This document shows positions 1 through 64,000 of a DNA stretch of 64,000 nucleotides, piece by piece. Position 1 is the stretch's first letter. Each line of letters starts with the position of its first letter. The translations under genes were made by a program, and so were the position numbers. Where the stretch lies: the IMG/VR virus record IMGVR_UViG_3300023174_005338, positions 186,001-250,000 of that record; one strand, given 5' to 3'. The notes beneath the pieces were generated by a model. That model had not been told where the DNA came from, searched no databases, and was given only the letters and a program-made list of their open reading frames with translations.

Positions 1-701
1 AAGATATCTGGCCTGTAATGCAGGATCAGTACCGGGCCAACGACAATGATCACTCATTGAATATCTATGCTGTGCTAGATGCTATCAACAAGCACAGTCG
101 TCCTGAAGAGATTCTCATGGGTGATGCTGGCAGTATCAGCTACGCAGGTCCTGTTGCGCTGAATGCCAAGCCGGGTCAACGTTTTATTTTCAGTCCAGCA
201 CAGGCAGACATGGGCTGGGCACTGCCTGCCGCAATTGGTGCCAGCATGGCCAGCAGTCAACCTATCATCAGCATCATAGGTGATGGCAGTTTTATGAGCA
301 ATATCCAAGAACTTGCCACAGTCAAGCAACACGAACTCAATATCAAATTTGTCATACTCAACAACGCAGGTTATTTGAGTATCAAAAATACACAAACAAA
401 ATATTTCAACGGTCGTGTGCATGGTACCAGCTCAGAAACTGGTCTGTGGTTTCCTGATTTTATGAACGTTGCTTCTGCATTTGGTATGAGCTATGTTGAC
501 ATGAGGTCGGCATCCGACCTGGACCGGTTTCCAGAAATCCTTGCCATGACAGGGCCTTGCATCATTGATTGCCGTTGCCACACGGATCAAGAAATTCTGC
601 CAGCCCAGGCATTAAAGGATGGCAAGCAAGCAGGCCTGCACGACATGACTCCATTCATTAGTGACCAAGAACTGGCTCGAGAAATGATTGTTAAAATTTA
701 A
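1..701 (+). CDS. ThDP-binding protein (acetolactate synthase-like), C-terminal part; 5'-truncated by the window
   Basis: ThDP motif GDGSF...VILNNAGY; DAGS and QADMGWALPAAIG segments; frame open back to base 3. Confidence 0.85.
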   Translation, partial: DIWPVMQDQYRANDNDHSLNIYAVLDAINKHSRPEEILMGDAGSISYAGPVALNAKPGQRFIFSPAQADMGWALPAAIGASMASSQPIISIIGDGSFMSNIQELATVKQHELNIKFVILNNAGYLSIKNTQTKYFNGRVHGTSSETGLWFPDFMNVASAFGMSYVDMRSASDLDRFPEILAMTGPCIIDCRCHTDQEILPAQALKDGKQAGLHDMTPFISDQELAREMIVKI

Positions 702-707
702 AACACC

Positions 708-1382
708 ATGTCATACCAAAAGATTCCTGGATTAGAAAACTTGGTTGAATTAAGAGACAGTTCACGGTACCCAGAATTAAAAAATCTGTGGTGGCCTCAA
801 TATGATCAGAGCATGTGGAGTTATATGCACAAGCACCGTATCGCGCCAGAATTTTTTGATCAGCTGATGACGCATGTCACTGGCACTGGTGTCGTGGTAC
901 AAGCTGGTGGCAACTGTGGACAGTATGTACGACAGTTTAGTCAACGATTTGACACTGTGTATACATTTGAACCAGATCCAACAAATTTTTTGTGTTTGAC
1001 TTTGAACTGCGGCGACAATGTGATAAAAACACAGGCCTGTGTAGGCAATGAAAGAAAATTTGTAAACACGAGCAAAGGCCATGATTCGGGCGCAATTCAC
1101 GTAAGCGGCCCAGGTAACTTATACACAGTGATCATTGATGACATGGATCTGCCGGCCTGTGATCTCATACAGTTGGACATTGAAGGTTACGAATATTTTG
1201 CCTTGTTGGGAGCTCGACGTACCATTGAACGATATCATCCTTTGCTCATGTTAGAATGGTGTGCGCCTTGGGCCAAGAGATATGGCGTGAGTTTTGAACA
1301 ATTTGAGAAATTGTTGGGCGATCTCGGCTACCGCCAAATTTTGACCAACATGACTGATTGCATTTACAAATACCAACCATGA
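708..1382 (+). CDS. FkbM-family SAM-dependent methyltransferase
   Basis: VVQAGGNCG, FEPDPTNF and LIQLDIEGYEYFAL motifs. Confidence 0.8.
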   Translation: MSYQKIPGLENLVELRDSSRYPELKNLWWPQYDQSMWSYMHKHRIAPEFFDQLMTHVTGTGVVVQAGGNCGQYVRQFSQRFDTVYTFEPDPTNFLCLTLNCGDNVIKTQACVGNERKFVNTSKGHDSGAIHVSGPGNLYTVIIDDMDLPACDLIQLDIEGYEYFALLGARRTIERYHPLLMLEWCAPWAKRYGVSFEQFEKLLGDLGYRQILTNMTDCIYKYQP

Positions 1383-2317
1383 AAACAGCATTGATTACCG
1401 GAGCCAATGGATTCATTGGTCACTACTTAGTAGAAGAATTCGCCAAAGATCACAGTGTGATCTGCGTGGTACGACCAGGCTCCACCAATATGGAACGGAT
1501 CAATCACTTGCAGGATCGTGTCACTGTGATTGAGCACGACATCAAAAATCCTTGTAGACACTTGCCAGCGGCGGATATTATATTGCATGCTGGTGCCAAC
1601 CCCAGTTCGGCCGACAGCCTAAGTGATCCCACAGCATCTGTCATGGACAATGTGCTGGGTACGTTGAACCTGTTGGAACATGCACGTCATACCGGAGTTG
1701 AAAGATTTGTTTATTATAGCAGTGCCGAAGTGTTTGGTCCCATATCCATTGGACACGACAGTCAACCAACTGATGCCTACAACAGCAACAGTCCTTATGC
1801 GGCTGGCAAAGCCGCCGGAGAAGAACTGTGCCTGGCCTATGCCAATTCGTTCAATGTCCCTGCCAGCATCATACACATCAACAATACCTTTGGGCCACGT
1901 TGCCAAAGCAATCGCTTGCCGGTGATCATTGTACGCAAATTACTCAACAATGAAACCTTGGACATACACGTGGGTCCCAGCCAATTGATTGGTGGCCGCC
2001 GTTGGTTCTACGCCGGCGATGTGGCCAGCCACACTCGATTTATCCTAAAGACCCAATCCGCCCGTTGTGAAAAATGGAACAGTGCCGGCAACAAGTTTAT
2101 CAACAATCTTGAATTTGCCCAACACATTGCCCAAATAATGGGCCGCGAACTACAGTATCGTTTGATTCCAGTTGATCGTCCTGGGCATGACTTGTGTTTC
2201 AGTGTGGATCCTGGAAAATTATATGAACTAGGCTGGCAAGCACCCAATACCCATGAACAACGGTTAACCCAAACGGTTGAATGGTATATAAACAATCCCA
2301 AATGGCTCTTACGATAA
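1379..2317 (+). CDS. NAD-dependent epimerase/dehydratase (NDP-sugar dehydratase-like SDR)
   Basis: TGANGFIG Rossmann motif, YYSSAEVFG, catalytic YAAGK, NNTFGP; ATG at 1379 overlaps upstream stop. Confidence 0.9.
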   Translation: MKTALITGANGFIGHYLVEEFAKDHSVICVVRPGSTNMERINHLQDRVTVIEHDIKNPCRHLPAADIILHAGANPSSADSLSDPTASVMDNVLGTLNLLEHARHTGVERFVYYSSAEVFGPISIGHDSQPTDAYNSNSPYAAGKAAGEELCLAYANSFNVPASIIHINNTFGPRCQSNRLPVIIVRKLLNNETLDIHVGPSQLIGGRRWFYAGDVASHTRFILKTQSARCEKWNSAGNKFINNLEFAQHIAQIMGRELQYRLIPVDRPGHDLCFSVDPGKLYELGWQAPNTHEQRLTQTVEWYINNPKWLLR

Positions 2318-2347
2318 TTGACAAACAGTAGAAAATTACTGTATAAT
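2318..2347 (+). promoter_or_regulatory. sigma70-type promoter
   Basis: TTGACA-18 nt-TATAAT; ATG follows at 2353. Confidence 0.75.
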
Positions 2348-2352
2348 AGTAT

Positions 2353-2883
2353 ATGAAGAAAATATATTATACTTGGTCGGATATTGAAAGTCAAACACAA
2401 GAAATCCTACGACAGATCCATTTAGACGCCTGGCGCCCGGACTATGTTGTAGGACTCACCCGCGGCGGACTTGTTCCAGCCAACCTGATCAGCCAGTATC
2501 TTGAGTGTAGAATGGAAACACTCAAGGTCAGTTTGCGTGATGGCGCAGAGCAGGAAAGCAACTTGTGGATGGCCGAAGATGCGTTTGGATGGCCCAAAGA
2601 AGCCAGCGGTGTCAGTGAAGAAAGCAAAAAGAACATATTGATTGTAGATGACATCAACGATTCAGGTGCTACACTCAACTGGATTCGCGATGATTGGATG
2701 AGTAGTTGTTTTGCTACCAGTCCGGTGTGGGATGAGATATGGGGTCACAATGTGCGTGTGGCTGTGTTGGTTGACAACGAATCAAGCAAGAATGAAATTC
2801 CTGTGAGCTACAGCGCAGTTGATCTAAATAAAGCTGAAGAAGATTGTTGGATTGTTTTTCCTTGGGAAGATTGGTGGAAATGA
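2353..2883 (+). CDS. Type I phosphoribosyltransferase (purine PRT/Gpt-like)
   Basis: VVGLTRGGLVPA and PRPP loop ILIVDDINDSGATL; C-terminal WIVFPWE. Confidence 0.85.
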   Translation: MKKIYYTWSDIESQTQEILRQIHLDAWRPDYVVGLTRGGLVPANLISQYLECRMETLKVSLRDGAEQESNLWMAEDAFGWPKEASGVSEESKKNILIVDDINDSGATLNWIRDDWMSSCFATSPVWDEIWGHNVRVAVLVDNESSKNEIPVSYSAVDLNKAEEDCWIVFPWEDWWK

Positions 2884-3074
2884 AGATACATTATAGAAAA
2901 CCTACGTTGTTAGAACAAATGACAGACGCTATTCGTGACACCAAAAAACCCATTGATTATTTTGAGTTGTCAGATGAAGAGCTTAACGCCAATTACAGCA
3001 ATTTTGATAGGACTATAAAAGATAAAGTTATACACTATTCATACAAGGGTGTTCCGGTAAAGGTTAAAGAATGA
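2880..3074 (+). CDS. Hypothetical protein
   Basis: Start/stop overlaps with both neighbours. Confidence 0.6.
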   Translation: MKIHYRKPTLLEQMTDAIRDTKKPIDYFELSDEELNANYSNFDRTIKDKVIHYSYKGVPVKVKE

Positions 3075-3946
3075 AAATAAAAGTCAGTGAAATATTTTAT
3101 AGTCTACAAGGCGAAGGTCGCTTTGTGGGTGTTCCCAGTGTGTTTTTACGGACCTATGGTTGCAACTTTACCTGTGCAGGATTTGGATGCAAGTCAGGAG
3201 AAAAGTCAACAGGTGCCGACGATGTGGCCGAAGTTGTGCATTTATATAACCGGTTTGAAGAACTGCCCTTGGTAGAAACCGGGTGTGATTCCTACGCAAG
3301 TTGGCATCCGGCATTCAAACATTTGAGCCCTACACAGACCACAGAAGAGTTGGTAGAACGCATGTTGGCACTGACTCCCAACAACATGTGGCAACAGAAC
3401 AATGGCAACGACGTGCATCTTGTGATCACAGGTGGAGAACCTTTGCTGGGATGGCAACGTGCCTATGCAGAACTGCTGAGCCATCCTAGGATGGCAGACT
3501 TGAAAAACATCACATTTGAAACTAACGGCACACAGGAACTACACAAGGACTTCCGTCACTTCTTGTTGGATTGGACATTAAATCCTAAATTAGGAAAGAA
3601 AGGTCCATCGGCCTTGACGTTCAGTGTAAGTGCTAAACTTTCAGCATCGGGTGAGTCATGGGAAGATGCCATCTGTCCAGACATTGTGATGAGCTATGCC
3701 GACATCGGACACACTTATCTAAAGTTTGTTGTGGAAACCGATGAGCATATTGTGGAGGCCATACGTGCCACGGATGCATATCGCCGTGCAGGATTTACTG
3801 GTGCAATCTATTTGATGCCACAGGGCGGAGTTGTTGAGCCATATGATAAAAATAAAAAACGCATAGCAGACATCTGCTGTCAGCAGGGCTGGAACTACAG
3901 TCCTAGATTGCATGTGGATCTCTGGGGCAACGGCTGGGGCAAATGA
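3071..3946 (+). CDS. queE: 7-carboxy-7-deazaguanine synthase QueE (radical SAM)
   Basis: SEIFYSLQGEG...FLRTYGCNFTC, VITGGEP, FETNGT, SPRLHVDLWG. Confidence 0.85.
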   Translation: MKIKVSEIFYSLQGEGRFVGVPSVFLRTYGCNFTCAGFGCKSGEKSTGADDVAEVVHLYNRFEELPLVETGCDSYASWHPAFKHLSPTQTTEELVERMLALTPNNMWQQNNGNDVHLVITGGEPLLGWQRAYAELLSHPRMADLKNITFETNGTQELHKDFRHFLLDWTLNPKLGKKGPSALTFSVSAKLSASGESWEDAICPDIVMSYADIGHTYLKFVVETDEHIVEAIRATDAYRRAGFTGAIYLMPQGGVVEPYDKNKKRIADICCQQGWNYSPRLHVDLWGNGWGK

Positions 3947-4176
3947 GTCCAATACCAGAACGTGTCAATCGCCCCGATGGTGCATTCTACATGCGTGCTG
4001 AGTGGAAACTGTGTAGGGTGGTATGGCCCAAGACCTGTGAGATCACAGGACGTAGACTATGGCCCGGAACCATGGCCTATCGTGGCATTGCTACCTGGAC
4101 CGGTCCGGGGGAACCTGTTTTAGAAGAACACTGGCATGATCGTCAGGAACATTTAATGTGGCAACTAAAGGAATAA
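3943..4176 (+). CDS. Hypothetical protein
   Basis: ATGA-coupled to queE in the same operon. Confidence 0.6.
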   Translation: MSPIPERVNRPDGAFYMRAEWKLCRVVWPKTCEITGRRLWPGTMAYRGIATWTGPGEPVLEEHWHDRQEHLMWQLKE

Positions 4177-4179
4177 ACT

Positions 4180-4935
4180 ATGAAACAACTTGCAAATCAA
4201 ATCGCAGAATGGATCAAGAACTATGCCAACAATGCTGGCATCCAGTCATTGGTGGTGGGTATATCGGGCGGAATTGACAGTGCTGTGGTCAGCGCACTGT
4301 GCGCCCGAACAGGGTTGAACACCGTGGCAGTGACCATGCCCATACGCCAACGTCCGGATCTACACGATCTCAGCATGCGCCAAGGTGCCTGGTTGGCACA
4401 ACACTTTGACAATGTACGGCATGAAATCATTGATTTGACTTCGACCTTTGATGAGTTTGAACAGCGTCTTGCCTCCTATGCTAATTTGTTGGGCATGGCC
4501 AACAGTCGCAGTCGACTGCGCATGGTTACCTTGTATCAAATTGCCCAAAGTGTTAATGGCATTGTAGTGGGCACAGGCAACAAGGTAGAAGACTTTGGTG
4601 TGGGATTTTATACTAAGTACGGCGACGGTGGCGTGGATATCAGTCCCATTGGTGACCTGCTCAAAACCGAAGTTTGGGATTTGGGCCGTGAGTTAGGTAT
4701 CCTGCAAGACATCATTGATGCGGCGCCCACAGATGGACTGTGGGATGATGGACGCACTGATCAAGATCAATTGGGTGGACTGACCTATGCTGAACTTGAG
4801 CTGGCCATGGCCCAAGACGAAGGTAGTAAACTGGTCAAAAATGGGCTGGAACTAGAACGCTTGCAAAAGTATCAAGCCTTGCGTGCTCGTAGCCTACACA
4901 AAATGCAACCTATTCCGGTGTTCAAAAAATCTTAG
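4180..4935 (+). CDS. nadE: NH3-dependent NAD+ synthetase
   Basis: PP-loop SGGIDS, NSRSRLRM, GTGNKVE, YTKYGDG, DISPIGDL, APTDGLW; no glutaminase domain. Confidence 0.92.
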   Translation: MKQLANQIAEWIKNYANNAGIQSLVVGISGGIDSAVVSALCARTGLNTVAVTMPIRQRPDLHDLSMRQGAWLAQHFDNVRHEIIDLTSTFDEFEQRLASYANLLGMANSRSRLRMVTLYQIAQSVNGIVVGTGNKVEDFGVGFYTKYGDGGVDISPIGDLLKTEVWDLGRELGILQDIIDAAPTDGLWDDGRTDQDQLGGLTYAELELAMAQDEGSKLVKNGLELERLQKYQALRARSLHKMQPIPVFKKS

Positions 4936-4985
4936 TCTGTGCTGATTCTCCAGATAAATTAGTGACATACTGATCAAAGGAAACC

Positions 4986-6224
4986 ATGGCAAAAATTGGA
5001 TTTGTAGGAATTGGAAAATTAGGGTTGGACTGTGCAGAAGTCTTTGCAGAAAAACACGAAGTACGCGGTTACGACATTCACCCACGCACCAGCGATAGTG
5101 TAAAAGTATGCGGCATTGAAGAATTAGTCAAAGAAAGTGAGTGGATTTTTATTGCTGTGCCTACTCCGCATGCTGAAGGCTACGATGGCAGTGTTCCAAG
5201 CAGTCACATGACTCCCCGAGACTTTGGTCACGATGCTGTTATTGATGCCATTAATAAAGTCAATCAATTTGCTACTACATCTAAAAAAGTCGTGTTGATT
5301 AGTACAGTATTGCCGGGAACGACTCGCAACAAGTTTGTTCCTTTGTTGGATTCCAAACACGAGTTTGTTTACAATCCTTATTTGATCGCCATGGGTTCGG
5401 TCAAGTGGGACATGGTCAATCCAGAAATGATCATGCTGGGCACTGAAGATGGTAACCTAACCGGCGTTGCCAGTGAACTTCACGACCTGTATGAAACCAT
5501 CATGCAGAACAATCCACGCTACGAAGTTGGCACCTGGGACGAGTGTGAAGCCATAAAGATTTTTTACAACACATTTATCAGTGCCAAAGTTGGCCTGGTC
5601 AATATGATCCAGGACTTTGCTATGAAGATTGGCAATATCAATGTGGATGTTGTGACCAATGCCCTGGCTCGCAGCACCATGCGTATCATGGGTCCTAAAT
5701 ACATGACAGCAGGCATGGGCGATGCAGGTGCTTGCCATCCCAGAGACAACATTGCTCTGCGTTGGTTAGCAACGGAATACAACATTGGCTATGACCTGTT
5801 TGACACAGTGATGCATGCTCGTGAAATCCAAGCACGAAATTTGGCCTTGTTCTTGGTCGAGCAGGCCGAGAAACACAACTTGCCTATTGTGATCCACGGC
5901 AAGGCCTACAAGCCTGACGTTGAATATTGTATCGGTAGCTATAGCACATTAGTTGGATTTTATGTAGCCGAAGCCGGTCATCGTTGTTATTATGTGGATC
6001 CCTTGGCCGATGACACAACCGATGTGGTCAATGATTTTGATCAGCCAGCAGTGTTTCTATGGGCACACAATCGCAAGATCACGTATGAATACACCGGTAA
6101 CACACCTGACACGCAACCGTACTGCAAAATTGAATCCGGCAGTGTTATAGTTGATCCGTGGCGTAAATTACCTGTTGACATGCCGGACATAACTGTGGTG
6201 CACTACGGCAATACTAGATTCTAA
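4986..6224 (+). CDS. UDP-glucose/GDP-mannose dehydrogenase family protein
   Basis: GIGKLG, AVPTP, STVLPGT, KIFYNTFIS, catalytic GGxC-like DAGACHPRD, GKAYKP. Confidence 0.88.
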   Translation: MAKIGFVGIGKLGLDCAEVFAEKHEVRGYDIHPRTSDSVKVCGIEELVKESEWIFIAVPTPHAEGYDGSVPSSHMTPRDFGHDAVIDAINKVNQFATTSKKVVLISTVLPGTTRNKFVPLLDSKHEFVYNPYLIAMGSVKWDMVNPEMIMLGTEDGNLTGVASELHDLYETIMQNNPRYEVGTWDECEAIKIFYNTFISAKVGLVNMIQDFAMKIGNINVDVVTNALARSTMRIMGPKYMTAGMGDAGACHPRDNIALRWLATEYNIGYDLFDTVMHAREIQARNLALFLVEQAEKHNLPIVIHGKAYKPDVEYCIGSYSTLVGFYVAEAGHRCYYVDPLADDTTDVVNDFDQPAVFLWAHNRKITYEYTGNTPDTQPYCKIESGSVIVDPWRKLPVDMPDITVVHYGNTRF

Positions 6225-6235
6225 CAAGGATACTC

Positions 6236-6625
6236 ATGGGACTATTTGATCGTTTTTTAAAGAAGAAAAAACCTGAGACCAAGGCCGAGCCAAGGCCTAA
6301 AAAAGTAGAAAAGACAGAAAAAGAACTGGCCAACGAACGTGGCGAACCTTGGGTGACTGTGATCAGTATGGACGTGGATCCCGACAACATGCAGGCCGGA
6401 TCATTTGAGCTAGACTGGAATGACAAATTTGTGGCCAACCTGGTGCGTGCAGGTTACCAGATGAATGCCAAAGATACTGACAGTGACATCGTAGATCGTT
6501 GGTTTACTGCTGTGTGTCGTAACATAGTGTTGGAAACCCATGAGCAGTACGAAGCCATGAATCCCGAACGCGATCGTGTGGTCAAAACTCGCAACCTTGG
6601 AGATGGCAGATCTGAAGTGTCATGA
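6236..6625 (+). CDS. Hypothetical phage protein
   Basis: 129 aa ORF with RBS AAGGA. Confidence 0.7.
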   Translation: MGLFDRFLKKKKPETKAEPRPKKVEKTEKELANERGEPWVTVISMDVDPDNMQAGSFELDWNDKFVANLVRAGYQMNAKDTDSDIVDRWFTAVCRNIVLETHEQYEAMNPERDRVVKTRNLGDGRSEVS

Positions 6626-7251
6626 CGTTATATGTCAATGGTGACAGTCACAGTCACGGAATGCATTTAAATCCTCATGAAAAATTTTCCAACATCGTGG
6701 CAAAAGAAATTGGATTCAGTGTTACAAATGCCGCTCATATTGGTGCAAGCAACGCTAGTATATTGCGTATCACCCAGGAATATATTGCAAGTGGAGCAAG
6801 TCCTGATTTTATACTGATTGGATGGACCACGTGGGAACGCGAAGAATGGTGTTATCAAAATCGGTACTACAATGTCAATAGTTCCGGACACGATCAATTA
6901 CCAACTGAGCTACAAGATTTATATAAAAAATGGGTGATAGAACAAACAGCAGAAACGTTGAATGTGAAGTCATTGTATTGGCACAATGAGATTTACAAAC
7001 TACATCAAGAACTCACAGAAAAAAATATCAAACATTTATTTTTTAATTGTATGTATAATTTTTTCCAACCCAATAATCAGCACGACTGGGGGACAACTTT
7101 TATTGGACCATACGATAATGATTCTAGTTATTACTGGTATCTACGCAATCAAGGATATGTCAGCGACAAATGGTATCATTTTGGATCTGACGGCCATGCC
7201 GCGTGGGCCCGTAAATTGATTAACTATATTAAAGAACACAATATTATATGA
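6622..7251 (+). CDS. SGNH/GDSL hydrolase-like protein
   Basis: LYVNGDSH block I, GASN block II, C-terminal HFGSDGH; paralogue of next ORF. Confidence 0.6.
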   Translation: MTLYVNGDSHSHGMHLNPHEKFSNIVAKEIGFSVTNAAHIGASNASILRITQEYIASGASPDFILIGWTTWEREEWCYQNRYYNVNSSGHDQLPTELQDLYKKWVIEQTAETLNVKSLYWHNEIYKLHQELTEKNIKHLFFNCMYNFFQPNNQHDWGTTFIGPYDNDSSYYWYLRNQGYVSDKWYHFGSDGHAAWARKLINYIKEHNII

Positions 7252-7952
7252 TGTTATATGTCAATGGTGACAGCCACACCGCTGGTGCCGAAGCCGTAAA
7301 TCCACATGCCTTTGCCCAAGACGATCCTGCATTATTTTATCTAGGGCGTAGTCCACATCCGGCCAATCTGGCTGTAAGCTGGGGGAAAATGGTAAGTCTT
7401 TCTCTAAGATCTGGATTTCGTTGCGACGCCGAAAGTGCCAGTAGCAACACCAGAATTATACGCACCACCCGAGACTGGTTAAACAGTGGCGGGCAGGATC
7501 ACCCAGATCAACTGATCATTATACAGTGGAGCACTTGGGAACGCGAAGAATGGTTGTACGACGGAATCTATTATCAAGTGGGGGCCAGCGGCACAGATCA
7601 TGTACCACAAGCTCTGCAAGAAAGATATCGCAACTATGTAATTGGCATTGATTGGCAACAAAAAATCCTTGAAGCACACAATGAAATTTGGAAATTTCAC
7701 CAGGAACTAAATGATCTGGGTGTTCACCATATTTTCTTTAATGGCAATAACAATTTTGATTGTATCACTGATTGTCGTGACTGGGGAACAAGTTATATTG
7801 GGCCCTATGATGCCAAAATGACCTATGATGCTATCATACGTAGCCAAAAAATAGGCACAGTTGCGCCCAATTCATGGCATTTTGGCAAGGACGGGCATAG
7901 CTATTTTCACCGTTTTATGTTACAATATATTATTGCAAACAAATTCATCTAA
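7248..7952 (+). CDS. SGNH/GDSL hydrolase-like protein
   Basis: LYVNGDSH, ESASSN, shared WSTWEREEW, HFGKDGH. Confidence 0.6.
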   Translation: MMLYVNGDSHTAGAEAVNPHAFAQDDPALFYLGRSPHPANLAVSWGKMVSLSLRSGFRCDAESASSNTRIIRTTRDWLNSGGQDHPDQLIIIQWSTWEREEWLYDGIYYQVGASGTDHVPQALQERYRNYVIGIDWQQKILEAHNEIWKFHQELNDLGVHHIFFNGNNNFDCITDCRDWGTSYIGPYDAKMTYDAIIRSQKIGTVAPNSWHFGKDGHSYFHRFMLQYIIANKFI

Positions 7953-7961
7953 GGTGGTGCT

Positions 7962-8972
7962 ATGCGGTATGTGCTGATTGACACAGCAAACATGTTCTTC
8001 CGTGCCAGACATGGTGCTTTTAGAGCCAGTGATACCTGGGAAAAAGTGGGTTTCGCCCTGCATGTGACCTTGATGGCTGCCAACAAAATGGCCCGGCGTT
8101 TTGAAGCTGATCACATGGTATTTGCCTTGGAAGGTCGCTCGTGGCGCAAGGACCTGTACAAACTCTACAAAAACAACCGCGCTGTGGCCCGTGCCGCACT
8201 CACAGAAGCCGAAGTTGAAGAGGACAAGATGTTCTGGGAAACCTATGATAATCTGACTAAATACTTGAGTGAGAAAACCAACTGTAGCGTGATTCGTTGT
8301 GCTACAGCCGAAGGCGACGACGTCATAGCTCGCTGGATCGCATTACATCCCCAAGACGAACATGTTATAGTCAGCAGTGACACTGACTTTGTTCAGCTAG
8401 TGGCACCCAACGTCAAGCAGTACAACGGAATCACCGACGAATTAATTACCACGGAAGGAATCTTCGATGCCAAAGGCAAAGCGGTTATCGATAAGAAAAC
8501 TAAAGAACCTAAGTCAACGCCGAACCCAGAATGGCTACTCTTTGAAAAGTGTATGCGAGGAGATAGCTCGGATAACGTGTTCTCAGCGTATCCCGGTGTC
8601 AGAACTAAGGGCACTAAGAACAAGGTTGGACTCCAGGAAGCGTTTGCGGACAAAGACAAAAAAGGTTACAACTGGAACAACATGATGTTGCAACGCTGGT
8701 TAGATCCCGACGGTGTGGAACACCGTGTGTTGGACGATTATGAACGCAATCGAACCTTGATTGATTTGACAGCGCAACCTGCAGACATCAAGGCTCTAGT
8801 GGATGCGGCCATACGTGAACAGATCAGCCACAAGGATGTGGGTCAGGTGGGAGTGCGATTCATGCAGTTTTGTGGCAAGTATGAACTGAACAAATGTTCG
8901 GAATCAGCCGACAGCTTTGGTCGCTGGATGAATGAAACATACAAAGGAGTGCTCAATGAAGCTAATAGCTAA
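7962..8972 (+). CDS. rnh: T4-like RNase H / 5'-3' exonuclease (FEN family)
   Basis: LIDTANMFFR, AEGDDVI, VSSDTDFVQL, GDSSDNVFS acidic motifs. Confidence 0.85.
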   Translation: MRYVLIDTANMFFRARHGAFRASDTWEKVGFALHVTLMAANKMARRFEADHMVFALEGRSWRKDLYKLYKNNRAVARAALTEAEVEEDKMFWETYDNLTKYLSEKTNCSVIRCATAEGDDVIARWIALHPQDEHVIVSSDTDFVQLVAPNVKQYNGITDELITTEGIFDAKGKAVIDKKTKEPKSTPNPEWLLFEKCMRGDSSDNVFSAYPGVRTKGTKNKVGLQEAFADKDKKGYNWNNMMLQRWLDPDGVEHRVLDDYERNRTLIDLTAQPADIKALVDAAIREQISHKDVGQVGVRFMQFCGKYELNKCSESADSFGRWMNETYKGVLNEANS

Positions 8973-9423
8973 ACCCGTGATAGACAAACAGTTTTGGATC
9001 TTGCAAGAAAACAATCGCAAGGTAGGCAATGTGGAAGCCTGTGCCGGAGGATATCAAGTCCGGCTCAACAATCAAGTGGAGCAATTTAAAACTATTAAAA
9101 TGGCAGCTCAACGAATCAACATACAGTTTGAATCTGCTGTAAAATTATCCAAACCCAAGGCCACCGTGGACCAGGTGCATGGATATCCAGTCAGCGGTCG
9201 AGTTTATAATCCCATGTGGGATGTCACTCGGCAGTTGCCAGTGTACACCAAGACAGCCAAGAGCAAGAGTTGGTTTGCCGCCGGATGGTATCGTGTGCGC
9301 AAAGGAAAAACCTGGCGCACCGTGATGTGCCCAAAATTGATCGTGATACAACGTTATCCTTATCAAGGACCATTTATGACTCAGGAGGCGTCCAATGACC
9401 ATGCACTTACAGAAGTTCGTTGA
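8956..9423 (+). CDS. Hypothetical phage protein
   Basis: ORF overlapping rnh stop; GGAG upstream of ATG 8956. Confidence 0.7.
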   Translation: MKLIAKPVIDKQFWILQENNRKVGNVEACAGGYQVRLNNQVEQFKTIKMAAQRINIQFESAVKLSKPKATVDQVHGYPVSGRVYNPMWDVTRQLPVYTKTAKSKSWFAAGWYRVRKGKTWRTVMCPKLIVIQRYPYQGPFMTQEASNDHALTEVR

Positions 9424-9604
9424 TCGTGTGCGTGGTCACGAAGCCCGCGGATCTCGAGACTTTGTGATGACCATGAACGAAGCCAAGGATCTACATGCCG
9501 ACATCACGCGACTACTAATCAACCTACAGACCCTACAAGAACAGGCAATAAAAACCAACAATAACGAGGTGGTACAGGTGGAAATAGGCGGCGGCCAGTT
9601 CTAA
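9395..9604 (+). CDS. Hypothetical protein
   Basis: RBS CAGGAGG upstream; start 9395 or 9401. Confidence 0.65.
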   Translation: MTMHLQKFVDRVRGHEARGSRDFVMTMNEAKDLHADITRLLINLQTLQEQAIKTNNNEVVQVEIGGGQF

Positions 9605-9644
9605 AATATACCTATATTTTGCCATAAATAAATGTAGGAGTTTA

Positions 9645-9935
9645 TTGATGAGCCGACCCAAACCCACTGTGTTAATTGAAGTAACAAACAAGAGTACCTA
9701 CAAGACCGAGCAAGTGTTGGCTTCAGAAGGTGTGTGGGCCGTGTTCTACGACAACAAGCCCATCAATCTCAAAACATTCAATCTCCTAGTGCAGTATCCT
9801 GGACCCAAATACAAAAAGGTCAGTTTTTCAAATCCCGGTCATGCCAGAAATCTTGCCAAGAAACTCAACACACAGTTTAAAACCGATCGGTTCACGGTGG
9901 TGTTGCTTCGTACCGGTGACCAGGTATATCCTTGA
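9645..9935 (+). CDS. Hypothetical phage protein
   Basis: Preceded by CATAAATA (9623-9630) and AGGAG. Confidence 0.7.
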   Translation: MMSRPKPTVLIEVTNKSTYKTEQVLASEGVWAVFYDNKPINLKTFNLLVQYPGPKYKKVSFSNPGHARNLAKKLNTQFKTDRFTVVLLRTGDQVYP

Positions 9936-9936
9936 T

Positions 9937-10308
9937 GTGCGTGACAAAAAGAAACTCACCGAAGAGCTGATAAAGCAACTGGATCCCGACCTGGGCGTCA
10001 CAGTCAAACAAGCCATGCAAACCTGGTGGTTCAACATAAGAAAAAACGGTGGTATGAGATTGACTGGGCCTGGTTACACAGTGTTCACAGAACAATTGGA
10101 TCTGGCACGCTACGAGTGGCCAATCCAGGATCCTCTGGCATTCAATCAACACATGATCCTGGATTTAGATAGGAAAATGCAGATGCCTTACTATATTTCA
10201 GCCACCAAAGGCATACCCAAAAAAATTGTGTTGTTTGGCAGCAAAGAAGCTGTCATGGTCAATCTCTATGGCAACCTACAACAATTTCTTGACAATTATA
10301 ACCCTTAG
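9937..10308 (+). CDS. Hypothetical phage protein
   Basis: GTG start right after the previous stop; in frame with track ORF 9841..10308. Confidence 0.6.
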   Translation: MRDKKKLTEELIKQLDPDLGVTVKQAMQTWWFNIRKNGGMRLTGPGYTVFTEQLDLARYEWPIQDPLAFNQHMILDLDRKMQMPYYISATKGIPKKIVLFGSKEAVMVNLYGNLQQFLDNYNP

Positions 10309-10317
10309 TGTTATAAT
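10289..10317 (+). promoter_or_regulatory. sigma70-type promoter for the CAU tRNA
   Basis: TTGACA-17 nt-TATAAT, 8 nt before the tRNA. Confidence 0.8.
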
Positions 10318-10325
10318 AAATTATT

Positions 10326-10413
10326 GGGCCGGACGCCGTATTGGTTGCAGGCAGCGGACTCATAATCCGCCTCAGAAATGACACTGTGGGTTCAAATCCC
10401 TCCCGGCCCACCA
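10326..10413 (+). tRNA. tRNA with CAT anticodon and long variable arm (Met/Ile2 by anticodon; charging identity uncertain)
   Basis: Acceptor GGGCCGG/CCGGCCC, A73, encoded CCA; anticodon arm GCGGA-CTCATAA-TCCGC; T arm GTGGG-TTCAAAT-CCCTC; 15 nt variable region. Confidence 0.85.
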
Positions 10414-10427
10414 GTTAAAAGATAAAT

Positions 10428-10610
10428 ATGATGATCGTGGAACAGCAAAAGAAGCCGCCCGTGGAACGTTACTACTACTCCGAAGACGAGTGGAGCAGGC
10501 TGGGCTGTGGTCCATTGCCGCCCGAACGAGATCGTGCCAGGCAGTTAGAAAATGTAGTGTCTCAAGGCAATCCCCGGATTGACGGCAAAAACATAAAAGG
10601 CTACAATTAA
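10428..10610 (+). CDS. Small hypothetical protein
   Basis: 60 aa ORF directly after GATAAATA. Confidence 0.55.
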   Translation: MMIVEQQKKPPVERYYYSEDEWSRLGCGPLPPERDRARQLENVVSQGNPRIDGKNIKGYN

Positions 10611-10611
10611 C

Positions 10612-10677
10612 ATGTGGTTGATATTTTTTGCCTTTATGGCCATAGTCATTTGTTATGGCATCATGTGGTTAAACTAA
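10612..10677 (+). CDS. Putative 21 aa hydrophobic micropeptide MWLIFFAFMAIVICYGIMWLN
   Basis: Manual translation; starts 2 nt after upstream stop; single TM-like. Confidence 0.35.
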   Translation: MWLIFFAFMAIVICYGIMWLN

Positions 10678-10696
10678 CATCTGGACGAACAATGAA

Positions 10697-10765
10697 ATGG
10701 AACAAGATTACAGTTTTGCCATTGGTGTAGTTGTGGTAGCTGTTATGTTCTTATTGATTTTATAG
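10697..10765 (+). CDS. Putative 22 aa hydrophobic micropeptide MEQDYSFAIGVVVVAVMFLLIL
   Basis: Manual translation; TM-like C-terminus; weak RBS. Confidence 0.4.
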   Translation: MEQDYSFAIGVVVVAVMFLLIL

Positions 10766-10814
10766 TTTCCACGTTCTTAAAACGTGGTGGTAGGACGGGC
10801 CGCAGGAGACAAGC

Positions 10815-10880
10815 ATGGAAGAATTTCAAAAACGGACATTGATTCTGGTGTTGTTGGCTTTCCATGCCATGACTATGTAG
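10815..10880 (+). CDS. Putative 21 aa micropeptide MEEFQKRTLILVLLAFHAMTM
   Basis: Manual translation; AGGAG RBS 6 nt before ATG. Confidence 0.45.
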   Translation: MEEFQKRTLILVLLAFHAMTM

Positions 10881-10886
10881 AATTGG

Positions 10887-10915
10887 TTGACACATAAATA
10901 GGTGTGTCGTATAAT
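10887..10915 (+). promoter_or_regulatory. sigma70-type promoter for tmRNA, with embedded CATAAATA
   Basis: TTGACA-17 nt-TATAAT; CATAAATA at 10893-10900. Confidence 0.8.
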
Positions 10916-10921
10916 AACGAT

Positions 10922-11177
10922 ATTGTTGTAATTCCTTCCAAGTGAAGGCGCTGTGGACCTGGGTGCAACTCCCAGCATCTCCACCCAAGTGTATTGTCTA
11001 GTATGTTTGGGCGGGGATGAATTAGGATCGACATGGTGAGCTAGTGCGGACGGCAACAGGCAAGGCGAAGGACCTAATCCTAGCAACTCTATTAAATGCA
11101 AACGCATCTAATGACGAGACCTTTGCCTTAGCGGCATGATCTCCGGGGCAACTATGCCTTGTGACCCAAACTAGTTC
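10922..11177 (+). ncRNA. ssrA: tmRNA, circularly permuted (two-piece); tag ANASNDETFALAA
   Basis: T arm CTGGG-TGCAACT-CCCAG and 3' acceptor CATCTCC-A (10959-10983) precede the 5' acceptor GGGGATG (11013-11019); G3.U70; tag frame 11098-11139; outer ends approximate. Confidence 0.9.
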
Positions 11178-11206
11178 AAAAAAAGCGACAGAAATGTCGC
11201 TTTTTT
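11178..11206 (+). terminator. Intrinsic terminator after tmRNA
   Basis: A7-GCGACA-GAAA-TGTCGC-T6. Confidence 0.85.
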
Positions 11207-11281
11207 GTTGACCTATGTCTACAATTACTAAATACTGGGTTGAGAAATCTCTCAGCATTCTTTTAAAAGGAAAATTCAAGC

Positions 11282-12403
11282 ATGAAAAAACTACTAGCAA
11301 CTATGTTGTTATCTCTTGGCGTAGCCACTTTGGCTCAAGCTCAGAGTTCAGTTACCATTTATGGTATCTTGGATGTGGGTTTCAGTGATAGAAATCTCAA
11401 AGGTTCTCCAGCAACAGCCACAAACACTCTCAACTCCAATCAGATTGGATCCAGCTACGAAACCGCTAGCCGTCTTGGTTTTCGAGGCACAGAGGATTTG
11501 GGCGGCGGCACTTCTGCATTCTTTACCATTGAAACTGGCCTGACACCAACCAGCTCCACAGTAAGCACATTCAATAATCGTCAAACATTTATTGGTCTTG
11601 GACAAAAAGGACTGGGTAATGTAGCCGTTGGTACACAGTATGGTCCAATCCACAAGGCTGTTGGTGTAACTGATCCAGGCCAGTACAACGGAGTTATTGG
11701 TTCGGTGATCTATCCAGCTGCTGGCACCGACGGTGGCCAAGCAAGTGTTGATGCGGCCTACACGATTCGTTTCGCGAATAGCGTGACAGCAACCATGGAT
11801 CGTCGTGCAGGCTTCAGTGCCAACGCGATCTACTCGCTCAACAACCAAGACAGCACCAAAACAGGTGCAACTACTGGTGGCACAGTCAACAACAACGCCT
11901 ATGGTCTTGGTGCTGACTACCTCATGGGTAAATTGTATGCTACCTTAGCATATCAAAGTGTCAAAAGCATCAACGACACATCAGCCACTGCCAGTGTTAG
12001 CTCGGCATTTGTTGGTACCAACACCACAGACAGCCAGCTTTATGCAGGTGCCACATATGATTTGGCCAAGGTCAAATTGTTTGCAGGTTACACTGATCGC
12101 AAGATCCAGAGCAATTTGAACAGCAATGCTAGTTTGAATCGTACAGCACAGCAGATTGGTGTACGTGGTTTCGTTACCAAGAAAGTTGAAGGTTGGGCTT
12201 CTGTGGGCAACGGCAAGTACAATGCATTTGGTACAAACCAAGCCACAGCCAACTTCACAGCTTACCAAGTTGGTAGCAACTACTGGATGAGCAAGCGCAC
12301 GAACTTGTATGCTATCGTAGGTAGCACACAAACTTCAAGCACAAGCCAAACCGGCGCACTCAGTGGCAACCAGTATGCCTTAGGCATGCGTCACACATTC
12401 TGA
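11282..12403 (+). CDS. Gram-negative outer-membrane porin, betaproteobacterial type
   Basis: Signal peptide ...AQA, SSVTIYGILDVG, SRLGFRGTEDLGGG, NNRQTFIGL, C-terminal GMRHTF. Confidence 0.9.
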   Translation: MKKLLATMLLSLGVATLAQAQSSVTIYGILDVGFSDRNLKGSPATATNTLNSNQIGSSYETASRLGFRGTEDLGGGTSAFFTIETGLTPTSSTVSTFNNRQTFIGLGQKGLGNVAVGTQYGPIHKAVGVTDPGQYNGVIGSVIYPAAGTDGGQASVDAAYTIRFANSVTATMDRRAGFSANAIYSLNNQDSTKTGATTGGTVNNNAYGLGADYLMGKLYATLAYQSVKSINDTSATASVSSAFVGTNTTDSQLYAGATYDLAKVKLFAGYTDRKIQSNLNSNASLNRTAQQIGVRGFVTKKVEGWASVGNGKYNAFGTNQATANFTAYQVGSNYWMSKRTNLYAIVGSTQTSSTSQTGALSGNQYALGMRHTF

Positions 12404-12422
12404 TAGTTGGATCATTAGGAAT

Positions 12423-12448
12423 AAAAAAGCTCCCGAAGGAGCTTTTTT
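12423..12448 (+). terminator. Intrinsic terminator after porin
   Basis: A6-GCTCC-CGAA-GGAGC-T6. Confidence 0.85.
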
Positions 12449-12465
12449 ATTTGATAAGTATTTGC

Positions 12466-13311
12466 ATGATTGATATTGTTACTGTAGTATTCAATGAAGA
12501 ATTACCTATTCTTGAAGTGCAGGCACAAAGTATAGAATTATATTGTCAAAATCTTGGCATCAAAAATATCTATGTAGTAGTGAATGATCATGATCCAGTG
12601 GCTGATCAAATCTATAAAGACTGGTGGGGCCAACTAAAAGATTGTGTGCAAATAGTACCCAGATCCCAATTTGGTTGCCGATTTGTAGACAATGGCTGGG
12701 TCAGTCAGCAGGCATTGAAGTTGTTGGGAGCCTCCCTAAGTCAAAATTCCTGGAGTCTGATTTTGGATGCAAAAACAATCATAACCGATCAAGTTTACCC
12801 AGATATTTTTGTAGAGGACAACAACAAACTGCGATTGAAAACACACAAGGTGTTGCCGGTGTTTTTGCCGTCGGCAAAAATTGCAGGAGAATTGTTTGGT
12901 ATTGAGGTTGAGAGTGTTCCAGAGCCCAGCGGCGTTCCATTTATATTCCACAACTCCACAGTTAGAGAACTTGTTGATCTGGTAAGTCAACTTACCGGGG
13001 AGAAGTTTGCAGAATGGTTTCAAGATCAGGGCATTTTGACCGAATTTATACTGTACGGTGCTTACGTTCAATACAAACACGGCGCCCTTGATCAGATTTA
13101 TACAGGAACTAATCAAAAAAAATTATCTGGAAACATTTGCCATTCCGAAATCAAGCTGTTTGATCAAAAACTACAACAATCAAATACACTAACTCCGCTG
13201 ACCATCGGAGTGCATAGGCGAGCGTGGGCACAGTTGACTAAACAACAAAAAAAATCTTACGTGGATTATTTGCTTAGTCGCAATATCAGCAAGGCACAGA
13301 TATTGTTATGA
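12466..13311 (+). CDS. Hypothetical protein, possibly GT-A-like
   Basis: IDIVTVVF N-terminal strand, GWVSQQALKL, LILDAK (DxD-like). Confidence 0.5.
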   Translation: MIDIVTVVFNEELPILEVQAQSIELYCQNLGIKNIYVVVNDHDPVADQIYKDWWGQLKDCVQIVPRSQFGCRFVDNGWVSQQALKLLGASLSQNSWSLILDAKTIITDQVYPDIFVEDNNKLRLKTHKVLPVFLPSAKIAGELFGIEVESVPEPSGVPFIFHNSTVRELVDLVSQLTGEKFAEWFQDQGILTEFILYGAYVQYKHGALDQIYTGTNQKKLSGNICHSEIKLFDQKLQQSNTLTPLTIGVHRRAWAQLTKQQKKSYVDYLLSRNISKAQILL

Positions 13312-13826
13312 AAGCCTTGGTCATGGTGGCACATCCTGACGACTGTGTGATATTTGCCTACAGTTTCATACACAACCATCCCGACTATGAGTGGACCATA
13401 TGTTACCTTACCTACTGTGAGTGGGAACCACGAGCACAAGAATTTCGACAGTTTTGGAATCTCAGAAACATACCAACAATATTCCTGGGCTATCGAGATG
13501 ATTATAGAGATATCGAAAATAAAAAAATCAGCTTTGATGAAGCACAGGCTCGCAAAGAAATCAACAATATTATTTTGAATTATGATTTGATACTCACCCA
13601 TGATGAACACGGTGACTACGGACATTTACATCATGTTTTTGTCAATCAGGCCACAGCAGAACATCCATACCGTATGACTTTTGCAGGGCCCGGACAGGGC
13701 ACTGTTAAATACTCAGTGGAACCAGGTGCCTACAGTCTAGATGAATTGCCCTTGCACAGAGATGTAATTGCTGGATTTCATTCAAACACACATACCAACG
13801 AATACAACACATGCAAAAACACCTAA
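13308..13826 (+). CDS. PIG-L/LmbE-family deacetylase
   Basis: VAHPDD and THDEHGDYGHLHH metal-binding motifs. Confidence 0.8.
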   Translation: MKALVMVAHPDDCVIFAYSFIHNHPDYEWTICYLTYCEWEPRAQEFRQFWNLRNIPTIFLGYRDDYRDIENKKISFDEAQARKEINNIILNYDLILTHDEHGDYGHLHHVFVNQATAEHPYRMTFAGPGQGTVKYSVEPGAYSLDELPLHRDVIAGFHSNTHTNEYNTCKNT

Positions 13827-14626
13827 TGGTAGCAGGCTGTAGTTACAGCGCACCCAGTCAAAGTCTTCCTGGCACCAGCTGGAGTGAAGTGCTGGCCGAG
13901 CGTCTGGGTTGGCGGTTGACCAACTTGGCTCGTCAAGGATGCAGCAACGGAGGAATCCGAATACAGATAGAGGAAATACGCCGGCAACGTCCAGACTTTG
14001 CCATAGTGACTCCTACCTTTTGGGATCGCATGGAGATACCTGCACATGGTGCCGCTTATGACTGGGACAAATCACAGACTCACAACCAAAATTCACTGCA
14101 AGATCATCTTCAAGATCGCACCATTGGTAATGGATACAACAAAGATGCTGGCATCCGAAATGTTAATTATGGCACAAAACCCAGCAACATGATCTGTGAA
14201 ACTATTTTCACACTGTCGCAAAATGGATCACATCCATATCGTTTGGGATTAATTCCGCGTGAGACTCAAACAGCAGTCAAACATTACATAGATCAACTGT
14301 ATGACAGCAACTGGAAAAAACAACAAGACGAATGGATCATGGTCGAGGGCGTGTTACAAATGTATTTTGATGGCTTGGCATTTTTTGTACAGCCCAGTCT
14401 GCTATGGCCATGGAATCCCAACAATGTCACGCAGTGGCGTCAAGCGTTCCCCAGCGTGTTGCCCGATCGATATATCATGCTCAATGAGCCAGAAAGTGTA
14501 TTGCCGCTAACTGGTAACAACACATTCACTGACCAGGATCCTGGATACCACGGCAGTCCTCGCAGTCAAGAGCTCATAGCTGAAAATTGGCATAGACGCA
14601 TAACCCAGGATCATGGCATACAATAA
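13811..14626 (+). CDS. SGNH-like hypothetical protein
   Basis: VAGCSYS, NLARQGCSN, C-terminal DPGYH. Confidence 0.5.
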   Translation: MQKHLMVAGCSYSAPSQSLPGTSWSEVLAERLGWRLTNLARQGCSNGGIRIQIEEIRRQRPDFAIVTPTFWDRMEIPAHGAAYDWDKSQTHNQNSLQDHLQDRTIGNGYNKDAGIRNVNYGTKPSNMICETIFTLSQNGSHPYRLGLIPRETQTAVKHYIDQLYDSNWKKQQDEWIMVEGVLQMYFDGLAFFVQPSLLWPWNPNNVTQWRQAFPSVLPDRYIMLNEPESVLPLTGNNTFTDQDPGYHGSPRSQELIAENWHRRITQDHGIQ

Positions 14627-15332
14627 CCTTGTGGTCAATGGTTGCAGTTACATGCAGGCCTATGCCCAGGGCGGCGGGCATCAAGACCTAGCGCAACGCC
14701 TGAATATTCCCGAGTCTCAAAGTTTGGCCATTGGTGGCAGTGCAAATACCAGAATAATGCGTACTGTTCTAAAACACAGTTATCTGGCCAATGAACCTAC
14801 ATTTTATGTCTTGGGAATGACCTTTCTGAGTCGTCTCGAAGTTCCGATTCTCAAAGATTTGTCAGACTTTGAAGGGCGATGGATCAACCCACAGAATCAA
14901 GAATTCAAAGATCGTTGGGAACACCACTGGACTGATCAAGACAGCAAGCTCTTTGTTGAAATCAAACTAAAAACAGAAGTGTACAGCATACTGGATCGAC
15001 TAGAAGATTTACAATATCGAATGTTATCCTTGGTTCGCGATCTTCGCAGTAGAGGACATGGGGTTATCATATATCAACAGGCCGATAATCTTTATCAAGA
15101 ATTTTTGGATAGTTCTAAAATGGCACCGATTGCAACATCCCCAGAAATCGTTCTCGGGTATCGCTGGCGAGCTGTGGCATGGCAGTCAGAAAATGGTGTA
15201 CCACCAATGGATTATGGCACTAACCCTCCACACAATGTACCAGCAGACATGCATCACCCAGCACCAGGACATCATCAAAAACTAAATGAGTTTTTGACTA
15301 ATTACATATCTGATCAAGGCTTGTTAAAATAA
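14613..15332 (+). CDS. SGNH-like hypothetical protein
   Basis: VNGCSYM, AIGGSAN, DMHHPAPGHH. Confidence 0.5.
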   Translation: MAYNNLVVNGCSYMQAYAQGGGHQDLAQRLNIPESQSLAIGGSANTRIMRTVLKHSYLANEPTFYVLGMTFLSRLEVPILKDLSDFEGRWINPQNQEFKDRWEHHWTDQDSKLFVEIKLKTEVYSILDRLEDLQYRMLSLVRDLRSRGHGVIIYQQADNLYQEFLDSSKMAPIATSPEIVLGYRWRAVAWQSENGVPPMDYGTNPPHNVPADMHHPAPGHHQKLNEFLTNYISDQGLLK

Positions 15333-16340
15333 TCAGCGACCGCCGCAACTGTTCACACATCCATATAATCGACCTTCGGCTATGCTATTTTTTGCCCAGG
15401 TCGCCTCTACACTGTTAAACCAAGCAACACAATGTTCAAGATCGTATTCTAATGCATTATTTTCCTTGATCAAGGGCAACAACTGTTGGTTACCTGGATG
15501 TGTCATTTGTCCTGGATAGAATCCCAAAAAGCAACAAGGATAAACTGACCCGTCGGCAGCTATGTATATTTCTTTCAAACGCTTGTGGTGACAAGTCAGT
15601 TGTAAAGGCATGGTATCTTTGTCAGATTTAATTGTGCGGGGATCAAACCACGTGATATGACTCTCCAGGAGATCTTTGACCGGTGGCGGATTTTGCCGCT
15701 CATGATCAGTGTAAGGTTGTCCTAACCAATGACTGAATTCTCCGGTGCGAGCGTACACTGGTCCACGATTGCGTCCTTCATCAATGTTTTCAAATCCAGC
15801 GAATCCCAAGTCCAGAGACAATTTCTTACAGGCCGCTTCCTGATGGCGATTGTGATCAAATGGAATAAATCTCCAGACAGCGTGGCCACCGGCTGCAATA
15901 AAAGCCTGAGCATTTGCAATCACAGTGTGCCAATTGGTGTCTTGTCTGTACACATCGTGCGTGTCAGCCAGACCGTCCAGGGCAAATCCAATCCGCACAC
16001 CAGGCCTGGCCAAGGAAGCCCACCATTCTGGAGTGCGCATGCTGCCGTTGGAGTTGATATACACCGGCACACCCTGATCGCAGAGATAGTGTACAATTTC
16101 ATGAGCATCATGTGCCAGACCAAAATCTCCCAAATTACCATTGAAGCTGATACCTCTACTGAGTTGTTGTAAAAAATCTGGTTTCAATATGTGCTTGATG
16201 TTGTCCAAGGTCAACTCGGTCACAGGATACCCACCATTGTAATCGTATCCGCGATAGTTTCTCATGCACATGGGGCAACGAGCATTACAACGGGTGGTCA
16301 ATTCTATTTGAATCTGACAAATGTCAGCGAGTTCGAGCAT
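15333..16340 (-). CDS. Radical SAM protein with C-terminal SPASM/twitch-like domain
   Basis: CNARCPMC; C-terminal C...[13 protein letters not shown]...CVNSC; start MLELAD at 16340 lies 5 nt after a TATAAATA (16353-16346). Confidence 0.85.
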
Positions 16341-16363
16341 AGAGATATTTATAAAATGGGTGG

Positions 16364-16392
16364 TTGACAAGGTATAAATACCTGTTTATAAT
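16364..16392 (+). promoter_or_regulatory. sigma70-type promoter with embedded TATAAATA, driving the putative attenuator leader
   Basis: TTGACA-17 nt-TATAAT; TATAAATA at 16373-16380. Confidence 0.8.
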
Positions 16393-16398
16393 ACTATT

Positions 16399-16497
16399 AT
16401 GTTGAATCGCACTGTGACCCATCTCGTACCACAGCCCAATTTCAGCGGGAGTGTCGTACTATGGACAATTTGCGAAGAATGGGATTCAGGGTATTGA
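16399..16497 (+). CDS. Putative attenuator leader peptide MLNRTVTHLVPQPNFSGSVVLWTICEEWDSGY
   Basis: ATG at predicted +1; stop codon lies in the antiterminator 5' strand. Confidence 0.6.
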   Translation: MLNRTVTHLVPQPNFSGSVVLWTICEEWDSGY

Positions 16498-16560
16498 ATA
16501 GTATAAAACATCATACGATATTCGAAACCCTGGAACTCGACACTCCGGGGTTTTTTATTT
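16485..16560 (+). terminator. Attenuator: mutually exclusive antiterminator and terminator
   Basis: Terminator AAACCCTGGA/TCCGGGGTTT + T tract (16525-16560); TTCAGGGT (16485-16492) can alternatively pair with ACCCTGGA (16527-16534). Confidence 0.7.
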
Positions 16561-16577
16561 TATAGAGAAAGGATAAC

Positions 16578-16751
16578 ATGTCGATTGATTACACAAAATT
16601 AAACGATCAAATTGTGAAACAGGCTTGGGACTACAACACAGCTTTTTTGAATCAAAAGCAGGTAGAAAAACTGTTTCAGAACAAGATTGATCGTGCGGCC
16701 GCAATGATTCGGGCTCGCGAGCAATTTGAAAAGTTAAACGAGGAAAATTAA
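16578..16751 (+). CDS. 57 aa hypothetical protein (MSIDYTKLNDQ...), first gene after the attenuator
   Basis: Manual translation; RBS AAAGGA. Confidence 0.65.
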   Translation: MSIDYTKLNDQIVKQAWDYNTAFLNQKQVEKLFQNKIDRAAAMIRAREQFEKLNEEN

Positions 16752-16904
16752 TCGCTTGAGTGGTTGCAGGCAACGAGGGCCTGTGTTACACTATAACTAA
16801 CACAAACGGGCGGGCACTAGGATGGAGTTCTTATTGTAGAACAAAAAATCAGTGTATAGTAAAGCACATTGGATGGACTAAGAGAAAGTTTGCCGACGGG
16901 CAAT

Positions 16905-16932
16905 GTAGGTTCAACTCCGTCACCCGCAACCA
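16905..16932 (+). pseudogene. Degenerate tRNA 3' remnant resembling initiator tRNA end
   Basis: GGTTCAACTCCGTCACCCGCAACCA; broken T stem, no matching 5' half at normal distance. Confidence 0.35.
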
Positions 16933-16933
16933 A

Positions 16934-17095
16934 TTATGATCTAGGACGGCAGGTGGCAAAGGCTGTCACAGCAGGGTCACGGAAGTTGAGGCCGTTGCTG
17001 AGTTGTTGACATATGGCAGCAGTGGACACTGGTTGTTCCAGTCGACGGACGAGGTCGCCGTTGAAGTAAACAAATAAGGTTAAAATGTATTCCAT
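16934..17095 (-). CDS. 53 aa hypothetical protein (MEYILTLFVYFNG...C...C)
   Basis: Manual translation; AGGAG RBS; hydrophobic N-terminus and two Cys. Confidence 0.6.
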   Translation of the reverse strand: MEYILTLFVYFNGDLVRRLEQPVSTAAICQQLSNGLNFRDPAVTAFATCRPRS

Positions 17096-17226
17096 GTGTA
17101 TAACTCCTAGTAATATATATCACATTGTATATGTGATTTTTGTAGGGATGCTATACATTTTTGTTATAAGTTTATGTCATGACAAAATATTTTTTTGAAA
17201 AATCATCCTTATAAGTAAATTTATAT

Positions 17227-18219
17227 ATGATACCTAAAAATTTAGACTTTGCCGCTGCACAACAGTTATGGATTTCTAAACTGAATCTTGATCCCAACGA
17301 TCTAAAATCAATCGAAATGCAATTACCGCATCCAAAATATGCTGATTTAATTTTAAACAGTCTGCAGTTTAAATCAACCAGACACGGTGAAAAATACCAA
17401 CTCGATTCGTATGCCAAGATCAAAGATCAGAGCTGGCCTGACTGCCATAGTTATCAGGATTTGTTGAAACTACCACCTCACATAATCGAAGAGTGTAGAC
17501 AGGTGCACGGTTTTGATTTTTCCATCTACGGAGAAGACCATATAGACCAAGAAAGATGGGACAAATTTCAAAATGGTCTTTGGCCTGTGTGGGAATTAGT
17601 GAGATACAAACATGTGATATTGGATCTCAAAAAATATTTCAAAGAAAAAATTGTTTTAGATTTTGCTGCACATGGTGGAATTATAAGTCTAATGGCACTG
17701 AAGATGGGAGCAAAGTTTGTACACTGTACCAATGTTCGAGACGAATATGTGAGTTTGGCTCAAAAAATGCTCGGTCTCTCTGAGTACAAAAAACAGTTTA
17801 AAACTTTTAGAGCAGACATACACGACTATGAGCACAATAAAAAAATTTGCAACGGAATAGATACCGTGTTGTTATACGGCATAATGTACCATGTCCACGA
17901 TCACTGCCAGATACTTGACAGTATAACTGCCGCTGGGCCAGATACCATTATAATTGACACTTTAGTTGATAATTCTATCATCAACAGCGACAAGGCCGTG
18001 GTCACGTGGTCAACAGAGTCTGCGGAAAATGTATGGAATGGATGGTTTGAAAATCAGCAAATTATTACCAATGGGGCACCAAATTTTGCATGGTTTAAAC
18101 TGTATCTATCACAAAAAAATTATCAACCGGTTCATTATGACAAATATTATTCTGCCAGTGTGGACACGTTGTCAGTACCTGATGCACAAAGATCAATAAT
18201 GGTCTTTGAAAGAGTGTAG
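17227..18219 (+). CDS. Class I SAM-dependent methyltransferase domain protein
   Basis: VLDFAAHGG motif I, GIMYHVHD; visibly AT-rich. Confidence 0.7.
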   Translation: MIPKNLDFAAAQQLWISKLNLDPNDLKSIEMQLPHPKYADLILNSLQFKSTRHGEKYQLDSYAKIKDQSWPDCHSYQDLLKLPPHIIEECRQVHGFDFSIYGEDHIDQERWDKFQNGLWPVWELVRYKHVILDLKKYFKEKIVLDFAAHGGIISLMALKMGAKFVHCTNVRDEYVSLAQKMLGLSEYKKQFKTFRADIHDYEHNKKICNGIDTVLLYGIMYHVHDHCQILDSITAAGPDTIIIDTLVDNSIINSDKAVVTWSTESAENVWNGWFENQQIITNGAPNFAWFKLYLSQKNYQPVHYDKYYSASVDTLSVPDAQRSIMVFERV

Positions 18220-18246
18220 TTCCTAATTAAAATTCAAATATTATCT

Positions 18247-18324
18247 GGTGGGGTGGCCGAGGGGTCCAAGGCAAGTGACTGCAAATCTCTACAACCGTTG
18301 GTTCGAATCCAACCCTCACCTCCA
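18247..18324 (+). tRNA. trnC: tRNA-Cys(GCA)
   Basis: Acceptor GGTGGGG/CCTCACC, U73, CCA; loop CTGCAAA; T arm GTTGG-TTCGAAT-CCAAC. Confidence 0.9.
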
Positions 18325-18326
18325 AG

Positions 18327-18403
18327 TCCGGAGTAGTTCCAATTGGCAGAACAGCGGTCTCCAAATCCGCGTGTTGGCGGTTCGAATCCGTCCTCCGGTG
18401 CCA
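18327..18403 (+). tRNA. trnW: tRNA-Trp(CCA)
   Basis: TCCGGAG/CTCCGGT acceptor (U1.U72), G73, CCA; loop CTCCAAA; T arm GGCGG-TTCGAAT-CCGTC. Confidence 0.9.
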
Positions 18404-18431
18404 ATTTATTTAGAAAAGAAAGGAGGCACGT

Positions 18432-19043
18432 ATGCCAGCAGTATTTTTAGTCAGCGACACGCACTTTGGTCACGCAGGTGTATGTCGCTTCACACGTAAC
18501 GATGGTGTGACCAAACTAAGACCATGGGACGATCCAGCGGAAATGGACGAAGCCATGGTAGCAGCCTGGAACGAGCGTGTGCGTCCTAACGACAAGGTCT
18601 ATCACCTGGGCGATGTGGTTATCAACCGCAAGAGTTTACCTATCATGAATAGACTCAACGGTGACAAGGTTCTTATCCGTGGCAATCACGATATCTTCAA
18701 GGACGAGGACTATACACCTTACTTCCGTAGCCTGCGTGGATACCATGTCATGAACGGCATGATCCTTAGCCATATTCCGGTTCATGCAGAGAGTCTGGGT
18801 CGTTTTGGAGTAAACATCCACGGTCACTTGCACGCTAATCGTGTCAAGCGGGCTCGTGGTGTTGATGCCCGCACAGGAGAAGTGTTGTACAGCGATGAGA
18901 TTGATCCACGGTATCACAATGTTAGTGTAGAACAACTTCCAGATTTTGCTCCGATCCTGTTTGAAGATGTGCTCAAACGCATCCGAGAAGAGGGTGGTAC
19001 AATAGGTTTCAAGAACGGCAACGGAACCACACAAGCGACCTAG
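18432..19043 (+). CDS. Calcineurin-like metallophosphoesterase
   Basis: SDTHFGH, LGDV, GNHD, SH, HGHLH motifs; RBS AGGAGG. Confidence 0.88.
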   Translation: MPAVFLVSDTHFGHAGVCRFTRNDGVTKLRPWDDPAEMDEAMVAAWNERVRPNDKVYHLGDVVINRKSLPIMNRLNGDKVLIRGNHDIFKDEDYTPYFRSLRGYHVMNGMILSHIPVHAESLGRFGVNIHGHLHANRVKRARGVDARTGEVLYSDEIDPRYHNVSVEQLPDFAPILFEDVLKRIREEGGTIGFKNGNGTTQAT

Positions 19044-19050
19044 CAGTTCG

Positions 19051-19130
19051 ACCCCGGTGGCGCAATTTTTGGTAGACGCACTCTCCTCAGAAGGGAGCTG
19101 TTGAAGGTTCGAATCCTTCCCGGGGTACCA
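19051..19130 (+). tRNA. trnL: tRNA-Leu(CAG) with short variable loop
   Basis: ACCCCGG/CCGGGGT, A73, CCA; Leu-type 3 bp D stem; loop CTCAGAA; 5 nt variable region. Confidence 0.85.
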
Positions 19131-19159
19131 TTGACATCCGCAGTGTTTTGTAGTATAAT
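19131..19159 (+). promoter_or_regulatory. sigma70-type promoter upstream of omega homologue
   Basis: TTGACA-17 nt-TATAAT. Confidence 0.8.
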
Positions 19160-19180
19160 TGTTGTTTACAAGGAGAAGCC

Positions 19181-19402
19181 ATGAGTGTAAGAATCGAAAG
19201 TCGCAGCAGTGAAATTGATACCGAACGCTGTGTAACCAATGCCGGAGGTCGTTATGATTTGGTTATTGCAGCAGCTCAACGCTTGAGAGAAATGAAACGC
19301 CGTGCCCGAGAAACCAACTCTTGGGTCACGCCCATTGATGCACTCAAAGAAGTACAGAGTGGAACTTTTAACATGACTGATTATTTGATAAAGGTAAAAT
19401 AA
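19181..19402 (+). CDS. rpoZ: RNA polymerase omega subunit homologue
   Basis: GGRYDLVIAAAQRLREM matches the NRFDLVLxAAxRARQ helix; IDALKEVQSG matches xIALREIEEG; RBS AGGAG. Confidence 0.75.
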   Translation: MSVRIESRSSEIDTERCVTNAGGRYDLVIAAAQRLREMKRRARETNSWVTPIDALKEVQSGTFNMTDYLIKVK

Positions 19403-19403
19403 C

Positions 19404-19562
19404 ATGGCACAACGTCAAAGTGCAGGTGAACTGAGTCGTACCATTGCCGGACAGTGGTCAAAAAGTGAAAAGCGTTCGGCCGCCAGTAGAAGCATCACAG
19501 AAGCCAACAAGAAGGCACATCAAGCTCTCAAAAAAATTGCTCAACAACAACGAATAACCTAA
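19404..19562 (+). CDS. 52 aa basic hypothetical protein (MAQRQSAGELSR...)
   Basis: Manual translation; starts 2 nt after omega stop. Confidence 0.55.
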   Translation: MAQRQSAGELSRTIAGQWSKSEKRSAASRSITEANKKAHQALKKIAQQQRIT

Positions 19563-19566
19563 TACC

Positions 19567-19641
19567 GCACCCTTCGTCTATCGGTTAGGACACGCCCCTT
19601 TCACGGGCGGAAGAGGAGTTCGATTCTCCTAGGGTGTACCA
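19567..19641 (+). tRNA. trnE: tRNA-Glu(TTC)
   Basis: GCACCCT/AGGGTGT, CCA; anticodon arm CGCCC-CTTTCAC-GGGCG; T arm AGGAG-TTCGATT-CTCCT. Confidence 0.92.
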
Positions 19642-19697
19642 AATATTTTATCAGTGATTATGCAAAATAAGTAAACATATCAATCAGGATCACAATC

Positions 19698-19898
19698 ATG
19701 GCAAAATCTCTACAACGCAAAAAACCTGGCTACACCAAAGCTGGTAATGTAAAAATTGTTAGTCTCAATGGCCGACAATTGACCAAGTTACTGGACAGCA
19801 CCAGTAAACCCAAAATCAAGGCAAAGATTCAACGTCGCATCACTGCTTTGGGTTATGTGGCGCCCGTAGTCGAAGAAGCAGTAGCGACTGCAGAGTAA
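19698..19898 (+). CDS. Small basic hypothetical protein
   Basis: 66 aa Lys-rich ORF; RBS AGGA. Confidence 0.6.
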   Translation: MAKSLQRKKPGYTKAGNVKIVSLNGRQLTKLLDSTSKPKIKAKIQRRITALGYVAPVVEEAVATAE

Positions 19899-19906
19899 AT
19901 TTCTGG

Positions 19907-19977
19907 GCCCTTTTAATATAATGGTAATATGCTAGATTTGTAATCTTGACATGGGAGTTCGATTCTCTCAAAGGGCA
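19907..19977 (+). tRNA. trnT: tRNA-Thr(TGT), CCA not encoded
   Basis: GCCCTTT/AAAGGGC; loop TTTGTAA; T arm GGGAG-TTCGATT-CTCTC; AT-only D stem. Confidence 0.75.
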
Positions 19978-19997
19978 TACTATTCCGAGGACACACA

Positions 19998-20162
19998 ATG
20001 AGCAAAATGAGTGACGTATTAAAACAGGCCTTGGCCAAAAAACAAGGTACACATCACCTCGAGGGCGATGACGCTCCTCAAGTGGAACGTAAAACAGCCA
20101 AACAGCGAGCGCCCGTGATTGGCAAAAAACCGCCCACAAGAAGTGCCGGGCGTGGACGTTGA
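19998..20162 (+). CDS. 54 aa basic hypothetical protein (MSKMSDVLKQ...GRGR)
   Basis: Manual translation; RBS GAGG. Confidence 0.55.
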   Translation: MSKMSDVLKQALAKKQGTHHLEGDDAPQVERKTAKQRAPVIGKKPPTRSAGRGR

Positions 20163-20186
20163 TACAAATGTTTCAAAATTCAATAC

Positions 20187-21329
20187 ATGTTCACGCTAGA
20201 TCACTGTGATTTAACACCGGACAAATTTGGATATTATTTGGTTGGCAACGCAAAGACCTATAGTAAACTAGAAGCGTTGGAAATACAAAAAGTAACCGGC
20301 GACTTTCCCCAGTGGAATTTCAACAATGAAATTTATCAAATCCAGGACTGGACACAAGAGCCCAGCACCACGCTTTGGGAACTTTACAAACAACGTGCAG
20401 TGCAAATAAGAAATTCATATGACTATGTGGTTTTATTTTACAGCGGGGGCAGTGACAGCCAAAACATGCTCAGCGCCTGGATGGCCAGTGGTTTAAAAAT
20501 TGATGAAATTGCCACTCAATGGAATGTTGCTGGAACTGGAAGCAGATCAACTTTTTGGAATGGAGAAGTAGATCGAGTGGCTTTGCCCTGGATCCAACAA
20601 TTAAAAAATCAAGGCTTGGAATTTAATTTTCGCTTGCTGGATATTAGTGCAGATACTCAAAATGTCATTGAGTTTCATGCACATGATTATGCCTATCATG
20701 CCAATACCGCTCTAAGTCCCAACAACTACGCCAAAAACATGTGGCGACATCAGATTACCGAATACAGACAAATCATAGAGTCTGGAAAAAAACTGTGTTT
20801 TGTATGGGGCAGTGAAAAACCGTTTTTGCTTTGGGATGGTCGACACTACTGTGTGTTCCAAGACATCATTGACAATTGTGTGAATCCCTACACTCAGCGT
20901 CAATATCACCAAGGCTGGTACGATGAACTGTTTTATTGGGCTCCTGAACTGCCACAAATTGTGATAAAACAAGTTCATGTATTAAAAAATTTTTGCCAGA
21001 CTAACTTGGATCCTGCAAACTTTCAGGACACGTTTACAAGACATGGATATAATCCACACATTAAAAAATGGCTACGAGAAGATGTTGTTAAAACTCTACT
21101 GTATCCTTACTGGGATACTTCGACTTATGTGGATGGCAAACCTCCCTCGATGGTGTTAAGTTGGAGAGACAATTGGTTGTTTGTCAGCACACAGGGACAG
21201 CAATATCGTGACTATTTACAAAGTCTTAAACAACAATTAGATTTGACCTGGTTGAATGATGTTGATCACATCAGCAAAGGTTTAAAAAATTGTATCTCAC
21301 CCCATTACTATTTAGAGGAAAAAAAATGA
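20187..21329 (+). CDS. PP-loop (adenine nucleotide alpha-hydrolase-like) protein of unknown function
   Basis: VVLFYSGGSDS; paralogue at 24928-26232. Confidence 0.6.
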   Translation: MFTLDHCDLTPDKFGYYLVGNAKTYSKLEALEIQKVTGDFPQWNFNNEIYQIQDWTQEPSTTLWELYKQRAVQIRNSYDYVVLFYSGGSDSQNMLSAWMASGLKIDEIATQWNVAGTGSRSTFWNGEVDRVALPWIQQLKNQGLEFNFRLLDISADTQNVIEFHAHDYAYHANTALSPNNYAKNMWRHQITEYRQIIESGKKLCFVWGSEKPFLLWDGRHYCVFQDIIDNCVNPYTQRQYHQGWYDELFYWAPELPQIVIKQVHVLKNFCQTNLDPANFQDTFTRHGYNPHIKKWLREDVVKTLLYPYWDTSTYVDGKPPSMVLSWRDNWLFVSTQGQQYRDYLQSLKQQLDLTWLNDVDHISKGLKNCISPHYYLEEKK

Positions 21330-22264
21330 ATATACTACGCGGTTTAATTTTATCATTGATCTTGTTTGCCACCGGTGTGCATGCAGATAAAAAGAATATC
21401 ACAGTGACTCTGCCATTTCCAGCCGGCGGCGCCACAGATCGAGTTTGGCGAGTATTGGATTCCAAGCTCACTGAGCAATTGCAAAGTCACGGTATCAAGC
21501 TACAGACAGAATACAGGGTCGGAGCCGGGGGCGGCATAGCCGGCACACATGTGGCCACTGCACCGGTTGGTGAAACACGTTTGCTGTTCACAAGTGCTAG
21601 TCTAATGATAGCACCCAGCTCAAATGACAATATAAATTATCGACCCAACGATTTTACAATGTTGGGATATTTTGGAAGTTTGCCAATGATGGTAGTAGTT
21701 CCAGCTGCTGGGCCAAAAAACATCAAGGAATTACAACAACTGTGTCGGACTAGGCCTATAATGTATGGGTCAGCTGGTGTTGGATCAACTGTGCATTTGG
21801 TTTCAGAAGAATTTTTAAAGTCTATCAACTGTTCTGCCACCCATGTGCCTTATAAAGGTGCCCCTGCAGCCATGCCTGATCTTGTGTCAGCACGCCTGGA
21901 TTTTGTAGTTGACTGGATTTCCAGCCCGACCATGAGCTTGGTCGAACAGAATCGACTCAATGTTGTTTTGATATTAGGACAAAACAGACTTAAACAATTT
22001 CCTCAGGTGCCAACTGCTGGGCAGGCAGGTTTAAAATTAGAGGCTCTAAATAATTGGCAGGTATTTGTAGCAAACAGCACAGCTGATACCAAGGAAATTG
22101 AAATCATACGTCGAGCCGTGCAACGAGTCATGCGCGATCCAGACAATCTAAAACTATTTACAGATCTAGGACTGGAAGGTGCAGGTAATACAGTTGATGA
22201 AAATTTTTTGTTTGACAACTATCAATATTATCAAAAAATCATTAAAAAATACAACTTAAAGTAA
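21326..22264 (+). CDS. Tripartite tricarboxylate transporter substrate-binding protein (Bug/TctC)
   Basis: Signal peptide, FPAGGATD, GAGGGIA, YGSAGVGSTVHL, HVPYKG. Confidence 0.88.
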   Translation: MNILRGLILSLILFATGVHADKKNITVTLPFPAGGATDRVWRVLDSKLTEQLQSHGIKLQTEYRVGAGGGIAGTHVATAPVGETRLLFTSASLMIAPSSNDNINYRPNDFTMLGYFGSLPMMVVVPAAGPKNIKELQQLCRTRPIMYGSAGVGSTVHLVSEEFLKSINCSATHVPYKGAPAAMPDLVSARLDFVVDWISSPTMSLVEQNRLNVVLILGQNRLKQFPQVPTAGQAGLKLEALNNWQVFVANSTADTKEIEIIRRAVQRVMRDPDNLKLFTDLGLEGAGNTVDENFLFDNYQYYQKIIKKYNLK

Positions 22265-22300
22265 TCGAATACTTGGTATGCAACTTGTTTTGTTTATGTC

Positions 22301-22384
22301 GCAATCATTGTCAATGATTGCACTAATCAACGCATTTGATTAGATTGGTATAAATACTTGATAAAATTGCTGACTTTCGTCAGC
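22301..22384. promoter_or_regulatory. Dyad repeats and late-type promoter upstream of dctP
   Basis: GCAATCATTG-T-CAATGATTGC; CTAATCAA-N5-TTGATTAG; TATAAATA 22349-22356; GCTGAC-TTTC-GTCAGC. Confidence 0.5.
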
Positions 22385-22418
22385 CGATGACACGTTCATA
22401 CAAATCAAGGAGATAAAA

Positions 22419-23366
22419 ATGACCGATAAACTTAAACTTCGTTGGGTTTTAGCACACGTACCTTACGATCTATTCCTGCGCAGTGCAGCAGCCTTTGCTA
22501 AAAAAGCTCACGAAATCAGTAATGGTCAAATTGAAATTGAGATCATGGGTCTTGAACAATACGAACAACGATACAACAACAATCAACCCGTCAACAAATA
22601 TGAAGTGTTGAATCTGGTTGATCAGGGTGTTATTGAAATGAGTCAGATGTACAATGCACAACTGGGTGCGATCAATCATGATCTACGTGCTTTGGACATG
22701 CCTTATCTGTTTGAAAATCACGAACATGCACGCCGTGTGCTTGACGGAGATATCGGACTCGACATGCTACAAGGTCTTTCCAAAAACAGCAACGTTAGAG
22801 GATTGGCATTTACATATTCAGGTGGATTCCGCATGATGGTGGCCAATGAGCCCTTGGAATCAGTGAATGACATTTCTGGACAACGAGTTCGCGTGGGACT
22901 CACACCAGTGGCTTCTGACACTTTCCGTTTGCTGGGTGCAGATCCAGTGGCCATGGGTGTGCATGCTGTAGCTGATGCCTTGAGAGACAATCAAGTGGAT
23001 ATTGGTGAAAATACCTGGGCTAGATTTTTCCGATCTGGTGTGTCGCACTATGCCACCCACGTGGCCAACACACGTCACAGCCTGTTCCTGACTGCAATTA
23101 TAATTAACAAAAACGTCTGGAATGGATTCACTGCCGAAACACAGGCCATGCTACAAGCAGCAGCATTACAAGCAGCCGAAGAAGAGCGCCAAGAAAGTTT
23201 AGCAGACAATGACGCAGTCATGGCCAAATGCCAAGAAGTCGGCATCAAGGTCTGGGACTGGAGTGATGAGCAATGTGCAGAAATGAAAGCAATCACAGCA
23301 CCTGTGTATGAAAAATACAAGGATCAGTTTTCAACCAACCTTATTGACAAAATCAAACAGTCATAA
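22419..23366 (+). CDS. dctP: TRAP transporter substrate-binding protein DctP-like
   Basis: LDMPYLF, GGFRMM, GQRVRV, LGADPVAM, VDIGEN, HSLF; no obvious signal peptide. Confidence 0.85.
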   Translation: MTDKLKLRWVLAHVPYDLFLRSAAAFAKKAHEISNGQIEIEIMGLEQYEQRYNNNQPVNKYEVLNLVDQGVIEMSQMYNAQLGAINHDLRALDMPYLFENHEHARRVLDGDIGLDMLQGLSKNSNVRGLAFTYSGGFRMMVANEPLESVNDISGQRVRVGLTPVASDTFRLLGADPVAMGVHAVADALRDNQVDIGENTWARFFRSGVSHYATHVANTRHSLFLTAIIINKNVWNGFTAETQAMLQAAALQAAEEERQESLADNDAVMAKCQEVGIKVWDWSDEQCAEMKAITAPVYEKYKDQFSTNLIDKIKQS

Positions 23367-23370
23367 CACA

Positions 23371-23391
23371 CTCGAGCGCAATGCGCTCGAG
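23371..23391. terminator. Hairpin between convergent genes
   Basis: CTCGAGCGCA-A-TGCGCTCGAG; no clear U tract. Confidence 0.45.
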
Positions 23392-23392
23392 A

Positions 23393-23965
23393 TCAAAAAA
23401 GGTTTTTGATCTTATCTGGAAGTTGTACAAAACTGATCTGTAGATTGATTCTTGGACTGACAAGATTTTCGGTGCTGTGCAACACCTGCCCGTTCAACAG
23501 ATACCAGGTATTTGCCGGAACTCGGATCGAATCTATCAAAGTTAGATCCGAGTATCGACCTCGGGCCAGTCCATCCTCTCTCACAACAGGGTGATTTTTT
23601 TCCTGCCAAAAACAAACTTCTGCATCTGGGCCCCCGTTGGTGATAGGAAATATCAACACATAATTCCTAACCTTGTCGGTATGTGCACCGGTGCTGGAAA
23701 TATCAGGAGCACCATCGCAGTACATGACAGTTGTGAATAACATGTCATTGCATATGTGTTGGCGCATCCAGGATTCACAGTCACGGGGTGGCACACGACA
23801 CATGTTGCGTCGGGCTGGTCCGTTGCATCCACGCCAGTCTTCCAAAATTCTTATTCCTGTGTATCCCATGTTGTGTTCTTGTGGAATGTTGCTTGTATCG
23901 ATTTGATCCAACAAGGTTTTTGGAGGTACAGGAAGACCAGGTAAAAGTTTGTAATTCCATGTCAT
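23393..23965 (-). CDS. Putative 2OG-Fe(II)/cupin-fold oxygenase
   Basis: AHTD (HxD) and distal VLHS followed by RINLQISF. Confidence 0.5.
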   Translation of the reverse strand: MTWNYKLLPGLPVPPKTLLDQIDTSNIPQEHNMGYTGIRILEDWRGCNGPARRNMCRVPPRDCESWMRQHICNDMLFTTVMYCDGAPDISSTGAHTDKVRNYVLIFPITNGGPDAEVCFWQEKNHPVVREDGLARGRYSDLTLIDSIRVPANTWYLLNGQVLHSTENLVSPRINLQISFVQLPDKIKNLF

Positions 23966-24023
23966 GCAATTACTTATGGCGGGTCACCGGTCACTAAATA
24001 TCACACATTTTACAAAATCTTTG

Positions 24024-24920
24024 ATGTCTTTTTTCAAATCCACTTATCCCATCATGTGCGCTGTAATGAACGGTGCAAGTGATATATCACTGGCCAAAGC
24101 AGTTGCACGGGCTGGAGCCACTCCCAGTTTGATGTTGTGGATACGTGATGCTCATGGTAACAAAAACTACCAATTGCTAGACCGAACCCTGGATGAATTT
24201 AAGACAGCCACCGGACACTGTGACTTGGTACTGGGTTTAATTTTTGATGATTTGTTAGATTACAACATGGTCAAATTGGTCAATGATTATCAAGTGGGGT
24301 ATGTGGAATTTTTGTCAGACCTGGTGGCACCAGAAGAGATCATGAAAGATCCCAAGGCTACCATACTGATGAAAAAAGCAAAAAAAACAACCAAAATACT
24401 GTGCAGAGTGTCGGATCACAATCAAATGTGCTGGTTTGCCGATGCATATTGTGCCAAAGGTTCAGATGGGGCAGGGTTTGGCGGCAAACTCACAGTTGAA
24501 CAGATGTTTGTCAAACAAAAAAATTTTACTCCAGACATACCTGTAATTCCATATGGTGGTATAGGTCTGGCAGAACACGTCAAACATTACACTGACCTAG
24601 GCGCACCAGGCGTGGCTGTTGGTACCTTGTTGGCGGCCAGTCAAGAAAGTTGTGTGAGTGCCCAAATCAAAGAGGCCATGATCAAAGCCACCAGTGAAGA
24701 TCTCTATAGATTCCCTGACACCGGACAACGAGCTCTGATTCTGGGCTCTTTGTCTGAAATCAACAAGGACACTCGACACTGGAACAAATTAGACAGCCTA
24801 AAAGCTGGCATCCACGGTGATGGAACCCAAGGCTTGATTTATGCTGGTCAAAGCATTGACTATGTTACAAAAATACGTACCGTGGAAGATATAGTTAAAG
24901 ATTTAGCGAAACTTGTATAA
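24024..24920 (+). CDS. Nitronate monooxygenase/FabK-family FMN oxidoreductase
   Basis: YPIMCAVMNG, KGSDGAGFGG, IPYGGIG, GVAVGTLLAASQES, YAGQS. Confidence 0.8.
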   Translation: MSFFKSTYPIMCAVMNGASDISLAKAVARAGATPSLMLWIRDAHGNKNYQLLDRTLDEFKTATGHCDLVLGLIFDDLLDYNMVKLVNDYQVGYVEFLSDLVAPEEIMKDPKATILMKKAKKTTKILCRVSDHNQMCWFADAYCAKGSDGAGFGGKLTVEQMFVKQKNFTPDIPVIPYGGIGLAEHVKHYTDLGAPGVAVGTLLAASQESCVSAQIKEAMIKATSEDLYRFPDTGQRALILGSLSEINKDTRHWNKLDSLKAGIHGDGTQGLIYAGQSIDYVTKIRTVEDIVKDLAKLV

Positions 24921-24927
24921 AACCAAG

Positions 24928-26232
24928 TCAACAAGACCAATGGTCGGTGGCAATCAAATCACTGGCACTGAATATTTTTCCGTTTATTGTGGTAATTTTG
25001 CTGGGTGGCATGGTCTGACCATGTAATTTTCCTACAGTGTACATCGGAGATTGATATCTAAGATATTGCCCAATGTCTCCATTACGGGCCTTGACAAAAA
25101 ACTTGGGATTTATCAGGGCCTGATGTGCATTTATGGCATGTTGCCAAGGCTTCAAATATTCCTGTGCATGTGGGTCAGAATGAAACCAATGGAACCATTC
25201 GGGACTATGGTGTGTGTTGGTTTGTTTATGAACCTGGAATGTTTTATGATCGTAACTGGGATACAACACAGCTTTTTTCAAGCGACGGGTTGTTTCGGAA
25301 CTTTCTTTTCTGATTTGGTTGACAGTATTTTTATGTGTCTCCCAACAGGCAAATGCTTTTCTGAAATGTGGATATTGATTGAGAAACAACAACAATGCCT
25401 GGGCTTGTTCACGAACTATCTCTGGCATGTCCGGAGTCCAATAAAAAAATTCTATGTTACGAGCCCATCCATCTGGCATGACATCACTTTTGCTGCCAGC
25501 ATTGGCGGCCATGTCATCAAAATACACACACAGCCAATCGTCGATGATTTTTACAAAAGGAGTATCAACTGCCAAAATTCCAGCCACACTGCCGTGTTGA
25601 TCTGTGCGTTGCCTTAACACTTGATCTAGAGCACGCCAACGTTGAATTACACTGTAGCTGTGTTTTTCTGCAATGAGTATGGTATCGTCGTGGCATTCGT
25701 TTTCTTCCAACTCAGACAAAACGTCACAGATAGTGACCTTGACTCTTGGATAGTTTTGTTGCAACCAGCGTAGCTTGGGCTCAATGGCAAAATCCCATTC
25801 ACTGGACATGTTTTGTGGCCGGGTGTCTTTGCTGGGATTATAACGACCTTTGAGACGACTGTGAGGCCATAGAATCACCACTTCATCCAGATGTATATTG
25901 TTCAATAAAAAGCTGTGCAGTACGGTCGTGCTGTCGCCGCCGCCGGACCAGGCCAGACAAAGCCATTTGTATTTTTGCCGCAGTTGCCAGGCGCGGTCTC
26001 GATAAAGATCATTCAGAGTCCGACCATTGGTCTGCATCCAATTGATTTTGTCATAGGTTGATCTGTTGAAATTCCAACTGATGTCCTGGCCGGTTCTGGT
26101 GGCTTCTTGCATGGCATACACTTTATGATTGAACGCTCGTTGGCCCACTTGGTAGTATCCATTCTTGGCAAAAAAAGATAAGCTAGCTGCGGTATCTGCC
26201 ACCACTGGCAAAGAAAATGATTCAGTCATACT
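24928..26232 (-). CDS. PP-loop protein of unknown function, paralogue of 20187-21329
   Basis: LCLAWSGGGDS; shared GYYxVG, WNFN and EFFYWxP blocks. Confidence 0.6.
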   Translation of the reverse strand, partial: SMTESFSLPVVADTAASLSFFAKNGYYQVGQRAFNHKVYAMQEATRTGQDISWNFNRSTYDKINWMQTNGRTLNDLYRDRAWQLRQKYKWLCLAWSGGGDSTTVLHSFLLNNIHLDEVVILWPHSRLKGRYNPSKDTRPQNMSSEWDFAIEPKLRWLQQNYPRVKVTICDVLSELEENECHDDTILIAEKHSYSVIQRWRALDQVLRQRTDQHGSVAGILAVDTPFVKIIDDWLCVYFDDMAANAGSKSDVMPDGWARNIEFFYWTPDMPEIVREQAQALLLFLNQYPHFRKAFACWETHKNTVNQIRKESSETTRRLKKAVLYPSYDHKTFQVHKQTNTHHSPEWFHWFHSDPHAQEYLKPWQHAINAHQALINPKFFVKARNGDIGQYLRYQSPMYTVGKLHGQTMPPSKITTINGKIFSASDLIATDHWSC

Positions 26233-26319
26233 GCATTTATTTACAGGCATCTGCATTTGTCTAAAAATAAACAGTGGTCATGACTCAAACTAAATATAGG
26301 TCTATCAGTTGGAAATCAT

Positions 26320-27210
26320 ATGAACATTATACGTGCAATATTGACAACTTTCCTTTGTTGGACTACTGTGGCCACGGCACAACCCAAATTAGAAATAGTT
26401 GTGCCTAATCCTCCTGGAGGAACCACGGATCAAGTGGCACGGCACATACAGTCTATTTTGTCTAGTCACACTGACAGATCTGTCATAGTTGTCAATAAAC
26501 CCGGTGCTTTTGGTAAAATAGCCATGGACTATGTGACCAGCAACTCGACCAAAAAAGACATGATACTGATAATCAGCACAGGAACTTTTGTACAGTCTGT
26601 GATAGACAGTAACAATGACTTGAAGAATTTTTATGTGGTAGCTCCTGTGATGACAACTCAAAGTGTGTTGGTGACTACCACAACATCTAATATCCGCAAC
26701 TGGAAAGAATTCTTGGCGCGAGCACGCAATGAACCTCTCAGTTGTGGTGTCAGCAACGGTGCTTCTAATCTGGCCGCTCAATACCTAATAAAAAAATTAA
26801 ACTTGCCCAATGTAGAAATTATTCCATTCAGTGGCAGCACAGGGGTCAATACATCTTTGCTTGGTAACCATATACAATGCGCCTTTGATACTTTGACTAC
26901 CCTGCAACCGCTGATTCAAGATGGAAAACTCTCCATATTGGCCACCATGGCCAACAAACCTCCCAAGCAATATCCCAATTTGCTATCAATCGAACAGAAT
27001 GTCCCTGGGTTTGATTTCCAAAACTGGTACGCCGTGGCTGTACATGATAAATCGTCAACAGAATTCATGAACTGGTATAGATTGGTCATGCCACAACTGC
27101 TCCAAGGAATTTCTAGTTTTGATGGAGTTTATGCAACACGCCCTCGGGCAGATTGGATCTCTGATCAAACTCAATTTGTTAACACCATGCTACAATACAA
27201 CAAAAAATAG
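26320..27210 (+). CDS. Bug/TctC substrate-binding protein
   Basis: Signal peptide, PNPPGGTTD, NKPGAFG, IPFSG, FQNWYAV. Confidence 0.82.
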   Translation: MNIIRAILTTFLCWTTVATAQPKLEIVVPNPPGGTTDQVARHIQSILSSHTDRSVIVVNKPGAFGKIAMDYVTSNSTKKDMILIISTGTFVQSVIDSNNDLKNFYVVAPVMTTQSVLVTTTTSNIRNWKEFLARARNEPLSCGVSNGASNLAAQYLIKKLNLPNVEIIPFSGSTGVNTSLLGNHIQCAFDTLTTLQPLIQDGKLSILATMANKPPKQYPNLLSIEQNVPGFDFQNWYAVAVHDKSSTEFMNWYRLVMPQLLQGISSFDGVYATRPRADWISDQTQFVNTMLQYNKK

Positions 27211-27236
27211 CTGTTGCTTTTACGCCACATATTAGG

Positions 27237-27265
27237 TTGACCAGCAATGCCTGTTTTGTTACAAT
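27237..27265 (+). promoter_or_regulatory. sigma70-type promoter
   Basis: TTGACC-17 nt-TACAAT. Confidence 0.6.
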
Positions 27266-27322
27266 ATACTTTATTGAACATAATTCAATAAATTATTTTA
27301 ACTTAAAAACAAGGACACAGCC

Positions 27323-28408
27323 ATGTCAGATACAAGAACCGTAACATCGGTGCAGGCTCGCAAAAGTCTTCTCCGAGCATTCAGCAAAAAACGCCCACTC
27401 TTTTTGTGGGGGCCTCCTGGCATCGGTAAAAGTGAATTGGTAGCAGACATTGCCCAAGAACTTGGTGGTTACATGATCGACCTCCGACTTGGTCAGATGG
27501 AGCCCACTGATATCCGTGGTATTCCGTTTTACAACAAAGATTCTGGCAAAATGGACTGGGCTGAACCGGTAGATCTTCCTACCAAAGAATTTGCCAGCCA
27601 GTATCCCATCGTGGTGCTATTCTTGGACGAGATGAATAGTGCCGCACCAAGTGTGCAAGCCGCGGCCTATCAGTTGATTCTTAATCGTCGCTGTGGCAAA
27701 TACTTCTTGCCTGACAATGTGGTCATGGTGGCTGCAGGTAATCGTGAAAGCGACAAAGGTGTGACCTATCGTATGCCCACGCCCTTGGCCAATCGTTTCA
27801 TACACCAAGAAATGCGTGTGGACTTTGCGAGTTATCAAGAGTGGGCAGTCAACAACAACATCCACAAAGACGTGGTTGGTTATTTGAGTTTTGCCAAGCA
27901 GGACTTGTATGACTTTGATCCCAAATCAGCCAGCCGTGCCTTTGCAACACCAAGGTCATGGACATTCGTAAGTGAATTGCTTGAAGATGAAGATGGCGAT
28001 GATGACACTATCATGAACTTGATTGCAGGTACTGTGGGCGAAGGTCTTGCTGTGAAGTTCATGGCACACCGCAAGGTTGCTGGACGCATGCCCAAGCCCG
28101 AAGATATCTTGAGTGGCAAAGAGAAAGATCTCAATGTCAAAGAAGTAAGTGCCATGTACAGCCTGGTCATCAGTATGTGCTACGAACTCAAAGGTGCTAT
28201 TGAACGCAAGGTGCCGGACAAACAGTTCCATGAAATGGCCGACCACTTCTTCAAGTACATGATGCAGAACTTTGAGACCGAGCTTGTGGTCATGGGTGCC
28301 CGTATTGCACTTACCACCTACAACTTACCGTTCCAGCCTACCAAGCTCAAGAATTTTGATGAGTTCCACAACCGCTTCGGCAAGTATATTTTGCAAGCTT
28401 CGGCCTAG
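27323..28408 (+). CDS. MoxR-type AAA+ ATPase
   Basis: Walker A GPPGIGKS, Walker B LFLDEMN, AAGN, LANRF. Confidence 0.88.
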   Translation: MSDTRTVTSVQARKSLLRAFSKKRPLFLWGPPGIGKSELVADIAQELGGYMIDLRLGQMEPTDIRGIPFYNKDSGKMDWAEPVDLPTKEFASQYPIVVLFLDEMNSAAPSVQAAAYQLILNRRCGKYFLPDNVVMVAAGNRESDKGVTYRMPTPLANRFIHQEMRVDFASYQEWAVNNNIHKDVVGYLSFAKQDLYDFDPKSASRAFATPRSWTFVSELLEDEDGDDDTIMNLIAGTVGEGLAVKFMAHRKVAGRMPKPEDILSGKEKDLNVKEVSAMYSLVISMCYELKGAIERKVPDKQFHEMADHFFKYMMQNFETELVVMGARIALTTYNLPFQPTKLKNFDEFHNRFGKYILQASA

Positions 28409-28477
28409 AGATAGGCCCGGAAGGCTGTGGTTCAACAAGGCTGTGTCCTACAGCCTTCCATCTTTGATTGACTGCAT

Positions 28478-28822
28478 ATGAACTATACTGTTACCCGACT
28501 GGATCGTAGATACGCTTACTGGGAGGAATTCAACTACATGATTGAGTTCCATAAAAATCGTGAGTGGGGCATGGGCACAGGTGTGCTAGACTTTGACCGT
28601 GCCAGAAAGTGGTTCAATGAGACCTACGGTTGGAGCCAGGAAGTAGACACCCGTAGAGAAATGGTTGCCAGCAAGGTGCGCTTGAACATAGACATACACG
28701 ATTTCAGTTATCTCAACACCGACTGGGCTTGGAGTTGTAGATATCAAGAATACAGGATCTATGTGAGCGATTCGGCCTTGACCATGTTTGAATTAAAGTG
28801 GAGACAGCATGCGCCTGCCTGA
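28478..28822 (+). CDS. Small phage protein (C-terminal FxLKW family)
   Basis: Ends ALTMFELKW; coupled ORF array. Confidence 0.65.
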   Translation: MNYTVTRLDRRYAYWEEFNYMIEFHKNREWGMGTGVLDFDRARKWFNETYGWSQEVDTRREMVASKVRLNIDIHDFSYLNTDWAWSCRYQEYRIYVSDSALTMFELKWRQHAPA

Positions 28823-29024
28823 TCCAGACTGGCCTTACATCTGCTACACCAGCCACCCTTGGCCCGAAGTGCAGGATTGGTGTGAGGCCAACGTTGGTGT
28901 GTTTGATCAGGATTGGTACAAGCTGGGCGAAGATATTATGGCCAGCATGATGACAGATTACAAAAGCACCTACATGTTCCGTGACGAGCATCATGCTGTG
29001 CTGTTCCAGTTAAGGTGGACATGA
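28809..29024 (+). CDS. Small phage protein (same family)
   Basis: Ends FRDEHHAVLFQLRW. Confidence 0.65.
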   Translation: MRLPDPDWPYICYTSHPWPEVQDWCEANVGVFDQDWYKLGEDIMASMMTDYKSTYMFRDEHHAVLFQLRWT

Positions 29025-29233
29025 TCAGAGTATTGGTCAAAAACGCCCAACAAGCCATGGATCTCAAACAGCGGGTGCTGGATGCTGGCTTGATTTTGCA
29101 TGAAGATTTTACCTGGGAATATAGACCTGACCCTTATGACGGCTACGACGACAGCTCACATGCACACCCTGAAGTCAGATTCATATTCCGCGATCCTGCA
29201 CAGGAAACTTTTTTTAGGATGCGATTTGAATGA
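29015..29233 (+). CDS. Small phage protein (same family)
   Basis: Ends FRDPAQETFFRMRF. Confidence 0.65.
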   Translation: MDMIRVLVKNAQQAMDLKQRVLDAGLILHEDFTWEYRPDPYDGYDDSSHAHPEVRFIFRDPAQETFFRMRFE

Positions 29234-29460
29234 TCCAGTTAGATCTATGGCCTCCGCCGCCATGGACCGAGGTTGTGGTCACTTGGGAGACCATGTTGCA
29301 CAATGCTGATCGGGTACCCAATAACATTACTGAGTGGTGTTATAGACATCCTGGGCACGGACGTTGGCACCTGCATGGGTTCCAGAGTACCGAAGGATTT
29401 GCTTTTAGATTTGAAGATGCTCGCGATGCTACCATATTTAGATTGTTCTGGGTTCGATGA
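29230..29460 (+). CDS. Small phage protein (same family)
   Basis: Ends FEDARDATIFRLFW. Confidence 0.65.
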   Translation: MIQLDLWPPPPWTEVVVTWETMLHNADRVPNNITEWCYRHPGHGRWHLHGFQSTEGFAFRFEDARDATIFRLFWVR

Positions 29461-29738
29461 ACTACTATTACGAACTTGACGAACGCACAAAAAAAGCCAA
29501 CTTAGAACAGTGGCACTTGTGGTGCATGCCCAACTGCTCGCCGGCTGAAGGTGGACGTATGTGTTTTAAAACACACGATGACTTTGTTGCCAACAGCCGT
29601 AGAGTCTGGTTGGAAAATGCCAATGGAGTTTACTTGGTCAAGCCGGTCTGGGGTATATACCGAGGGCAAGTAGATGATCGTGAGTTTACCATGATCAAAC
29701 TGCGTGCCCGGACCATAAAGTGGTGGGAAGATGAGTAA
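29457..29738 (+). CDS. Small hypothetical phage protein
   Basis: ATGA-coupled ORF in array. Confidence 0.6.
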   Translation: MNYYYELDERTKKANLEQWHLWCMPNCSPAEGGRMCFKTHDDFVANSRRVWLENANGVYLVKPVWGIYRGQVDDREFTMIKLRARTIKWWEDE

Positions 29739-30006
29739 AGACGAATACTATGCCAACACAGCCGCAAGATTGGACACTATCATAGGTGGAGACACCAGCC
29801 ATTATCAAAGGTTGATCCGAGTCAAAGCCGAATACGATGAGTTGGCTAGAGAGGTGCCAGTGGGTCAGGGATTCCTGACCTTTTATGACTATGTGAAAGA
29901 ATACTACGGAGTCAAACTCATGTTCGAAGGCGATGATTTGAAACTGGCCTACACTGTGATAGACGACAAAAAGTACACTGTGTTTCTACTAAAGTTCAAT
30001 AAATGA
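29731..30006 (+). CDS. Small phage protein (same family)
   Basis: Ends IDDKKYTVFLLKF. Confidence 0.65.
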   Translation: MSKDEYYANTAARLDTIIGGDTSHYQRLIRVKAEYDELAREVPVGQGFLTFYDYVKEYYGVKLMFEGDDLKLAYTVIDDKKYTVFLLKFNK

Positions 30007-30212
30007 TCAACTGGGCCTACATTGTTGCCAGATTGGTTGGTGCTATTGGTTCATGGATAGAAGCCAGCAATCTAAGAAACCGTTGTTTCAAAATGGCCGA
30101 GGAAGCTGAAATCATGATGACAGCCTTGGAAGACATAGAACGCATGAGCAAGGAAGATCGAATAAAACAGTATGCTCGCAGAGCCATTGACACTGTGCGA
30201 GGCTTGCCATGA
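30003..30212 (+). CDS. Small hypothetical protein
   Basis: ATGA-coupled ORF in array. Confidence 0.6.
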   Translation: MINWAYIVARLVGAIGSWIEASNLRNRCFKMAEEAEIMMTALEDIERMSKEDRIKQYARRAIDTVRGLP

Positions 30213-30529
30213 AGGTCACCGTCAAACCTGGCTTGATCATATTCCACAATCCCAAGGATTGGGAACCCATACAGTATCAACTAGGCCGTGATCACGGAAC
30301 CCGTGTGTTGATCAGTTATGTGTGCCGACGAGAGCTAGGATTTACCGTTCGCAGACACAAGGCTTGGGTGCCTTGGAGCGAAAAATACAGCAATGACGAA
30401 AATGTTTTTCTTGCTAGTATTGATCGGAATTTGTCTAATCGTTATACTCATCAGGTAGAAATACACTTAGATTTCTATGATCACGCTCAACAGACCTGGT
30501 TTGTGTTAAAATATCTCAACGCTCAATAA
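30209..30529 (+). CDS. Small phage protein (same family)
   Basis: Ends FYDHAQQTWFVLKY. Confidence 0.65.
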   Translation: MKVTVKPGLIIFHNPKDWEPIQYQLGRDHGTRVLISYVCRRELGFTVRRHKAWVPWSEKYSNDENVFLASIDRNLSNRYTHQVEIHLDFYDHAQQTWFVLKYLNAQ

Positions 30530-30550
30530 TATTTTAAAATTAAAAAACTT

Positions 30551-31282
30551 ATGACTTTCAAACATCGTATTGTTAATAGCAAAATCTTGGTTGAATATCC
30601 GCATGGTGCGGGAGGTGCATTTTTATCGCGTGTGTTGGCATGTTGCACCACAAATTTACCATGGAAACCTGGCCCGATAAATTTCCATAATTTGACTTAT
30701 AAAGTCAACAATGCTCATTGGTATGATGATCGGGCCAACAATATTATCAGTATCAACGATAGCCGGGCAAAATATAATTTTTGGATCTATTATTTTAGAA
30801 AACGTGTGGTTCATGAACTCATACATTATAGATATCAGCAACAGAGATGGATCAAATGTCCATATGCAGATGTAACTGCCAGAGAAGACGGATTGTGGTT
30901 ATTGAATCAGTGTAGATTTATCATGCAATATCAAACTAACCAACCTTGGAAAATTAGTTGGATAGAAATGTTGGAAAATCCCGCCAACAGTTGGAAAACC
31001 ATTCAAAATTTTTTAGAATCAAACAATCAACCCAACCATTGGAACATTGATCAATGGAACTCAGCGGTCGATGATTATCGAAAAACATTAAGCAAAGTAG
31101 TAATAAATCAACATCATGCGAGATGGCAAATCTGGGCCGCTGCTGTTTTGCAGGAACAAGGAATGATTCCCGATTTTGATTTGGTTGATAATTTTAGAAA
31201 GGTTGAATTTGTAAATTGGATCGACGGGCACAGTAACAAACTAGTTGAGTACACAAAACAAAGCCTATGGACACCAGGTTGA
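30551..31282 (+). CDS. AT-rich hypothetical protein
   Basis: 243 aa ORF; N-terminal YPHGAGGAFL is weakly sulfotransferase/P-loop-like. Confidence 0.55.
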   Translation: MTFKHRIVNSKILVEYPHGAGGAFLSRVLACCTTNLPWKPGPINFHNLTYKVNNAHWYDDRANNIISINDSRAKYNFWIYYFRKRVVHELIHYRYQQQRWIKCPYADVTAREDGLWLLNQCRFIMQYQTNQPWKISWIEMLENPANSWKTIQNFLESNNQPNHWNIDQWNSAVDDYRKTLSKVVINQHHARWQIWAAAVLQEQGMIPDFDLVDNFRKVEFVNWIDGHSNKLVEYTKQSLWTPG

Positions 31283-31307
31283 CCAATAAATCCGTTTTTG
31301 CTATAAT
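31279..31307 (+). promoter_or_regulatory. sigma70-type promoter with extended -10
   Basis: TTGACC-17 nt-(TGc)TATAAT. Confidence 0.7.
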
Positions 31308-31336
31308 ATTATATACAGTGAAAAAATAGGAGCAGT

Positions 31337-32629
31337 ATGAGCACAGCCAGCACCACACAAAACAAAAAAGAAGCCGACAAGTTCAAAGATCTGATTGGAC
31401 CCATGGATCCCAAACTGGATCGTGAAGTGCGTGAAAAACTGATCACAGCCAGGGTGGGCTTGCTACTCCGTGCCAGCTTTTTTGGTAACTTGGCCACCCG
31501 TTTAAAGTTGGTCAATGCTGACGAATGGTGTGGTACCGCGGCCACAGACGGGCGTCATTTCTATTACAATAGTCGTTTCATCGACATGCTCAAGCCCAAA
31601 GAAATTGAATTCTTGTTTGGACATGAGGTCTTGCATTGTGTGTATGATCACTTTGGTCGACGTGGTGACCGTGATCCCATGCTGTTCAACGTGGCCAATG
31701 ACTATGCTGTCAACGGCGACTTGAAAAAACATCGTGTGGGCGAGTTCATCACTTCAGTACCTTGCTTGTATGATTCAAAATATGAAGGCAAGAGTTCAGA
31801 AGAAATCTATGATGACCTGTATGAAAACGCTGAAAAGATCAACGTGTCAGATCTCATTGACAAGCTCTTGGATGATCATTTAGATGGCGAAGGTGATTCA
31901 GACAGTGATGAAGATGGTGACGAAAAAGATGGCCGGGGTAAGAAGCCCAAACTTAGTGCAGAAGAGCGTCAAAAGATAAAGGACGAGATCAAAGAAGCTG
32001 TGCTATCAGCGGCTGCGGCGTCGGATGGTGCTGGCAACTTGCCTGCAGGTGTAAAACGTCTTATACAGGACATGACTGCACCCAAGATGAACTGGCGTGA
32101 ATTGCTTCGCATGCAGTTGGAATCCACAATTAAATCTGACTTTACTTGGATGCGAGCCAGTCGACGTGGTTGGCACATGGATGCTGTCATGCCCGGTATG
32201 AAGAACGACGAGCTGATCGATATTGCCATTGGCATCGATGCATCGGGTAGTATTGACGAGCGCATGCTCAAGGATTTTTTGAGTGAAACCCAGGGCATCA
32301 TGGACCAGTTCCAGAGCTACAAGATCCATATCTTTACCTTTGATACTCGAGTGTATAATCCAGCACAATACAACAGTGATAACCTGGACAGCATCTGCGA
32401 TTATGAAGTCAAAGGTGGCGGCGGTACAGACTTTGACGCTATCTATAACTATTTGAAAGAAGAACAGATCGAGCCCAAGCGCCTGGTCGTGTTCACAGAC
32501 GGTTACCCATTTGGATCCTGGGGTGACGAAAACTATGCTGACACAGTGTGGATCATACACGGTAATACTACTGTGGTTCCGCCCTGGGGTCAGCATGCTT
32601 ACTATGAAAAGGAAAAAGCACATGCTTGA
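31337..32629 (+). CDS. Metallopeptidase-like/VWA domain protein (partner of MoxR-type ATPase)
   Basis: HEVLH zinc motif, acidic linker, MIDAS DASGS, GGGGTDF, VFTDGY. Confidence 0.82.
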   Translation: MSTASTTQNKKEADKFKDLIGPMDPKLDREVREKLITARVGLLLRASFFGNLATRLKLVNADEWCGTAATDGRHFYYNSRFIDMLKPKEIEFLFGHEVLHCVYDHFGRRGDRDPMLFNVANDYAVNGDLKKHRVGEFITSVPCLYDSKYEGKSSEEIYDDLYENAEKINVSDLIDKLLDDHLDGEGDSDSDEDGDEKDGRGKKPKLSAEERQKIKDEIKEAVLSAAAASDGAGNLPAGVKRLIQDMTAPKMNWRELLRMQLESTIKSDFTWMRASRRGWHMDAVMPGMKNDELIDIAIGIDASGSIDERMLKDFLSETQGIMDQFQSYKIHIFTFDTRVYNPAQYNSDNLDSICDYEVKGGGGTDFDAIYNYLKEEQIEPKRLVVFTDGYPFGSWGDENYADTVWIIHGNTTVVPPWGQHAYYEKEKAHA

Positions 32630-32792
32630 ACGTTTTAGACATTGGTATTTGACCAACGCAGTAGAAATCACTTGGTTTATCATTGGTGCCATGATCATGA
32701 GTGGCTTGATCTACTTTGGCCAAGAGCAGTACGTAAATGCGGTACTTTGTTGGTTCATAGCCGCGGCCAACTTCTGGTTCCGCAACAAATAA
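32622..32792 (+). CDS. Small two-TM membrane protein
   Basis: 56 aa with two hydrophobic segments. Confidence 0.55.
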   Translation: MLERFRHWYLTNAVEITWFIIGAMIMSGLIYFGQEQYVNAVLCWFIAAANFWFRNK

Positions 32793-32808
32793 GCCAGTCA
32801 GTTTAGCC

Positions 32809-32836
32809 AAAACACCCCACTTTGGGGTGTTTTTTT
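32809..32836 (+). terminator. Intrinsic terminator
   Basis: AAAACACCCCA-CTT-TGGGGTGTTTT + T tract. Confidence 0.8.
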
Positions 32837-32881
32837 ACGGCAAGAATAAATCAGGCCTTGATGCCCGTCGTAAATATCAGC

Positions 32882-33091
32882 ATGGACAATACACAAATTA
32901 CAATCGCAGATCTTGACACCATAAAAAATATCATTGATCTGGCCTGCACACGAGGTGCATTTCGTGGTGCAGAAATCAGTCAAGTGGGTGCTGTATACGA
33001 CAAGCTCTCATTATTTTTAGAAGCAGTAATAGCTCAAGCAAAAGAGCAAGAAACCAGCAACAACGCTGTCAGCCAACCTCAAGGAGAATAA
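32882..33091 (+). CDS. Hypothetical phage protein
   Basis: ATG shortly after TAAATA motif. Confidence 0.6.
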   Translation: MDNTQITIADLDTIKNIIDLACTRGAFRGAEISQVGAVYDKLSLFLEAVIAQAKEQETSNNAVSQPQGE

Positions 33092-33092
33092 T

Positions 33093-33815
33093 ATGGCATT
33101 TATGAAACACGTAGGCAAACATGGAGACCGCAGGGTATGCATCCTGTTCCGACAGGTTCCTGGTGAGGATCACATGGCCTTGATCATTTATCCAGAAACT
33201 CTACAAGCACACTGGCAACAGGCCATTCAGGCTGTGGTAGAAAGTGATATAGCACAGCAGGCTGAAGAATTAGCCGATGCCCTGCACCGTAATTTCTTGC
33301 CAGATGGTCGACCAATACTCGAAACCCTGCATCAAGAACGCATGATCAAGAAAGTTCGTACCAGTGACATCATTGTTACTCCCACAGCCCAAAGTAAAAT
33401 TCGTCTGGATGAACTCAACAAGATGCTTAACGAAATGAAACTGGGTGAAGCAGCCATCAAGAAAATGGCCGACAACGATGCCAGTCGCGGCATGGTAGCA
33501 CCCGAAGTCAAACGCAAAGCCGAAGCCGAATACAAAGCCAGCCAGGCACAATCACAGGCCGTGCCCAAGTTTCAAGCCTCACAGGATGGTGCACTCAGTG
33601 ATAGAGACATTGCTGCCAACATGGTGTTTCAGGCCAAAAAAATGGAGATCGAAGCCAAGTCCATGATTGCTGAAGCCGCACGCATGAAAAAAGATGCACA
33701 GCGCATGGATCCCAATGTGGTGGCCAAAGAAGCACCAGCCCCTGCTGCAAAAGCTGATACCAGCAAGCGCGGCCGTCCCTCTAAGACCAAGGCGGCGGCG
33801 GATGCAACACAATGA
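33093..33815 (+). CDS. Hypothetical phage protein
   Basis: 240 aa ORF, RBS AGGAG, Ala/Lys-rich helical C-terminus. Confidence 0.7.
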   Translation: MAFMKHVGKHGDRRVCILFRQVPGEDHMALIIYPETLQAHWQQAIQAVVESDIAQQAEELADALHRNFLPDGRPILETLHQERMIKKVRTSDIIVTPTAQSKIRLDELNKMLNEMKLGEAAIKKMADNDASRGMVAPEVKRKAEAEYKASQAQSQAVPKFQASQDGALSDRDIAANMVFQAKKMEIEAKSMIAEAARMKKDAQRMDPNVVAKEAPAPAAKADTSKRGRPSKTKAAADATQ

Positions 33816-34104
33816 TGATTTTTTAACACATTGGGAACGAATAGTAGCCGAAGTAAACAAAACCGACGTTCCCCTTGAATGCATTAAAAAAGTTGTTGTA
33901 AAACTAGCAGGCAACCGCCAAAAAACCATAAATGTTCATACCTTGTTAAAGCAAGGTCTAGATCTGTCTGAAGTAGAAAGCATGTTGACAAGATTTTTCA
34001 ATGAAAACGATCATGAAATCCGTGATGTAGACTTTGTGGTGGATGTCACAGCAGTGGCTGATCTTGTCCAGCCCGAAACCGACAAGTTGTTGGGCAAGCT
34101 CTAA
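33802..34104 (+). CDS. Hypothetical phage protein
   Basis: Overlaps previous stop; in frame with track ORF 33694..34104. Confidence 0.6.
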   Translation: MQHNDDFLTHWERIVAEVNKTDVPLECIKKVVVKLAGNRQKTINVHTLLKQGLDLSEVESMLTRFFNENDHEIRDVDFVVDVTAVADLVQPETDKLLGKL

Positions 34105-34109
34105 ATCTG

Positions 34110-34138
34110 TTGCAATAATTCAACGACTATGTTATAAT
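34110..34138 (+). promoter_or_regulatory. sigma70-type promoter
   Basis: TTGCAA-17 nt-(TGt)TATAAT; ATG at 34145. Confidence 0.7.
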
Positions 34139-34144
34139 AGTGTT

Positions 34145-34612
34145 ATGATATTCAATCATATTCGTAAACTCAAAGAAGACGGCAAGAAGATTGGCATCAC
34201 ATTTTCAACATTTGATATGTTGCATGCCGGTCACATTGCCATGTTGGCCGAGGCCAAGAATCATTGCGATTATCTAATTGCCGGCTTACAAACAGATCCC
34301 ACAATTGATCGTCCAAACACCAAAAACAAACCTGTACAAAGTATTGTAGAGCGTCAAATACAATTGGCAGCCTGTCGATATGTTGACGAGGTAGTAGTGT
34401 ATCAAACAGAACAGGATCTAGTGGACCTATTGCTAATACTTCCATTGGATGTTCGTGTGCTTGGTGTTGAATATCAAGACAAAGAATACACTGGTAAAAA
34501 GGAAGGCGCAGTTCGAGGCATTGTTCCAATTTTTAACGGTCGAGATCATTCATTCTCTAGTTCAGGTCTACGGCAACGTGTGGTGTCGGCCGAAGCCCAC
34601 AAGAAGAAGTAA
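34145..34612 (+). CDS. Cytidylyltransferase-like nucleotidyltransferase (TagD/RfaE-type)
   Basis: FSTFDMLHAGH (HxGH), CRYVDEVV, FSSSGLR. Confidence 0.85.
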   Translation: MIFNHIRKLKEDGKKIGITFSTFDMLHAGHIAMLAEAKNHCDYLIAGLQTDPTIDRPNTKNKPVQSIVERQIQLAACRYVDEVVVYQTEQDLVDLLLILPLDVRVLGVEYQDKEYTGKKEGAVRGIVPIFNGRDHSFSSSGLRQRVVSAEAHKKK

Positions 34613-34867
34613 GTGCAACGAATAAACTTCCATTCCTTTGGCATGGGCGATGTGGAGGATCCAGAATTGTATGCGGCATTGCCCTTGGGCGAGTTCATGG
34701 AAACTGAAAAAGGTCAATGGATCCGAGCGAACTGTGCGGATCCACAATACATTATCCGTCCTGACCCAAACACATATGGTACCCGTGTGATTGTGTATGG
34801 TGAGGTAGAGGACAGATCAGCAACGGAGTATTATTTACGATGGAACAAAATAGAACAATCCTGGTAA
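34613..34867 (+). CDS. Small hypothetical protein
   Basis: GTG start right after previous stop; ends EDRSATEYYLRW. Confidence 0.6.
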   Translation: MQRINFHSFGMGDVEDPELYAALPLGEFMETEKGQWIRANCADPQYIIRPDPNTYGTRVIVYGEVEDRSATEYYLRWNKIEQSW

Positions 34868-35817
34868 CAGGTGGCCTGGGTCTTATTGGGCACAATGTAG
34901 TAGCACAATTAGAACAACAAGGTCATCACGTGATCATTACCGATACCAAAACCAACTATGGAATTATTCCGCCGGCGGAGTTAGATTATCTCCTAACCGA
35001 ACGCCGTAAAAAAATAATCACAGATAGAATTTACAGCATAGACATTGCCGATCATGAAGGAATCAATTGGTTGATACGCACTCATCGCCCAGATACCGTA
35101 GTACATTTGGCCAGCTTTCCTCGACAAAAAGTTGTCAACGCAGACCCTCAATGGGGTAGTCGTACCATGAGCGAAGGACTGCTAAATTTATTAGAAGCTT
35201 CCAAAGCACACAATGTCTGCAAATTTGTTTACATCAGCAGTAGCATGGTCTACGGGGATTTTGCAGATGACGTCACAGAAGATGCCCAATGCCGACCACA
35301 GGGGCAGTATGGTATTATGAAACTGGCCGGCGAATGGCTTGTGCGAGATTACACACGTCGTACCAACATGTCACACATCATAATAAGGCCCAGTGCGGTG
35401 TATGGTCCATTGGATGTAGAGGATCGTGTGATTTCAAAATTCTTATTGACCGCCATGCGTGGTGGCGTTGTCAAGGTCAACGGCGCAACAGAAACCCTGG
35501 ATTTTACCTATGTAGATGATGCTGCCAAAGGTATAGTTGCCGCTACATTACTTGATGTTGTCAACAAAACATACAACATCACAAAAAGTCATTCACGTAG
35601 CTTGCTTGAAGCTGCCAAGTTGGCCGTCAAAATTGTTGGCAAAGGTATCATACAGATTCAAGACAAGGACGAAGATTTTCCTAGTCGTGGTGCATTAAAT
35701 ATACAAGCGGCGCAACAAGATCTTGGGTTTGATCCCCAAGTGGATGTAGAAGAAGGGTTTCAAAACTACTATGAATGGCTTAAACATTCCGTTTACTGGT
35801 CTCAAAAAACAGTATAA
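34840..35817 (+). CDS. NAD-dependent epimerase/dehydratase
   Basis: TGGLGLIG, YISSSMVYG, catalytic YGIMK, RPSAVYGP, DFTYVDD. Confidence 0.9.
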   Translation: MEQNRTILVTGGLGLIGHNVVAQLEQQGHHVIITDTKTNYGIIPPAELDYLLTERRKKIITDRIYSIDIADHEGINWLIRTHRPDTVVHLASFPRQKVVNADPQWGSRTMSEGLLNLLEASKAHNVCKFVYISSSMVYGDFADDVTEDAQCRPQGQYGIMKLAGEWLVRDYTRRTNMSHIIIRPSAVYGPLDVEDRVISKFLLTAMRGGVVKVNGATETLDFTYVDDAAKGIVAATLLDVVNKTYNITKSHSRSLLEAAKLAVKIVGKGIIQIQDKDEDFPSRGALNIQAAQQDLGFDPQVDVEEGFQNYYEWLKHSVYWSQKTV

Positions 35818-36847
35818 CAATCTAAGAACTGAAATCCTAGATGTAACCGATGCTGTGCTTAGGTCAGGCGATCTCATGAACGGCAACTATACCTTAGAGT
35901 TTGAAAACTGGTTGGCCAAAAAAAATCATGTAAAGTATGCTGTGACAGTGCATTCTGGCACACATGCCCTGGAAGCTATCGCTGAATACTATGCCACACA
36001 GACCTATATGCCTAGACCACCGCGTGTGTTAGTGCCGGCCATGACTTATGTGGCCACAGCCAATGCTTTCCTAAGAGCAGGATGGACCATGACCATAATA
36101 GACACCGACTATCATGGACTCATGGATCATAAAAAGATCGACAATACAGAAAGTTATCAAGCCATAGTAGCCGTTGGCCTGTACGGAGCCGCAGTACCCC
36201 GACACGAATACTTGAACAATCGCAGCGTGGTCATAGAAGACGGTGCCCAACACTGGCTGGCCAGCGACAGTCATCGAATAGGCAACAGTTGTGCCATCAG
36301 TTTTGATCCCATGAAGAATTTAAACAGTTATGGCAATGGTGGTGCTGTGGTCACCGATGACATAGACTTGCTGGAGTTTGTGCGTGAATGGCGCAATAAT
36401 TCTAAACCACATCATCAAACAACCGGTACCAACAGCCGCATGAGTGAGATAGATTGTGCGCAGATGATGGTCAAAACAAGGCACATAGATGCCTGGCAAC
36501 TGCGTCGTGGAGAAATAGTCAAGTATTGGATGGATCGCTTGCGAGGTACCGCAGCTCGCACTCTCATAGACAACAACAACTACGGCACGCATGCCTATCA
36601 CAAGTTTGTGATTGAGGTGTCCAACCGCGACACAGTGCAAAGGAATCTTGATCTGCGAAAGATAGAAACTCGCATACACTACCGCGAGCCTTTGCATGAA
36701 TTGCCGGCCTATGCAGAGTTTCCAGGACCTGACATGCTGAGTGCGGCCAGCAGTCTTGCACGCAGGGCACTAAGCCTGCCTCTTTATCCAGAACTTACAG
36801 ATCTGGAAGTGGACTACATTATTGATTCGTTAACAGATTGCGTTTGA
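35771..36847 (+). CDS. DegT/DnrJ/EryC1/StrS-family PLP sugar aminotransferase
   Basis: HSGTHAL, PAMTYVATAN, IEDGAQ, SFDPMKNL (PLP Lys), GNGGAV, LSLPLYP. Confidence 0.9.
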   Translation: MNGLNIPFTGLKKQYNNLRTEILDVTDAVLRSGDLMNGNYTLEFENWLAKKNHVKYAVTVHSGTHALEAIAEYYATQTYMPRPPRVLVPAMTYVATANAFLRAGWTMTIIDTDYHGLMDHKKIDNTESYQAIVAVGLYGAAVPRHEYLNNRSVVIEDGAQHWLASDSHRIGNSCAISFDPMKNLNSYGNGGAVVTDDIDLLEFVREWRNNSKPHHQTTGTNSRMSEIDCAQMMVKTRHIDAWQLRRGEIVKYWMDRLRGTAARTLIDNNNYGTHAYHKFVIEVSNRDTVQRNLDLRKIETRIHYREPLHELPAYAEFPGPDMLSAASSLARRALSLPLYPELTDLEVDYIIDSLTDCV

Positions 36848-38621
36848 TCAGGGCATAAGTGGCCAACCAGTCCCAGTCGTAGCTTTTGCGTAGTTGTTCC
36901 AAGTCTCCGTTGACTTCTTTGTAGTATTCTACTGCGTCCTCGGCGCCCCATTGGCTCCATTCTGAGTTTATTACAGTCTCGGGCACGGGTCCAAGCCAGC
37001 GATCCAATCTATATTTGCTTTCCACATCAGTTTGGCCACACAGCTTCACACACTCGCGAAATGCTGTGCGCCAGGCCATCCAGCGAGTTGAAGCATATTC
37101 AGCTGTGCCAGAAAGTATAGGAACAACTTCATGAGCACTATCCAAGGTAAAATCCAATCCTCGACCTAAATTGTTTAACACCAGTTTTTTATTGTATGCT
37201 ATCATGGCTTGGTGTCCATAGGTCAATCCATTTACAGGATTATGTGCATGGAAGATATAGTGTTTGGGTTCTTGTAATCTATCTGGTTGCCATGACCAAT
37301 CAAACTCTGGGTTGACTTGTAGCTTGGCAAACACAGCAAAGAACCAAGGTGTAGTACTGAGTTCTGCTGCAGCATGATATGCAGCCACACGTCCTGTGAC
37401 TCCTCGACTGACAGTCACACGATTATCTCGGCTGGCCGTTGCCAAAGACAATGCACGCAAGTTTTCCAAGGCATTGGGTTCACCATTTTCTATAAACACT
37501 ATATCAATTGGCTGTTCATCGTGCAGGTGTCTCTGTGTGCGATCTATATAGGAATAATCATAGAGTTGTGTTTTGATATAAGGCACCGCTGTCTTGGGAA
37601 CAATAACTTGGCTTGCTCCTGCACTAAGCGGCACAACGGTCTTGGTTTTTTCTCGCCACAATGGCACTGTAGGAACCTGTGAGACTGGTTCAGTGGCAAA
37701 CACTGCCAAGGGCCCGGCCCAAGAAATAGTTTTGACAGCTTCAACATGTGTATCATGATTGTGTAGTATCACTGGCAAAGGCCGGCGTGGAACTGATGTG
37801 CCAACAAAATTCAGGTCATACCAATCCAACAGTTCAAACTGACCTATGCGTTGGCGGAAGCTGGGCACATGCATGTAGAACGTGTCGCCGAACTTTTCAC
37901 CATCGCTGGCGAACACATGGAGCATGGTGCTTTGCCAAAATTCTGGATGCCAGCTAAAATCAAATCCACGGTAATCACACACACTACTAACAATCCAAAC
38001 ATATTCATGTTCAACTGTGTTAGCTATACGAGTTAATACATCTTTATAATTATCAAAATACCTAACAGTCTTGATAGCATTGGCAACTTGTCCAGCATTG
38101 CCATCCATGTGATCTATTTCTATGATGGGCGTGACTCCTTGTTTGGCACTGCCTCGTATCTGATCCACAAACTTGAGATCCGGACCTCCGTTGAAGTATT
38201 GTGGACCACCGGTGCGTTGATGTTGTGTACCAAATTGATAAGTGTAGGGCGGATCTGTGGGATCAGGATGCCATGACCAATCAAAACTTTCCACGTCAAA
38301 TCCTGCAGGTATGGTCCAGCTGGGTAAATCGTAATAGCGAGTTAGTTGTTTTTCAGTTCTATAGTGTGTTTCTGTGTAGTCACGTTTAGGCACTAGATAT
38401 GTACCTGAGTCTTTTTGCCATTGACTGGCCCAGGCATGACGTTGATGTGCTTGCCAGGGCACTGGTTCCCAAAGAAAATCAAAGCCAGTGTAGTCAGTTA
38501 AATAGTTGACCCACCAAAAATATCTAGTCCTACAGAGTTGTTGTGCATGTTCAAGGTTGTCAGCCTGCTGTTCATGTGCAAACAAGTTGGGTCGAATTCC
38601 AGAATAAAATACGTCAAACAT
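36819..38621 (-). CDS. Two-module glycosyltransferase-like hypothetical protein
   Basis: Repeated FD(W/F)xWxP motifs; C-terminal module (IDIVFIENGEPNA...AWRTAFRECVKL) resembles 52631-53560. Confidence 0.5.
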   Translation of the reverse strand: MFDVFYSGIRPNLFAHEQQADNLEHAQQLCRTRYFWWVNYLTDYTGFDFLWEPVPWQAHQRHAWASQWQKDSGTYLVPKRDYTETHYRTEKQLTRYYDLPSWTIPAGFDVESFDWSWHPDPTDPPYTYQFGTQHQRTGGPQYFNGGPDLKFVDQIRGSAKQGVTPIIEIDHMDGNAGQVANAIKTVRYFDNYKDVLTRIANTVEHEYVWIVSSVCDYRGFDFSWHPEFWQSTMLHVFASDGEKFGDTFYMHVPSFRQRIGQFELLDWYDLNFVGTSVPRRPLPVILHNHDTHVEAVKTISWAGPLAVFATEPVSQVPTVPLWREKTKTVVPLSAGASQVIVPKTAVPYIKTQLYDYSYIDRTQRHLHDEQPIDIVFIENGEPNALENLRALSLATASRDNRVTVSRGVTGRVAAYHAAAELSTTPWFFAVFAKLQVNPEFDWSWQPDRLQEPKHYIFHAHNPVNGLTYGHQAMIAYNKKLVLNNLGRGLDFTLDSAHEVVPILSGTAEYASTRWMAWRTAFRECVKLCGQTDVESKYRLDRWLGPVPETVINSEWSQWGAEDAVEYYKEVNGDLEQLRKSYDWDWLATYALIKRNLLTNQ

Positions 38622-39723
38622 GATTAGAATAGATGAGATTTACAACCATACATTTTGGCCTTGGCTTGAAAAAAATAGGCCAGGAACCAGAATGTTTTTT
38701 TGTGATCCACCGGGCCATACCGATCCTGAACATTTATTTAATCTAGGCCATGATGATGTCATAGAAACTGACTATGTGTTTTTTCACGATCAAGAACCGG
38801 TGGACGTTGATTTATATAGCCAGTTGTTTGATGACGTATTACGTAGAAACTCAGACGTATGGTGGCCAAACAAACCCATACCATTTGGGCACGTAATAGT
38901 GAGCGAGCGCGGTGATAGTGTAAAAAAACTATGTGACACATATGAATGGACCAGTCATTATTATTTTTACCATGGGTGGGCATGCTTAGATTGGTTCCGT
39001 GGTTATGATCGAACATTTTTAATTCCTCGCGCTCAATATAGAAATCCCATTCAAACGTTTATGAGTCCAAATCGCATTGTGGCCGGTAAAAGAGATCATC
39101 GTGTGTTGTTTCTTTACCATGTGTTCAAGCAAGGGCTGGCACATAATCATATCAGCGCACCCAGAATATGTCAATATGAAAATGTAGATATAACAAGTAT
39201 AGCACAAAAGTACGACAATGTATACCAGGACATTGCCACAGTTTTTGATCAAGCACAATTGCCCAGACTATTTGCCGGAGAAGAAACACAACAAATGACC
39301 AGTTGCTGGTTGGGAAACTTCGCCGAAGCACAGGACAGCCTGGTGTACGTGCCTACGGAAACAGTGTATTTTGGTCGTAGAACACACCTCACTGAAAAAA
39401 CATTCAAGGCCATTGCCCTGGAGATGCCGTTTGTGTTGGTGGCACCTGCTGGCAGTCTTGAATACATGCGTGAATACGGATTCCAAACCTTTGCTGGTAT
39501 CTTGGACGAAAGCTATGACGAAGAAACCGATGACCTTCGACGGGTAGAACGGGTAGTAAAACTTTTGAAAGATCTGGACGATCTCAGTGTACGTGAGCGA
39601 CAACAGATACATCAAGCCTGCTTGCCCCGAGTAGAACACAACTACAATCATTTTTATCGCAGTGGATTTAGCGACATACTGTGGAGTGAATTGATCAACA
39701 TGTTAAATGGCCTACCAGTTTAA
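38620..39723 (+). CDS. Hypothetical protein, GT-B/fucosyltransferase-like C-terminus
   Basis: ETVYF...LTEKTFKAI...GFQTF...DESYD; paralogues at 39707 and 50163. Confidence 0.55.
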   Translation: MIRIDEIYNHTFWPWLEKNRPGTRMFFCDPPGHTDPEHLFNLGHDDVIETDYVFFHDQEPVDVDLYSQLFDDVLRRNSDVWWPNKPIPFGHVIVSERGDSVKKLCDTYEWTSHYYFYHGWACLDWFRGYDRTFLIPRAQYRNPIQTFMSPNRIVAGKRDHRVLFLYHVFKQGLAHNHISAPRICQYENVDITSIAQKYDNVYQDIATVFDQAQLPRLFAGEETQQMTSCWLGNFAEAQDSLVYVPTETVYFGRRTHLTEKTFKAIALEMPFVLVAPAGSLEYMREYGFQTFAGILDESYDEETDDLRRVERVVKLLKDLDDLSVRERQQIHQACLPRVEHNYNHFYRSGFSDILWSELINMLNGLPV

Positions 39724-40897
39724 TTTTGCTGCTGATACCGTGTCGAGAAGCAAGGCTTATCCGGCCTTGGCCAAATGGTCCGCGCAACCTTATACCGCAG
39801 AGTGGCGTCAATTCCGTTATCACTGGCCTTACACTGTGCCCTGCGAACTGCACGAACATTGTGCCACCCATGATTTTTCTCATCACATTCACACTGTAGA
39901 GAATTGCTCTGGTGCAAAAAATTTCTATACCGTTGGCTTGGGATTCTTTGATTTCAATATTGATTATTTTTCTTTGATTCCCGATCAAGTGTTTGAACGT
40001 GGTATCACTGTGGTCTTTTACTATCACGAAGGAGACAATCCCTATCGCATAAAACATCGCCTGGATCGACTGTGTGCCAGCCATGGGCTAGATCTCAAAT
40101 GCTATCGTTTTGTATCAGGTAACACCGCTGCCGATCAAATAGAAAACTTTGCCTGGTTTCCAGATCATGAGTTATTATACTGGCATCGCAATCAATCAGT
40201 GCCTGCTACACCCATTCACTTTGACCCCAGACCTTATTGGTTTACCATATTGAATCGCACTCACAAATGGTGGCGTGCCACAGTCATGGCTGATTTACAG
40301 CGTGCCGGCATGTTAGATGTGAGCCAATGGAGTTACAACACTGACATAACTGTAGGTGACGATGCCGCAGACAATCCCATAGAAGTAGATGTGTTGGGCC
40401 TACGTGACGATGTGTCACAATTCCTTAAACGTGGACCTTATGCCTGCGACAACTTCACTGCTGATCAACACAATGATCATCATTTGCACGTGAATCGGTA
40501 TTACACAGACAGCTACTGCCATGTTGCAATAGAAACACACTTTGATACCGATCAGTCGGGCGGTGCTTTTCTCACAGAAAAAACATTCAAACCCATCAAA
40601 CATGGCCAACCTTTTGTGATAGTTGGTGCGGCTGGCAGTTTACAGGCCCTGCGAGATCTGGGTTATCGTACATTTGATCATGTGATTGATCCCAGTTATG
40701 ATTTGGAAACTGACAACACTCGACGTTGGCAAAAAATCTTGACCACAATACAGTACATACAAGCACAAGATCCAGATCAGTGGTTTCAACAATGTGCCAA
40801 CGACATCCAACACAATCAACGACATTTTTTAAGTTCAAAATACGACAGATTAAATACCTTATATGATAAACTCCTACACCAGCTGGCAACCACTTGA
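39707..40897 (+). CDS. Hypothetical protein, GT-B/fucosyltransferase-like C-terminus
   Basis: ETHFD...FLTEKTFKPI...GYRTF...DPSYD. Confidence 0.55.
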   Translation: MAYQFNFAADTVSRSKAYPALAKWSAQPYTAEWRQFRYHWPYTVPCELHEHCATHDFSHHIHTVENCSGAKNFYTVGLGFFDFNIDYFSLIPDQVFERGITVVFYYHEGDNPYRIKHRLDRLCASHGLDLKCYRFVSGNTAADQIENFAWFPDHELLYWHRNQSVPATPIHFDPRPYWFTILNRTHKWWRATVMADLQRAGMLDVSQWSYNTDITVGDDAADNPIEVDVLGLRDDVSQFLKRGPYACDNFTADQHNDHHLHVNRYYTDSYCHVAIETHFDTDQSGGAFLTEKTFKPIKHGQPFVIVGAAGSLQALRDLGYRTFDHVIDPSYDLETDNTRRWQKILTTIQYIQAQDPDQWFQQCANDIQHNQRHFLSSKYDRLNTLYDKLLHQLATT

Positions 40898-41882
40898 AGA
40901 AGTCATAGTGGGTCGTGCCTACAGCCCTGACTACTTTGACTTTATTGACAATGCCCAAGTTCGCTGTCAATTACAGCAGATCCTGGCTGAAACCCAAGAG
41001 GACCTTGACAATCTCCAAAGGACCATAGAACAATACGGAGCCCGTGTGCGTAGACCAAATCTACCACCAAAAGATCAGTTTATATGGTTTCAGACTGAAG
41101 GTGGAGGTGCTCCGTTGCCTCCGCTGACACCAAGAGATTGGCAAATTAGTCTGGGGCAAAAACTCTTGCGTGTGCTCAACATGCCTGAGCTGGATGACAT
41201 CTGTAATGACTATTCTGATCAGGTTGTAAACCCACACAAAAAACGTTGGGATCCTGAGTGCTTACTCAATGGTGCCAGTGCAAGTTGTATTGTGCGTGTA
41301 GGACGTGATGTGTTTTTTGACAACAGCGATTTTCTACGACCAGAACAAACAGCCTGGATAGTAGAAAATTGTCTAGGACCTGAATACAGAATACACGAAG
41401 CTGTCACCGACGGTCATGGTGATGCTGTGTTTGCTATTTTGAAACCTGGTGTGATATTAAGCAGTAAACATGACATGCACCTAAACTTGGCACAAGATTT
41501 TCCAGGTTGGGAAGTATTAAAGATCTGGGATAGCAGCATCTGGGCCGCCATGGAAGTGGGCAAGTTCAAATACGAAGAGTCGCCAGGAGCATGGTATGTG
41601 CAGGGACAGACGCCCACACCCGAGTTCACGCAATTTGTTGATACCTACCTAAACAAGTGGACTGGCTTTGTGGCCGAAACTGTGTTTGATGTCAACTGCC
41701 TGGTGCTGGATGAAGAAAATGTGATATTCAGTGCCTACAACAAACAGGTTTTTGATTTCTGCAAGCAACACAGGATCAATCCCATAATCGCAGAATTGCG
41801 TCATAGTTATTTTTGGGATGGTGGTATAAGTTGTTGCACCCAAGATCTACGTCGTCGCGGTGGTCTTGAGACTTATTTGTAA
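40863..41882 (+). CDS. Amidinotransferase-family (pentein) protein
   Basis: NSYTSWQPLEEVIVG, PRD, GHGD, C-terminal GGISCCT. Confidence 0.8.
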   Translation: MINSYTSWQPLEEVIVGRAYSPDYFDFIDNAQVRCQLQQILAETQEDLDNLQRTIEQYGARVRRPNLPPKDQFIWFQTEGGGAPLPPLTPRDWQISLGQKLLRVLNMPELDDICNDYSDQVVNPHKKRWDPECLLNGASASCIVRVGRDVFFDNSDFLRPEQTAWIVENCLGPEYRIHEAVTDGHGDAVFAILKPGVILSSKHDMHLNLAQDFPGWEVLKIWDSSIWAAMEVGKFKYEESPGAWYVQGQTPTPEFTQFVDTYLNKWTGFVAETVFDVNCLVLDEENVIFSAYNKQVFDFCKQHRINPIIAELRHSYFWDGGISCCTQDLRRRGGLETYL

Positions 41883-42415
41883 AAATAAAAATAACTGCTG
41901 AGTCTGTAGGCGTCTGCTGGCACAGGATTAAACATACCATGCCATTGTAAGGGCTGGCTACCGTCAGGATCAAGATGATTCAACATGATGTAGCCTGAAT
42001 TGGGCACACTGTCAAATTGATGTTTCAAACTATTTGTGTTTTTAAAATGATAAAACCCAGTTCCGTACTGGTCACTGGGCATTATCCAATATAGTTGCAT
42101 GGCATTAGGTAAATGCCCGTCGGTGTGCATGCTACAAGTAAATCCAGGTTCGTCCAACCACCAGTGCCCGTGGCAGGATTGAAATTCAGTGCCCAGGCTC
42201 TGATTGATTGTTGGCAAACACTTTTCTATGTATCGATTGACTTGTCTGACTCGTGAGTCATCATTTGTAATTTTTCTACGGGGCCAATTTTCTTGAAGAT
42301 TTTCTTTTTGCCAAGGCAGTTCAGTCCATTGTATTACTAAAATTTCATTCAATTGCTCTTGGGGCAACAGATCACTCACATGCCATAAACGATGATCAAT
42401 TTGTTCAATCATCAA
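41873..42415 (-). CDS. Putative 2OG-Fe(II) oxygenase-like protein
   Basis: MHTD (HxD), distal WHG, RLSSY. Confidence 0.5.
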   Translation of the reverse strand: MMIEQIDHRLWHVSDLLPQEQLNEILVIQWTELPWQKENLQENWPRRKITNDDSRVRQVNRYIEKCLPTINQSLGTEFQSCHGHWWLDEPGFTCSMHTDGHLPNAMQLYWIMPSDQYGTGFYHFKNTNSLKHQFDSVPNSGYIMLNHLDPDGSQPLQWHGMFNPVPADAYRLSSYFYFYK

Positions 42416-43878
42416 CTGAAAACCTTAACTCCATACTTTTGTTCAAATCTATCAGCGTCAGCACGATCGTTGATCATAGGCTCGCCTCTAATGTTGAGAC
42501 TGGTATTCAGCAACATGGGACATCCAGTGGCTTCATACCAGGCCTCTAAGAGCGATCTAATGCCTGAGCCGTCAGACGCAACAGTCTGTACTCGGCTAGT
42601 GTTATCCACATGACAGATAGCAGGGTATAGGTCAGGACGGCGGCAATTTGCGACTGACTGCATATAAGGACTGCTATGCCAACCGCGGGGCATATGAAAA
42701 AGTTCATGCACATGCTCTGCCAGGACAACCGGCGCAAACGGTCTAAACTTTTGCCTACGTTTGATCTCATTGACTTGATCCTTTATATCTGATCCTCGGG
42801 GATCGGCGAGGAGACTTCGATTTCCAAGGGCTCGGGGTCCAAATTCTGCTCGACCACTAGCGACACCGACGATTCTATCACTTTGTAAATGATCAACGAG
42901 GGCATCAACAGGATACGTTCCTGAGATTGCATGGCCAAGGAACGCATTCCGCCAGTGGAGGCGTCTTCCATGGGCCAGTGCGGCAGCACCAAGGCTGTTG
43001 CCAGCATCGCCAGGACAAGGCATGATCCAAATGTTTTCAAAATATTCACCGAGTTTTCTATTAGCAAGACAGTTCAAAGCCACGCCGCCCTGATAGACTA
43101 GATTAGAACTCCAGCCAAATTCTTGGGCACGACGCATAACACTATATATCAATTCTTCTGTTAAAACCTGGGCACTTGCGGCAATATCTTCGTTGGATGC
43201 AGACCGCAACCAGTCAGGCTCAATGCCTATGTGTAGATTGTCTTCCAGCAAGGCCCGGCATTCTTCAACGTAACATGGCTGTCCGTAGGCACTCATGCCC
43301 ATGGTGATGTATTCTTCATCTAGGGGGTGTAGGCCAATGCGCTGAGTAATCGCACTATAAAACAGCCCGATGCTCCTGGGATAAGTTTGGCTCCAAAGTT
43401 TCTTATAACATGCTCGATTTGTTGCGTTATATTCTGCTCCCCATATCGAGATGGTATCAAACTCGCCTATGGCATCTACGATCACACAAGTGGCACGATC
43501 GTAGGGGCTGGTTTGAAAACCTGCAGCCGCATGGCACAGGTGATGACTGTAAGTTTTTATCTGTCCGGGCGGATGTTGCAACCATGAGCCCAATTGATTC
43601 TTTAATATCTGCTTGACAGTCACATTGGACCAATCTATACCTTGTCCTGACACAAAATTACGTGCTTGTTTTAACCAAGGACGTTCATAATATGCAATGG
43701 TGTCTATGTCGTATTCACAGAATTCTGTCAATAATTCTGGACAAAGATTGGCATCGTTTTTCTTTTTTGAATATCGTTCGCTGTGACCGGCAAATACAAT
43801 TTCACCGTCGCTGCGTATGAGCGTGGCAGCTGCGTCATGAAATCCAGCACTGAGTCCCAGTGTGTACTGATGCTTCAT
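42412..43878 (-). CDS. Carbamoyltransferase (CmcH/NodU/TobZ family)
   Basis: GFHDAAA, HHLCHA, GGVALN, GPRALGNRSLLADPR, RPFAP, LNTSLN. Confidence 0.93.
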   Translation of the reverse strand: MKHQYTLGLSAGFHDAAATLIRSDGEIVFAGHSERYSKKKNDANLCPELLTEFCEYDIDTIAYYERPWLKQARNFVSGQGIDWSNVTVKQILKNQLGSWLQHPPGQIKTYSHHLCHAAAGFQTSPYDRATCVIVDAIGEFDTISIWGAEYNATNRACYKKLWSQTYPRSIGLFYSAITQRIGLHPLDEEYITMGMSAYGQPCYVEECRALLEDNLHIGIEPDWLRSASNEDIAASAQVLTEELIYSVMRRAQEFGWSSNLVYQGGVALNCLANRKLGEYFENIWIMPCPGDAGNSLGAAALAHGRRLHWRNAFLGHAISGTYPVDALVDHLQSDRIVGVASGRAEFGPRALGNRSLLADPRGSDIKDQVNEIKRRQKFRPFAPVVLAEHVHELFHMPRGWHSSPYMQSVANCRRPDLYPAICHVDNTSRVQTVASDGSGIRSLLEAWYEATGCPMLLNTSLNIRGEPMINDRADADRFEQKYGVKVFS

Positions 43879-43976
43879 TTGTAAATAAACGGGTCTCGTT
43901 TGCGAAGTTCTTTTAATTTTTTACGATAACGAATTTCTAATTTGATACGATCGATTAAGATTTTTATCCAAGACAT
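43875..43976 (-). CDS. 33 aa basic peptide MSWIKILIDRIKLEIRYRKKLKELRKRDPFIYK
   Basis: Manual translation; fills the gap and is ATGA-coupled to the carbamoyltransferase. Confidence 0.6.
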   Translation of the reverse strand: MSWIKILIDRIKLEIRYRKKLKELRKRDPFIYK

Positions 43977-45019
43977 TTGATTTGTTTCTCCATGTAATCG
44001 GTGTCACTCCAGTCATATTCATACTCATCACCGGCTGTGCTGGTGCGTATGGCATGAACATTAAGATGTGTATTTAATTGATGCCAAATTTCACGATAAT
44101 CTTCTGTTCCAAAACTGCGAACAAGATCCACTTGCCCTACCTGTGGATGTCCAATGGTCAAACTCTTGTTGTTTGGGTCAATGCCATTGGCCGTTAGCCA
44201 TTCGCGGAATTCCTTTAACTGTCGGATCTGCCAGGGAAATTCACCCGGATTGTTGGCCCACTCTATGTCAAAGTCGCCCGCGGCCTCAGTCTGATTTTTG
44301 AGGCTGGTGGTTGTGAGTTCTCCTAGTCTTGAGTCACGTCCTTCGTCCTGGAACACTTCCCAGTGATGTTTGCCAACGGCTTTGTTCACACCCACATATA
44401 CTCCGCCCAGACTGCGATTGATTGTGTCAATCCCAAACAGTTCATAGTCTTCTGCATCCAACACGAATCTTGGAGCTGATAGCCAGCACATGAGTTGGCT
44501 GGGTCTTTGCCATTCAGGTGCTGTGTGTTTTTTGCGCCACGATAGCTGCCAGCTTTCAAACTCGTGACACAGGAGATTTAATTGTCTGATGTGCCAGCGT
44601 GTGGCGTTGTCGGCACGCCAGTAGTAATCGCTGATGTGTCCGCTGCTGCCTTGTAGATCTTCAAAGTATCTGTGCAGTTGATTGAAATGATCGTGATTGA
44701 CTCCGCCTCGATCATCCACACTGTTGATCATATCAAAGTGATCCGTTATATGATATCCTATGCTGGAATTGTTTATGGCCTGTATGCTGAGATTTATTTG
44801 TTCCAATAGATAAGGGCCATTTCTAGGACCGTCTGCAAATCCAAAAAAACAATAGTTCTTTTCCAAGTGATAATTATTTTGTAGAAGATTGTTCAAAGCG
44901 GCCAGCCATTTGCGACTGAGACTGTTGTCATACACGTTGACATACACACGCAACACATTGTCTGGCGTGCCTAGATCTAGCTCTACAACATCAAGCGGTA
45001 ATTGATTGGTACCAGTCAT
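43964..45019 (-). CDS. Hypothetical protein
   Basis: 351 aa ORF coupled within the radical SAM operon. Confidence 0.7.
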   Translation of the reverse strand: MTGTNQLPLDVVELDLGTPDNVLRVYVNVYDNSLSRKWLAALNNLLQNNYHLEKNYCFFGFADGPRNGPYLLEQINLSIQAINNSSIGYHITDHFDMINSVDDRGGVNHDHFNQLHRYFEDLQGSSGHISDYYWRADNATRWHIRQLNLLCHEFESWQLSWRKKHTAPEWQRPSQLMCWLSAPRFVLDAEDYELFGIDTINRSLGGVYVGVNKAVGKHHWEVFQDEGRDSRLGELTTTSLKNQTEAAGDFDIEWANNPGEFPWQIRQLKEFREWLTANGIDPNNKSLTIGHPQVGQVDLVRSFGTEDYREIWHQLNTHLNVHAIRTSTAGDEYEYDWSDTDYMEKQIKCLG

Positions 45020-46298
45020 AGATATCCTGATTTGATCTTAGTATGTCGGCCATGGTATAGGAATCGCCACGTATTTGTTCTAATTTTAGCACACGACGTT
45101 TGCCTTTTGCAAGTTCTGCTTGCCATTGTTCAGGCCATTGTTCAGCGAATGTGGGTCGTTGTTTGAGTTGTAGCAACACATCTTGTAAGGCACCAGCAGG
45201 CAGTTTTGCTACCAGATTGTCTACGGTGCTGTCTAACAACGGTCTAGGCAAGGCCAAAGGACTCATAATGATATCGGGAGTAAAACTAAATATTACCTTG
45301 GCCAAGACATCCACTCCTAGCTCATCGGCTAGCTGTTGTATGTTTTCCACTTCAAACAGGCCAGGCAAGGTCAAAGTAAAGTCAATGCGCATTTGTCTGC
45401 GATGTCGAACATGTTCAAGGCCTTGTTTAAAGTTTACCAACCACCCATCGTAGGCCAGTCCTGTGCGGATGTATTCTCCTGTTTTTCCTGTTCCGTCGAG
45501 GCTGGCACAAATTTGCCAATCACGTAGATATACCAAGACATCACGGTAAAGATTACAACCACGCCAATACACGCGACTGAGATTAGTATTGTATCTTGCA
45601 TAAACATTTTTTGCATCTCCTAGTTCAATAATTCTGCGCATGTAGCGCCAGTGTTGTTCGTACATCAGTGGTTCGCCGCCCACCCAATAAACTTCTTCCA
45701 CACGATGTTGTTCCACAGCCAAGGCAAATTCAGCTTCAATCTGGCTGTCTTGATAGGCTGTGATTTGTTCGCGCACAGCGGGTTGCATCCAGGTGTTTTT
45801 GGGATTGCTCCAATCAATCATGTTGTGTTGACGTTGTTCGCTTTCCCACGCACTGGATAACATGTCTCCGCAAGTACGACATTTGAAATTACAAAGATTA
45901 CTGAATCTGTAATCCCAACTCACAGGTCGAACCCGGGTGAATCCATAGCGATCTGTAGACCTCATACATTCTTCATATTTGTGTTCAAACAATCGATTGA
46001 AATAATCTCTATATACATCAGTGTTCAATAACTTGTTGTTGCACACTTCGCATTCAGGCAATGTCTCGCCTTTCATCATTCTTAACCTCACGCTTCGCAT
46101 GTGAGGACTGTTCCAGTGTTCGTCTAGGCCAACCGGTTGATAGGTACCAGTGCCGGTGGCAGTGTCAATATACTGTTCAAAGTTTTGTGCAGGTTCTCTG
46201 CTGGCACAACACATGCGTCTTTCAGTTTGTGGACTAAGGTATGTGTGTGTCCATGGCGCCATGCACAAGGTTTCGGGTCTTTTAGCAGGGGCCGGCAT
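44991..46298 (-). CDS. Radical SAM protein with N-terminal twitch/SPASM-like domain
   Basis: CMAPW...MCC...CEVC; CNFKCRTC; VGGEP; NTNL. Confidence 0.88.
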   Translation of the reverse strand: MPAPAKRPETLCMAPWTHTYLSPQTERRMCCASREPAQNFEQYIDTATGTGTYQPVGLDEHWNSPHMRSVRLRMMKGETLPECEVCNNKLLNTDVYRDYFNRLFEHKYEECMRSTDRYGFTRVRPVSWDYRFSNLCNFKCRTCGDMLSSAWESEQRQHNMIDWSNPKNTWMQPAVREQITAYQDSQIEAEFALAVEQHRVEEVYWVGGEPLMYEQHWRYMRRIIELGDAKNVYARYNTNLSRVYWRGCNLYRDVLVYLRDWQICASLDGTGKTGEYIRTGLAYDGWLVNFKQGLEHVRHRRQMRIDFTLTLPGLFEVENIQQLADELGVDVLAKVIFSFTPDIIMSPLALPRPLLDSTVDNLVAKLPAGALQDVLLQLKQRPTFAEQWPEQWQAELAKGKRRVLKLEQIRGDSYTMADILRSNQDIYDWYQSITA

Positions 46299-47499
46299 AT
46301 TCTATCAATTGTGCAAATTCGGGTTCCACGGTGGCAAGATTTTGTTGTCGTTTGCGATCAAGATCGGCCACTCGCATGCGCAGTATAAATCCATCTAAAC
46401 TGGCACCATTGTTCATAAAATCAACGATTTTGATAAATTCATCCTGATGTTGTTGACTGACCTGTGCCTGACCAAGTCTTTGTGTTACTGTTTGTTTGAC
46501 CGACTCGGGCAAGGTATTGATACTGAAATAGTAGGCTTCATGCATCATATTCCAATACACAAAATCAAATGACTGCGTATCGATCCACGTGGCCAGGTCT
46601 TCAAGATAGTACACATTGAACACATTCACGGTACTACATACTTGTAGTTGTATATTGCTATGGCGATCACGCATGAGCGCAAATTTGTTTATATTTTCTA
46701 CCACCTCTGACCATACGGCATTGGTGCGTTGATATTCAAATCTAGCACCCACGTCATCGATGCTGAAAGCTATTTCCACAGTTTTAAAATGTTGCCATAC
46801 GTGCTCGGCCTGCTCAGGATACTGTGTGCCGTTGGTATTGTAGTGTATTTCTATGTTGCGAGCTAGACCGCGATCCACCAGGCGTTGCAACAGGTCAAAG
46901 TGTTCTTGTATCATGAATGGTTCACCACCAGTAAACTCGATGTATCTGATCTGATCTGATACTTGTTCAATCTCCTGCCAGAATGTGGGATTCTCTCTGG
47001 GCCAGGCACCTGCCCGCAACATTTGATAGTGATGATTGCTTTTGCGATCTTCGTCAGGTCCTAGGTTGGCCAGTTCTTCTGTGGCAAAGGTGCTTGAGCT
47101 CCAGCTACCACAGATACGGCATTTAAGATTACATATATTGCCCAATTTTAAATCTAAAAACATCAAAGGTTCGGCATCTAATGTCCAGTCTGTCACAGGT
47201 AACATGTGCTTGAGTCTGTCCAAGGTGTGCATGCGTTTGCTAGTACGGCCTGCACGTTCTTCTCTCCAGCACTTGCGGCATGTTTGTGGTTGTTCACCAT
47301 CAATAAACTGTTGTCTTAATCTGCGCATACTATGGCTATTTTGTATGGTGGCAAACTTGGCAGTGGCCAGATTAAACTTTTCTCCTGAGTTATCTACTAT
47401 TTCTTCTTCGGCCAAGCAACAAGGTCTCACAGTGCCAACGGGACTGGTTTCCAAGCTGACCCAAGGCAACACACAAAATTTATTGTGAGGTATTTTCAT
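46282..47499 (-). CDS. Radical SAM protein with N-terminal twitch/SPASM-like domain
   Basis: CVLPW...PCC...CRKC; CNLKCRIC; TGGEP; NTNG. Confidence 0.88.
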   Translation of the reverse strand: MKIPHNKFCVLPWVSLETSPVGTVRPCCLAEEEIVDNSGEKFNLATAKFATIQNSHSMRRLRQQFIDGEQPQTCRKCWREERAGRTSKRMHTLDRLKHMLPVTDWTLDAEPLMFLDLKLGNICNLKCRICGSWSSSTFATEELANLGPDEDRKSNHHYQMLRAGAWPRENPTFWQEIEQVSDQIRYIEFTGGEPFMIQEHFDLLQRLVDRGLARNIEIHYNTNGTQYPEQAEHVWQHFKTVEIAFSIDDVGARFEYQRTNAVWSEVVENINKFALMRDRHSNIQLQVCSTVNVFNVYYLEDLATWIDTQSFDFVYWNMMHEAYYFSINTLPESVKQTVTQRLGQAQVSQQHQDEFIKIVDFMNNGASLDGFILRMRVADLDRKRQQNLATVEPEFAQLIEYAGPC

Positions 47500-48848
47500 A
47501 ATTGTTTTAAAATTCTATGTTGTCTTCCGGCTGGTGCTCGAGTTGATTCTGGTCTATACTGCATGATCGCTTGCAATTCTGGAACCACATCAATCAATTG
47601 TTCATTGCGACACCAGTCAAGATCATCCACAGTGCGCCAAAAATCTGGCAGTAGATGTTGATTGTTCGTGGCCATCATGAACTCTATGGCTCCACGAAAT
47701 CCGCCCACAGCTCTTTGTATGGTATCAATAGGTTGGAGCCAGGCAATGTGATCTTCAAAATCCTGTTTGAATTGCTGTTTGATTTCTGGCGGCAACATGT
47801 CTATGCGATAGTTCTGAGGACCTTGCAGGATATTCAAGTTGAAATCCTTGGCCTCAATAAATCCTGATTCCACCATGTAGCGATGAAAACGAGTAAAGTT
47901 CCAGATGTTCATCATGCTAAGAGTAGGACTGATCATGAAATCTATGTGCGGACATTCTCTTTTGAGATCACGTATGTTTTGTTCTACTTTGTCCCAGTTG
48001 GTGCCTGATCTTATAACCTCAGCTCTGGCCCCCATGTCATCCAAGCTGGCAGCAACACAAACATTCGGAAAGTGTTTCCATAATTCTAACACACTTTCTC
48101 TTTTGTAGTTTAAATCATTGAGATTGGTATTGTAGATCAATCGCACATTGGTATTGCCTTTTTCAATCAGCAGTTTAAGAATGCGATTGTGTTCTTCCAT
48201 GATCAAAGGTTCGCCACCGGCAAAGTATATCTGTTCCAGGTGTGGAATGTGCTCTTGCATTTGTTCCCATACATCTTCTTCATGGCGCCCAGCAAAACTC
48301 ACACGTGGACGCAATTCTTTGCCCCAGAGTTTGACATCATCATCATACCACCGGCTGCTGAATATACTGCCACAACTGCGACATTTTAATTGACAGATGT
48401 TGCTGAATCTCACGTCCCAGTAGTGCAATTGAAAATCTGGGTAGGTTCCGTCGGGTAAGGTTTGATCTACACTGTCTATGAACTGTGCAAAGTTTTTGTT
48501 GCTGTTGTTACGCATGCTGGCAAAACCTGCGGCTTCTTGTTCATAGCAATCAGCACACTCTCGACAGGGCCGGTCATCCAACATGTTACGACGCATTTCA
48601 CGCATGGGCTCATCATTCCAAATTTCACGCATGGTCTTTTCTTTGAAGTTGCCCACTGGATGTTTGGCTACTCCCAAGCAACAAGGATAAGCACGACCGT
48701 CGGGCCAGGCATGCAAATGTATCCAAGGCAACATGCAGAACGAGTCCGAATCCATGAGTCGGTGACGTTGTTGTTCGGTAAGATCTTCTAGTTTGACGTA
48801 GCTGGGAACTCGGTCATTCCAGTTATATTTGCCTAATATTTTGCTCAT
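47496..48848 (-). CDS. Radical SAM protein with N-terminal twitch/SPASM-like domain
   Basis: CMLPW...PCC...CADC; CQLKCRSC; AGGEP; NTN. Confidence 0.88.
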   Translation of the reverse strand: MSKILGKYNWNDRVPSYVKLEDLTEQQRHRLMDSDSFCMLPWIHLHAWPDGRAYPCCLGVAKHPVGNFKEKTMREIWNDEPMREMRRNMLDDRPCRECADCYEQEAAGFASMRNNSNKNFAQFIDSVDQTLPDGTYPDFQLHYWDVRFSNICQLKCRSCGSIFSSRWYDDDVKLWGKELRPRVSFAGRHEEDVWEQMQEHIPHLEQIYFAGGEPLIMEEHNRILKLLIEKGNTNVRLIYNTNLNDLNYKRESVLELWKHFPNVCVAASLDDMGARAEVIRSGTNWDKVEQNIRDLKRECPHIDFMISPTLSMMNIWNFTRFHRYMVESGFIEAKDFNLNILQGPQNYRIDMLPPEIKQQFKQDFEDHIAWLQPIDTIQRAVGGFRGAIEFMMATNNQHLLPDFWRTVDDLDWCRNEQLIDVVPELQAIMQYRPESTRAPAGRQHRILKQL

Positions 48849-50182
48849 AATGTATCGTACCATTCTTTCAGCACAGGAAATGTCTCCGTAAAGTTTTTGT
48901 TTCTACGCTGATCGTATTGTGTATAAAACTGTCGGAAATCGTTGAGTAGTTTAGGCATGTCAAAGGCTTCACTGTGTGGAGTTTTCACTTGGTCTAGGTA
49001 TGCTATCAATCGCTGAGTGTGATTGACCTCATGTTCGTGCATGTAATCTTGATTGCGATGTTTGTCTAACCACATGATCAAACGATTACGATAATATAAC
49101 TTCAAATGCTCAGGCAAGACCAATGAGCTTTGAAAACTAGGAAATCTTAGAATATTCAGGGTAAAGCTCACACGTTCACGCCCATAGACCTTTTTCAATC
49201 GCACCAATTGATCTAAAAACGTGTCCAGGCTGTCTAAACACAAGGCATTGATGGTGCACATGACATGAACAGCACGTATGTGATCATGCTCCAAGAGTTC
49301 TTGCGCATTGTGCATCCAAAGATCATAGTCTAGCCCGTCTCTGATGTATTCGGCCTGGGTGCCGTGGGCTTCATTGCTGGTATAAATTTCCAAGTGTGGT
49401 ATATCCTTTGTTTTTTCCACAAACTCCAACAACTTGAGACGATCCATGCCTAGATTTGAGTTGATGGCCAGGCGTGTGGAACTTTTGCCTTTGTTGGTCT
49501 TGAACCAGTCAATCAGCCGCCACAGTTCACCGCTCATGGTAGGCTCGCCGCCGGTTATGCGGAGTTCTTGTAAGGTCTTGTGTAGATCGGATTCCCACCA
49601 GGCAAAAAATGCATCAACATAGGGATTTGATTCGCCAAATCGATACACTTGAGCACTGTCATGTTCGTGTGTGAAATGATTACGACCATCGCTGACAAGA
49701 TTTGTATAGGCGCCGTTGTTTCGGATATCCTTGACCCAGGTGCTGCTGAAAGCAGGATTACAATAACTGCAAGCAAACTGGCAGGTGCGATCAAACGCTA
49801 TTTCAAGAGTACGTAGATTCACGTCGTCTTGTGGCGGCGTGGCAAATGCCTGATCAAGGGCCTCTAAGGGATATATTTTGCTTTTGTAAACACGGTCACT
49901 GACAGCATCCACTCCCATGTCTTCAATCTTCCAGCAGTACTCACAGCCAGGCGGACGTTCACCGGTCAGCATTTGCACACGGTCTTGTTTCTTTTGTTTG
50001 GTGTTGTGTATAGCACTGGGATTGGTCTTGATTTCTTCTCGATCAATGGCATGTGCCGGTGGATGATGGCAACTGGTAGTCTGTCCTGATCCCAACCATA
50101 TGGTAGCATTGTACCACTTGGCCGCACAGAAGCTGGCACTTTTAGTGTCCAGGACTTGTTGTTTAAACTCCAGATCGTTCAT
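48845..50182 (-). CDS. Radical SAM protein (CxAKW/HPP subfamily)
   Basis: CAAKW...SCHHPP...CEYC; CQFACSYC; TGGEP; NSNL. Confidence 0.88.
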   Translation of the reverse strand: MNDLEFKQQVLDTKSASFCAAKWYNATIWLGSGQTTSCHHPPAHAIDREEIKTNPSAIHNTKQKKQDRVQMLTGERPPGCEYCWKIEDMGVDAVSDRVYKSKIYPLEALDQAFATPPQDDVNLRTLEIAFDRTCQFACSYCNPAFSSTWVKDIRNNGAYTNLVSDGRNHFTHEHDSAQVYRFGESNPYVDAFFAWWESDLHKTLQELRITGGEPTMSGELWRLIDWFKTNKGKSSTRLAINSNLGMDRLKLLEFVEKTKDIPHLEIYTSNEAHGTQAEYIRDGLDYDLWMHNAQELLEHDHIRAVHVMCTINALCLDSLDTFLDQLVRLKKVYGRERVSFTLNILRFPSFQSSLVLPEHLKLYYRNRLIMWLDKHRNQDYMHEHEVNHTQRLIAYLDQVKTPHSEAFDMPKLLNDFRQFYTQYDQRRNKNFTETFPVLKEWYDTL

Positions 50183-51230
50183 TGATATATTGGGCAAACT
50201 GTTGTGGGAACTCTTTACGAACTTGCAGACGAAGTTCTGCCAAGCGTTGTTGATTGTATTTACATTTATCTTCTGCAGCCGTTATAAAACTTGATAAATC
50301 TTGCCGGCAAAGATCGTTGACCACGGTCACTATGCGGGCCAGGCGTTCTTGATTGTTGTCAATTTGATCAAATGATTCATCTATCACGTGACCAAAGGTT
50401 TGAAATCCTAACTTGTGTATATCACGATAGTAGCCTCGGTTGGCTACGGCTATCCACGGGTGTCCAATTGCTACTGGCTTCCATATCTTTTCTGTTCTAA
50501 AACTGTACGGATAATCAAATACAGTCTCAGTTACTAGGCTAAAGTAAGTGTCGAGATATGGCCTAGGATTAAGATATATTTCGCCCCAATCGTTGTTGAA
50601 CAATGCCGGTTTGGCATATCCTGACATAGACATGGTAGTATTTTGTTTGTAAAAATCAAATTCATAACAAGCGGGTAAAAGTTTGATATCACCTGCTGCC
50701 GAGTCCAAGTTGGTCCACAGAGCTTGATCCAACACGTTGGCCAGATTGTCTAACAACTGTCGACGATGACGCCGTCCACGACCATTCAGACACAAAAACT
50801 TGTAAGGTCGCGAATCTGACCATTGATCCTTGTACTGCTGTATGGCCAAGTAGTTCTCACTGTAGTCAAGAATCTTGGGCATGAAGTTTTCGTAGTAAAG
50901 ATAAGGTATATCCGATTGCATGTGCCCACCCGAGATGATCAAGATACGACCTTGCTGGACCAGTTCTTGTATGCCCAGGCCTTGTATTTGCCGGAGCATG
51001 GTGTCGCTGCCTTCGGCTGGATTGCCCAGTATGGGTAGTATGGTGCCTTGAGTGGCTAGGTCACGTATGCGATCAATGTTGGCGTTGAACTGTTGACGAC
51101 TGATAAGATAGATTGCTCCGGGTATCACCTTGTGCGTGGCAAAGTCATAGAAAGATTCATCTTGCCAGGCTCTGGTGAACTCCTTGACTTCACAACATTG
51201 ATCAACAACCAGCTTACGATTGCCGAGCAT
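50163..51230 (-). CDS. Hypothetical protein, GT-B/fucosyltransferase-like C-terminus
   Basis: ETVFD...RTEKIWKPV...GFQTF...DESFD; start uncertain (51230 or 51257). Confidence 0.55.
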   Translation of the reverse strand: MLGNRKLVVDQCCEVKEFTRAWQDESFYDFATHKVIPGAIYLISRQQFNANIDRIRDLATQGTILPILGNPAEGSDTMLRQIQGLGIQELVQQGRILIISGGHMQSDIPYLYYENFMPKILDYSENYLAIQQYKDQWSDSRPYKFLCLNGRGRRHRRQLLDNLANVLDQALWTNLDSAAGDIKLLPACYEFDFYKQNTTMSMSGYAKPALFNNDWGEIYLNPRPYLDTYFSLVTETVFDYPYSFRTEKIWKPVAIGHPWIAVANRGYYRDIHKLGFQTFGHVIDESFDQIDNNQERLARIVTVVNDLCRQDLSSFITAAEDKCKYNQQRLAELRLQVRKEFPQQFAQYINERSGV

Positions 51231-52629
51231 GGTACTCACATTCCGCCCACCAGGCACTCATTTCAGGAAACACAGTCAAAAAATCAGTACCGTGCCTGCG
51301 ATCTGCTTCGTTAAAAAAGCGATAAAAGTCTGCTTTGTTTTGTTTTATATATGTGGGATCCAGTTGTTGGCCATCACGCATCCAGGCTATGTCACGATCT
51401 AGCCTAGCTATCTCATAATCTTTGAATCCTTGGAATCTGGTGGCTTCAGTTTCTGTTTGTCGTATCATCCAGGCCCAAAGATATTCTAACTGTTCTGCAT
51501 ACGACTCGGGCAAGATTTGCAGGCTCTGCCAGGCGGGTTGGCGCAACACCGGAGTATCAAACCATACTCGTTGATAAGTCTTGCTGTAAATTTTACGCAG
51601 ACCCAGTATGCCTGCAAACAAATTTGGAAGTCCAGTAACACTTAGATTGTTCATGGTCACGATAAATGTCACACTGTTACGACCAGGAATCTCAGTAAGG
51701 AACTGATTTACTCTGTCCCACAATAAATCAAAGTTCAGGCCGTGTCTGATGTATTCGGCCTGTGAACCAAAACTGTCAAGACTGACATACTGCATGAAGT
51801 GTTCAATCCGTTCGCCCTCACACAATTGTTTGACATAGCCTAGATACTTCTGCCAAGATTTTTCATCCACGCTGAAGTTTGATGTCACGTTCAAGTGTAA
51901 ATCTGGTTTGGGATTGTCCAACACATAGTCAAACACTCGATAGGTATTTCGATCTAGTAAAGGTTCACCACCGGTCATACGGAAGTGTTCCAGTTCTGGA
52001 TATAAGGTAGGCCACCACGCCCAAAACGCATCCACATAAGGGTTTTGTTCTCTTACTGGTATAGGACGATTACGCCCAACAAAGTGGCTAGGATCATTGT
52101 GGACAGTTGAAGTAGGATATCCACCATGGGTGTTAACTTCCTGCTGCCAGGTGCTCGAAAACTGCGGACTGCAATAGCTACAAGCAAGATTACAAGCATG
52201 ATTAAAATTGACTTCGACATAACTAGGGACAACATCTTCATCTCCGATTGAATTTACTACAACATCAAAGTCCTTGGCAGCCCAGGGCTCACCACTACGG
52301 TAGTGTCTATCTGATAATTTGTTGTTATCTTCCATTGCCCAACAATAGCCGCACTCGCTAGAGCGTTCTTGCCGTAACATTATCTTACGCTGTTCTTTTT
52401 TGTGCGGAGTATTATGTAACGCACTAGGATTGTCTGCTAATAGCTCTGCAGGAATAGGGTGCAGTGGAGGATGATAACAACTGTTGTTAAGCCCTGTGGG
52501 CAAGTGTAGGCTAACCTGTTTCCATTTGGCCAAGCAGAGTGCGGGGCCAAGATTCGCCTTCATGAACTCTGCATCGCCTAGGAATTTTGATTTAAAGTCG
52601 GTTACAACTTCATCGCCTTTGTTTTGCAA
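51214..52629 (-). CDS. Radical SAM protein (CxAKW/HPP subfamily)
   Basis: CLAKW...SCYHPP...CGYC; CNLACSYC; TGGEP; TSNF; TTG start. Confidence 0.88.
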   Translation of the reverse strand: MQNKGDEVVTDFKSKFLGDAEFMKANLGPALCLAKWKQVSLHLPTGLNNSCYHPPLHPIPAELLADNPSALHNTPHKKEQRKIMLRQERSSECGYCWAMEDNNKLSDRHYRSGEPWAAKDFDVVVNSIGDEDVVPSYVEVNFNHACNLACSYCSPQFSSTWQQEVNTHGGYPTSTVHNDPSHFVGRNRPIPVREQNPYVDAFWAWWPTLYPELEHFRMTGGEPLLDRNTYRVFDYVLDNPKPDLHLNVTSNFSVDEKSWQKYLGYVKQLCEGERIEHFMQYVSLDSFGSQAEYIRHGLNFDLLWDRVNQFLTEIPGRNSVTFIVTMNNLSVTGLPNLFAGILGLRKIYSKTYQRVWFDTPVLRQPAWQSLQILPESYAEQLEYLWAWMIRQTETEATRFQGFKDYEIARLDRDIAWMRDGQQLDPTYIKQNKADFYRFFNEADRRHGTDFLTVFPEMSAWWAECEYHARQS

Positions 52630-52630
52630 T

Positions 52631-53560
52631 TTACCAACCTTCTTGCTGTCGTATTACATCAATTTCTCTAGTCATTACACCACGGTTGTGCCAATTGCTT
52701 CTGTAGTGTTGTTTGAAGAAAGCACTCTCTGGCGCCATGACATTGAGCATGGGTAGATCTAGTTGTGTAGCAAGATCTTCGGCCACACGTCCGGCCAATA
52801 TATCAGGATTGGTATCTTTGACTGTGTGCCAAAGTTGTTCTAGTTCTGCAAAGTCTTGTACTGCTCGATGATTCCATTGCGGAGTGATCATGGTCATGTA
52901 TGTGCCCATTCTTGCCCCAGCTATAGCCCAGGCACCGTGTTCCACATCACGTCCTATGTTGTGCCATATGGTTAAATGATCTAGATTACGTTGATGCACA
53001 CGTTCGCGGAATTCTGCTATTGTAGGCCTGGCACCTCGGTTTAGGCACATCTTGACTCCTTCACGGAAGCCGGCACGCCATGCATGAAATGCCGATCCAT
53101 TGGGATATGTTGTTGAATAACAATCATGCATGGCCCAATACAATGGATCAAAACAAAACTCTACTTCGGTTTCTGCTGTACCGTTGGTAGCTTCATGCGT
53201 TTTCATATTGTTGGCAAAGGTTCTAGTCCATGAACTTAGTCCACCGTTACCGTACATGAGTCCGTTGACATGATTACGAGCACGCCAACGAAACACGGCT
53301 TGCTCATATTCTGGAGTAGAGAACTTCAAAGTAAGATTAAAAAACTGTTGATTAGGAATATTATCCCCGTCAATAAGAATAAAACGTTCGGTGTCGCTGG
53401 CACCAGCAGCGGCCTTGTGTGCAGCATCACTGCCTTTGACTCCATCAACTCTGCGGGCCCAAGGAATCATGTTTTTGATTTTGACCCATGTTTCTTCTTT
53501 GTTGGGCTCGTCGTAGGTCAAGTATATGCAGTCTAAATCTGCTATGTCAACTGAGTTCAT
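52631..53560 (-). CDS. Glycosyltransferase-like (GT-A) protein
   Basis: YLTYDEPN, VKGSDAAHK, LIDGDN (DxD). Confidence 0.55.
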   Translation of the reverse strand: MNSVDIADLDCIYLTYDEPNKEETWVKIKNMIPWARRVDGVKGSDAAHKAAAGASDTERFILIDGDNIPNQQFFNLTLKFSTPEYEQAVFRWRARNHVNGLMYGNGGLSSWTRTFANNMKTHEATNGTAETEVEFCFDPLYWAMHDCYSTTYPNGSAFHAWRAGFREGVKMCLNRGARPTIAEFRERVHQRNLDHLTIWHNIGRDVEHGAWAIAGARMGTYMTMITPQWNHRAVQDFAELEQLWHTVKDTNPDILAGRVAEDLATQLDLPMLNVMAPESAFFKQHYRSNWHNRGVMTREIDVIRQQEGW

Positions 53561-53903
53561 GATTTACCGTGTTCCATTTCACATATGGTTGATCCAGATC
53601 GACTATTACGCACACATCGCGAGGATCGCATGTGGTTCCATTCAAGTCGCTGGGTTGTAATTTTTTAACAGTGATAACCGATTTGATATAGGTAAGTTTA
53701 CCATCGATTACCTTGACATTAAACGGCGCCAATGCATACGTTGACTGATCCACTTCTACGTAATTACCAGGCAATTCCTCCATGCTGTAGATTATAGGAG
53801 ATCCATCATCATTGTAATACAACCTATAGAATATGGGTTTAGGTTCCGGAATAGCTCTCAAGATCGCCCAAAATTCTTCTTCGGTTAATGGAGTGTCACT
53901 CAT
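53547..53903 (-). CDS. Hypothetical protein
   Basis: Coupled ORF in minus-strand operon. Confidence 0.65.
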   Translation of the reverse strand: MSDTPLTEEEFWAILRAIPEPKPIFYRLYYNDDGSPIIYSMEELPGNYVEVDQSTYALAPFNVKVIDGKLTYIKSVITVKKLQPSDLNGTTCDPRDVCVIVDLDQPYVKWNTVNHELS

Positions 53904-54159
53904 CTTTGGCCTTTTGAAGATTACGTTTTTCTTGGATAGTCAAATGATCTTTGACTGTTTTATTGTGTCTGGGATTTGAACACATGGGACAATTGGGAAC
54001 GCCACAGTCCATGGCATGATGTTTGGCCAAACGGTGTGGTTCCTCTACAACTTTGTTGACCATGCCGTGGCTTTTGGCAATCTTTAATTGTTTCTCGATA
54101 GCAGCATGGTCTTTGTGTAGCCGTTTGCTGTGTTTAAATTTGTCTTGGTCTTTGCTCAT
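53896..54159 (-). CDS. Small basic His/Cys-rich protein
   Basis: HHAMDCGVPNCPMC possible metal site. Confidence 0.6.
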   Translation of the reverse strand: MSKDQDKFKHSKRLHKDHAAIEKQLKIAKSHGMVNKVVEEPHRLAKHHAMDCGVPNCPMCSNPRHNKTVKDHLTIQEKRNLQKAKDE

Positions 54160-54877
54160 TTGTCCACTCCTTGATGTGATAGTGCACCATGCCCCATTGA
54201 GACACAGTATTAATTCTAAATGGGTCGTTTTCCCATATTAGTTCTTTTGTCCAGTCGTCTCGTTGTATAGGATTGATATGGCGTTTCATGTGTACTATAG
54301 TTGGGCCTAATCCTGCGGGCAAGGTCACTCGTTCTGGACCCATGATGACAGCGGCCATGGCATATACTACGTCAGTTGTTGGCAACTCATCTGGAAATTT
54401 TAAAATCTTCTTGTAACTATCCCACTGTTCAAATATTTGTCGCACCAAATCAAAAAATTCTTTGGCAGTTGCACTGAGTCTCCAATAAGTGATGGCATTA
54501 TATACATCAGGCAACTGATTTTGATCAAAGATTTTTCTATACGATCTTGACTCGGCAGGTTGATCATAGAATGTTCTGGCGCCTTGACTCACAACCACAT
54601 CGCGATGCTCAAACAAAGTCCACCAGTGATCTATTGGACTGGCACAAATCATGTCCGCTTCTAGTTTAATAGTTTGCCTGTAAGGACTTATTGCAAAACA
54701 TTGCCAGTCATTGGCAAAGCCACCTTGATCACCATAGGGCAACATGTCTGCTGTGACAATGGTCACATTGGCCGCAGGATGGAGTTTGATAATACTGTCT
54801 TTGAGTTGTTTAGCACAGCGTTCGTATTCTGTGCCAATGGCTGGAATCACATAGCCACGTTCATGAGTGATTGGCAA
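54134..54877 (-). CDS. GT8-like glycosyltransferase-fold protein
   Basis: SPYRQTIKLEADM, YNAITYW, IVHMK. Confidence 0.5.
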   Translation of the reverse strand: MPITHERGYVIPAIGTEYERCAKQLKDSIIKLHPAANVTIVTADMLPYGDQGGFANDWQCFAISPYRQTIKLEADMICASPIDHWWTLFEHRDVVVSQGARTFYDQPAESRSYRKIFDQNQLPDVYNAITYWRLSATAKEFFDLVRQIFEQWDSYKKILKFPDELPTTDVVYAMAAVIMGPERVTLPAGLGPTIVHMKRHINPIQRDDWTKELIWENDPFRINTVSQWGMVHYHIKEWTNEQRPRQI

Positions 54878-55616
54878 CGATGTCTCCTAATTGGCTCTTG
54901 CCCATGGCATGGAAATCTTGAGTCAGCTCAATCCACCGAGCACGTCCTTCGCTGTTTACAAAATCCACACGATACTGATCTTGTGATAATAGTGTAAGTT
55001 GGTGTTCGGGAGTCAGTGTAGCCAGTCGCCAAGGTATATCGGGATGATCTAGAGTGTGCCCATTTACGATCAGCAAGGCGATACTGAGTGCGTGATCGTT
55101 TCTGTATGTGGGTGTGTTATTTTTGTAAATGTTTCGGTAGTGAGTCCAATTGTCTCGTATCATGGCCATGGCGTCAAATATTAATTCTGCCTGGCGACAC
55201 TTGTTGAAGATCATGACAGTGGCCCACCACATGGGCATACGCACACCGCCAAAATAATTAAGGCCTTGAAAGTTGTTGCATCCAGTGACATCATAGGCCC
55301 AGCGGTGTGCTACAAAGTCTTGACCCGAATCTAACACACTGCGCAGTTGATCACTTGCAACCACATAGTCAGCATCCAACACCAGAGTACGGTCCCAGGG
55401 TGTGAGTCTGTACGCATCCATCCTATTGGTGTTGTGCCAGGCCACCGTGCCCACATCTGAGAAATGCCTTGACCCCGAATCTGTCCTGGAATCATCGGTT
55501 ACTATGTGTGTGGGTATGCCTAGATGTCGTTCTATGTTCTTGGCACTCCAACAGGCCATGGCCTTGTAATCAATCTGATCATTGTTGCGAGCAAATATCA
55601 ACGCACCTGTAGTCAT
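54861..55616 (-). CDS. GT8-like glycosyltransferase-fold protein
   Basis: TPWDRTLVLDADY (DxD), WATVMIF, RNDHALSIA. Confidence 0.55.
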   Translation of the reverse strand: MTTGALIFARNNDQIDYKAMACWSAKNIERHLGIPTHIVTDDSRTDSGSRHFSDVGTVAWHNTNRMDAYRLTPWDRTLVLDADYVVASDQLRSVLDSGQDFVAHRWAYDVTGCNNFQGLNYFGGVRMPMWWATVMIFNKCRQAELIFDAMAMIRDNWTHYRNIYKNNTPTYRNDHALSIALLIVNGHTLDHPDIPWRLATLTPEHQLTLLSQDQYRVDFVNSEGRARWIELTQDFHAMGKSQLGDIVANHS

Positions 55617-55921
55617 CTATTGCGATTGAGTTGTTCGTAATCCGTCAACCAGGCATTGAGTTGTTCTTGCCAGCGTTCTGTTGCCAGGTTCCATAGTTCC
55701 TTGGTATTGACCTTAACAGGATTTTTGTACAGGTCCATCAATACCACTTCCTTATCCATAACACAACAGTTCAAAGTAGAGAGCAGTTCTGGGCCAGCCT
55801 GCCACATGCCGCCAGCATGGGCAAAAGTCAGTTTAGCTTGATATTTTTCACGCAGGGTCTTCCTTGCGGCTTCGTGCTCAAATCTGGCGCGACTGTGAGC
55901 AATTAATTGGTCAGTATCCAT
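55613..55921 (-). CDS. Hypothetical protein
   Basis: ATG 6 nt after an extended -10 (TGtTATAAT) on the minus strand. Confidence 0.65.
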   Translation of the reverse strand: MDTDQLIAHSRARFEHEAARKTLREKYQAKLTFAHAGGMWQAGPELLSTLNCCVMDKEVVLMDLYKNPVKVNTKELWNLATERWQEQLNAWLTDYEQLNRNR

Positions 55922-55953
55922 GCGTTTATTATAACAGAAAAATTAGATAAAAC

Positions 55954-55974
55954 AAAGCCCCTTGCGGGGCTTTT
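55954..55974 (-). terminator. Intrinsic terminator closing the structural operon
   Basis: Minus strand AAAAGCCCC-GCAA-GGGGCTTT-GTTTT. Confidence 0.75.
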
Positions 55975-55990
55975 GGCTAAACAGTTTGGC

Positions 55991-57001
55991 TTAAGCTACA
56001 CTAGCTGCAATAGTGGGTGTGCCCCAGCTGTTGGACAGAAATGTTGTGCTGGGTGGTCGATATGTGACCAAGGTTGTTGGTGCCGTGCCGGTGATGGTGG
56101 TACTGGGGCTGTTGGTGGCTGTGCCGCCAGAAATATTGGCACTTGTTCCTGGACCAGTGGCGCCATCGTCTGTCCAGGTTGTGACTAGGGTCAACACGGT
56201 GCTACTTGTTGCTGTGGCCGTGGTGGTTATGGATTCTGGTTCATAAGGTGCTGCAGTTTGGTTGAGCTGGAATATGGTAATGGGTGAAGTGGTTAGGTTG
56301 TACCAGCCCGTGGTGGTGGCCAGTTGGGATTGGGTGCCACCAGTGCCACCAATCCTGGTGGTGCCAGTGTAGACCTGGCTGGCAATGGTTTGTGAAGCAC
56401 TATTGACACGACCTGACAAAAAGATTGATCCACAAAATCCAGCTAGAGCATTCCAATCGGCATCATGGTCTGTACCGGTACTGGATTTGCCATACTGTAT
56501 GCGTACCAGACCACCGGCGTTCCAGAAATATCTGGCCTGGGCTGCACTGGGGAATGTGATGGTATGAGTGAATGTTATGGTCCAGGCCGCTTGTCCTGAA
56601 CCAGTGGCTGTGGTTTTGCTGGTGGTGCCGGAAAATATTCCGTATTCTGTGCCACTTGCGGCTGCGTTGCCGCGACTAGCAGTAAGATTGAGTAGATCAG
56701 TGTTGAGTGCGGACAAGATGCTGATGGTGTTGCCAGCCACAGGAGCTGTGCGTGCAGTTATGGCCACACCAGTATGATTGCTTGCTGTGGCCAGATTGTT
56801 GACCAAGGTAGCCCATTGTGTGGCAGTTACTGTGTTGCCTGTTGAAGGATTGGCAACCACGGTCTGTCCCCAGCCGCGGTCTGTGGAACCCACATTCCAA
56901 AAGTCATTGAGATTGGCTATAGAGGTGCCGCCCGCGGATGTGGGTCCTACGAAACCGTTGTAGTCTGATGCTTGGATTAGTCCGCCTACTGAATATGTCA
57001 T
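55991..57001 (-). CDS. Putative virion structural protein (Thr/Gly/Ser-rich, tail/baseplate-associated)
   Basis: Composition and position among structural genes; no enzyme motif. Confidence 0.6.
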   Translation of the reverse strand: MTYSVGGLIQASDYNGFVGPTSAGGTSIANLNDFWNVGSTDRGWGQTVVANPSTGNTVTATQWATLVNNLATASNHTGVAITARTAPVAGNTISILSALNTDLLNLTASRGNAAASGTEYGIFSGTTSKTTATGSGQAAWTITFTHTITFPSAAQARYFWNAGGLVRIQYGKSSTGTDHDADWNALAGFCGSIFLSGRVNSASQTIASQVYTGTTRIGGTGGTQSQLATTTGWYNLTTSPITIFQLNQTAAPYEPESITTTATATSSTVLTLVTTWTDDGATGPGTSANISGGTATNSPSTTITGTAPTTLVTYRPPSTTFLSNSWGTPTIAASVA

Positions 57002-57016
57002 TTTCTTTTTCCTAGT

Positions 57017-58297
57017 TTACTTTATGGTCACGATGGCTTCTACTGTGCCAATACCTGTGCTCAATTTATCTTGTAACGATCGGCCAATCACGTTGAACGC
57101 TGTAGCTTCACCAAGCTGTGCTGCGCGGGCTTGACCATTTCCAGCTGCAACCAATCTATCGCCTTTGCATACTTGACCTACAACTTTTACAGGAACTCGT
57201 CCAGTCATTGCAACTGGGGGATGTGTTTCGTCTGAGCCTGCTCCGCTGTTCATCAGGTATGCTGCTTGTGTACTTATGACTCCAAACACTTTTTCGCTTA
57301 AATCGTCGGTAACTAGGGTGATTTCTGCAGAACCGCCCAACTCTACCACAGTTCCTGCGTCGTAAAAAGTGTCGGCTTCAAAACGTTCGGCCATGTCGGC
57401 GTACTGGGCTGTGATTCTAGTGCCACTCACAAATCCATTAGCACCAAATATGGTCAGTGACGGTGTGATGTTACCAGCCACGTTGACACCAAGGTAAAGA
57501 TTACCACCTGCTGTTTGATTTCTAATGGTCACATCGGTACCGCTTACAGTGGCCCTAAGGTCGCTGTTGGCTCCTACGCTGAGCCCGGTGTTGTTCAACA
57601 CCGACAAGGTGCCAGTGGTTGATGTATTGGCGTCTGACCGCATGAATTGGCTGCTGGTTAAACTGTTCAGGGTCTGGGCATTTGTAGCAGTGCCCTGGAA
57701 CAAGGGAACCTGCGAGCCGATCAAAGTGCTGAGTGTGATGCCTGGACGTACTGTTGTGAAACCGCTGATGGCCACCTGTGGAGTAAACGTGGCATCCTTG
57801 CTGATGATACCCACTATGGCATCGTTGACAAAGAGTTCAACAACCACGTGGTCTACGCTGACGTTGTCGGTTATGGTGGCCACGATAGCACCCGAAGTAC
57901 CTTCACCGGCGCTGAACTGTGGACCTACCAACAGAAATGCGGAGCCGGTCCATACTTTTAATTGTTGGTTTACTGTATCATACCAAAGGTCGCCAGTTAC
58001 GTTGCTGGTTGGAGCAGATGATGATGCTGTGGCTGCTGAAATTGTTTTGAATGTGGTACCGTTGTAGACCTTGAGCAGGCTGTTGCCAGAATCCCACCAA
58101 AGTTGCCCTTCCAGGGGTGCACCCGGTGGCGTGGTGTTGCTACCGCTTTCTAACAGACGAATAAAGTCCTGGTTCAAAAACTCACCATAACCAGCATAAT
58201 TTTTACCAACCAGCACCATGGAACTGGCTGTGTTGATAGTACCGTCGGCTATGGTAGCGAATACTGTACCATCTGTTAGTGTGATTGTGTATGACAT
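57017..58297 (-). CDS. Putative tail/baseplate fibre with C-terminal autoproteolytic chaperone-like domain
   Basis: GQLWWDS/GDLWYDT repeats; C-terminal YADMAERF...GVIST...PVAMTGRVPVKV...KGDRLV. Confidence 0.65.
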   Translation of the reverse strand: MSYTITLTDGTVFATIADGTINTASSMVLVGKNYAGYGEFLNQDFIRLLESGSNTTPPGAPLEGQLWWDSGNSLLKVYNGTTFKTISAATASSSAPTSNVTGDLWYDTVNQQLKVWTGSAFLLVGPQFSAGEGTSGAIVATITDNVSVDHVVVELFVNDAIVGIISKDATFTPQVAISGFTTVRPGITLSTLIGSQVPLFQGTATNAQTLNSLTSSQFMRSDANTSTTGTLSVLNNTGLSVGANSDLRATVSGTDVTIRNQTAGGNLYLGVNVAGNITPSLTIFGANGFVSGTRITAQYADMAERFEADTFYDAGTVVELGGSAEITLVTDDLSEKVFGVISTQAAYLMNSGAGSDETHPPVAMTGRVPVKVVGQVCKGDRLVAAGNGQARAAQLGEATAFNVIGRSLQDKLSTGIGTVEAIVTIK

Positions 58298-58344
58298 TTA
58301 TTGCTCCGTGTTCAAGTATTTAGCGTTTCGTAATATGTTCATAT

Positions 58345-58953
58345 TTATGCGGCACTCAAGTTAGTCAAGGTTTGAATGCGCAGGGTATAATCTATCTGTA
58401 TCTGACGATTTAAGCTCTTTTGTACTGGGTGAAAAATCACATGCGTGATCAACAACAGATTACTTGCACTTCCGTTCCAGCACTGCAACCCCAGCTCGTC
58501 AAACACATATTCGCCGTTGAAATTGGTTGAATTGTCAAAGGCCTGTTGTCCTGCGGGTTCACCGTAGTCCAACAAACACGTGGTTATGATATCAGTGTAT
58601 ACTGCTCCAGAAGTGTGCACCACGGTCAAATAGTTGTTGGCTGGATCTGTGTTGGAGGCTGAATTGTCGTCGACCACTTTGCTGTAAGTTTCATTGTACA
58701 GGCTGGCATTTTGCCCAGTGGTGTTGGGTGGCAAATAAGTGATCACACCGGTGGGATCTACAGCGCTACCACCGTTGCCAAAGGCCATTTTGTAGATATA
58801 TCCGATATTTCTGTCAGCTAGAGTATTGGCCATGCAGATGCTGATATTTTCATAGTGTATGGCGTTCTTTTTGTCCACAAACACTTCACCTGAATGGGGA
58901 TCGTAGATTTTCAAAAAGCCTTGTACGTTGGTCAATGTAGGCGTTAGAATCAT
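58345..58953 (-). CDS. Putative virion structural protein
   Basis: Within structural operon; beta-rich; FDELGL, HPVQKSLNR. Confidence 0.55.
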   Translation of the reverse strand: MILTPTLTNVQGFLKIYDPHSGEVFVDKKNAIHYENISICMANTLADRNIGYIYKMAFGNGGSAVDPTGVITYLPPNTTGQNASLYNETYSKVVDDNSASNTDPANNYLTVVHTSGAVYTDIITTCLLDYGEPAGQQAFDNSTNFNGEYVFDELGLQCWNGSASNLLLITHVIFHPVQKSLNRQIQIDYTLRIQTLTNLSAA

Positions 58954-59099
58954 GCTCGTTTCTCCACAAAAACCTGTTGGGTAGCAGGATCAAATATTTT
59001 TACAAAACCCTGCACAGAAATGCTTCCAGTTTCGTTGGGACGCTTGGGAGCAGGTACTGGGTTTGTGTTGATTTGCTCGGTTGCTTTATTTTCATTCAT
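58950..59099 (-). CDS. 49 aa protein resembling the N-terminus of the next gene
   Basis: VQGFVKIFDPATQQVFVEK vs VQGFLKIYDPHSGEVFVDK; ATG follows TAAATA. Confidence 0.6.
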   Translation of the reverse strand: MNENKATEQINTNPVPAPKRPNETGSISVQGFVKIFDPATQQVFVEKRA

Positions 59100-59115
59100 G
59101 CTGTATTTACCTTGA

Positions 59116-62100
59116 TTATAGGCCCCGTAAAAACCTTGCCGCCGCGGTGTTGGTAATCTGCAAGGGTTCACCATTGCTGGCGGTGCCAGCGCCGGGTGCG
59201 TACCAGGTAACACCGCGTCTGACCAGAATCAAAACTTCTACTCCAGAGTCGGGCGGTGTTTCAAAGGTTATTTCCACTGGATCTATTGCATCTATTGTGT
59301 AGGCAGCAACAACAATCACTGTCTCTGCAGATGGAGCCGTGGTAAAAGTCAACGTTGTGTTAACTATGGTATAATCAACATTGATGACTTGTAACCCTCC
59401 ATTTATGGTTACCACCGAATCAACCGTTGCCACAACTCCAGACAACGCAAAAATCTTTGTAGACCCGTCACCTATAAAGTGTTCTGACTGGCTGATTCCG
59501 CCAACAAACACCTGCAGAGCATCTGGTCTCAACGTGCTGTCTTCTTGATCAATGCTGACATCGCTGGCCACAAATGTGGTTGTTGTTCCGTCGCCGGTGA
59601 ATGTATTGCTATCAATATAGTTTTGATAGGCTTCTGGTAAAAGATTACCTCGTCCCAGATTGTAAACCGTGACTCCTAGCACGTGAGCTGTGATGGCCGT
59701 GCCTGCTGTACCACGCAACAGTCCACTGACGGTGTTGTTGCTTGTGTTTCTTTCACGATACATTATGCGCTCGGCATTGATTGTGATCACTCCCCAAACA
59801 TTGTTGGCGAAATCTGGTTCAGGCAAGGCCGTGGCATTGGCCACGTAGATAATGTCATCGGTGATGGTCACAGCGGCTGTTGTGGTTGTGGTAGTTTCTG
59901 GAGTGATACGATAGGTAGCTTGCACTCCACGCATGTCCTGGAATATACGGAAGGCCATGGCTTCCGGAACCACAGTATTGGTAAATTGTGTGATCATGAC
60001 CACATCGTTGACGTTGAGTATGCCCGATGTCAGAATTAATTCTGTTCCGTTGATCACAAATTGCTGATTGTTGAACAGTCGACTACCATTCAATGACACC
60101 CATAATCTGTCAGGATCCGTGATGATCACACCTAGATCCAAACTGTTGGTGGTTGTAGTATTACCTTGAGTATAGTCATAGCTGCCTGGATCTCCAGTGG
60201 TGTTGCCAACGTCAAAGTCCACACTGTCGTAGGGTTCATTGACTACAACGCCTGTGATTACTGGTCCCACAAAGCACTGGGTCAATATAGCTTGTTGCCG
60301 TGGGTCATTCCAGGTTGTCACAGCAATCACGTCACCTAGGCTGGGTTGTAGTCCACTGCCGGCATTGAATACCAGTTGATCACCGTTGACATAACACTGT
60401 ACATTAGTGGTCACATAGATCAGTATTTCAGATCCTATTGCTGGCTCGGTGGCAAATATCACTTCTCTGACTGTGCCGTCGTAGGGTTCCACCACAAAAT
60501 CTGTGCCCAGAGTTTGCGGTATGCTATTGATGTAGACCTTGACTTGATTGTCGGCAATGATGCTTTGATTGAATCCCAAACGATCGGGCAAGGTATAAGC
60601 AGTACTGCCATCGCCCACGTGGCGGATACCGCCGGCAGTTCTGGCACGCACTCCGTTTACTGTGACTATCAGGCATTCAGGATTGGTAAAAATCAAACTG
60701 TTGTCCAAGGTAAAACTGAGTCCAGATCCAATGGCGTTGATTATCTGTGTTTGTGGCGCACTCCAGCTGTAGTTGACCGGGATGTTGCCAACGGCCGTTA
60801 TGGTGGGAGCCAGCACGTACAGCGTGATGCTGTCGGTAAAGGTGTAGGTGGTGCCAAAGGTAACTGTGGTAGCAAATTGTCCAGTGGGTGCATAGGTATA
60901 GTTTGTGGTTATGACCCCATTGACAAAGATCACAAATTCTTGTATTTCTGGTGTAACACCGTCAATTTGATAATAAGCCACTGGCACAGTAACAGAGTTA
61001 CCTATGTCAGCACCATTGTAGACAGCCTTGTAAAGTTGATTGCCCCCGCCTATTTCATAGGCTGTGATCACTATGATATCACCAGCGTTTACATTTCCTC
61101 CAGGAATCATGTTCACAGTGCGATCCACATAGTTCACGGTGTAATCTGTGCCCAGATGTAGATCAATTTGTTGAGTTTGATTTGACACAAACACCAGTGC
61201 GGTATAAGGCTCCACACCTGCAAAACTCAAATTTGGTTCAGTTATATCCAAGGTATATTTGATCTGTGCAGAAGGAAATCCATGTCCCTGTTGCAACCAA
61301 TCGCTGCCAGGGCGTGTGTACACACGCAGATCCAGGGTGTCAAATTCGCTGCCGGGCACCAACTCTTCGGGGGCATGACTACTGTAAGGTCCAACGTAAA
61401 CTCCACCATCAACATTGATATCTGTGGCTCTGGTTCCTAGATACGGGTCCAGATATGCACTGCTGTAGGCCGCATCTAGAATGCCTGGATCATAGGTTGG
61501 ACGACCCACAGCATCAAATGAAATGTTGTCAAATGGATTGATGTCATAATTGCCCACATCAAATCCGGTGTTTTGATTGAAGTCCGGTGCATCAACCTGT
61601 ACTCCAGGGTAATCTACACCATCGATCAACAGTGGCAGACTCAGTCCTGGCATGTTGTCGGTGGGTGTGTAAAATCCCATGGTGCGATCCACTCCACTCA
61701 AACTGTCGGCCTGTACACGAGTCCACTGATCCAAATCAAAGTTTTTATAAAAATTAACCGGAATGTTGTTCAGGGTCGCCAGCGTGGCCTTGTTGAGTTC
61801 AATGACATTTCCATTGATTTCTGCAATTATGGTGTTGTCTGGAATGTTAAATCCGGTGACCAACAACCCTTGAACTAAACCGACTGGGGAAACCACTGTG
61901 ATGGAGAATGATCCTGCTGAGGCTGTGGCTGTGGTGGTCACAGGCGAATTTGTGATTGTTCCATTGGCTTGCCAAACTTGATCAAGATATCTGACCTGTG
62001 TTCCTTCAGCATAACTGGCCACTAGATATGACCACTCAACTATGTCACTGGCGTATTCATAACGATCATACCTGATCGTGGTTTTAATGCTTCTGACTAG

Positions 62101-64000
62101 ATTGTTGCCCATGACCGGTACCAAGCCATAGCCATAGTTGGCAGTGCTGTCGTTGGTGTCATTGACTGCTATGGACGGCGTGGTCAAATAACTGGTACCA
62201 GGTTGAGTCACTGTAACTGTGGCAATGGTTCCATTGGCTCGTAAAACTGCTGTGGCCTGTGCTCGCAGACCTGAATAGGTCAGAGTAGCAGTTCCATTGG
62301 CTAGACTTCCACTGGTAAATCTTGGTGCATTGGTTCCTGTGGTGCCAGCCACGGTCACAGTGTACAAATTGTTGCCATAAAACACCTGATCACCCAACGC
62401 AAGAGCAGTTGAAGCAGTCCATTCGTTGCCTATGGTTATGTAAGGCACAGCAGAATACGTGGTAGTGGTATCAATCACAGTGATGGCCTGCACACTCAGT
62501 CCGTAGTTGTTGAACCAATCACTCCAGGGTCTTTGCAACCAGATCTCTGCATCAGCCGAGGCATCACTGACAAATGATTGTGTCACACTGTTGCTGTAGT
62601 CATACGGTGTGAGTACGGGACTCACAAACTGCGGAATGTCCAATGTGGTATTAAAATAGGCCGGAACATCATAGTCAGTTAGAGCTCCTGCATACAGATC
62701 TATACCATCATATATGAGATTAAATTGAAGATTCTGCACATGATAAGGCTTGACTTCATTGAGATAGTCCAGCACAAAAGTCTGATTGTCTGGTTGGAAC
62801 AGCTCATAGGGCAGTAATCCGCGAATCACATGATCCACAGTGATATAACTGGTTTTGATCAACCATTCTGGAGCACCAAATTCACTGTAAATGAACTTGA
62901 ACAACAAGATCAAACTCTGATTGCGTTCGATCAACAAATCATCCACAAACAGTTCTTCATTGATGGCTCGAACGATATAGCGTGTTTCGGTATTGGGTGC
63001 CTGATCAAAATAATTGCCGTCAAATACCTGAGCGTCAAAACCGTAACCACCCAGAGCATAGTTCCACAAAGTTTCACTGAATTCTATGGTACCATCTTGC
63101 AAGACCACACGATCCCATCCAAGATCAGTGCGCAAGTAAATTTCAAATTTGCCTTGGCCGTTGGCAGTGACCTTGACACTGCTGCCTACTGGTGCTGTTT
63201 GCAAATTCAGTGTTTGCAGACCAGCGACATTGGCCACCGTGGCCACAGGCTGTATGCTGGAGTTGTAACCAGGCCGGTACCAGTCAATGTAGTTCCAGTA
63301 CAATGTGGTATCATAGGTCTGCACTTGCACCAGATCCAACACTCGTTGACCTGGCTGGGTGCCAGCGTTGACCTGATATATGGTCCAGCGACCATTTTGA
63401 CTGGCATCATTGGTCACTAGATATCTATAACCCAAGGGCACGACGTACAGATTTTGATAACTCAACACTTCAAGATTGGCCACTTCAAAATCCCAGGCAC
63501 CAGACACCGAGGATGGTATGGGTTCCTGAGAATTCAACAGATTAAAATTACGAGTTTCACTGATGGGAAACTGAGCCAACACTGTGTTGGCGCGACCTAG
63601 ATAGTTTTGCAATGCATTGAAACGATTTTCAAACATGCTCTGTCTAGGGCGGAATTGCACACCATACTGCATGCCTGGACTCAGCAGTGGATCTGGCACC
63701 ACAGCTCCAGTGGTAGTGGTTCCACTCAGACTGTCCAGTAATTTCCTATAGAGATTGGCATTCAAAAACGCATTGGGTTTGCCATCAGGAATAAACTCAT
63801 ATTCCTGGTGCACATCAGCTGTGCCTCCTTGAATCTGTCGATCATATTCCACATGCAAAATTGTGTTGTTGGCCGACAGCAAACTGCCAGCATTGTACAA
63901 GGCTATGGCATTGGCAGTCAAGGCTGCAATGTAAGGCAGACCGCTGCCGGCGGGATTTAAAATATAACTGGCAATGGCAGTGGTACTCAGTGTTTTTCTG
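59116..64000 (-). CDS. Very large virion structural protein (baseplate/tail-associated), 5'-truncated by the window
   Basis: >1600 aa; frame open to the window edge; recurring F(I/V)GDG(S/T)T repeats and beta-rich Ig-like segments. Confidence 0.7.
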   Translation of the reverse strand, partial: RKTLSTTAIASYILNPAGSGLPYIAALTANAIALYNAGSLLSANNTILHVEYDRQIQGGTADVHQEYEFIPDGKPNAFLNANLYRKLLDSLSGTTTTGAVVPDPLLSPGMQYGVQFRPRQSMFENRFNALQNYLGRANTVLAQFPISETRNFNLLNSQEPIPSSVSGAWDFEVANLEVLSYQNLYVVPLGYRYLVTNDASQNGRWTIYQVNAGTQPGQRVLDLVQVQTYDTTLYWNYIDWYRPGYNSSIQPVATVANVAGLQTLNLQTAPVGSSVKVTANGQGKFEIYLRTDLGWDRVVLQDGTIEFSETLWNYALGGYGFDAQVFDGNYFDQAPNTETRYIVRAINEELFVDDLLIERNQSLILLFKFIYSEFGAPEWLIKTSYITVDHVIRGLLPYELFQPDNQTFVLDYLNEVKPYHVQNLQFNLIYDGIDLYAGALTDYDVPAYFNTTLDIPQFVSPVLTPYDYSNSVTQSFVSDASADAEIWLQRPWSDWFNNYGLSVQAITVIDTTTTYSAVPYITIGNEWTASTALALGDQVFYGNNLYTVTVAGTTGTNAPRFTSGSLANGTATLTYSGLRAQATAVLRANGTIATVTVTQPGTSYLTTPSIAVNDTNDSTANYGYGLVPVMGNNLVRSIKTTIRYDRYEYASDIVEWSYLVASYAEGTQVRYLDQVWQANGTITNSPVTTTATASAGSFSITVVSPVGLVQGLLVTGFNIPDNTIIAEINGNVIELNKATLATLNNIPVNFYKNFDLDQWTRVQADSLSGVDRTMGFYTPTDNMPGLSLPLLIDGVDYPGVQVDAPDFNQNTGFDVGNYDINPFDNISFDAVGRPTYDPGILDAAYSSAYLDPYLGTRATDINVDGGVYVGPYSSHAPEELVPGSEFDTLDLRVYTRPGSDWLQQGHGFPSAQIKYTLDITEPNLSFAGVEPYTALVFVSNQTQQIDLHLGTDYTVNYVDRTVNMIPGGNVNAGDIIVITAYEIGGGNQLYKAVYNGADIGNSVTVPVAYYQIDGVTPEIQEFVIFVNGVITTNYTYAPTGQFATTVTFGTTYTFTDSITLYVLAPTITAVGNIPVNYSWSAPQTQIINAIGSGLSFTLDNSLIFTNPECLIVTVNGVRARTAGGIRHVGDGSTAYTLPDRLGFNQSIIADNQVKVYINSIPQTLGTDFVVEPYDGTVREVIFATEPAIGSEILIYVTTNVQCYVNGDQLVFNAGSGLQPSLGDVIAVTTWNDPRQQAILTQCFVGPVITGVVVNEPYDSVDFDVGNTTGDPGSYDYTQGNTTTTNSLDLGVIITDPDRLWVSLNGSRLFNNQQFVINGTELILTSGILNVNDVVMITQFTNTVVPEAMAFRIFQDMRGVQATYRITPETTTTTTAAVTITDDIIYVANATALPEPDFANNVWGVITINAERIMYRERNTSNNTVSGLLRGTAGTAITAHVLGVTVYNLGRGNLLPEAYQNYIDSNTFTGDGTTTTFVASDVSIDQEDSTLRPDALQVFVGGISQSEHFIGDGSTKIFALSGVVATVDSVVTINGGLQVINVDYTIVNTTLTFTTAPSAETVIVVAAYTIDAIDPVEITFETPPDSGVEVLILVRRGVTWYAPGAGTASNGEPLQITNTAAARFLRGL

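Follow-up and report, generated by a model that had tools for sequence, protein, structure and literature searches.

The question raised by this locus is why a phage should twice place the gene of a PP-loop ATP pyrophosphatase against that of a Bug/TctC substrate-binding protein. The window, i.e. the whole stretch of 64,000 nucleotides that was analysed, is part of the genome of a jumbo phage of 337 kb, which bears terminal repeats and comes from freshwater lake metagenomes, and its features of interest are collected in Table 1. An initial annotation had described two divergent paralogues (here PP-A and PP-B) that carry an SGGxDS loop and common GYYxVG, WNFN and ExFYWxP blocks, each beside a Bug/TctC gene, one pair being stop/start-coupled and the other divergent, and had placed dctP, a putative 2OG oxygenase and an NMO/FabK flavoenzyme between the two pairs. 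This layout was borne out by our analysis, with Pfam identifying the enclosed genes and a check of invariant residues serving for the oxygenase. The locus may thus be considered as two phage-encoded 'uptake + activation' modules for organic acids, a reading that we hold to be evenly balanced between belief and doubt.

As the gene order of the locus is kept in related strains, and as the differences between these strains lie mostly at third codon positions, where those of PP-B and of the NMO gene are also concentrated, the ORFs are regarded as real genes. For TctC1 and TctC2, this also follows from their matches to solved Bug proteins, which run along their length.

Table 1. Features of the two PP-TctC pairs and the genes that they enclose, in window positions.
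Feature	Position	Strand	Description
PP-A (P0001)	20187..21329	+	380 aa, phage-family PP-loop ATP pyrophosphatase, predicted AsnB-like synthetase fold
TctC1	21326..22264	+	predicted-exported Bug/TTT substrate-binding protein, ATGA-coupled to PP-A
DctP-family TRAP substrate-binding protein	22419..23366	+	Pfam DctP, NCBIfam TRAP_S1
Hairpin, possible terminator	23371..23391	.	GC-rich, 9-bp stem, consensus scan only
P0123, probable 2OG-Fe(II) oxygenase, phage-specific family	23393..23965	-	190 aa
NMO/FabK-superfamily FMN TIM-barrel protein	23964..24920	+	Pfam NMO
PP-B (P0002)	24928..26256	-	442 aa, divergent paralogue of PP-A
TctC2	26320..27210	+	predicted-exported Bug/TTT substrate-binding protein, divergent from PP-B

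PP-A and PP-B are 26% identical over 323 columns (BLASTP, E 1e-22) and are therefore real paralogues. The PP-loop reads FYSGGSDSQ in PP-A, with SGGSDS at residues 86-91, and AWSGGGDST (SGGGDS) in PP-B, which is matched by the family HMM at 2.8e-101; a search with this HMM found the two proteins to be the only family members in the 337-kb genome. Neither was matched by any Pfam (E<=0.01), NCBIfam or PHROG model, in keeping with the annotation's view of them as apparently uncharacterised. At a threshold of 50% identity, the family comprises at least 1,744 clusters, and SGGxD[ST] is preserved in 123 of 125 full-length members, with S86, G87, G88 and D90 (PP-A numbering) being invariant. PP-A starts with MFTLDH and has only ~60 residues N-terminal to the PP-loop domain; this conserved, family-specific 60-residue N-terminus bears GYYxVG and WNFN. 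Heuristic inspection found no signal peptide in the PP proteins. Tandem PP arrays occur in some family loci, and one phage may hold two to three PP paralogues at 25-35% identity, each with a different TctC.

The PP-loop fold, without which the initial annotation would have had to be given up, is present in the AF2 model of PP-A (pLDDT 89.8). Foldseek relates the model to carbapenam synthetase, TrmU, LarE and NadE with probabilities of 0.97-1.0, and structural comparison (VIA) matches it to more than 30 PP-loop enzymes at Z 5-11.5. The highest VIA scores are those against asparagine synthetases (Z 11.5 for 9b6c and 11.4 for 1ct9, with ~290 aligned residues), followed by beta-lactam synthetase 1jgt (10.2), TsnB9 (8.6) and carbapenam synthetase (8.3), while NadE, TilS, QueC, LarE and PAPS reductase reach no more than 7.7 (NadE 7.7, TilS 6.5-6.9, QueC 6.0, APS/PAPS reductase 5.0-6.4). 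By its SGGxDS loop and the Rossmann-like alpha/beta fold of the model, PP-A belongs to the PP-loop superfamily, and its modelled synthetase-domain architecture appears AsnB-like, clearly above the other PP-loop classes. As in AsnB, beta-lactam synthetase, carbapenam synthetase and TsnB9, the SGGxDS loop lies at the first strand-helix turn of the Rossmann-like domain, which is followed by a helical C-terminal part, as in the AsnB synthetase domain and its relatives. The alignments to this class (Z 8.3-11.5 over 273-292 residues) should nonetheless be read as a structural likeness only, with 6-11% identity (6-9% for AsnB) and no match to Pfam Asn_synthase.

Indeed, a search of the genome with the Asn_synthase profile (PF00733) matched only two other ORFs, neither of them PP-A or PP-B, and the asparagine synthase NCBIfam models did not match the two proteins either. 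PP-A has neither an N-terminal Ntn glutaminase domain nor a Cys at position 2, and in the PP family the glutaminase domain of AsnB, with its N-terminal Cys, is replaced by the family-specific N-terminus. Full membership in the asparagine synthetase B family was thus rejected, given the missing PF00733 match and class II glutaminase domain, as were assignments to QueC, NadE, TilS-TtcA or PAPS reductase, which gave no Pfam or NCBIfam match and lower Z scores than the AsnB class. From the list of classes that the annotation had put forward, AsnB therefore stood by structure, and none stood by profile. If the likeness extends to chemistry, PP-A and PP-B would be expected to adenylate a carboxylate, which would then be attacked by a nitrogen nucleophile.

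TctC1 and TctC2 are matched over their full length by Pfam TctC (PF03401; 1.1e-32 and 114.2 bits for TctC1, 3.9e-16 and 59.8 bits for TctC2, with a cut-off of 27), and are 21% identical to one another. Both have predicted signal peptides (MNILRGLILSLILFATGVHA and MNIIRAILTTFLCWTTVATA, respectively), as do all of the phage TctC homologues (N-terminal hydrophobic stretches, judged heuristically), and both show the N-terminal P-x-x-GG-x-x-D motif (PFPAGGATD and PNPPGGTTD) found in BugD, BugE, Bug27, AdpC and TphC. TctC1 probably starts with the ATG at 21326, which overlaps the PP-A stop codon TGA (21327-21329) and has GAGGA 7 nt upstream, while TctC2 is separated from PP-B by a gap of 63 bp. The closest PDB sequence to TctC1 is 2dvz (4.4e-28), BugE crystallised with glutamate, followed at nearly equal scores by Bug27 and a terephthalate-binding protein; BugD, which binds aspartate, is also among its solved matches. 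TctC2 is closest to AdpC (5oei, 2.8e-17) and Bug27 (3e-17). The DctP gene, the sole copy in the genome, matches Pfam PF03480 (3.2e-54, 184.6 bits, cut-off 23.4) and NCBIfam TRAP_S1 (2.5e-41).

Unlike in bacterial Bug systems, these binding proteins are phage-encoded, and a profile search of the complete 337-kb genome found no TctA (PF01970); DctM was likewise not found in the genome. The phage TctC and DctP proteins are thus orphans that would need membrane subunits of the host. Cyanophage PstS, a phage auxiliary binding protein, resembles them in being a phage-encoded periplasmic protein presumed to feed a host transporter in infection, although the present proteins belong to the TTT/TRAP rather than the ABC type and have multi-copy genes that are linked to that of a dedicated enzyme in the cytoplasm.

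The pairing of PP and TctC genes recurs in other phages. The two genes are adjacent in 23 of the 29 dereplicated phage loci holding both, where 5.9 would be expected (permutation, p<5e-5), and PP divergence correlates with TctC divergence (r 0.78, Mantel p 2e-4), but both p-values overstate independence, as the loci are phylogenetically related. Since both PP genes of the present phage also adjoin TctC, the pairing is considered to be above chance. TctC lies immediately downstream of each of the closer PP-A relatives that were sampled (58-67% identity), with NMO next in two cases, and in PP-B-related loci TctC is adjacent in 9 of 15, either co-directional or convergent. Orientation varies among the adjacent loci, the PP family tree shows at least 14 changes of adjacency state, and pairs persist down to ~46% PP and ~31% TctC identity. 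Neighbourhood conservation, which the annotation had proposed to seek in phages and Burkholderiales, thus holds for phages; the family was not seen in Burkholderiales, all contexts seen being those of phages, which also sets it apart from the AsnB class. As for the annotation's duplicated module, its one hint is the correlated divergence, which suggests that PP-A/TctC1 and PP-B/TctC2 arose by duplication of one unit.

A parallel is found in the same genome, which holds five TctC, two PP, two AMP-binding (ANL) and two NMO genes. The PP genes and the genes of the ANL adenylating enzymes, of which the genome has no others, each have their own TctC neighbour, the ANL pairs lying in an ANL-TctC-Rieske alpha/beta module and an ANL/NMO-TctC module; one NMO gene adjoins PP-B and the other an AMP-binding gene. 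The ANL genes beside TctC fit a binding protein with a carboxylate-activating enzyme as a recurring design, whereas the fifth TctC gene has no adenylating neighbour. In bacterial catabolic loci, such as the terephthalate tph cluster, a Bug/TRAP binding protein is found with an acyl-CoA synthetase or a ring-hydroxylating oxygenase. The phage locus may be similar in that the binding-protein gene would adjoin that of the first enzyme to act on the imported acid, but the activating role would fall to a phage-only PP-loop protein instead of an ANL ligase, and the module is wholly viral.

In the proposed mechanism, TctC1, TctC2 and DctP would be secreted into the periplasm, the host being Gram-negative, and would there bind a carboxylate, to be handed over to TTT/TRAP membrane subunits assumed to be those of the host, since neither TctA nor DctM is encoded by the phage. 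PP-A and PP-B, in the cytoplasm, would use ATP and the carboxyl group of the imported compound, presumably the ligand of the neighbouring TctC, to form an acyl-AMP and PPi. Ammonia or an amine would then resolve the acyl-AMP to an amide, so that the acid is trapped or converted, and additional redox reactions, on the compound itself or one related to it, could be the work of the NMO-like flavoenzyme and of the probable 2OG oxygenase. This reading draws on the fold and the SGGxD[ST] motif, on the conserved pairing and on the ANL-TctC parallel, as well as on the compartments (signal peptides in TctC, none in PP), the orphan status of the binding proteins and the evidence for real genes. What should be counted against it, besides the structural-only likeness to AsnB, the kinship of the loci and the fifth TctC gene with its lack of an adenylating neighbour, is that a TctC gene is present in only 29 of the 87 dereplicated PP family loci sampled. 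The capture-and-activate idea of the annotation finds partial support.

As most sampled PP loci are without TctC, the chemistry of the family does not depend on it. The single-copy 'core' PP type lies between an OMP/porin gene and a DUF2061 membrane-protein gene plus an N-twitch radical SAM gene, near capsule (KpsS-like) and heptose (heptose adenylyltransferase-like) genes, and not beside TctC. These neighbours favour another explanation, namely that the substrate of the family is not the TctC ligand but, for example, a cell-envelope precursor or sugar (through amidation of building blocks for glycans or peptidoglycan), a carboxyl group on a protein or a base in a nucleic acid, with TctC co-located in a co-expressed block for envelope and host interaction. 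Some of the PP-loop structural matches do act on sugars, tRNA or proteins, but these are much weaker than those to the AsnB class (VIA Z 4.4 for 8wex, 6.5 for TilS and 6.0 for Cap9), and the PP protein has no RNA-binding domain. Loose co-location would, moreover, not be expected to give ATGA coupling and a neighbourhood that is repeatedly re-created in varied orientations, and the ANL-TctC pairs point to carboxylate activation. We therefore consider this explanation unlikely, albeit worthy of some weight.

Adjacency might also be meaningless, if multi-copy, fast-evolving accessory genes were gathered in variable islands and moved together, e.g. by homing endonucleases. HNH endonuclease-like genes (cluster 15) are indeed found in several family loci, both families are seen to expand, PP in tandem arrays and TctC in multiple copies, and related loci are not independent. 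Yet the excess of adjacent pairs was found within loci, pairs persist at the low identities given above, closer relatives keep PP-TctC(-NMO), and, in a genome of several hundred genes, all four adenylating enzymes of this phage have TctC neighbours, which together render such hitchhiking improbable.

The least probable alternative, a version of the uptake and activation reading, takes the PP proteins as ammonia-dependent synthetases of asparagine or a similar amide, with TctC importing, like BugD and BugE, aspartate or glutamate and with a raised supply of amide amino acids for virion production, in line with the closest solved folds and the BugE and BugD matches of TctC1, but the paralogues with their different TctC partners suggest several substrates rather than one housekeeping reaction, the asparagine synthase profiles gave no match, TctC1 scores nearly as well on Bug27 and a terephthalate-binding protein, and TctC2 is best on AdpC.

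With uptake and activation of organic acids as the preferred reading, phages would supply periplasmic capture and a private cytoplasmic activation, beyond boosting host pathways, and the choice of dissolved carbon and nitrogen compounds consumed by infected freshwater bacteria would be altered. The recurrence of the pair in many uncultured phages suggests a phage-supplied kit by which an organic acid is captured and chemically activated. More tentatively, and at less than even confidence, the pairs could represent an undescribed class of auxiliary modules of large freshwater phages, in which orphan exported TTT/TRAP binding proteins re-target host transporters to acids of the phage's choice and are each matched to a dedicated adenylating enzyme in the cytoplasm. 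One type of this enzyme would then be the PP family, as a large branch of the asparagine-synthetase-like PP-loop enzymes that is confined to phages, has a substrate range of its own and may carry out amide formation by new chemistry, and PP family members beside porin/OMP genes in T4-like phages would be another 'entry gate plus activation'. A testable function is thus offered for a very large unannotated family, seen only in uncultured phages; as an adjacent binding protein can reveal the substrate of an enzyme, each PP-TctC pair is a ready-made experiment for assigning ligand and enzyme.

Of the enclosed genes, the NMO gene matches Pfam NMO (PF03060; 1.5e-16, 61.2 bits, cut-off 28) and FabK 2z6i in the PDB (3.3e-10); an assignment as FabK equivalog was rejected (TIGR03151, 61.9 bits against a cut-off of 453.1). 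The 190-aa ORF had no Pfam match, hhalign to a 2OG-FeII_Oxy_3 cluster found nothing, and its AF2 model was unusable (pLDDT 33.6). Its nearest named Atlas clusters are, however, 2OG-FeII_Oxy_3 (0.90) and Asp_Arg_Hydrox (0.89), and H95, D97, H163, R172 and S178 are invariant in four homologues, providing the HxD...H iron triad and a basic residue for 2OG, so that, judged by sequence, it is a probable 2OG-Fe(II) oxygenase of a phage-specific family. The hairpin, a possible terminator, sits in the convergent gap between this ORF and DctP.

The initial annotation had described two paralogous PP-loop proteins, PP-A and PP-B, each adjoining a Bug/TctC binding-protein gene (TctC1 and TctC2, respectively), and our ORF calls reproduced their coordinates, their SGGxDS motifs and the sequence blocks common to both (GYYxVG, WNFN and ExFYWxP). 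The two proteins align over 323 columns with 26% identity (E 1e-22). Neither gave any match in scans of Pfam, NCBIfam and PHROG, and a profile search of PDB sequences with the family that they form with their relatives (the PP family) yielded chance matches only.

Features of the window and of related phage loci (unprefixed coordinates are those of the window; L-numbers label sampled loci, L088-L091 being stretches of the same phage genome)
Feature	Position	Strand	Description
PP-A	20187-21329	+	PP-loop protein, 380 aa, FYSGGSDSQ
190-aa ORF	between the two pairs	-	without family match
NMO-family gene	between the two pairs		Pfam 61 bits against a cut-off of 28
DctP-family gene	between the two pairs		Pfam 3.2e-54
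PP-B	24928-26256	-	PP-loop protein, 442 aa, AWSGGGDST
TctC2	26320-27210		divergent from PP-B, 63 bp between
Second NMO gene and short AMP-binding enzyme (363 aa)	L089:2613-5607 (genome 158,612-161,606), outside window	-	divergent from third TctC gene
AMP-binding enzyme (508 aa), TctC, AndAc-like Rieske alpha, AndAd-like beta	L090:3606-7880 (genome 273,605-277,879), outside window
Fourth TctC gene	L088:5123-9283 (genome about 126,122-130,282)		without adenylating neighbour
'Core' PP loci	L008-L043 and similar, e.g. L032:9543-10934, L031:6421-7791, L038:6794-7234

The virus record is 337,119 bp long (the window being its bases 186,001-250,000), carries direct terminal repeats and is rated complete. 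Around the two pairs, the window, which has a G+C content of about 45%, matches phage families (ATPase phrog_1297, a phosphoesterase, an exonuclease, an HNH endonuclease, tail-fibre-like proteins and a carbamoyltransferase), and several studies of lakes and freshwater have metagenomes that also contain its DNA. The source is thus a freshwater jumbo phage and not a Burkholderiales chromosome. Related strains from other lake studies have the same gene order, and as most of the sites at which they differ from the window are third codon positions (17 of the 20 listed sites in the NMO gene and 14 of 20 in PP-B), the genes are under purifying selection. In a freshwater metatranscriptome library, two contigs match parts of TctC1 (22029-22252) and of the NMO gene (24172-24525) with full identity; this should be taken as a weak hint of expression and not as proof of transcription, as carried-over DNA is possible.

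A word-based search found 420 PP relatives, all unnamed and metagenomic, on contigs of up to 328 kb, while an exhaustive profile search gave 1,744 clusters (50% identity) at E<=1e-3, including 745 at E<=1e-30. The PP-loop is intact in 123 of the 125 full-length members collected; the only two that lack the canonical SGGxD[ST] (L049:7977-9125 and L056:7977-9125) each follow a TctC gene directly and might be a paralogue that is altered or inactive. Outside the loop, the invariant residues of the family include K27, W43, N46, D106/E107, E127, R187, D226, E247, K318 and S325. In structural searches of predicted viral models and of the ESM Atlas, every neighbour was an uncharacterised Caudovirales protein. 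No relative was found among GenBank genomes of cultured phages, either by tblastn with PP-A, PP-B or a 'core' member (described below) or by blastn of the region, in a collection that may omit records very close to this genome. A scan of 185,579 species genomes (one per prokaryote species), based on short peptide patterns that would miss distant relatives, gave three weak matches, all in freshwater MAGs. The one that we examined, JBBARV010000010.1, bears a Candidatus Nanopelagicales MAG label, but its TctC-PP pair is accompanied by genes for virion structural proteins, an endolysin and an Rz-like spanin; this is a phage contig mis-binned into an actinobacterial MAG, and its spanin points to a Gram-negative host. 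As far as we searched, the PP family is a new, very large, unannotated and phage-restricted branch of AsnB-like PP-loop enzymes, within an already known superfamily. The same phage genome encodes a third, shorter PP-loop protein (L091:3139-4077, genome 177,138-178,076; 312 aa, SGGIDS), which reaches the Pfam Asn_synthase cut-off (28 bits) and probably belongs to the viral PP-loop clusters of 285-317 aa that the Atlas lists as the nearest named neighbours of PP-A.

For PP-A, an alignment of 27 sequences gave a confident AlphaFold model (pLDDT 89.8, pTM 0.90). When this model was searched against all structural representatives, human and E. coli asparagine synthetases ranked first (Z 11.5 and 11.4, with 292 and 288 aligned residues), followed by beta-lactam synthetase (Z 10.2), the hydroxyamidotransferase TsnB9 (Z 8.6) and carbapenam synthetase (Z 8.3). 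Foldseek also returned a PP-loop fold, so that the fold proposed from the motif is upheld by model and searches alike. QueC, NadE, TilS and PAPS reductase, which had been put forward for comparison together with AsnB, do not represent the nearest class, as these, along with ATP sulfurylase, NcsA, GMP synthetase and LarE, scored at Z <=7.7. Based on this ranking, the PP proteins have the architecture of an AsnB-class synthetase domain.

To characterize the genomic neighbourhood of the family, ORFs were called in sampled loci, namely 80 IMG/VR loci retrieved with a family alignment as query, 15 others retrieved with PP-B, seven contigs of closer PP-A relatives and three from the genome collection, and PP and TctC genes were labelled with HMMs. 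The adjacency noted in the window proved to be conserved in other phage genomes: both genes occur in 29 of 87 dereplicated loci and are immediate neighbours in 23 of these 29, whereas 5.9 would be expected if gene order were shuffled (p<5e-5, which overstates independence, as the sampled loci are related). Among the closer relatives of PP-A (58-67% identity), TctC lies directly downstream in all, with NMO next in two. In the set led by PP-B, 9 of the 15 loci have TctC next to PP, either convergent with it or, upstream or downstream, in the same orientation, unlike the divergent pair of the window. No description of phage TctC or of a phage PP-loop family was found in the literature, and the recurrent pairing of PP with phage-encoded orphan TTT (tripartite tricarboxylate transporter) binding proteins is, as far as searched, new. 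A 185-aa phage family is found just upstream of PP in TctC-bearing loci (L080:7423-7980, L073:2204-2716 and five others); it has many invariant residues (W, C, YAQN, GDY, WYCSG) and no Pfam or NCBIfam match.

The remainder of the genome, outside the original finding, supplies the strongest new evidence. The genome holds five TctC genes, exactly two PP-family genes, exactly two genes for AMP-binding adenylating (ANL) enzymes and exactly two NMO genes, and both PP genes and both ANL genes neighbour TctC. A predicted carboxylate-adenylating enzyme, of one of two unrelated folds, therefore stands beside four of the five TctC genes, and chance adjacency of all four such enzymes, among several hundred genes, is very unlikely. 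In one module, located immediately before the family B DNA polymerase gene, the second NMO gene follows an ANL gene that is divergent from TctC. In the other, ANL lies directly upstream of TctC, which overlaps the Rieske alpha gene by 4 bp; the AndAc-like alpha subunit scores 358 bits in NCBIfam, below the equivalog cut-off, and this module looks like a phage set for aromatic-acid uptake and dioxygenation. Since both enzyme types adjoin TctC in the same genome, the PP enzymes may fill the same functional slot as acyl-adenylate-forming ligases. Such parallel ANL-TctC modules in the same jumbo phage are, as far as searched, also new. The fourth TctC gene lies near ORFs with weak resemblance to sulfotransferase and GH19 and near a clear isocitrate lyase gene (Pfam ICL 5.7e-106), which is unusual in phage.

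The start of TctC1 is most likely the ATG at 21326, which forms an ATGA overlap with the PP-A stop codon and has GAGGA ahead of it. TctC1 and TctC2 are only 21% identical, both score above the Pfam TctC gathering threshold and both match solved Bug proteins over their full length (BugE, Bug27, the terephthalate-binding protein, BugD and AdpC). An N-terminal signal sequence is present in all phage TctC proteins collected and absent from the PP proteins. As the phage genome encodes neither TctA nor DctM, its binding proteins would have to use membrane subunits of the host, and this host should accordingly be a Gram-negative bacterium equipped with TTT and TRAP systems. Expansion of the Bug family is typical of Burkholderiales, and one weak PP-family match lies on a contig binned as Polynucleobacter; this should be considered a lead, not a finding. 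Between the two pairs, the NMO gene scores far below the FabK equivalog cut-off. The 190-aa ORF retains H95, D97, H163, R172 and S178 in four known homologues, with the spacing of 2OG-Fe(II) oxygenases, and the named Atlas clusters closest to it are 2OG oxygenases. A profile of it found no alignment with one 2OG oxygenase cluster, and its fold prediction gave an unusable model (pLDDT 33.6), so its identity as a 2OG-Fe(II) oxygenase is only probable.

The PP-loop superfamily and Bug/TctC binding proteins were known before, as was the idea that phages carry auxiliary uptake genes. Our data show the gene identities, the fold, the conservation of the motif, the signal peptides, the lack of membrane subunits and the conserved adjacency; the coupling of binding protein and enzyme, its chemistry and the identity of the substrate we infer. 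Exported phage binding proteins would capture organic acids for host TTT and TRAP channels, a cytoplasmic PP enzyme would adenylate a carboxyl group of the imported compound and pass it to ammonia or an amine, and the NMO-like and 2OG-oxygenase-like proteins would contribute redox steps. As PP and TctC are predicted to be in different compartments, we do not claim that they bind each other. This is the model that we favour, at about even odds.

About two thirds of the sampled PP-family loci have no TctC. Single-copy 'core' PP genes (45-51% identical to PP-A) are found on T4-like contigs with portal, prohead protease, baseplate and gp46/47-like genes, in a block ordered as SAM decarboxylase, redoxin, OMP beta-barrel or alphaproteobacterial-type porin (Porin_2), PP, DUF2061 membrane protein, N-twitch radical SAM (NF033640, 294 bits), an unknown gene and GP88. 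The upstream neighbour, the OMP or porin, is again an envelope uptake protein and can be read as the same theme, but an envelope-related role of the family, with no link to TctC ligands, may be just as good an explanation. That the PP enzyme acts on a different substrate, envelope or macromolecular, is a real possibility, but we find it rather unlikely. PP paralogues often stand in tandem arrays of two or three, an argument for several substrates.

The neighbourhood might also be a meaningless co-location in variable islands. A FastTree phylogeny with 100 members of the family requires at least 14 changes of the TctC-adjacent state, whereas shuffled labels required 24 on average and never fewer than 19; the state is thus partly inherited, with many gains or losses. 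Pairwise identities of PP and of the neighbouring TctC are correlated (Pearson 0.78, Mantel p 2e-4), and pairs persist down to about 46% identity for PP and 31% for TctC. The tree and Mantel statistics, too, overstate independence, the loci being related. Co-location without meaning we judge to be unlikely. Amide synthesis of the asparagine type, from imported aspartate or glutamate, would suit the top structural matches but is quite improbable. The PP proteins lack the Ntn glutaminase domain of AsnB and in its place have about 60 strongly conserved family-specific residues N-terminal to the PP-loop. As they fail sequence-based tests of AsnB-family membership, we describe them not as asparagine synthetases but as a new phage family that would work like an AsnB-class adenylating enzyme.

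The window also encodes NadE, a canonical NAD+ synthase (173.6 bits with NCBIfam nadE, exceeding the cut-off), whose gene is followed by a UDP-glucose dehydrogenase-like gene (phrog_9148; 4180-6224 for both). A role in NAD or nicotinate salvage, prompted by this NadE and by a cytidylyltransferase-like gene that recurs near PP genes, is unsupported, as the latter resembles RfaE domain II or glycerol-3-phosphate cytidylyltransferase and not NMN adenylyltransferase. Three further accessory genes of the window, all on the minus strand (15333-16370, 42412-43878 and 51214-52629), comprise two radical SAM-like genes and one Nol-like carbamoyltransferase gene (phrog_1601, 6.4e-92).

What the first reader, a model, noticed from the sequence alone, without database searches (positions are those of the whole stretch)
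34145..43878. Aminosugar-tailoring pathway: nucleotidyltransferase, epimerase, DegT aminotransferase, amidinotransferase and carbamoyltransferase
Seen: within 10 kb lie an HxGH nucleotidyltransferase, SDR epimerase/dehydratase, PLP aminotransferase, GT-like proteins, a pentein amidinotransferase, a putative 2OG oxygenase and a TobZ/NodU carbamoyltransferase. A UDP-sugar dehydrogenase and a PIG-L deacetylase lie elsewhere in the window. Established: keto-sugar amination followed by amidination (StrB1 type) and O-carbamoylation (TobZ type) is the logic of aminoglycoside and unusual O-antigen biosynthesis. Inference: the phage builds an amino/guanidino/carbamoyl sugar to decorate virions, modify host LPS or modify DNA. 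Genes lie on both strands, so a single pathway is not proven.
Basis: partly seen in the sequence, partly recalled or inferred. Interest (0 to 1): 0.65.

Follow-up and report, generated by a model that had tools for sequence, protein, structure and literature searches.

The report
Jumbo-phage cationic sugar-tailoring gene module
A 337-kb freshwater jumbo phage and its relatives carry a tightly packed, strongly conserved set of soluble enzymes that most likely builds an unusual amino-, guanidino- and carbamoyl-decorated glycan; the product and what it is attached to remain unknown.

Summary
Tools confirm a cytidylyltransferase-like gene, an SDR epimerase/dehydratase, a DegT aminotransferase, three glycosyltransferase-fold proteins (one GT-A, two GT-B), an AGAT/StrB1-family amidinotransferase and a NodU/TobZ-type carbamoyltransferase. 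They also confirm the UDP-sugar dehydrogenase and PIG-L genes elsewhere in the window. The "2OG oxygenase" got no support.

The module is larger than reported. It runs on to about 53,560 and adds an unknown conserved protein (P6), five tandem radical SAM enzymes with an N-terminal twitch domain, a third GT-B and a P1-like protein.

In 53 related phage loci with full flanks, the core genes occur in 47–53 of 53, in the same order and on the same strands. The nucleotidyltransferase (5/53) and the "oxygenase" (3/53) are accessories.

Parts of the same enzyme set recur around distant amidinotransferase or P6 homologues:
- a marine single-cell virus
- the cultured cyanophage S-SCSM2R
- Bdellovibrionota MAG contigs
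- a marine bacterial contig

All are rich in glycosyltransferases or sugar-nucleotide genes.

All module proteins are predicted soluble. The complete genome lacks initiating phosphoglycosyltransferases and every known entry route to DNA hypermodification.

Best reading: a cytoplasmic nucleotide-sugar tailoring and glycosylation module. The acceptor, possibly virion proteins, is not established. I rate it a new variant of a known kind.

The parts
34145..34612 (+). Cytidylyltransferase-like nucleotidyltransferase (HAGH motif; RfaE domain II / TagD-like). Accessory gene, found in 5 of 53 relatives.
   Evidence: PF01467 1.2e-11, TIGR02199 1.5e-21, phrog_7878 9e-30; ATG start at 34145; 5/53 loci
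34613..34867 (+). 84-aa ORF of unknown function, abutting the SDR gene and weakly conserved.
   Evidence: No family; detected in 29/53 loci at >=35% identity
34840..35817 (+). Extended SDR NDP-sugar epimerase/oxidoreductase. It lacks the Asp-Glu pair of 4,6-dehydratases and is nearest to UDP-GlcA 4-epimerase/UXS-type enzymes.
   Evidence: PF01370 4e-44. PDB: 2hun 6e-30, UDP-GlcA 4-epimerase 6zl6 6.5e-26, MoeE5, UXS. The alignment shows SSSMVYGD against STDEVYGD, with GxxGxxG and YxxxK kept. 53/53 loci
35771..36847 (+). DegT/DnrJ/EryC1 PLP-dependent sugar aminotransferase.
   Evidence: PF01041 3e-56. PDB best hits: 7b0d 9e-42, DesV, QdtB, WbpE. The PLP lysine aligns. 49/53 loci
36819..38621 (-). 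P1: 600-aa protein with repeated FDxxWxP motifs in the N-terminal part and a C-terminal GT-A-fold domain (residues ~364-518) without a DxD motif.
   Evidence: No Pfam or PDB sequence hit. AF2 pLDDT is 56 overall and ~80 in the C-terminal domain. VIA Z 11.4 to B4GALNT1, also CHSY3, SpsA and GnT-I. 4568 relatives, all unnamed. 53/53 loci, always on the minus strand
38620..39723 (+). P2: GT-B-type glycosyltransferase-like protein, a paralogue of P3.
   Evidence: 36% identity to P3 over the C-terminal 129 aa, E 2e-20; 53/53 loci; overlaps P3 by 17 bp
39707..40897 (+). P3: GT-B-fold glycosyltransferase-like protein with a TEK motif as in GT10 fucosyltransferases.
   Evidence: AF2 pLDDT 84, pTM 0.85. 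Foldseek and VIA: alpha1,3-FucT Z 12.3, EXT1/2 12.3, T4 BGT 12.1, AGT 11.6; all top 50 are GT-B. 47/53 loci
40863..41882 (+). AmT1: amidinotransferase of the AGAT/StrB1 family (pentein fold). It is a divergent phage-only lineage and the most conserved gene of the block.
   Evidence: PDB profile: AGAT 1e-17, HsvA, StrB1, SxtG. D92/H185/D187/C324 align to AGAT D170/H303/D305/C407. Asp254 is replaced by Asn136/Ser139. 80-93% identity in 80 loci. Phage-only clade in the tree
41873..42415 (-). Accessory, found in 3 of 53 relatives.
   Evidence: No hits; 3/53
42412..43878 (-). NodU/CmcH/TobZ-type O-carbamoyltransferase.
   Evidence: PF16861 4e-49, PF02543 1.5e-32, NodU 2.4e-37, phrog_1601 6e-92; 53/53
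43964..45019 (-). P6: conserved 351-aa protein of a family with no known domain. It is linked to DegT and radical SAM genes in bacteria too.
   Evidence: No Pfam, PHROG, NCBIfam, PDB or atlas hit. 389 clusters in the representative library. A homologue sits between DegT and two twitch rSAMs in a marine bacterial contig. 53/53
44991..46298 (-). Radical SAM enzyme 1 with N-terminal twitch domain.
   Evidence: NF033640 280 bits (cut-off 170); CxxxCxxC at 136; 53/53
46282..47499 (-). Radical SAM enzyme 2 with N-terminal twitch domain.
   Evidence: NF033640 345 bits; CxxxCxxC at 123; 52/53
47496..48863 (-). Radical SAM enzyme 3 with N-terminal twitch domain.
   Evidence: NF033640 408 bits; CxxxCxxC at 157; 48/53
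48845..50197 (-). Radical SAM enzyme 4 with N-terminal twitch domain.
   Evidence: NF033640 306 bits; CxxxCxxC at 139; 50% identical to rSAMs of bacterial contig L174
50163..51257 (-). Third GT-B paralogue of the P2/P3 family, sitting among the radical SAM genes.
   Evidence: BLASTP to P3 29% over 204 aa, E 3e-15
51214..52629 (-). Radical SAM enzyme 5 with N-terminal twitch domain.
   Evidence: NF033640 301 bits; CxxxCxxC at 146; 42% identical to the rSAM of Bdellovibrionota contig L150
52631..53560 (-). 309-aa protein related to part of P1. It is probably the first gene of the minus-strand operon.
   Evidence: 26% over 174 aa to P1; a homologue lies next to DegT in L174; a 573-bp gap lies upstream
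4986..6224 (+). UDP-glucose/GDP-mannose dehydrogenase family enzyme, a probable upstream step of the pathway.
   Evidence: PF00984 8e-15, PF03721 6e-14; a 51%-identical homologue lies directly after the amidinotransferase gene in L150
13308..13826 (+). PIG-L family deacetylase, next to a DUF6492 protein (12451-13311).
   Evidence: PF02585 6.4e-11, over the cut-off; DUF6492 7e-11

Best explanation
The region is the core of a cytoplasmic nucleotide-sugar tailoring and glycosylation module of a freshwater jumbo phage. The real extent is about 34,613-53,560, with helper genes at 1,358-6,224 and 12,451-16,370.

**Proposed steps (all inferred).**
1. A host NDP-hexose, probably after oxidation by the phage UDP-sugar dehydrogenase, is oxidised or epimerised by the SDR and/or by twitch-domain radical SAM enzymes.
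2. The DegT enzyme aminates it.
3. The amino group is converted to a guanidino group by the amidinotransferase, with L-arginine as the likely donor.
4. A hydroxyl is O-carbamoylated by the NodU/TobZ-type enzyme via carbamoyl-AMP.
5. The GT-A (P1) and GT-B (P2, P3, 50163-51257) proteins assemble the sugars on a soluble, cytoplasmic acceptor. The most likely acceptor is virion proteins, as in giant-virus and mycobacteriophage virion glycosylation.

**Shown here:** the family or fold of each enzyme, the retained catalytic residues, the tight operon structure, the conservation, and the recurrence of the set.

**Inferred:** the order of steps, the sugar, the amidination of a sugar amine, and the acceptor.
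For: **1. Families and residues.**
- DegT with its PLP lysine.
- SDR with GxxGxxG and YxxxK.
- Amidinotransferase with the Cys, the His and both guanidinium-binding Asp.
- Carbamoyltransferase with both domains.
- Five rSAMs over the NF033640 cut-off, each with CxxxCxxC.
- GT-B and GT-A folds.

**2. Operon structure.** Genes overlap by 2-47 bp. In particular P2-P3-AmT are overlapped, so translationally coupled.

**3. Synteny in 53 loci with full flanks**: SDR 53, DegT 49, P1 53, P2 53, P3 47, AmT 53, CarbT 53, P6 53, rSAM1 53, rSAM2 52. Strands are identical.

**4. Recurrence in distant lineages.**
- Marine virus AG-345-D19 has AmT -> <- CarbT (50% id) <- twitch rSAM in the same convergent layout.
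- A Pseudobdellovibrionaceae MAG contig has twitch rSAM, P3-like GT-B, AmT, UGDH (51% to window 4986-6224), SDR, DegT and three GT2.
- Cyanophage S-SCSM2R has an AmT1-like gene beside KdsA/KdsB/GT genes. It also has an AmT2-like gene inside a run of five GTs with a DegT-like gene, an rSAM and a 2OG oxygenase.
- A marine bacterial contig has P1-like, DegT, P6-like, two twitch rSAMs and six GT2.

**5. A second amidinotransferase.** AmT2 lies next to another GT-B paralogue in this genome and is present in 5 of 5 complete relatives.

**6. A soluble pathway.** No module protein has a transmembrane segment. The complete genome has no Bac_transf or Glycos_transf_4.

**7. Late or virion association.** The S-SCSM2R homologue of AmT1 was detected in the virion proteome (PMC12801897).
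Against: - No product, substrate or acceptor is known for any gene here.
- AmT1 has Asn/Ser where AGAT has the triad Asp254, and Asp where AGAT has Arg322. Its chemistry may therefore differ from classical Arg-dependent amidino transfer.
- AmT1 is far more conserved (80-93%) than its neighbours (50-71%). That could mean its job is partly independent of the variable glycan.
- The SDR looks like an epimerase, so the source of the keto-sugar for DegT is unclear.
- No sugar-1-phosphate nucleotidyltransferase of the PF00483 type is encoded.
- A strong terminator-like hairpin separates the module from the tail-fibre genes upstream, so adjacency to structural genes is weak evidence for a virion target.
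- The relatives are one clade, so their synteny is shared ancestry.
- The Bdellovibrionota contigs are short MAG contigs and could themselves be viral.
Confidence: 0.5

Rival explanations
1. Host-surface remodelling. The phage enzymes make modified NDP-sugars, or short glycans, that host machinery installs in LPS, capsule or outer-membrane glycoproteins during infection. The purpose would be to block superinfection or change adsorption.
For: - Homologous modules sit in bacterial glycan-type clusters with GT2 arrays.
- The cyanophage AmT1 homologue lies next to KdsA/KdsB.
- The window also carries UGDH, PIG-L and a porin.
Against: - The complete genome has no initiating phosphoglycosyltransferase.
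- No polytopic Wzx/Wzy-like protein appears in the hydropathy scan.
- All seven-plus glycosyltransferase-fold proteins are soluble.
- There is no sign of lysogeny in the window.
Confidence: 0.18
2. DNA hypermodification. The GT-B proteins glycosylate phage DNA, and the tailoring enzymes decorate the DNA-linked sugar to defeat restriction systems.
For: - The P3 model matches T4 beta- and alpha-glucosyltransferases (Z 12.1 and 11.6, tied with fucosyltransferases).
- Phage GTs are known to hypermodify DNA with diverse glycans (Pyle et al. 2024, cited in PMC12619734).
Against: - The complete genome has no ThyA-like hydroxymethylase, TET/JBP, C5-methyltransferase or DpdA/TGT. For TET/JBP the control rang nowhere, so that one negative is weak.
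- The same module occurs in bacterial chromosomal contigs with GT2 arrays.
- The structural matches are generic for the GT-B fold.
Confidence: 0.1
3. A soluble secondary metabolite. The module makes an aminoglycoside- or aminocyclitol-like compound, as in streptomycin/bluensomycin logic (aminotransferase, StrB1-type amidinotransferase, carbamoyltransferase, BtrN-like twitch rSAM dehydrogenase, GTs). The compound would act on the host or on competitors. The S-SCSM2R authors suggested this reading when they called the homologues 'antibiotic synthesis genes'.
For: - The enzyme set parallels aminoglycoside pathways.
- The best PDB hit of the DegT enzyme is named Gln:scyllo-inositol transaminase.
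- AmT hits StrB1.
- Pseudo-glycosyltransferases VldE/ValL are among the Foldseek hits.
- The S-SCSM2R annotation (PMC12801897).
Against: - No cyclitol synthase is encoded: no DHQ_synthase/DOIS family and no inositol-1-phosphate synthase.
- No exporter or resistance gene was seen in the module.
- The PDB name is generic for the DegT family.
- So many paralogous GTs (six GT-B in the genome) fit a glycan better than a pseudo-oligosaccharide.
Confidence: 0.1
4. The amidinotransferase is functionally separate from the sugar genes. It makes a small guanidino compound from host metabolites, for example guanidinoacetate, homoarginine or amidinated polyamines that could help condense 337 kb of DNA. Its position among the GT genes would then be historical.
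For: - AmT1 is far more conserved than all its neighbours.
- It has active-site differences from AGAT.
- The solved relative HsvA also scores well. From my own knowledge, HsvA acts on polyamines.
Against: - AmT1 overlaps its upstream GT-B gene by 35 bp.
- AmT homologues lie within GT/DegT/rSAM/CarbT sets in at least four separate lineages.
- The paralogue AmT2 is again next to a GT-B paralogue.
Confidence: 0.1

Closest known systems
L-arginine:glycine amidinotransferase (AGAT), StrB1 (scyllo-inosamine-4-phosphate amidinotransferase), HsvA, SxtG
   Same: - Collinear full-length similarity, profile E 1e-17 to 2e-12.
- The N-terminal WxPLEEVIVG motif and the C-terminal GGxxC.T.D.RRRG motif are shared.
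- Equivalents of Cys407, His303, Asp170 and Asp305 are kept.
   Different: - Only 22-29% identical to any cellular or solved member.
- The triad Asp254 is Asn/Ser and Arg322 is Asp.
- There is a ~35-aa insertion.
- It forms a phage-only clade on a long branch.
- No Pfam or NCBIfam model detects it.
- The acceptor is unknown.
Streptomycin/bluensomycin-type aminoglycoside tailoring (DegT-type aminotransferase + StrB1 + O-carbamoyltransferase; BtrN twitch rSAM in butirosin; TobZ in tobramycin)
   Same: The same combination of enzyme families: transamination, amidino transfer, carbamoyl-AMP-dependent O-carbamoylation, twitch-domain radical SAM and GT-B transferases.
   Different: - No cyclitol synthase is present.
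- The twitch domain is N-terminal rather than C-terminal.
- There are five rSAM paralogues and at least seven GT-fold proteins.
- The module is encoded by a lytic-type jumbo phage.
- Homologous bacterial modules carry GT2 arrays typical of glycans.
Virus-encoded autonomous glycosylation (chlorovirus and mimivirus sugar-nucleotide pathways plus soluble GTs; mycobacteriophage virion glycosylation, Freeman et al. 2023, cited)
   Same: Soluble virus-encoded GTs plus SDR and aminotransferase genes for amino sugars, with no lipid-carrier machinery.
   Different: To my knowledge an amidinotransferase, a carbamoyltransferase and multiple radical SAM enzymes are not part of those systems. No virion glycan has been demonstrated here.
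Cyanophage S-SCSM2R ORF266 and ORF305-309 (PMC12801897)
   Same: - It has an AmT1-clade gene (29% id) and an AmT2-like gene (33% id).
- The AmT2-like gene is preceded by the same small 2OG-oxygenase-like gene as AmT2 here.
- It sits in a GT-rich operon with a DegT-like gene and an rSAM.
   Different: - It is a T4-like cyanomyovirus of 244 kb.
- No carbamoyltransferase or twitch-rSAM array lies next to these genes.
- The authors interpreted the genes as antibiotic synthesis genes, without experiments on them.
ArnA/ArnB and UDP-GlcA-utilising SDR pathways (UGDH -> SDR 4-oxidation -> DegT-family transamination)
   Same: - A UGDH-family gene is in the window, and one lies adjacent to AmT in L150.
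- The SDR is nearest to UDP-GlcA 4-epimerase/UXS-type enzymes.
- A DegT enzyme follows.
   Different: - The SDR lacks the Glu of UXS/ArnA-type decarboxylases in the aligned motif (SSSM against STSE/STDE).
- No formyltransferase or ArnT-like membrane transferase is present.
- The DegT enzyme is closer to 3-aminotransferases (DesV, QdtB, WbpE) than to ArnB.

Membership tests
AGAT/StrB1 amidinotransferase family (pentein superfamily) | Significant, collinear sequence similarity to solved members and not to deiminases | tested here: met
   Profile against PDB: AGAT 1.1e-17, HsvA 7e-14, StrB1 1.4e-13, SxtG 2.4e-12. Matches cover the N-terminal, middle and C-terminal parts. No ADI, AgDI, PAD or DDAH hit at E<=0.01.
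AGAT/StrB1 amidinotransferase family (pentein superfamily) | Catalytic Cys nucleophile (AGAT Cys407) and His (His303) | tested here: met
   C324 and H185 align to them and are invariant in 10 orthologues and in the AmT2 family.
AGAT/StrB1 amidinotransferase family (pentein superfamily) | Two guanidinium-binding Asp (AGAT Asp170, Asp305) | tested here: met
   D92 (in the PRD motif) and D187 (in HGD) align and are invariant.
AGAT/StrB1 amidinotransferase family (pentein superfamily) | Third triad residue Asp254 | tested here: not met
   The position is Asn136 (MAFFT with AmT2) or Ser139 (HMMER register), never Asp, in AmT1 and its orthologues. The paralogue AmT2 keeps LDAAN. The register is uncertain and no 3D model was made.
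AGAT/StrB1 amidinotransferase family (pentein superfamily) | Arg-dependent amidino transfer to an amine acceptor | not testable with these tools
   Needs an enzyme assay.
NodU/CmcH/TobZ O-carbamoyltransferases | Both the Kae1-like N domain and the YrdC-like C domain over the Pfam cut-offs | tested here: met
   PF02543 113.8 bits (cut-off 24); PF16861 167 bits (cut-off 27); phrog_1601 6e-92 over the full length. The NodU equivalog cut-off is not reached (129 against 1000), so it belongs to the family but is not NodU itself.
DegT/DnrJ/EryC1/StrS sugar aminotransferases | Family HMM over the cut-off and PLP-binding lysine | tested here: met
   PF01041 191.6 bits (cut-off 19.8). The Lys in SFDPMKN aligns to the Lys of 7b0d SFYPTKN. 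No NCBIfam equivalog cut-off is reached.
NDP-hexose 4,6-dehydratases (RmlB type) | Asp-Glu acid/base pair in the S-T-D-E-V-Y-G motif | tested here: not met
   The query has SSSMVYGD opposite STDEVYGD of 2hun. TIGR01181 scores 132 bits against a cut-off of 365. It is an extended SDR (PF01370 151 bits) but should not be filed as a 4,6-dehydratase.
NF033640 N-terminal twitch-domain radical SAM proteins | Family HMM over the cut-off, CxxxCxxC, and an N-terminal Cys cluster | tested here: met
   The five genes score 280-408 bits against a cut-off of 170. Each has one CxxxCxxC and 4-6 Cys in the first 120 residues.
GT-B glycosyltransferases | Two-Rossmann-domain GT-B fold | tested here: met
   The P3 model has pLDDT 84. 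All 50 best VIA matches and 34 Foldseek matches at E<=1e-3 are GT-B enzymes, with top Z 12.3 over 262-298 residues.
GT-B glycosyltransferases | Membership of a defined sequence family (Pfam/CAZy) and a known donor | tested here: not met
   No Pfam, NCBIfam, PHROG or PDB sequence hit for P2 or P3. The donor and acceptor are unknown.
2OG-Fe(II) oxygenases (for 41873-42415) | Family HMM or similarity to known members | tested here: inconclusive
   No hit in Pfam, NCBIfam, PHROGs or PDB, and no BLAST similarity to five annotated S-SCSM2R proteins of that region. No structure was predicted.
Aminocyclitol aminoglycoside pathways | A cyclitol-forming enzyme (2-deoxy-scyllo-inosose synthase / DHQ synthase family, or inositol-1-phosphate synthase) | tested here: not met
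   PF01761 and PF01658 are absent from the complete genome, and the controls rang.
Und-P-dependent O-antigen/capsule pathways | Initiating phosphoglycosyltransferase and membrane flippase/polymerase | tested here: not met
   PF02397 and PF00953 are absent. No module protein has a predicted TM segment, and no protein with 10 or more TM segments is present in the genome (crude hydropathy scan).

The most novel reading that the evidence does not exclude
These abundant freshwater jumbo phages, and some marine phages and bacteria, make a previously undescribed class of glycan. It would carry a guanidino sugar formed by a phage-specific amidinotransferase lineage acting on an NDP-amino sugar or glycan amine, further O-carbamoylated and remodelled by a new family of sugar-acting N-terminal-twitch radical SAM enzymes. 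It would be attached to virion proteins without any lipid carrier.
Probability: 0.25. Interest if true: 0.85.

Novelty: new variant of a known kind. Interest (0 to 1): 0.6.

Why it matters
- Virus-encoded glycosylation is well studied in giant viruses and a few phages. An amidinotransferase, a carbamoyltransferase and five radical SAM enzymes wired into soluble glycosyltransferase operons would be a new chemical repertoire for viral glycans.
- A strongly cationic guanidino sugar is a chemistry otherwise known from aminoglycoside antibiotics.
- The families involved are very abundant in lake metagenomes. P1, P3 and P6 each have 3,300-5,000 unnamed relatives, so assigning them a function would annotate thousands of "hypothetical" proteins.
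- The module links several orphan families into one testable pathway that also exists in bacteria: the N-terminal-twitch rSAMs, the P6 family, the P1 family and the TEK-motif GT-B family.

Tried and rejected
**Searches that found nothing**
- Megablast of the 10-kb region against 50,697 phage records: no match.
- Pfam, NCBIfam and PHROGs on P1, P2, P3, P5 and P6: nothing.
- PDB sequence and profile searches for P1, P3, P5 and P6: only noise.
- ESM Atlas for P1: only a weak GT2 lead at 0.85. For P6: no usable hit.
- Full HMMER search of 1.84 billion representatives with P6: 389 related clusters. A Pfam scan of 38 diverse members found no family.
- Literature searches found no paper on this clade's module. 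'Moraphages' (PMC12619734) are a different lineage of up to 307 kb and do not mention these genes.

**Weak or partial results**
- The whole-protein AF2 model of P1 was poor (pLDDT 56). Only the C-terminal domain is interpretable, and the N-terminal repeats stay unassigned.
- The careful phylogeny did not finish in time, so only the quick tree is reported. It has long-branch warnings and no named reference enzymes.
- Promoter and terminator scans were barely above shuffles and are used only for the one strong hairpin at 55973-55954.

**Ideas rejected**
- The SDR as a 4,6-dehydratase: its motif is missing.
- Co-transcription of the module with the tail-fibre genes: a terminator and gaps lie between them.
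- The DNA-modification routes, a lipid-carrier pathway and a cyclitol pathway.

**Not used**
- Read laying and complex prediction. Only one marine RNA run held 5% of the words, and no binding claim is made.

Full report
**Context**

The window is bases 186,001-250,000 of a single 337,119-bp IMG/VR virus record with direct terminal repeats. CheckV rates it 100% complete. GC content is about 46%. DNA identical or near-identical to the region occurs in freshwater and lake metagenomes from several studies. No cultured phage shares nucleotide similarity.

**Checking the observation**

- 34145-34612 is a cytidylyltransferase-like protein with an HAGH motif (PF01467; RfaE domain II 1.5e-21).
- 34840-35817 is an extended SDR (PF01370 4e-44).
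- 35771-36847 is a DegT aminotransferase (PF01041 3e-56). Its PLP lysine aligns to solved relatives.
- 42412-43878 is a NodU/CmcH/TobZ-type carbamoyltransferase with both domains.
- 40863-41882 (here AmT1) gets no Pfam or NCBIfam hit, but a profile of ten orthologues matches solved amidinotransferases: AGAT 1e-17, HsvA 7e-14, StrB1 1.4e-13, SxtG 2.4e-12. No deiminase is matched.

Counting along the printed alignments with full-length AGAT numbering gives these equivalents in AmT1:

| AGAT residue | AmT1 residue |
|---|---|
| Asp170 | Asp92 |
| His303 | His185 |
| Asp305 | Asp187 |
| Cys407 | Cys324 |
| Asp254 (third triad residue) | Asn136 or Ser139, depending on the register |
| Arg322 | Asp204 |

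The first four are invariant in the orthologues. The last two are substitutions.

The "GT-like proteins" are real.

- P3 (39707-40897) folds with pLDDT 84. Every one of its 50 best structural matches is a GT-B glycosyltransferase: alpha1,3-fucosyltransferase and EXT1/2 at Z 12.3, T4 beta-glucosyltransferase at 12.1.
- P2 (38620-39723) is its paralogue.
- P1 (36819-38621, minus strand) has a GT-A-fold C-terminal domain, with Z 11.4 to B4GALNT1 and also SpsA and GnT-I. The model of the rest of P1 is poor.

The UDP-sugar dehydrogenase (4986-6224) and the PIG-L deacetylase (13308-13826) are also confirmed. The "putative 2OG oxygenase" (41873-42415) found no support in any search.

The minus-strand operon that ends at the carbamoyltransferase runs upstream to about 53,560. 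It contains:

- P6 (43964-45019), which has no known domain.
- Five paralogous radical SAM enzymes. All score above the curated cut-off of NF033640, the N-terminal twitch-domain radical SAM family (280-408 bits against 170). All have a CxxxCxxC motif.
- A third GT-B paralogue (50163-51257).
- A protein related to P1 (52631-53560).

Almost every gene overlaps its neighbour. P2, P3 and AmT1 overlap by 17 and 35 bp, so they are translationally coupled.

The genome as a whole has six P2/P3-type GT-B paralogues and seven twitch rSAMs. It also has a second, more canonical amidinotransferase (AmT2, genome 63241-64170) that again lies next to a GT-B paralogue. AmT2 is present in all five complete relatives tested.

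**Co-occurrence**

AmT1 has 166 relatives in IMG/VR, on contigs up to 364 kb. Gene presence in the 53 loci with 10 kb on both sides:

| Gene | Loci with it (of 53) |
|---|---|
| SDR | 53 |
| DegT | 49 |
| P1 | 53 |
| P2 | 53 |
| P3 | 47 |
| AmT1 | 53 |
| Carbamoyltransferase | 53 |
| P6 | 53 |
| rSAM1 | 53 |
| rSAM2 | 52 |
| Nucleotidyltransferase | 5 |
| P5 | 3 |

Order and strand are the same throughout. The nucleotidyltransferase and P5 are therefore accessories.

These loci are one clade, so this is conserved synteny, not independent association. Independent evidence comes from distant homologues.

1. **Marine single-cell virus AG-345-D19.** An AmT1-like gene (about 30% id) converges on a carbamoyltransferase (50% id) followed by a twitch rSAM, the same layout as here. 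A second AmT copy lies 5 kb from another carbamoyltransferase.
2. **A Pseudobdellovibrionaceae MAG contig.** It carries a twitch rSAM (42% to rSAM5), a P3-like GT-B, an AmT2-like gene, a UGDH (51% to window 4986-6224), an SDR, a DegT and three GT2 genes in a row. Two other Bdellovibrionota contigs carry the AmT2-like gene with the same small upstream gene and a P3-like GT-B.
3. **The cultured cyanophage S-SCSM2R.**
   - The AmT1-like ORF266 lies beside KdsA, KdsB, glycosyltransferases and 2OG oxygenases.
   - An AmT2-like ORF309, preceded by the same small gene (annotated there as a 2OG oxygenase), lies in a run of five glycosyltransferases with a DegT-like gene and a radical SAM gene.
   - The authors called these "antibiotic synthesis genes" and detected ORF266 in the virion proteome (PMC12801897).
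4. **A 199-kb marine bacterial contig.** It has P1-like, DegT, P6-like, two twitch rSAMs (50% to rSAM4) and six GT2 genes.

The set is therefore a recurring glycan-type module shared by phages and bacteria.

**Placing the amidinotransferase**

Cellular homologues are 22-27% identical to AmT1 but 35-39% identical to AmT2.

In a quick maximum-likelihood tree, AmT1 and its orthologues group with the marine phage homologues in a phage-only clade (SH-aLRT 95). A long branch separates this clade from 83 cellular and AmT2 sequences. AmT2 falls inside the cellular radiation next to the Bdellovibrionota sequences.

Caveats on the tree:
- The careful search did not finish.
- There are long-branch warnings.
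- No named reference enzymes are included.

AmT1 is the most conserved gene in the block, at 80-93% identity against 50-71% for its neighbours. I cannot explain this.

**Chemistry inferred**

The SDR has SSSMVYGD where 4,6-dehydratases have STDEVYGD. Its best solved relatives after one archaeal protein are UDP-glucuronate 4-epimerases (6zl6, MoeE5) and UDP-xylose synthases. It is probably an epimerase or 4-oxidising enzyme acting on a UDP-uronate, not a 4,6-dehydratase.

That fits the UGDH gene in the window and the UGDH next to the amidinotransferase gene in the Bdellovibrionota contig.

The DegT enzyme is nearest to 3-aminotransferases (DesV, QdtB, WbpE) and to an entry named Gln:scyllo-inositol transaminase.

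Twitch-domain radical SAM enzymes such as BtrN oxidise secondary alcohols to ketones for transamination (my own knowledge). The five paralogues could therefore supply keto groups, or perform epimerisation or C-methylation. This is speculation.

Amidination of the resulting amine and O-carbamoylation follow by analogy with StrB1 and TobZ/NodU.

**Where the product goes**

- No module protein has a predicted transmembrane segment.
- The complete genome lacks Bac_transf and Glycos_transf_4 initiating transferases. It also lacks PF00483 sugar nucleotidyltransferases.
- It lacks ThyA-like hydroxymethylases, DpdA/TGT and C5-methyltransferases, and TET/JBP, although the control for that family rang nowhere.
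- It lacks cyclitol synthases.

This argues against an autonomous lipid-carrier pathway, against the known routes to glycosylated DNA, and against an aminocyclitol product. It leaves a soluble cytoplasmic acceptor.

Virion proteins are the most economical guess. Three things point that way:
- the precedents in giant viruses and mycobacteriophages;
- tail-fibre-like genes immediately upstream;
- the virion-proteome detection of the cyanophage homologue.

A strong terminator-like hairpin (55973-55954) and gaps separate the module from the tail-fibre genes. The acceptor therefore remains open.

**Verdict**

The general category, phage-encoded sugar-tailoring and glycosyltransferase clusters, is known, and a related amidinotransferase has been annotated in one cyanophage. 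The conserved combination with a carbamoyltransferase, an array of N-terminal-twitch radical SAM enzymes and several orphan families has not, to my knowledge or in the searched literature, been described or explained. I rate it a new variant of a known kind, of moderate-to-high interest.

Noticed in passing
window 11282-12403; 21290-22264; 22419-23366; 26320-27210; 23964-24920: The phage carries host-like envelope and transport genes: a Gram-negative porin (Porin_4 2e-36), two TctC/Bug-type receptors, a DctP TRAP solute-binding protein and a nitronate monooxygenase-like gene. They suggest a proteobacterial-type host. However, a closely related phage contig (L094, AmT1 81% identical) is binned in a Haliscomenobacter (Bacteroidota) MAG. 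The host is unresolved.
   Followed up: partly
window 27323-28408 and 31337-32629: A MoxR-type AAA ATPase and a DUF2201 metallopeptidase/VWA protein lie just upstream of the sugar module. The VWA gene is found in only 10 of 80 related loci.
   Followed up: no
window 36819-38621 (minus strand): P1 is wedged on the opposite strand between plus-strand genes. It overlaps the DegT gene end by 29 bp and the P2 start by 2 bp, so no intergenic space is left for promoters. The arrangement is identical in 53 of 53 relatives.
   Followed up: partly
window 1358-6224 and 12451-16370: The same window holds two further sugar-type clusters. The first has a second SDR, a NAD-synthase-family (amidotransferase-like) protein and UGDH. 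The second has DUF6492, PIG-L, two unknowns and a SPASM-type radical SAM.
   Followed up: partly
G000:C1 about 155,000-180,000 (upstream of the window): Glycan-type genes continue for about 30 kb before the window: rSAM g155921, GT-B paralogue g156923, SDRs g170547 and g179478, a short DegT-like g171491, and g176276. Homologues of g171491 and g176276 sit next to AmT2-like genes in Bdellovibrionota contigs and in S-SCSM2R. Roughly 85 kb of the genome looks devoted to this chemistry.
   Followed up: partly
G000:C1 57,267-60,810 and 66,130-67,161 (locus L082): Near AmT2 lie a FecR-domain protein, a CHASE2-sensor adenylate/guanylate cyclase with four predicted TM segments, and a UvdE UV-endonuclease.
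   Followed up: no
window 55954-55973 (minus strand): A strong terminator-like hairpin (AAAGCCCC GCAA GGGGCTTT plus a T run) lies right after the tail-fibre-like gene block 55991-63921.
   Followed up: no
window 59116-63921 and 57017-58297 (minus strand): There is a 1601-aa protein with a weak CBM_5_12 hit. Next to it is a 426-aa tail-fibre-like protein with a C-terminal intramolecular-chaperone (Peptidase_G2-like) region. They are candidate receptor-binding proteins and possible glycosylation targets.
   Followed up: no
window 40863-41882: AmT1 is 80-93% identical across the clade while all neighbouring genes are 50-71% identical. This is unusually strong constraint for an auxiliary enzyme.
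   Followed up: partly

What the first reader, a model, noticed from the sequence alone, without database searches (positions are those of the whole stretch)
44991..52629. Array of five radical SAM paralogues with an N-terminal auxiliary Fe-S domain
Seen: five CxxxCxxC/GGEP proteins are translationally coupled on the minus strand, interrupted only by a GT-like gene. Each has a Cys-rich twitch/SPASM-like module before the radical SAM core, the reverse of the usual order. Two subfamilies: CxxPW...CC (three genes) and CxAKW...SCxHPP (two genes). A sixth enzyme (15333-16340) has the conventional C-terminal module. Established: SPASM/twitch enzymes act on peptides, proteins, sugars or cofactors. 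Inference: retained divergent paralogues suggest sequential steps or a heteromeric complex in a phage-specific pathway with the adjacent carbamoyltransferase and GT-like genes. The substrate (virion glycan, host surface, DNA base or peptide) cannot be read from sequence.
Basis: partly seen in the sequence, partly recalled or inferred. Interest (0 to 1): 0.72.

Follow-up and report, generated by a model that had tools for sequence, protein, structure and literature searches.

The report
Phage operon of five radical-SAM paralogues
A 337-kb freshwater jumbo phage carries a tightly packed operon of five old, selectively maintained radical SAM enzymes whose extra iron-sulfur domain sits in front of the catalytic core. 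They lie among sugar-transferase and carbamoyltransferase genes; the enzyme family is already catalogued, but nobody knows what it does.

Summary
Five minus-strand genes (44991-52629) each score well above the curated cut-off of NCBIfam NF033640 (N_Twi_rSAM). Each has four invariant N-terminal Cys, then CxxxCxxC and GGEP. The genes overlap by 4-44 nt, with one poorly supported GT-like gene inserted. The reversed domain order is therefore a known, curated family feature, but I found no functional study.

New findings:
- The five genes are five distinct orthologous types. All five are kept where the contig covers the array, in 65 related viral contigs (R3 49-93% identical). dN/dS is 0.02-0.13.
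- In 15 of these contigs R3 and R2 are fused into one ~850-aa protein.
- The same types recur in unrelated metagenomic arrays.
- The conserved module also holds two GT8-like genes, a GT2-like gene, an unknown-fold protein and a TobZ/NovN-type O-carbamoyltransferase. NDP-sugar genes lie nearby.
- The genome has 13 radical SAM genes.

Best reading (about 0.4): non-redundant radical tailoring steps on a carbohydrate or glycoconjugate. A protein or peptide substrate is the main rival. The substrate remains undetermined. Known marker genes for two DNA-base modification routes are absent. The cultured Ralstonia phage RsoM2USA carries a reduced syntenic version and could serve as a test system.

The parts
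51214..52629 (-). R5, N-terminal-twitch radical SAM enzyme (471 aa), 'CxAKW...SCxHPP' subfamily
   Evidence: NF033640 at 301.5 bits. Own orthologous clade, 59-87% identical in related contigs. An R5-type gene follows an X309-like gene in Ralstonia phage RsoM2USA.
50163..51257 (-). Inserted gene of a virus-only family, possibly GT10/GT-B-like. It occupies a variable slot and is a paralogue of 39707-40897.
   Evidence: No Pfam, PHROG or NCBIfam hit. Atlas: viral clusters at 0.97; nearest Pfam lead is GT10 at 0.80; structural neighbours are fused to methyltransferase or NDP-sugar epimerase domains. A profile search of PDB sequences found nothing. Absent at this position in most far-clade contigs.
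48845..50197 (-). R4, N-terminal-twitch radical SAM enzyme (445-450 aa), same subfamily as R5
   Evidence: NF033640 at 306 bits. 33% identical to R5. Own clade, with a member in the unrelated array L078.
47496..48863 (-). R3, N-terminal-twitch radical SAM enzyme (450 aa from the ATG at 48848). It is the most canonical member and the most conserved within the near clade.
   Evidence: NF033640 at 408 bits. More than 7000 homologues, many at 80% identity or more. AF2 model pLDDT 92. Fused to R2 in 15 related contigs.
46282..47499 (-). R2, N-terminal-twitch radical SAM enzyme (405 aa)
   Evidence: NF033640 at 345 bits. ATGA overlap with R3. Forms the C-terminal half of the ~850-aa fusion proteins.
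44991..46298 (-). R1, N-terminal-twitch radical SAM enzyme (435 aa)
   Evidence: NF033640 at 280 bits. About 70% identical even in the far clade (61-78% overall). Sister sequence in L078.
52631..53560 (-). X309, GT2-like (GT-A) protein directly upstream of R5; conserved core partner
   Evidence: Atlas score 0.99 to a viral cluster auto-named 'Glycosyltransferase 2-like domain'. Present in all contigs that reach this position. 38% identical homologue directly before the R5-type gene in RsoM2USA. No PDB sequence hit.
54134..55616 (-). X247 (54134-54877) and X251 (54861-55616), tandem GT8-like (glycogenin-like, GT-A) glycosyltransferase paralogues
   Evidence: A family profile hits glycogenin at E 5e-5 over the N-terminal ~105 positions. 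Both hit phrog_1903. Conserved in all contigs that reach this position and in RsoM2USA.
53547..54159 (-). X118 (53547-53903) and X87 (53896-54159), small proteins of unknown function inside the module
   Evidence: ORFs. X118 is conserved in the near clade; X87 is present in only some contigs. X118 has no NCBIfam hit; X87 was not scanned against any family library.
55613..55921 (-). X102, first gene of the module after the terminator-like hairpin; function unknown
   Evidence: Conserved in nearly all contigs that reach it, and 27% identical in RsoM2USA. No NCBIfam hit.
55954..55973 (-). Terminator-like hairpin (8-bp stem, 5 G-C pairs, tetraloop, T-rich tail) between tail-fibre gene 55991-57001 and X102
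   Evidence: A consensus match only; the total count of such sites in the region is not above the shuffled controls.
43964..45019 (-). X351, conserved protein of unknown fold between R1 and the carbamoyltransferase; occurs as two allelic types
   Evidence: AF2 model pLDDT 89 with no PDB match (best E 0.17); it matches only uncharacterised AFDB clusters. Orthologues fall into a 59-82% identity type and a 33-43% type, mixed across clades.
42412..43878 (-). O-carbamoyltransferase of the NodU/CmcH/TobZ family, last conserved gene of the module
   Evidence: Pfam Carbam_trans_N and Carbam_trans_C. PDB sequence hits to NovN (3e-48), GdmN and TobZ. Present in the contigs that reach this position, and 47% identical next to the array of marine contig L075.
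40863..41882 (+). Amidinotransferase (accessory: near clade only)
   Evidence: PDB sequence hits to arginine:glycine amidinotransferase (1e-14), HsvA, StrB1 and SxtG; the aligned active-site Cys and His are kept. 79-93% identical in the near clade. Absent from complete far-clade genomes.
39707..40897 (+). Second copy of the virus-only GT-like family (paralogue of 50163-51257)
   Evidence: 22% identical to 50163-51257 in alignment A4, with shared invariant columns. No Pfam, PHROG, NCBIfam or PDB sequence hit.
15333..16370 (-). R6, radical SAM enzyme with the conventional C-terminal SPASM module; not part of the array
   Evidence: Pfam Radical_SAM at residues 22-170 and SPASM at 265-286. Three more paralogues of this type elsewhere in the genome.

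Best explanation
SHOWN. The array is the core of a conserved ~14-kb co-oriented module: X102, two GT8-like genes, small ORFs, a GT2-like gene, R5, a variable slot, R4, R3, R2, a variable slot, R1, X351 and an O-carbamoyltransferase. It occurs in a widespread clade of ~320-355-kb freshwater jumbo phages. R1-R5 are five old, distinct orthologous types of the NF033640 family. All five are under purifying selection, so they are non-redundant. R3 and R2 work as a pair, because they are one polypeptide in a sister lineage.

INFERRED. Each enzyme binds a [4Fe-4S] cluster at CxxxCxxC, cleaves SAM to the 5'-deoxyadenosyl radical and abstracts a hydrogen from a different position or intermediate. The N-terminal twitch cluster has four invariant Cys, so it is probably fully ligated. 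It would then act as an electron conduit or acceptor, as in BtrN and anSME. That favours oxidation, epimerisation or deoxygenation-type steps.

The most likely substrate class is a carbohydrate or glycoconjugate. It would be assembled by the interleaved GT-A/GT-like enzymes from phage-made amino or deoxy sugars, then O-carbamoylated (and amidinated in the near clade). The product would be displayed on the virion or on the infected cell envelope. The product and its destination are not known.
For: Family membership and motifs.

Conservation and non-redundancy:
- Five orthologous groups, each with SH-aLRT 95-100, and with members in the unrelated arrays L078 and L075.
- All five are retained in the related viral contigs that cover the array.
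- dN/dS is 0.02-0.13 with saturated dS.
- Gene overlaps of 4-44 nt, and no strong terminator-like site inside the array.
- R3-R2 fusion: N-terminal half ~51% identical to R3, C-terminal half ~47% to R2. The Atlas holds an 851-aa viral cluster of 73 members. Tandem double-domain proteins occur elsewhere in the family.

Carbohydrate context:
- The X247/X251 profile hits glycogenin (GT8) at 5e-5.
- X309 is GT2-like by Atlas.
- The carbamoyltransferase is homologous to NovN, GdmN and TobZ.
- DegT aminotransferase, two NDP-sugar epimerase/dehydratases, a UDP-Glc/GDP-Man dehydrogenase, a PIG-L deacetylase and an FkbM methyltransferase lie in the same window.
- A GT2::N_Twi_rSAM fusion protein exists (P0211).
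- A bacterial cluster begins with a sugar nucleotidyltransferase followed by about ten radical SAM genes.
- A carbamoyltransferase and a GT1 flank the marine array L075.
- An X309-like GT is paired with an R5-type enzyme in RsoM2USA.
- The top structural match of the core is the sugar-nucleoside enzyme BlsE (Z 12.3), though it barely exceeds the peptide enzymes.
Against: - No member of NF033640 has a known substrate in the literature I could search.
- Structure matches do not discriminate. CteB, SkfB and anSME (peptide or protein substrates) score Z 11.4-11.8, next to BlsE, MoaA and viperin.
- Relatives are often fused to TPR or Sel1 repeats, which bind proteins.
- Two single-copy bacterial members sit next to M3 and M16 peptidases, not glycan genes.
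- The two lone paralogues in this genome lie beside ClpP and the terminase, not sugar genes.
- The GT identity of 50163-51257, 39707-40897 and X309 is a lead, not a demonstration.
- Co-expression and complex formation are untested.
- The phage encodes no SAM synthetase or flavodoxin of its own.
Confidence: 0.4

Rival explanations
1. Protein or peptide maturases. The five enzymes act directly on a polypeptide, such as a virion protein (the neighbouring tail fibres) or a small phage protein. They would install cross-links, epimerisations or oxidised residues, as most SPASM/twitch enzymes do. The glycosyltransferases would then decorate the same protein.
For: - The closest solved cores include CteB, SkfB, anSME, AlbA and SuiB.
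- TPR and Sel1 fusions are common in the family.
- Bacterial single-copy members lie next to M3 and M16 peptidases and a second radical SAM gene.
- The module sits directly downstream of two tail-fibre genes in all related contigs that reach them and in RsoM2USA.
- GT8 glycogenin, the nearest solved relative of X247/X251, is itself a protein-glycosylating enzyme.
Against: - No RRE/PqqD domain anywhere in the genome.
- I did not recognise a precursor-like small ORF with repeated Cys/Ser/Thr motifs in the module (not searched exhaustively).
- A terminator-like hairpin separates the tail-fibre genes from the module.
- GT and carbamoyltransferase genes are interleaved with the radical SAM genes, and a GT2 fusion exists.
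Confidence: 0.25
2. Small-molecule pathway. The module makes a diffusible aminoglycoside- or aminocyclitol-like carbamoylated and guanidinylated glycoside in the infected cell (for example against competitors or other phages), rather than a surface glycan.
For: The enzyme set resembles antibiotic tailoring toolkits:
- a TobZ/NovN/GdmN-type O-carbamoyltransferase;
- an amidinotransferase related to StrB1, SxtG and HsvA;
- a DegT/StrS aminotransferase;
- a BtrN-like Cys spacing of the twitch module (compared with BtrN from my own knowledge).

A cyanophage paper lists DegT-like, radical SAM and amidinotransferase genes as 'antibiotic synthesis genes' (PMC12801897).
Against: - The amidinotransferase is missing from complete far-clade genomes that keep all five radical SAM genes.
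- No exporter or self-resistance gene was recognised in the window.
- Several GT-A-type genes in tandem are more typical of glycan assembly.
Confidence: 0.15
3. Nucleic-acid or nucleotide modification. The enzymes build a hypermodified DNA base or nucleotide that protects the phage genome.
For: Radical SAM enzymes take part in phage DNA modification routes (QueE in 7-deazaguanine routes; my own knowledge). Viperin, MoaA and QueE, which act on nucleotides, are among the core matches. Campylobacter phages with 11-12 radical SAM genes are known (PMC2853527).
Against: - The complete genome has no thymidylate-synthase-like hydroxymethylase and no TGT/DpdA.
- The neighbours are glycosyltransferase-like and sugar-nucleotide enzymes.
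- The Campylobacter phage enzymes are not NF033640 members.
Confidence: 0.05
4. Redundant or decaying duplicates. The paralogues are recent tandem copies with overlapping function, on their way to loss.
For: Copy number varies in the slots between the core genes. One related contig (L003) has its R5 orthologue in three pieces.
Against: - Paralogues are only 20-33% identical.
- Each type forms its own clade across lineages in which R3 has diverged to about 50% identity.
- dN/dS is at most 0.13.
- The L003 breaks are three single-base insertions, at least two of them at short homopolymer runs, in a sequence otherwise 99% identical to the intact L001. They are most simply assembly errors.
Confidence: 0.03

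Closest known systems
NCBIfam NF033640 (N_Twi_rSAM, 'twitch domain-containing radical SAM protein')
   Same: All five proteins, and two more in the genome, score above the curated cut-off over the full model length. They carry the N-terminal four-Cys module, CxxxCxxC and GGEP.
   Different: The family is a name without a function. I found no paper on it. What is added here: five conserved types in one operon, the R3-R2 fusion, the link to carbamoyltransferase and GT genes, and the heavy viral representation.
C-terminal twitch/SPASM radical SAM enzymes (BtrN, anSME, BlsE, CteB, SkfB, DesII)
   Same: The radical SAM core superposes at Z 10-12. One auxiliary cluster module has a Cx18C...Cx2C spacing. 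It probably works alike: H-abstraction by 5'-dA radical, with the auxiliary cluster as electron conduit (inference).
   Different: The auxiliary module lies before, not after, the core. A C-terminal helical domain (about residues 354-431 of R3) has no solved counterpart. Whole-chain TM by query is at most 0.37. No RRE domain.
Five-radical-SAM plus amidinotransferase cluster of Campylobacter phages CP220/CPt10 (Timms et al. 2010, PMC2853527)
   Same: A large lytic phage with 11-13 radical SAM genes. Five of them sit in one variable cluster together with an amidinotransferase. Function unknown.
   Different: The Campylobacter enzymes match only the radical SAM core of NF033640 (at most 35 bits), so they are not the same family. 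Here the amidinotransferase is accessory, and the conserved partners are GT-A-like genes and a carbamoyltransferase.
Sugar- and antibiotic-tailoring toolkits (TobZ/NovN O-carbamoyltransferases, StrB1 amidinotransferase, DegT/StrS aminotransferases)
   Same: Homologues of each lie in or next to the module.
   Different: No core scaffold genes of any known aminoglycoside or aminocoumarin pathway were recognised. The context is a phage genome next to tail-fibre genes.

Membership tests
NF033640 N_Twi_rSAM | Whole-protein score above the curated cut-off (170 bits), covering the full model | tested here: met
   R1 279.7, R2 345.3, R3 408.2, R4 306.0 and R5 301.5 bits. Model coverage runs from positions 1-3 to 387-398 of 398; confirmed on the genome.
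NF033640 N_Twi_rSAM | Cys-rich twitch module N-terminal to the radical SAM core | tested here: met
   Pfam SPASM at residues 9-106 precedes Radical_SAM in R1-R3. Four invariant N-terminal Cys in all five. They are invariant or nearly so across 55 family members.
Radical SAM superfamily | CxxxCxxC cluster motif and GGE SAM-binding motif | tested here: met
   C157/C161/C164 and G216-G217-E218-P219 are invariant. R2 and R3 exceed the Pfam Radical_SAM cut-off; the others fall below it. The core superposes on solved enzymes at Z 11-12.
Radical SAM superfamily | Binds [4Fe-4S] and reductively cleaves SAM | not testable with these tools
   Needs anaerobic reconstitution, EPR or Moessbauer spectroscopy, and a 5'-deoxyadenosine assay.
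SPASM subfamily (two auxiliary clusters, C-terminal) | Seven or eight conserved Cys in a domain C-terminal to the core | tested here: not met
   Only four Cys are invariant and they are N-terminal. No conserved C-terminal Cys.
RiPP-maturing radical SAM enzymes | RRE/PqqD-like peptide-recognition domain in the enzyme or encoded nearby | tested here: not met
   No PqqD hit in the proteins or anywhere in the genome.
RiPP-maturing radical SAM enzymes | Adjacent precursor peptide gene | tested here: inconclusive
   The small ORFs X87, X102 and X118 exist in the module but show no repeat or Cys/Ser-rich core. ORFs under 60 aa were not examined systematically.
CP220-type phage radical SAM cluster | Homologous radical SAM genes clustered with an amidinotransferase | tested here: not met
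   CP220/CPt10 radical SAM genes score at most 35 bits against NF033640. The amidinotransferase is absent from far-clade genomes that keep the five genes. The resemblance is one of organisation only.
Glycan or sugar tailoring gene cluster | Recognisable glycosyltransferases and sugar-nucleotide enzymes in the same transcription unit or neighbourhood | tested here: met
   GT8-like X247/X251 (E 5e-5), O-carbamoyltransferase, and DegT, epimerase/dehydratases, UDP-Glc dehydrogenase and PIG-L in the window. The GT2-like and GT10-like assignments are leads only.
Glycan or sugar tailoring gene cluster | The radical SAM enzymes act on a carbohydrate | not testable with these tools
   Needs enzymology or product analysis.

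The most novel reading that the evidence does not exclude
The N-terminal-twitch family is in large part a viral enzyme family. Its five conserved types would form a phage-borne radical 'assembly line', with R3-R2 as an obligate pair. This assembly line would carry out several consecutive C-H functionalisations, of a kind not yet described for radical SAM enzymes, on a glycoconjugate or virion protein. The result would be a new class of phage surface chemistry in abundant, presumably oxic freshwater phages.
Probability: 0.3. Interest if true: 0.8.

Novelty: new variant of a known kind. Interest (0 to 1): 0.6.

Why it matters
Radical SAM enzymes are a main source of newly discovered enzyme chemistry. 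NF033640 is large: 10,743 clusters at 50% identity match R3. It is completely uncharacterised. Here it appears as a fixed set of five differentiated types, kept by selection in a widespread clade of lake jumbo phages, in a genome with 13 radical SAM genes.

This gives the family a defined genetic context: GT-A-like enzymes, an O-carbamoyltransferase and a natural R3-R2 fusion. It also gives a cultured relative, Ralstonia phage RsoM2USA, in which the function can be tested. If the product is a virion or cell-surface glycoconjugate, it would bear on host recognition and on phage-host conflict in freshwater bacteria. If it is something else, the chemistry is likely to be new either way.

Tried and rejected
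Steps that led nowhere:
- Megablast of the array against isolated phages: no match.
- tblastn of R3 against isolated phages: only four records.
- The search for related loci with the five-paralogue alignment failed for lack of a conserved stretch.
- The single scan of bacterial genome contigs gave only partial SPASM-like matches. None of those four genomes has a true family member.
- Literature searches for the family name, for an N-terminal SPASM/twitch, and for jumbo phage plus radical SAM found no functional study.
- PDB sequence search for R3: only a weak match to GDGT-MAS.
- Fold searches of the R3 model (PDB, Swiss-Prot AFDB, VIA wide) match the generic radical SAM core only and do not separate sugar from peptide enzymes.
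- Complex prediction for R3+R2 gave 'no answer' and is not used as evidence either way.
- No RNA sequencing run was listed for R3, so co-expression is untested. Read laying was not used, because only assembled DNA contigs were on offer.
- X351: confident model, no solved fold.
- The GT-like family 50163-51257/39707-40897: no hit by single sequence or by profile against PDB sequences.

Readings rejected:
- DNA-base modification is downgraded, because thymidylate-synthase-like and TGT/DpdA genes are absent.
- Pseudogenisation is rejected.
- Homology with the Campylobacter phage cluster is rejected.
- The amidinotransferase as an obligatory partner is rejected.

Full report
WHAT IS THERE

The window is bases 186001-250000 of a complete viral genome. 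It is 337,119 bp long, has direct terminal repeats, and has 46% G+C. Near-identical DNA is held by freshwater and lake metagenomes.

Five long ORFs lie on the minus strand between 44991 and 52629: R1 44991-46298, R2 46282-47499, R3 47496-48848, R4 48845-50182 and R5 51214-52629. One further ORF, 50163-51257, sits between R4 and R5.

- All five match NCBIfam NF033640, 'twitch domain-containing radical SAM protein' (N_Twi_rSAM). Scores are 280-408 bits against a curated cut-off of 170, over essentially the whole model.
- Pfam places its SPASM model at the N-terminus, before Radical_SAM, in R1-R3.
- In the five-way alignment the invariant residues are four N-terminal Cys (C43, C62, C103, C106 in R3 numbering), the CxxxCxxC triad (C157, C161, C164) and GGEP (216-219). 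The same columns are invariant or nearly so across 55 family members.
- Four Cys, not seven or eight, means one auxiliary cluster: a twitch rather than a full SPASM.
- Junctions are a 1-nt spacer, then overlaps of 17-44, 20-35, 4 (ATGA), 4 (ATGA), 17 and 29 nt, from X309 through X351.
- R4 and R5 (33% identical) form one strongly supported clade. R1, R2 and R3 are separate groups, 24-28% identical to each other.

One caveat: the 'GT-like' label of the inserted gene is only a lead.

THE ARRAY IS OLD, CONSERVED AND NON-REDUNDANT

R3 has more than 7000 homologues in metagenomes. Many are at least 80% identical and lie on contigs of up to 345-352 kb. I fetched 65 related viral loci and classified their ORFs against the window's proteins.

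The order is the same wherever the contig reaches: tail fibre (426 aa), tail fibre (336 aa), X102, X251, X247, (X87), X118, X309, R5, [slot], R4, R3, R2, [slot], R1, X351, carbamoyltransferase. This holds in a near clade (R3 68-93% identical) and a far clade (R3 about 50%). Each of R1-R5 has its own orthologue in both clades. In the far clade the identities are about 70% for R1, 59-69% for R5, about 60% for R4, about 50% for R3 and 44-51% for R2.

- A maximum-likelihood tree recovers five orthologous groups with SH-aLRT 95-100.
- Where dS could be estimated it is saturated, and dN/dS is 0.02-0.13 for all five.
- The one apparently broken R5 orthologue (L003) differs from an intact, 99%-identical copy by three single-base insertions. 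At least two of them lie at short homopolymer runs, so they are most simply assembly errors.

The paralogues are therefore not decaying.

The slots X309|R5, R5|R4 and R2|R1 are variable. They hold GT-like genes, extra N_Twi paralogues or, in L001, a radical SAM gene of another class. The GT-like gene that 'interrupts' the array in this window occupies one of these slots and is missing there in most far-clade contigs.

EVIDENCE THAT THE TYPES WORK TOGETHER

In 15 far-clade contigs there is no separate R2. Instead the R3 ORF is 738-852 aa long; the shortest one is cut off by the end of its contig. In the nine I checked, the N-terminal half is about 51% identical to R3 and the C-terminal half 46-52% identical to R2. 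The ESM Atlas holds this as an 851-aa viral cluster of 73 members. In this window the two genes overlap by ATGA. A natural fusion of neighbouring genes is classical evidence for a shared pathway or complex.

Tandem double N_Twi proteins also occur elsewhere in the family (P0121, P0122, P0124). Two unrelated metagenomic arrays contain members that branch with particular types:
- L078 has R1-, R2-, R3- and R4-type genes plus an R5-like fragment.
- L075 has R5-, R3- and R2-type genes, directly after a carbamoyltransferase that is 47% identical to the window's.

The set of types is thus a reusable toolkit, older than this phage clade. A direct complex prediction for R3+R2 returned no answer and is not evidence either way.

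CONTEXT

- The profile of the X247/X251 family matches glycogenin (GT8) at E 5e-5.
- X309 belongs to a viral family that the Atlas names GT2-like (score 0.99).
- The carbamoyltransferase has both Pfam domains and matches NovN, GdmN and TobZ at 1e-34 to 3e-48.
- X351 gives a confident model (pLDDT 89) with no solved counterpart. It comes in two allelic types that are mixed across the clades.
- On the opposite strand, just beyond the module, lies an amidinotransferase (AGAT 1e-14; also HsvA, StrB1 and SxtG; the aligned catalytic Cys and His are kept). It is 79-93% conserved in the near clade but absent from complete far-clade genomes. It is therefore an accessory, not a partner of the five enzymes.
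- The rest of the window is rich in sugar-nucleotide genes: DegT aminotransferase, two epimerase/dehydratases, a UDP-Glc/GDP-Man dehydrogenase, a PIG-L deacetylase and an FkbM methyltransferase.
- A terminator-like hairpin (55973-55954) separates the tail-fibre gene from X102. No comparably strong terminator-like site lies inside the array.
- The cultured Ralstonia phage RsoM2USA (343.8 kb) carries a reduced syntenic block: a gene with weak partial similarity to the 426-aa tail fibre, then X102, X251, X247, X309-like, an R5-type radical SAM gene and a second X309-like gene. This ties the R5 type to the GT2-like protein and offers an experimental system.

THE FAMILY AT LARGE

- R3 matches 10,743 clusters at 50% identity (E up to 0.001), and 1491 at E up to 1e-30.
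- None of 14 reference genomes has a member. Only 3 of 301 genomes sampled from one bacterial phylum do, each with a single copy.
- The nearest Atlas structure clusters are almost all viral.
- This phage has seven members and 13 radical SAM genes in all.
- Fusion partners in relatives are TPR repeats, Sel1 repeats and, once, a GT2 domain.
- A bacterial MAG has a sugar nucleotidyltransferase followed by about ten radical SAM genes, including four R3-type domains.
- Two single-copy bacterial members lie beside M3 or M16 peptidases.
- The two lone paralogues of this genome lie beside ClpP and the terminase.

The context evidence is therefore mixed at family level. It points to carbohydrates in the phage arrays.

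STRUCTURE

The AF2 model of R3 is confident (pLDDT 92, pTM 0.90). Foldseek and VIA-align match only the radical SAM core: BlsE Z 12.3, CteB 11.8, SkfB 11.8, anSME 11.4, MoaA 11.4, viperin 11.2, DesII 10.3. Whole-chain TM by query is at most 0.37. No solved structure has this architecture, and the matches do not discriminate between sugar, nucleotide and peptide substrates.

MECHANISM

Shown: family membership, motifs, conservation, gene fusion and gene context.

Inferred from established radical SAM chemistry: each enzyme reductively cleaves SAM at the CxxxCxxC cluster and abstracts a substrate hydrogen. A twitch cluster fully ligated by four Cys would serve electron transfer, as in BtrN and anSME. 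That favours oxidative or redox-cycling steps such as dehydrogenation, epimerisation or deoxygenation.

Five differentiated types imply five different positions or intermediates. I rate a carbohydrate or glycoconjugate substrate as most likely (about 0.4), a protein or peptide substrate next (about 0.25), a diffusible glycoside third (about 0.15), and DNA or nucleotide modification as unlikely (about 0.05). The last is low because the complete genome has no thymidylate-synthase-like hydroxymethylase and no TGT/DpdA. The phage encodes no SAM synthetase or flavodoxin, so it relies on the host for both.

COMPARISON WITH WHAT IS KNOWN

The proteins are members of NF033640, so the reversed domain order is a catalogued feature and not a discovery. 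I found no paper on the family.

The nearest described phage situation is the variable cluster of five radical SAM genes plus an amidinotransferase in Campylobacter phages CP220/CPt10, which have 11-12 radical SAM genes per genome (PMC2853527). Those enzymes are not NF033640 members, so the likeness is organisational only. A cyanophage paper lists DegT-like, radical SAM and amidinotransferase genes as 'antibiotic synthesis genes', without evidence (PMC12801897).

VERDICT

The enzymes are new members of a known but uncharacterised family. The conserved five-type operon with a natural fusion is an undescribed variant of multi-radical-SAM tailoring clusters. Interest 0.6.

Noticed in passing
window 40863-41882 (+): Amidinotransferase homologue (AGAT, HsvA, StrB1, SxtG) with the catalytic Cys and His kept. 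It is 79-93% conserved in the near clade but absent from complete far-clade genomes. Homologues occur in cyanophage S-SCSM2R, where it was reported in the virion proteome, and in Marine virus AG-345-D19, next to an N_Twi radical SAM hit.
   Followed up: partly
window 43964-45019 (-): X351 gives a confident AF2 model (pLDDT 89) with no solved-structure match. It occurs as two allelic types (59-82% versus 33-43% identity) distributed mosaically across both clades, as specificity-determining cassette genes often are.
   Followed up: partly
window 11282-12403, 21290-22264, 22419-23366, 26320-27210 (+): Host-like envelope and transport genes in a phage: a Gram-negative porin (Porin_4), two TctC-family receptors and a DctP (TRAP) solute-binding protein. 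Together with 46% G+C, the lake origin and the synteny with a Ralstonia phage, they suggest a freshwater Burkholderiales host. This is an inference only.
   Followed up: no
genome 331466-335133 (L087 7467-11133): The lone N_Twi paralogue R8 overlaps by 4 nt the gene for the terminase large-subunit ATPase domain. The terminase appears split: an HNH-endonuclease ORF lies between the ATPase-domain ORF and the nuclease-domain ORF.
   Followed up: no
genome 72823-74706 (L086 5823-7707): The lone N_Twi paralogue R7 overlaps by 11 nt the end of a ClpP protease gene.
   Followed up: no
genome 120477-120992 and 155930-156283: Two further radical SAM-like genes of other classes. The family scan reports one in-frame TGA inside the first match. 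The genome total is 13 Radical_SAM matches.
   Followed up: no
window 18-6224 (+): A run of metabolic genes: TPP-enzyme C-terminal domain, FkbM methyltransferase, NDP-sugar epimerase/dehydratase, phosphoribosyltransferase, a weak Fer4_12 (radical SAM-like) ORF, NAD synthase and UDP-Glc/GDP-Man dehydrogenase. DUF6071 (7248-7952) also lies next to the marine radical SAM array L075.
   Followed up: no
window 57017-58297 (-): Tail-fibre protein with a weak C-terminal Peptidase_G2/intramolecular-chaperone-like match. The 336-aa Ser/Thr/Gly-rich fibre protein (55991-57001) follows it, and is followed in turn by a terminator-like hairpin.
   Followed up: partly
L001 4317-5732; L003 6171-7589: In close relatives the slot between X309 and R5 holds an extra 471-aa radical SAM gene that is not N_Twi. 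In L003 the R5 orthologue carries three single-base insertions relative to L001 (99% identical), probably assembly errors.
   Followed up: yes
L081 (Ralstonia phage RsoM2USA, MG752970.1 217327-223553): A cultured jumbo phage has the syntenic block X102, X251, X247, X309-like, R5-type radical SAM, X309-like. All of these genes are annotated as hypothetical. A second NF033640 gene lies at 126888-128168.
   Followed up: partly
L080 (Vibrio phage K566, OZ196521.1 161548-168284): An isolated Vibrio phage has four adjacent N_Twi-like radical SAM genes and a fifth about 10 kb away. Two of them score above the family cut-off.
   Followed up: no
L095 10018-10767 (bacterial genome G175): An arginine-deiminase/amidinotransferase-superfamily ORF lies within 2 kb of a single-copy bacterial N_Twi radical SAM gene, beside an M3 peptidase and an amino-acid permease.
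   Followed up: no
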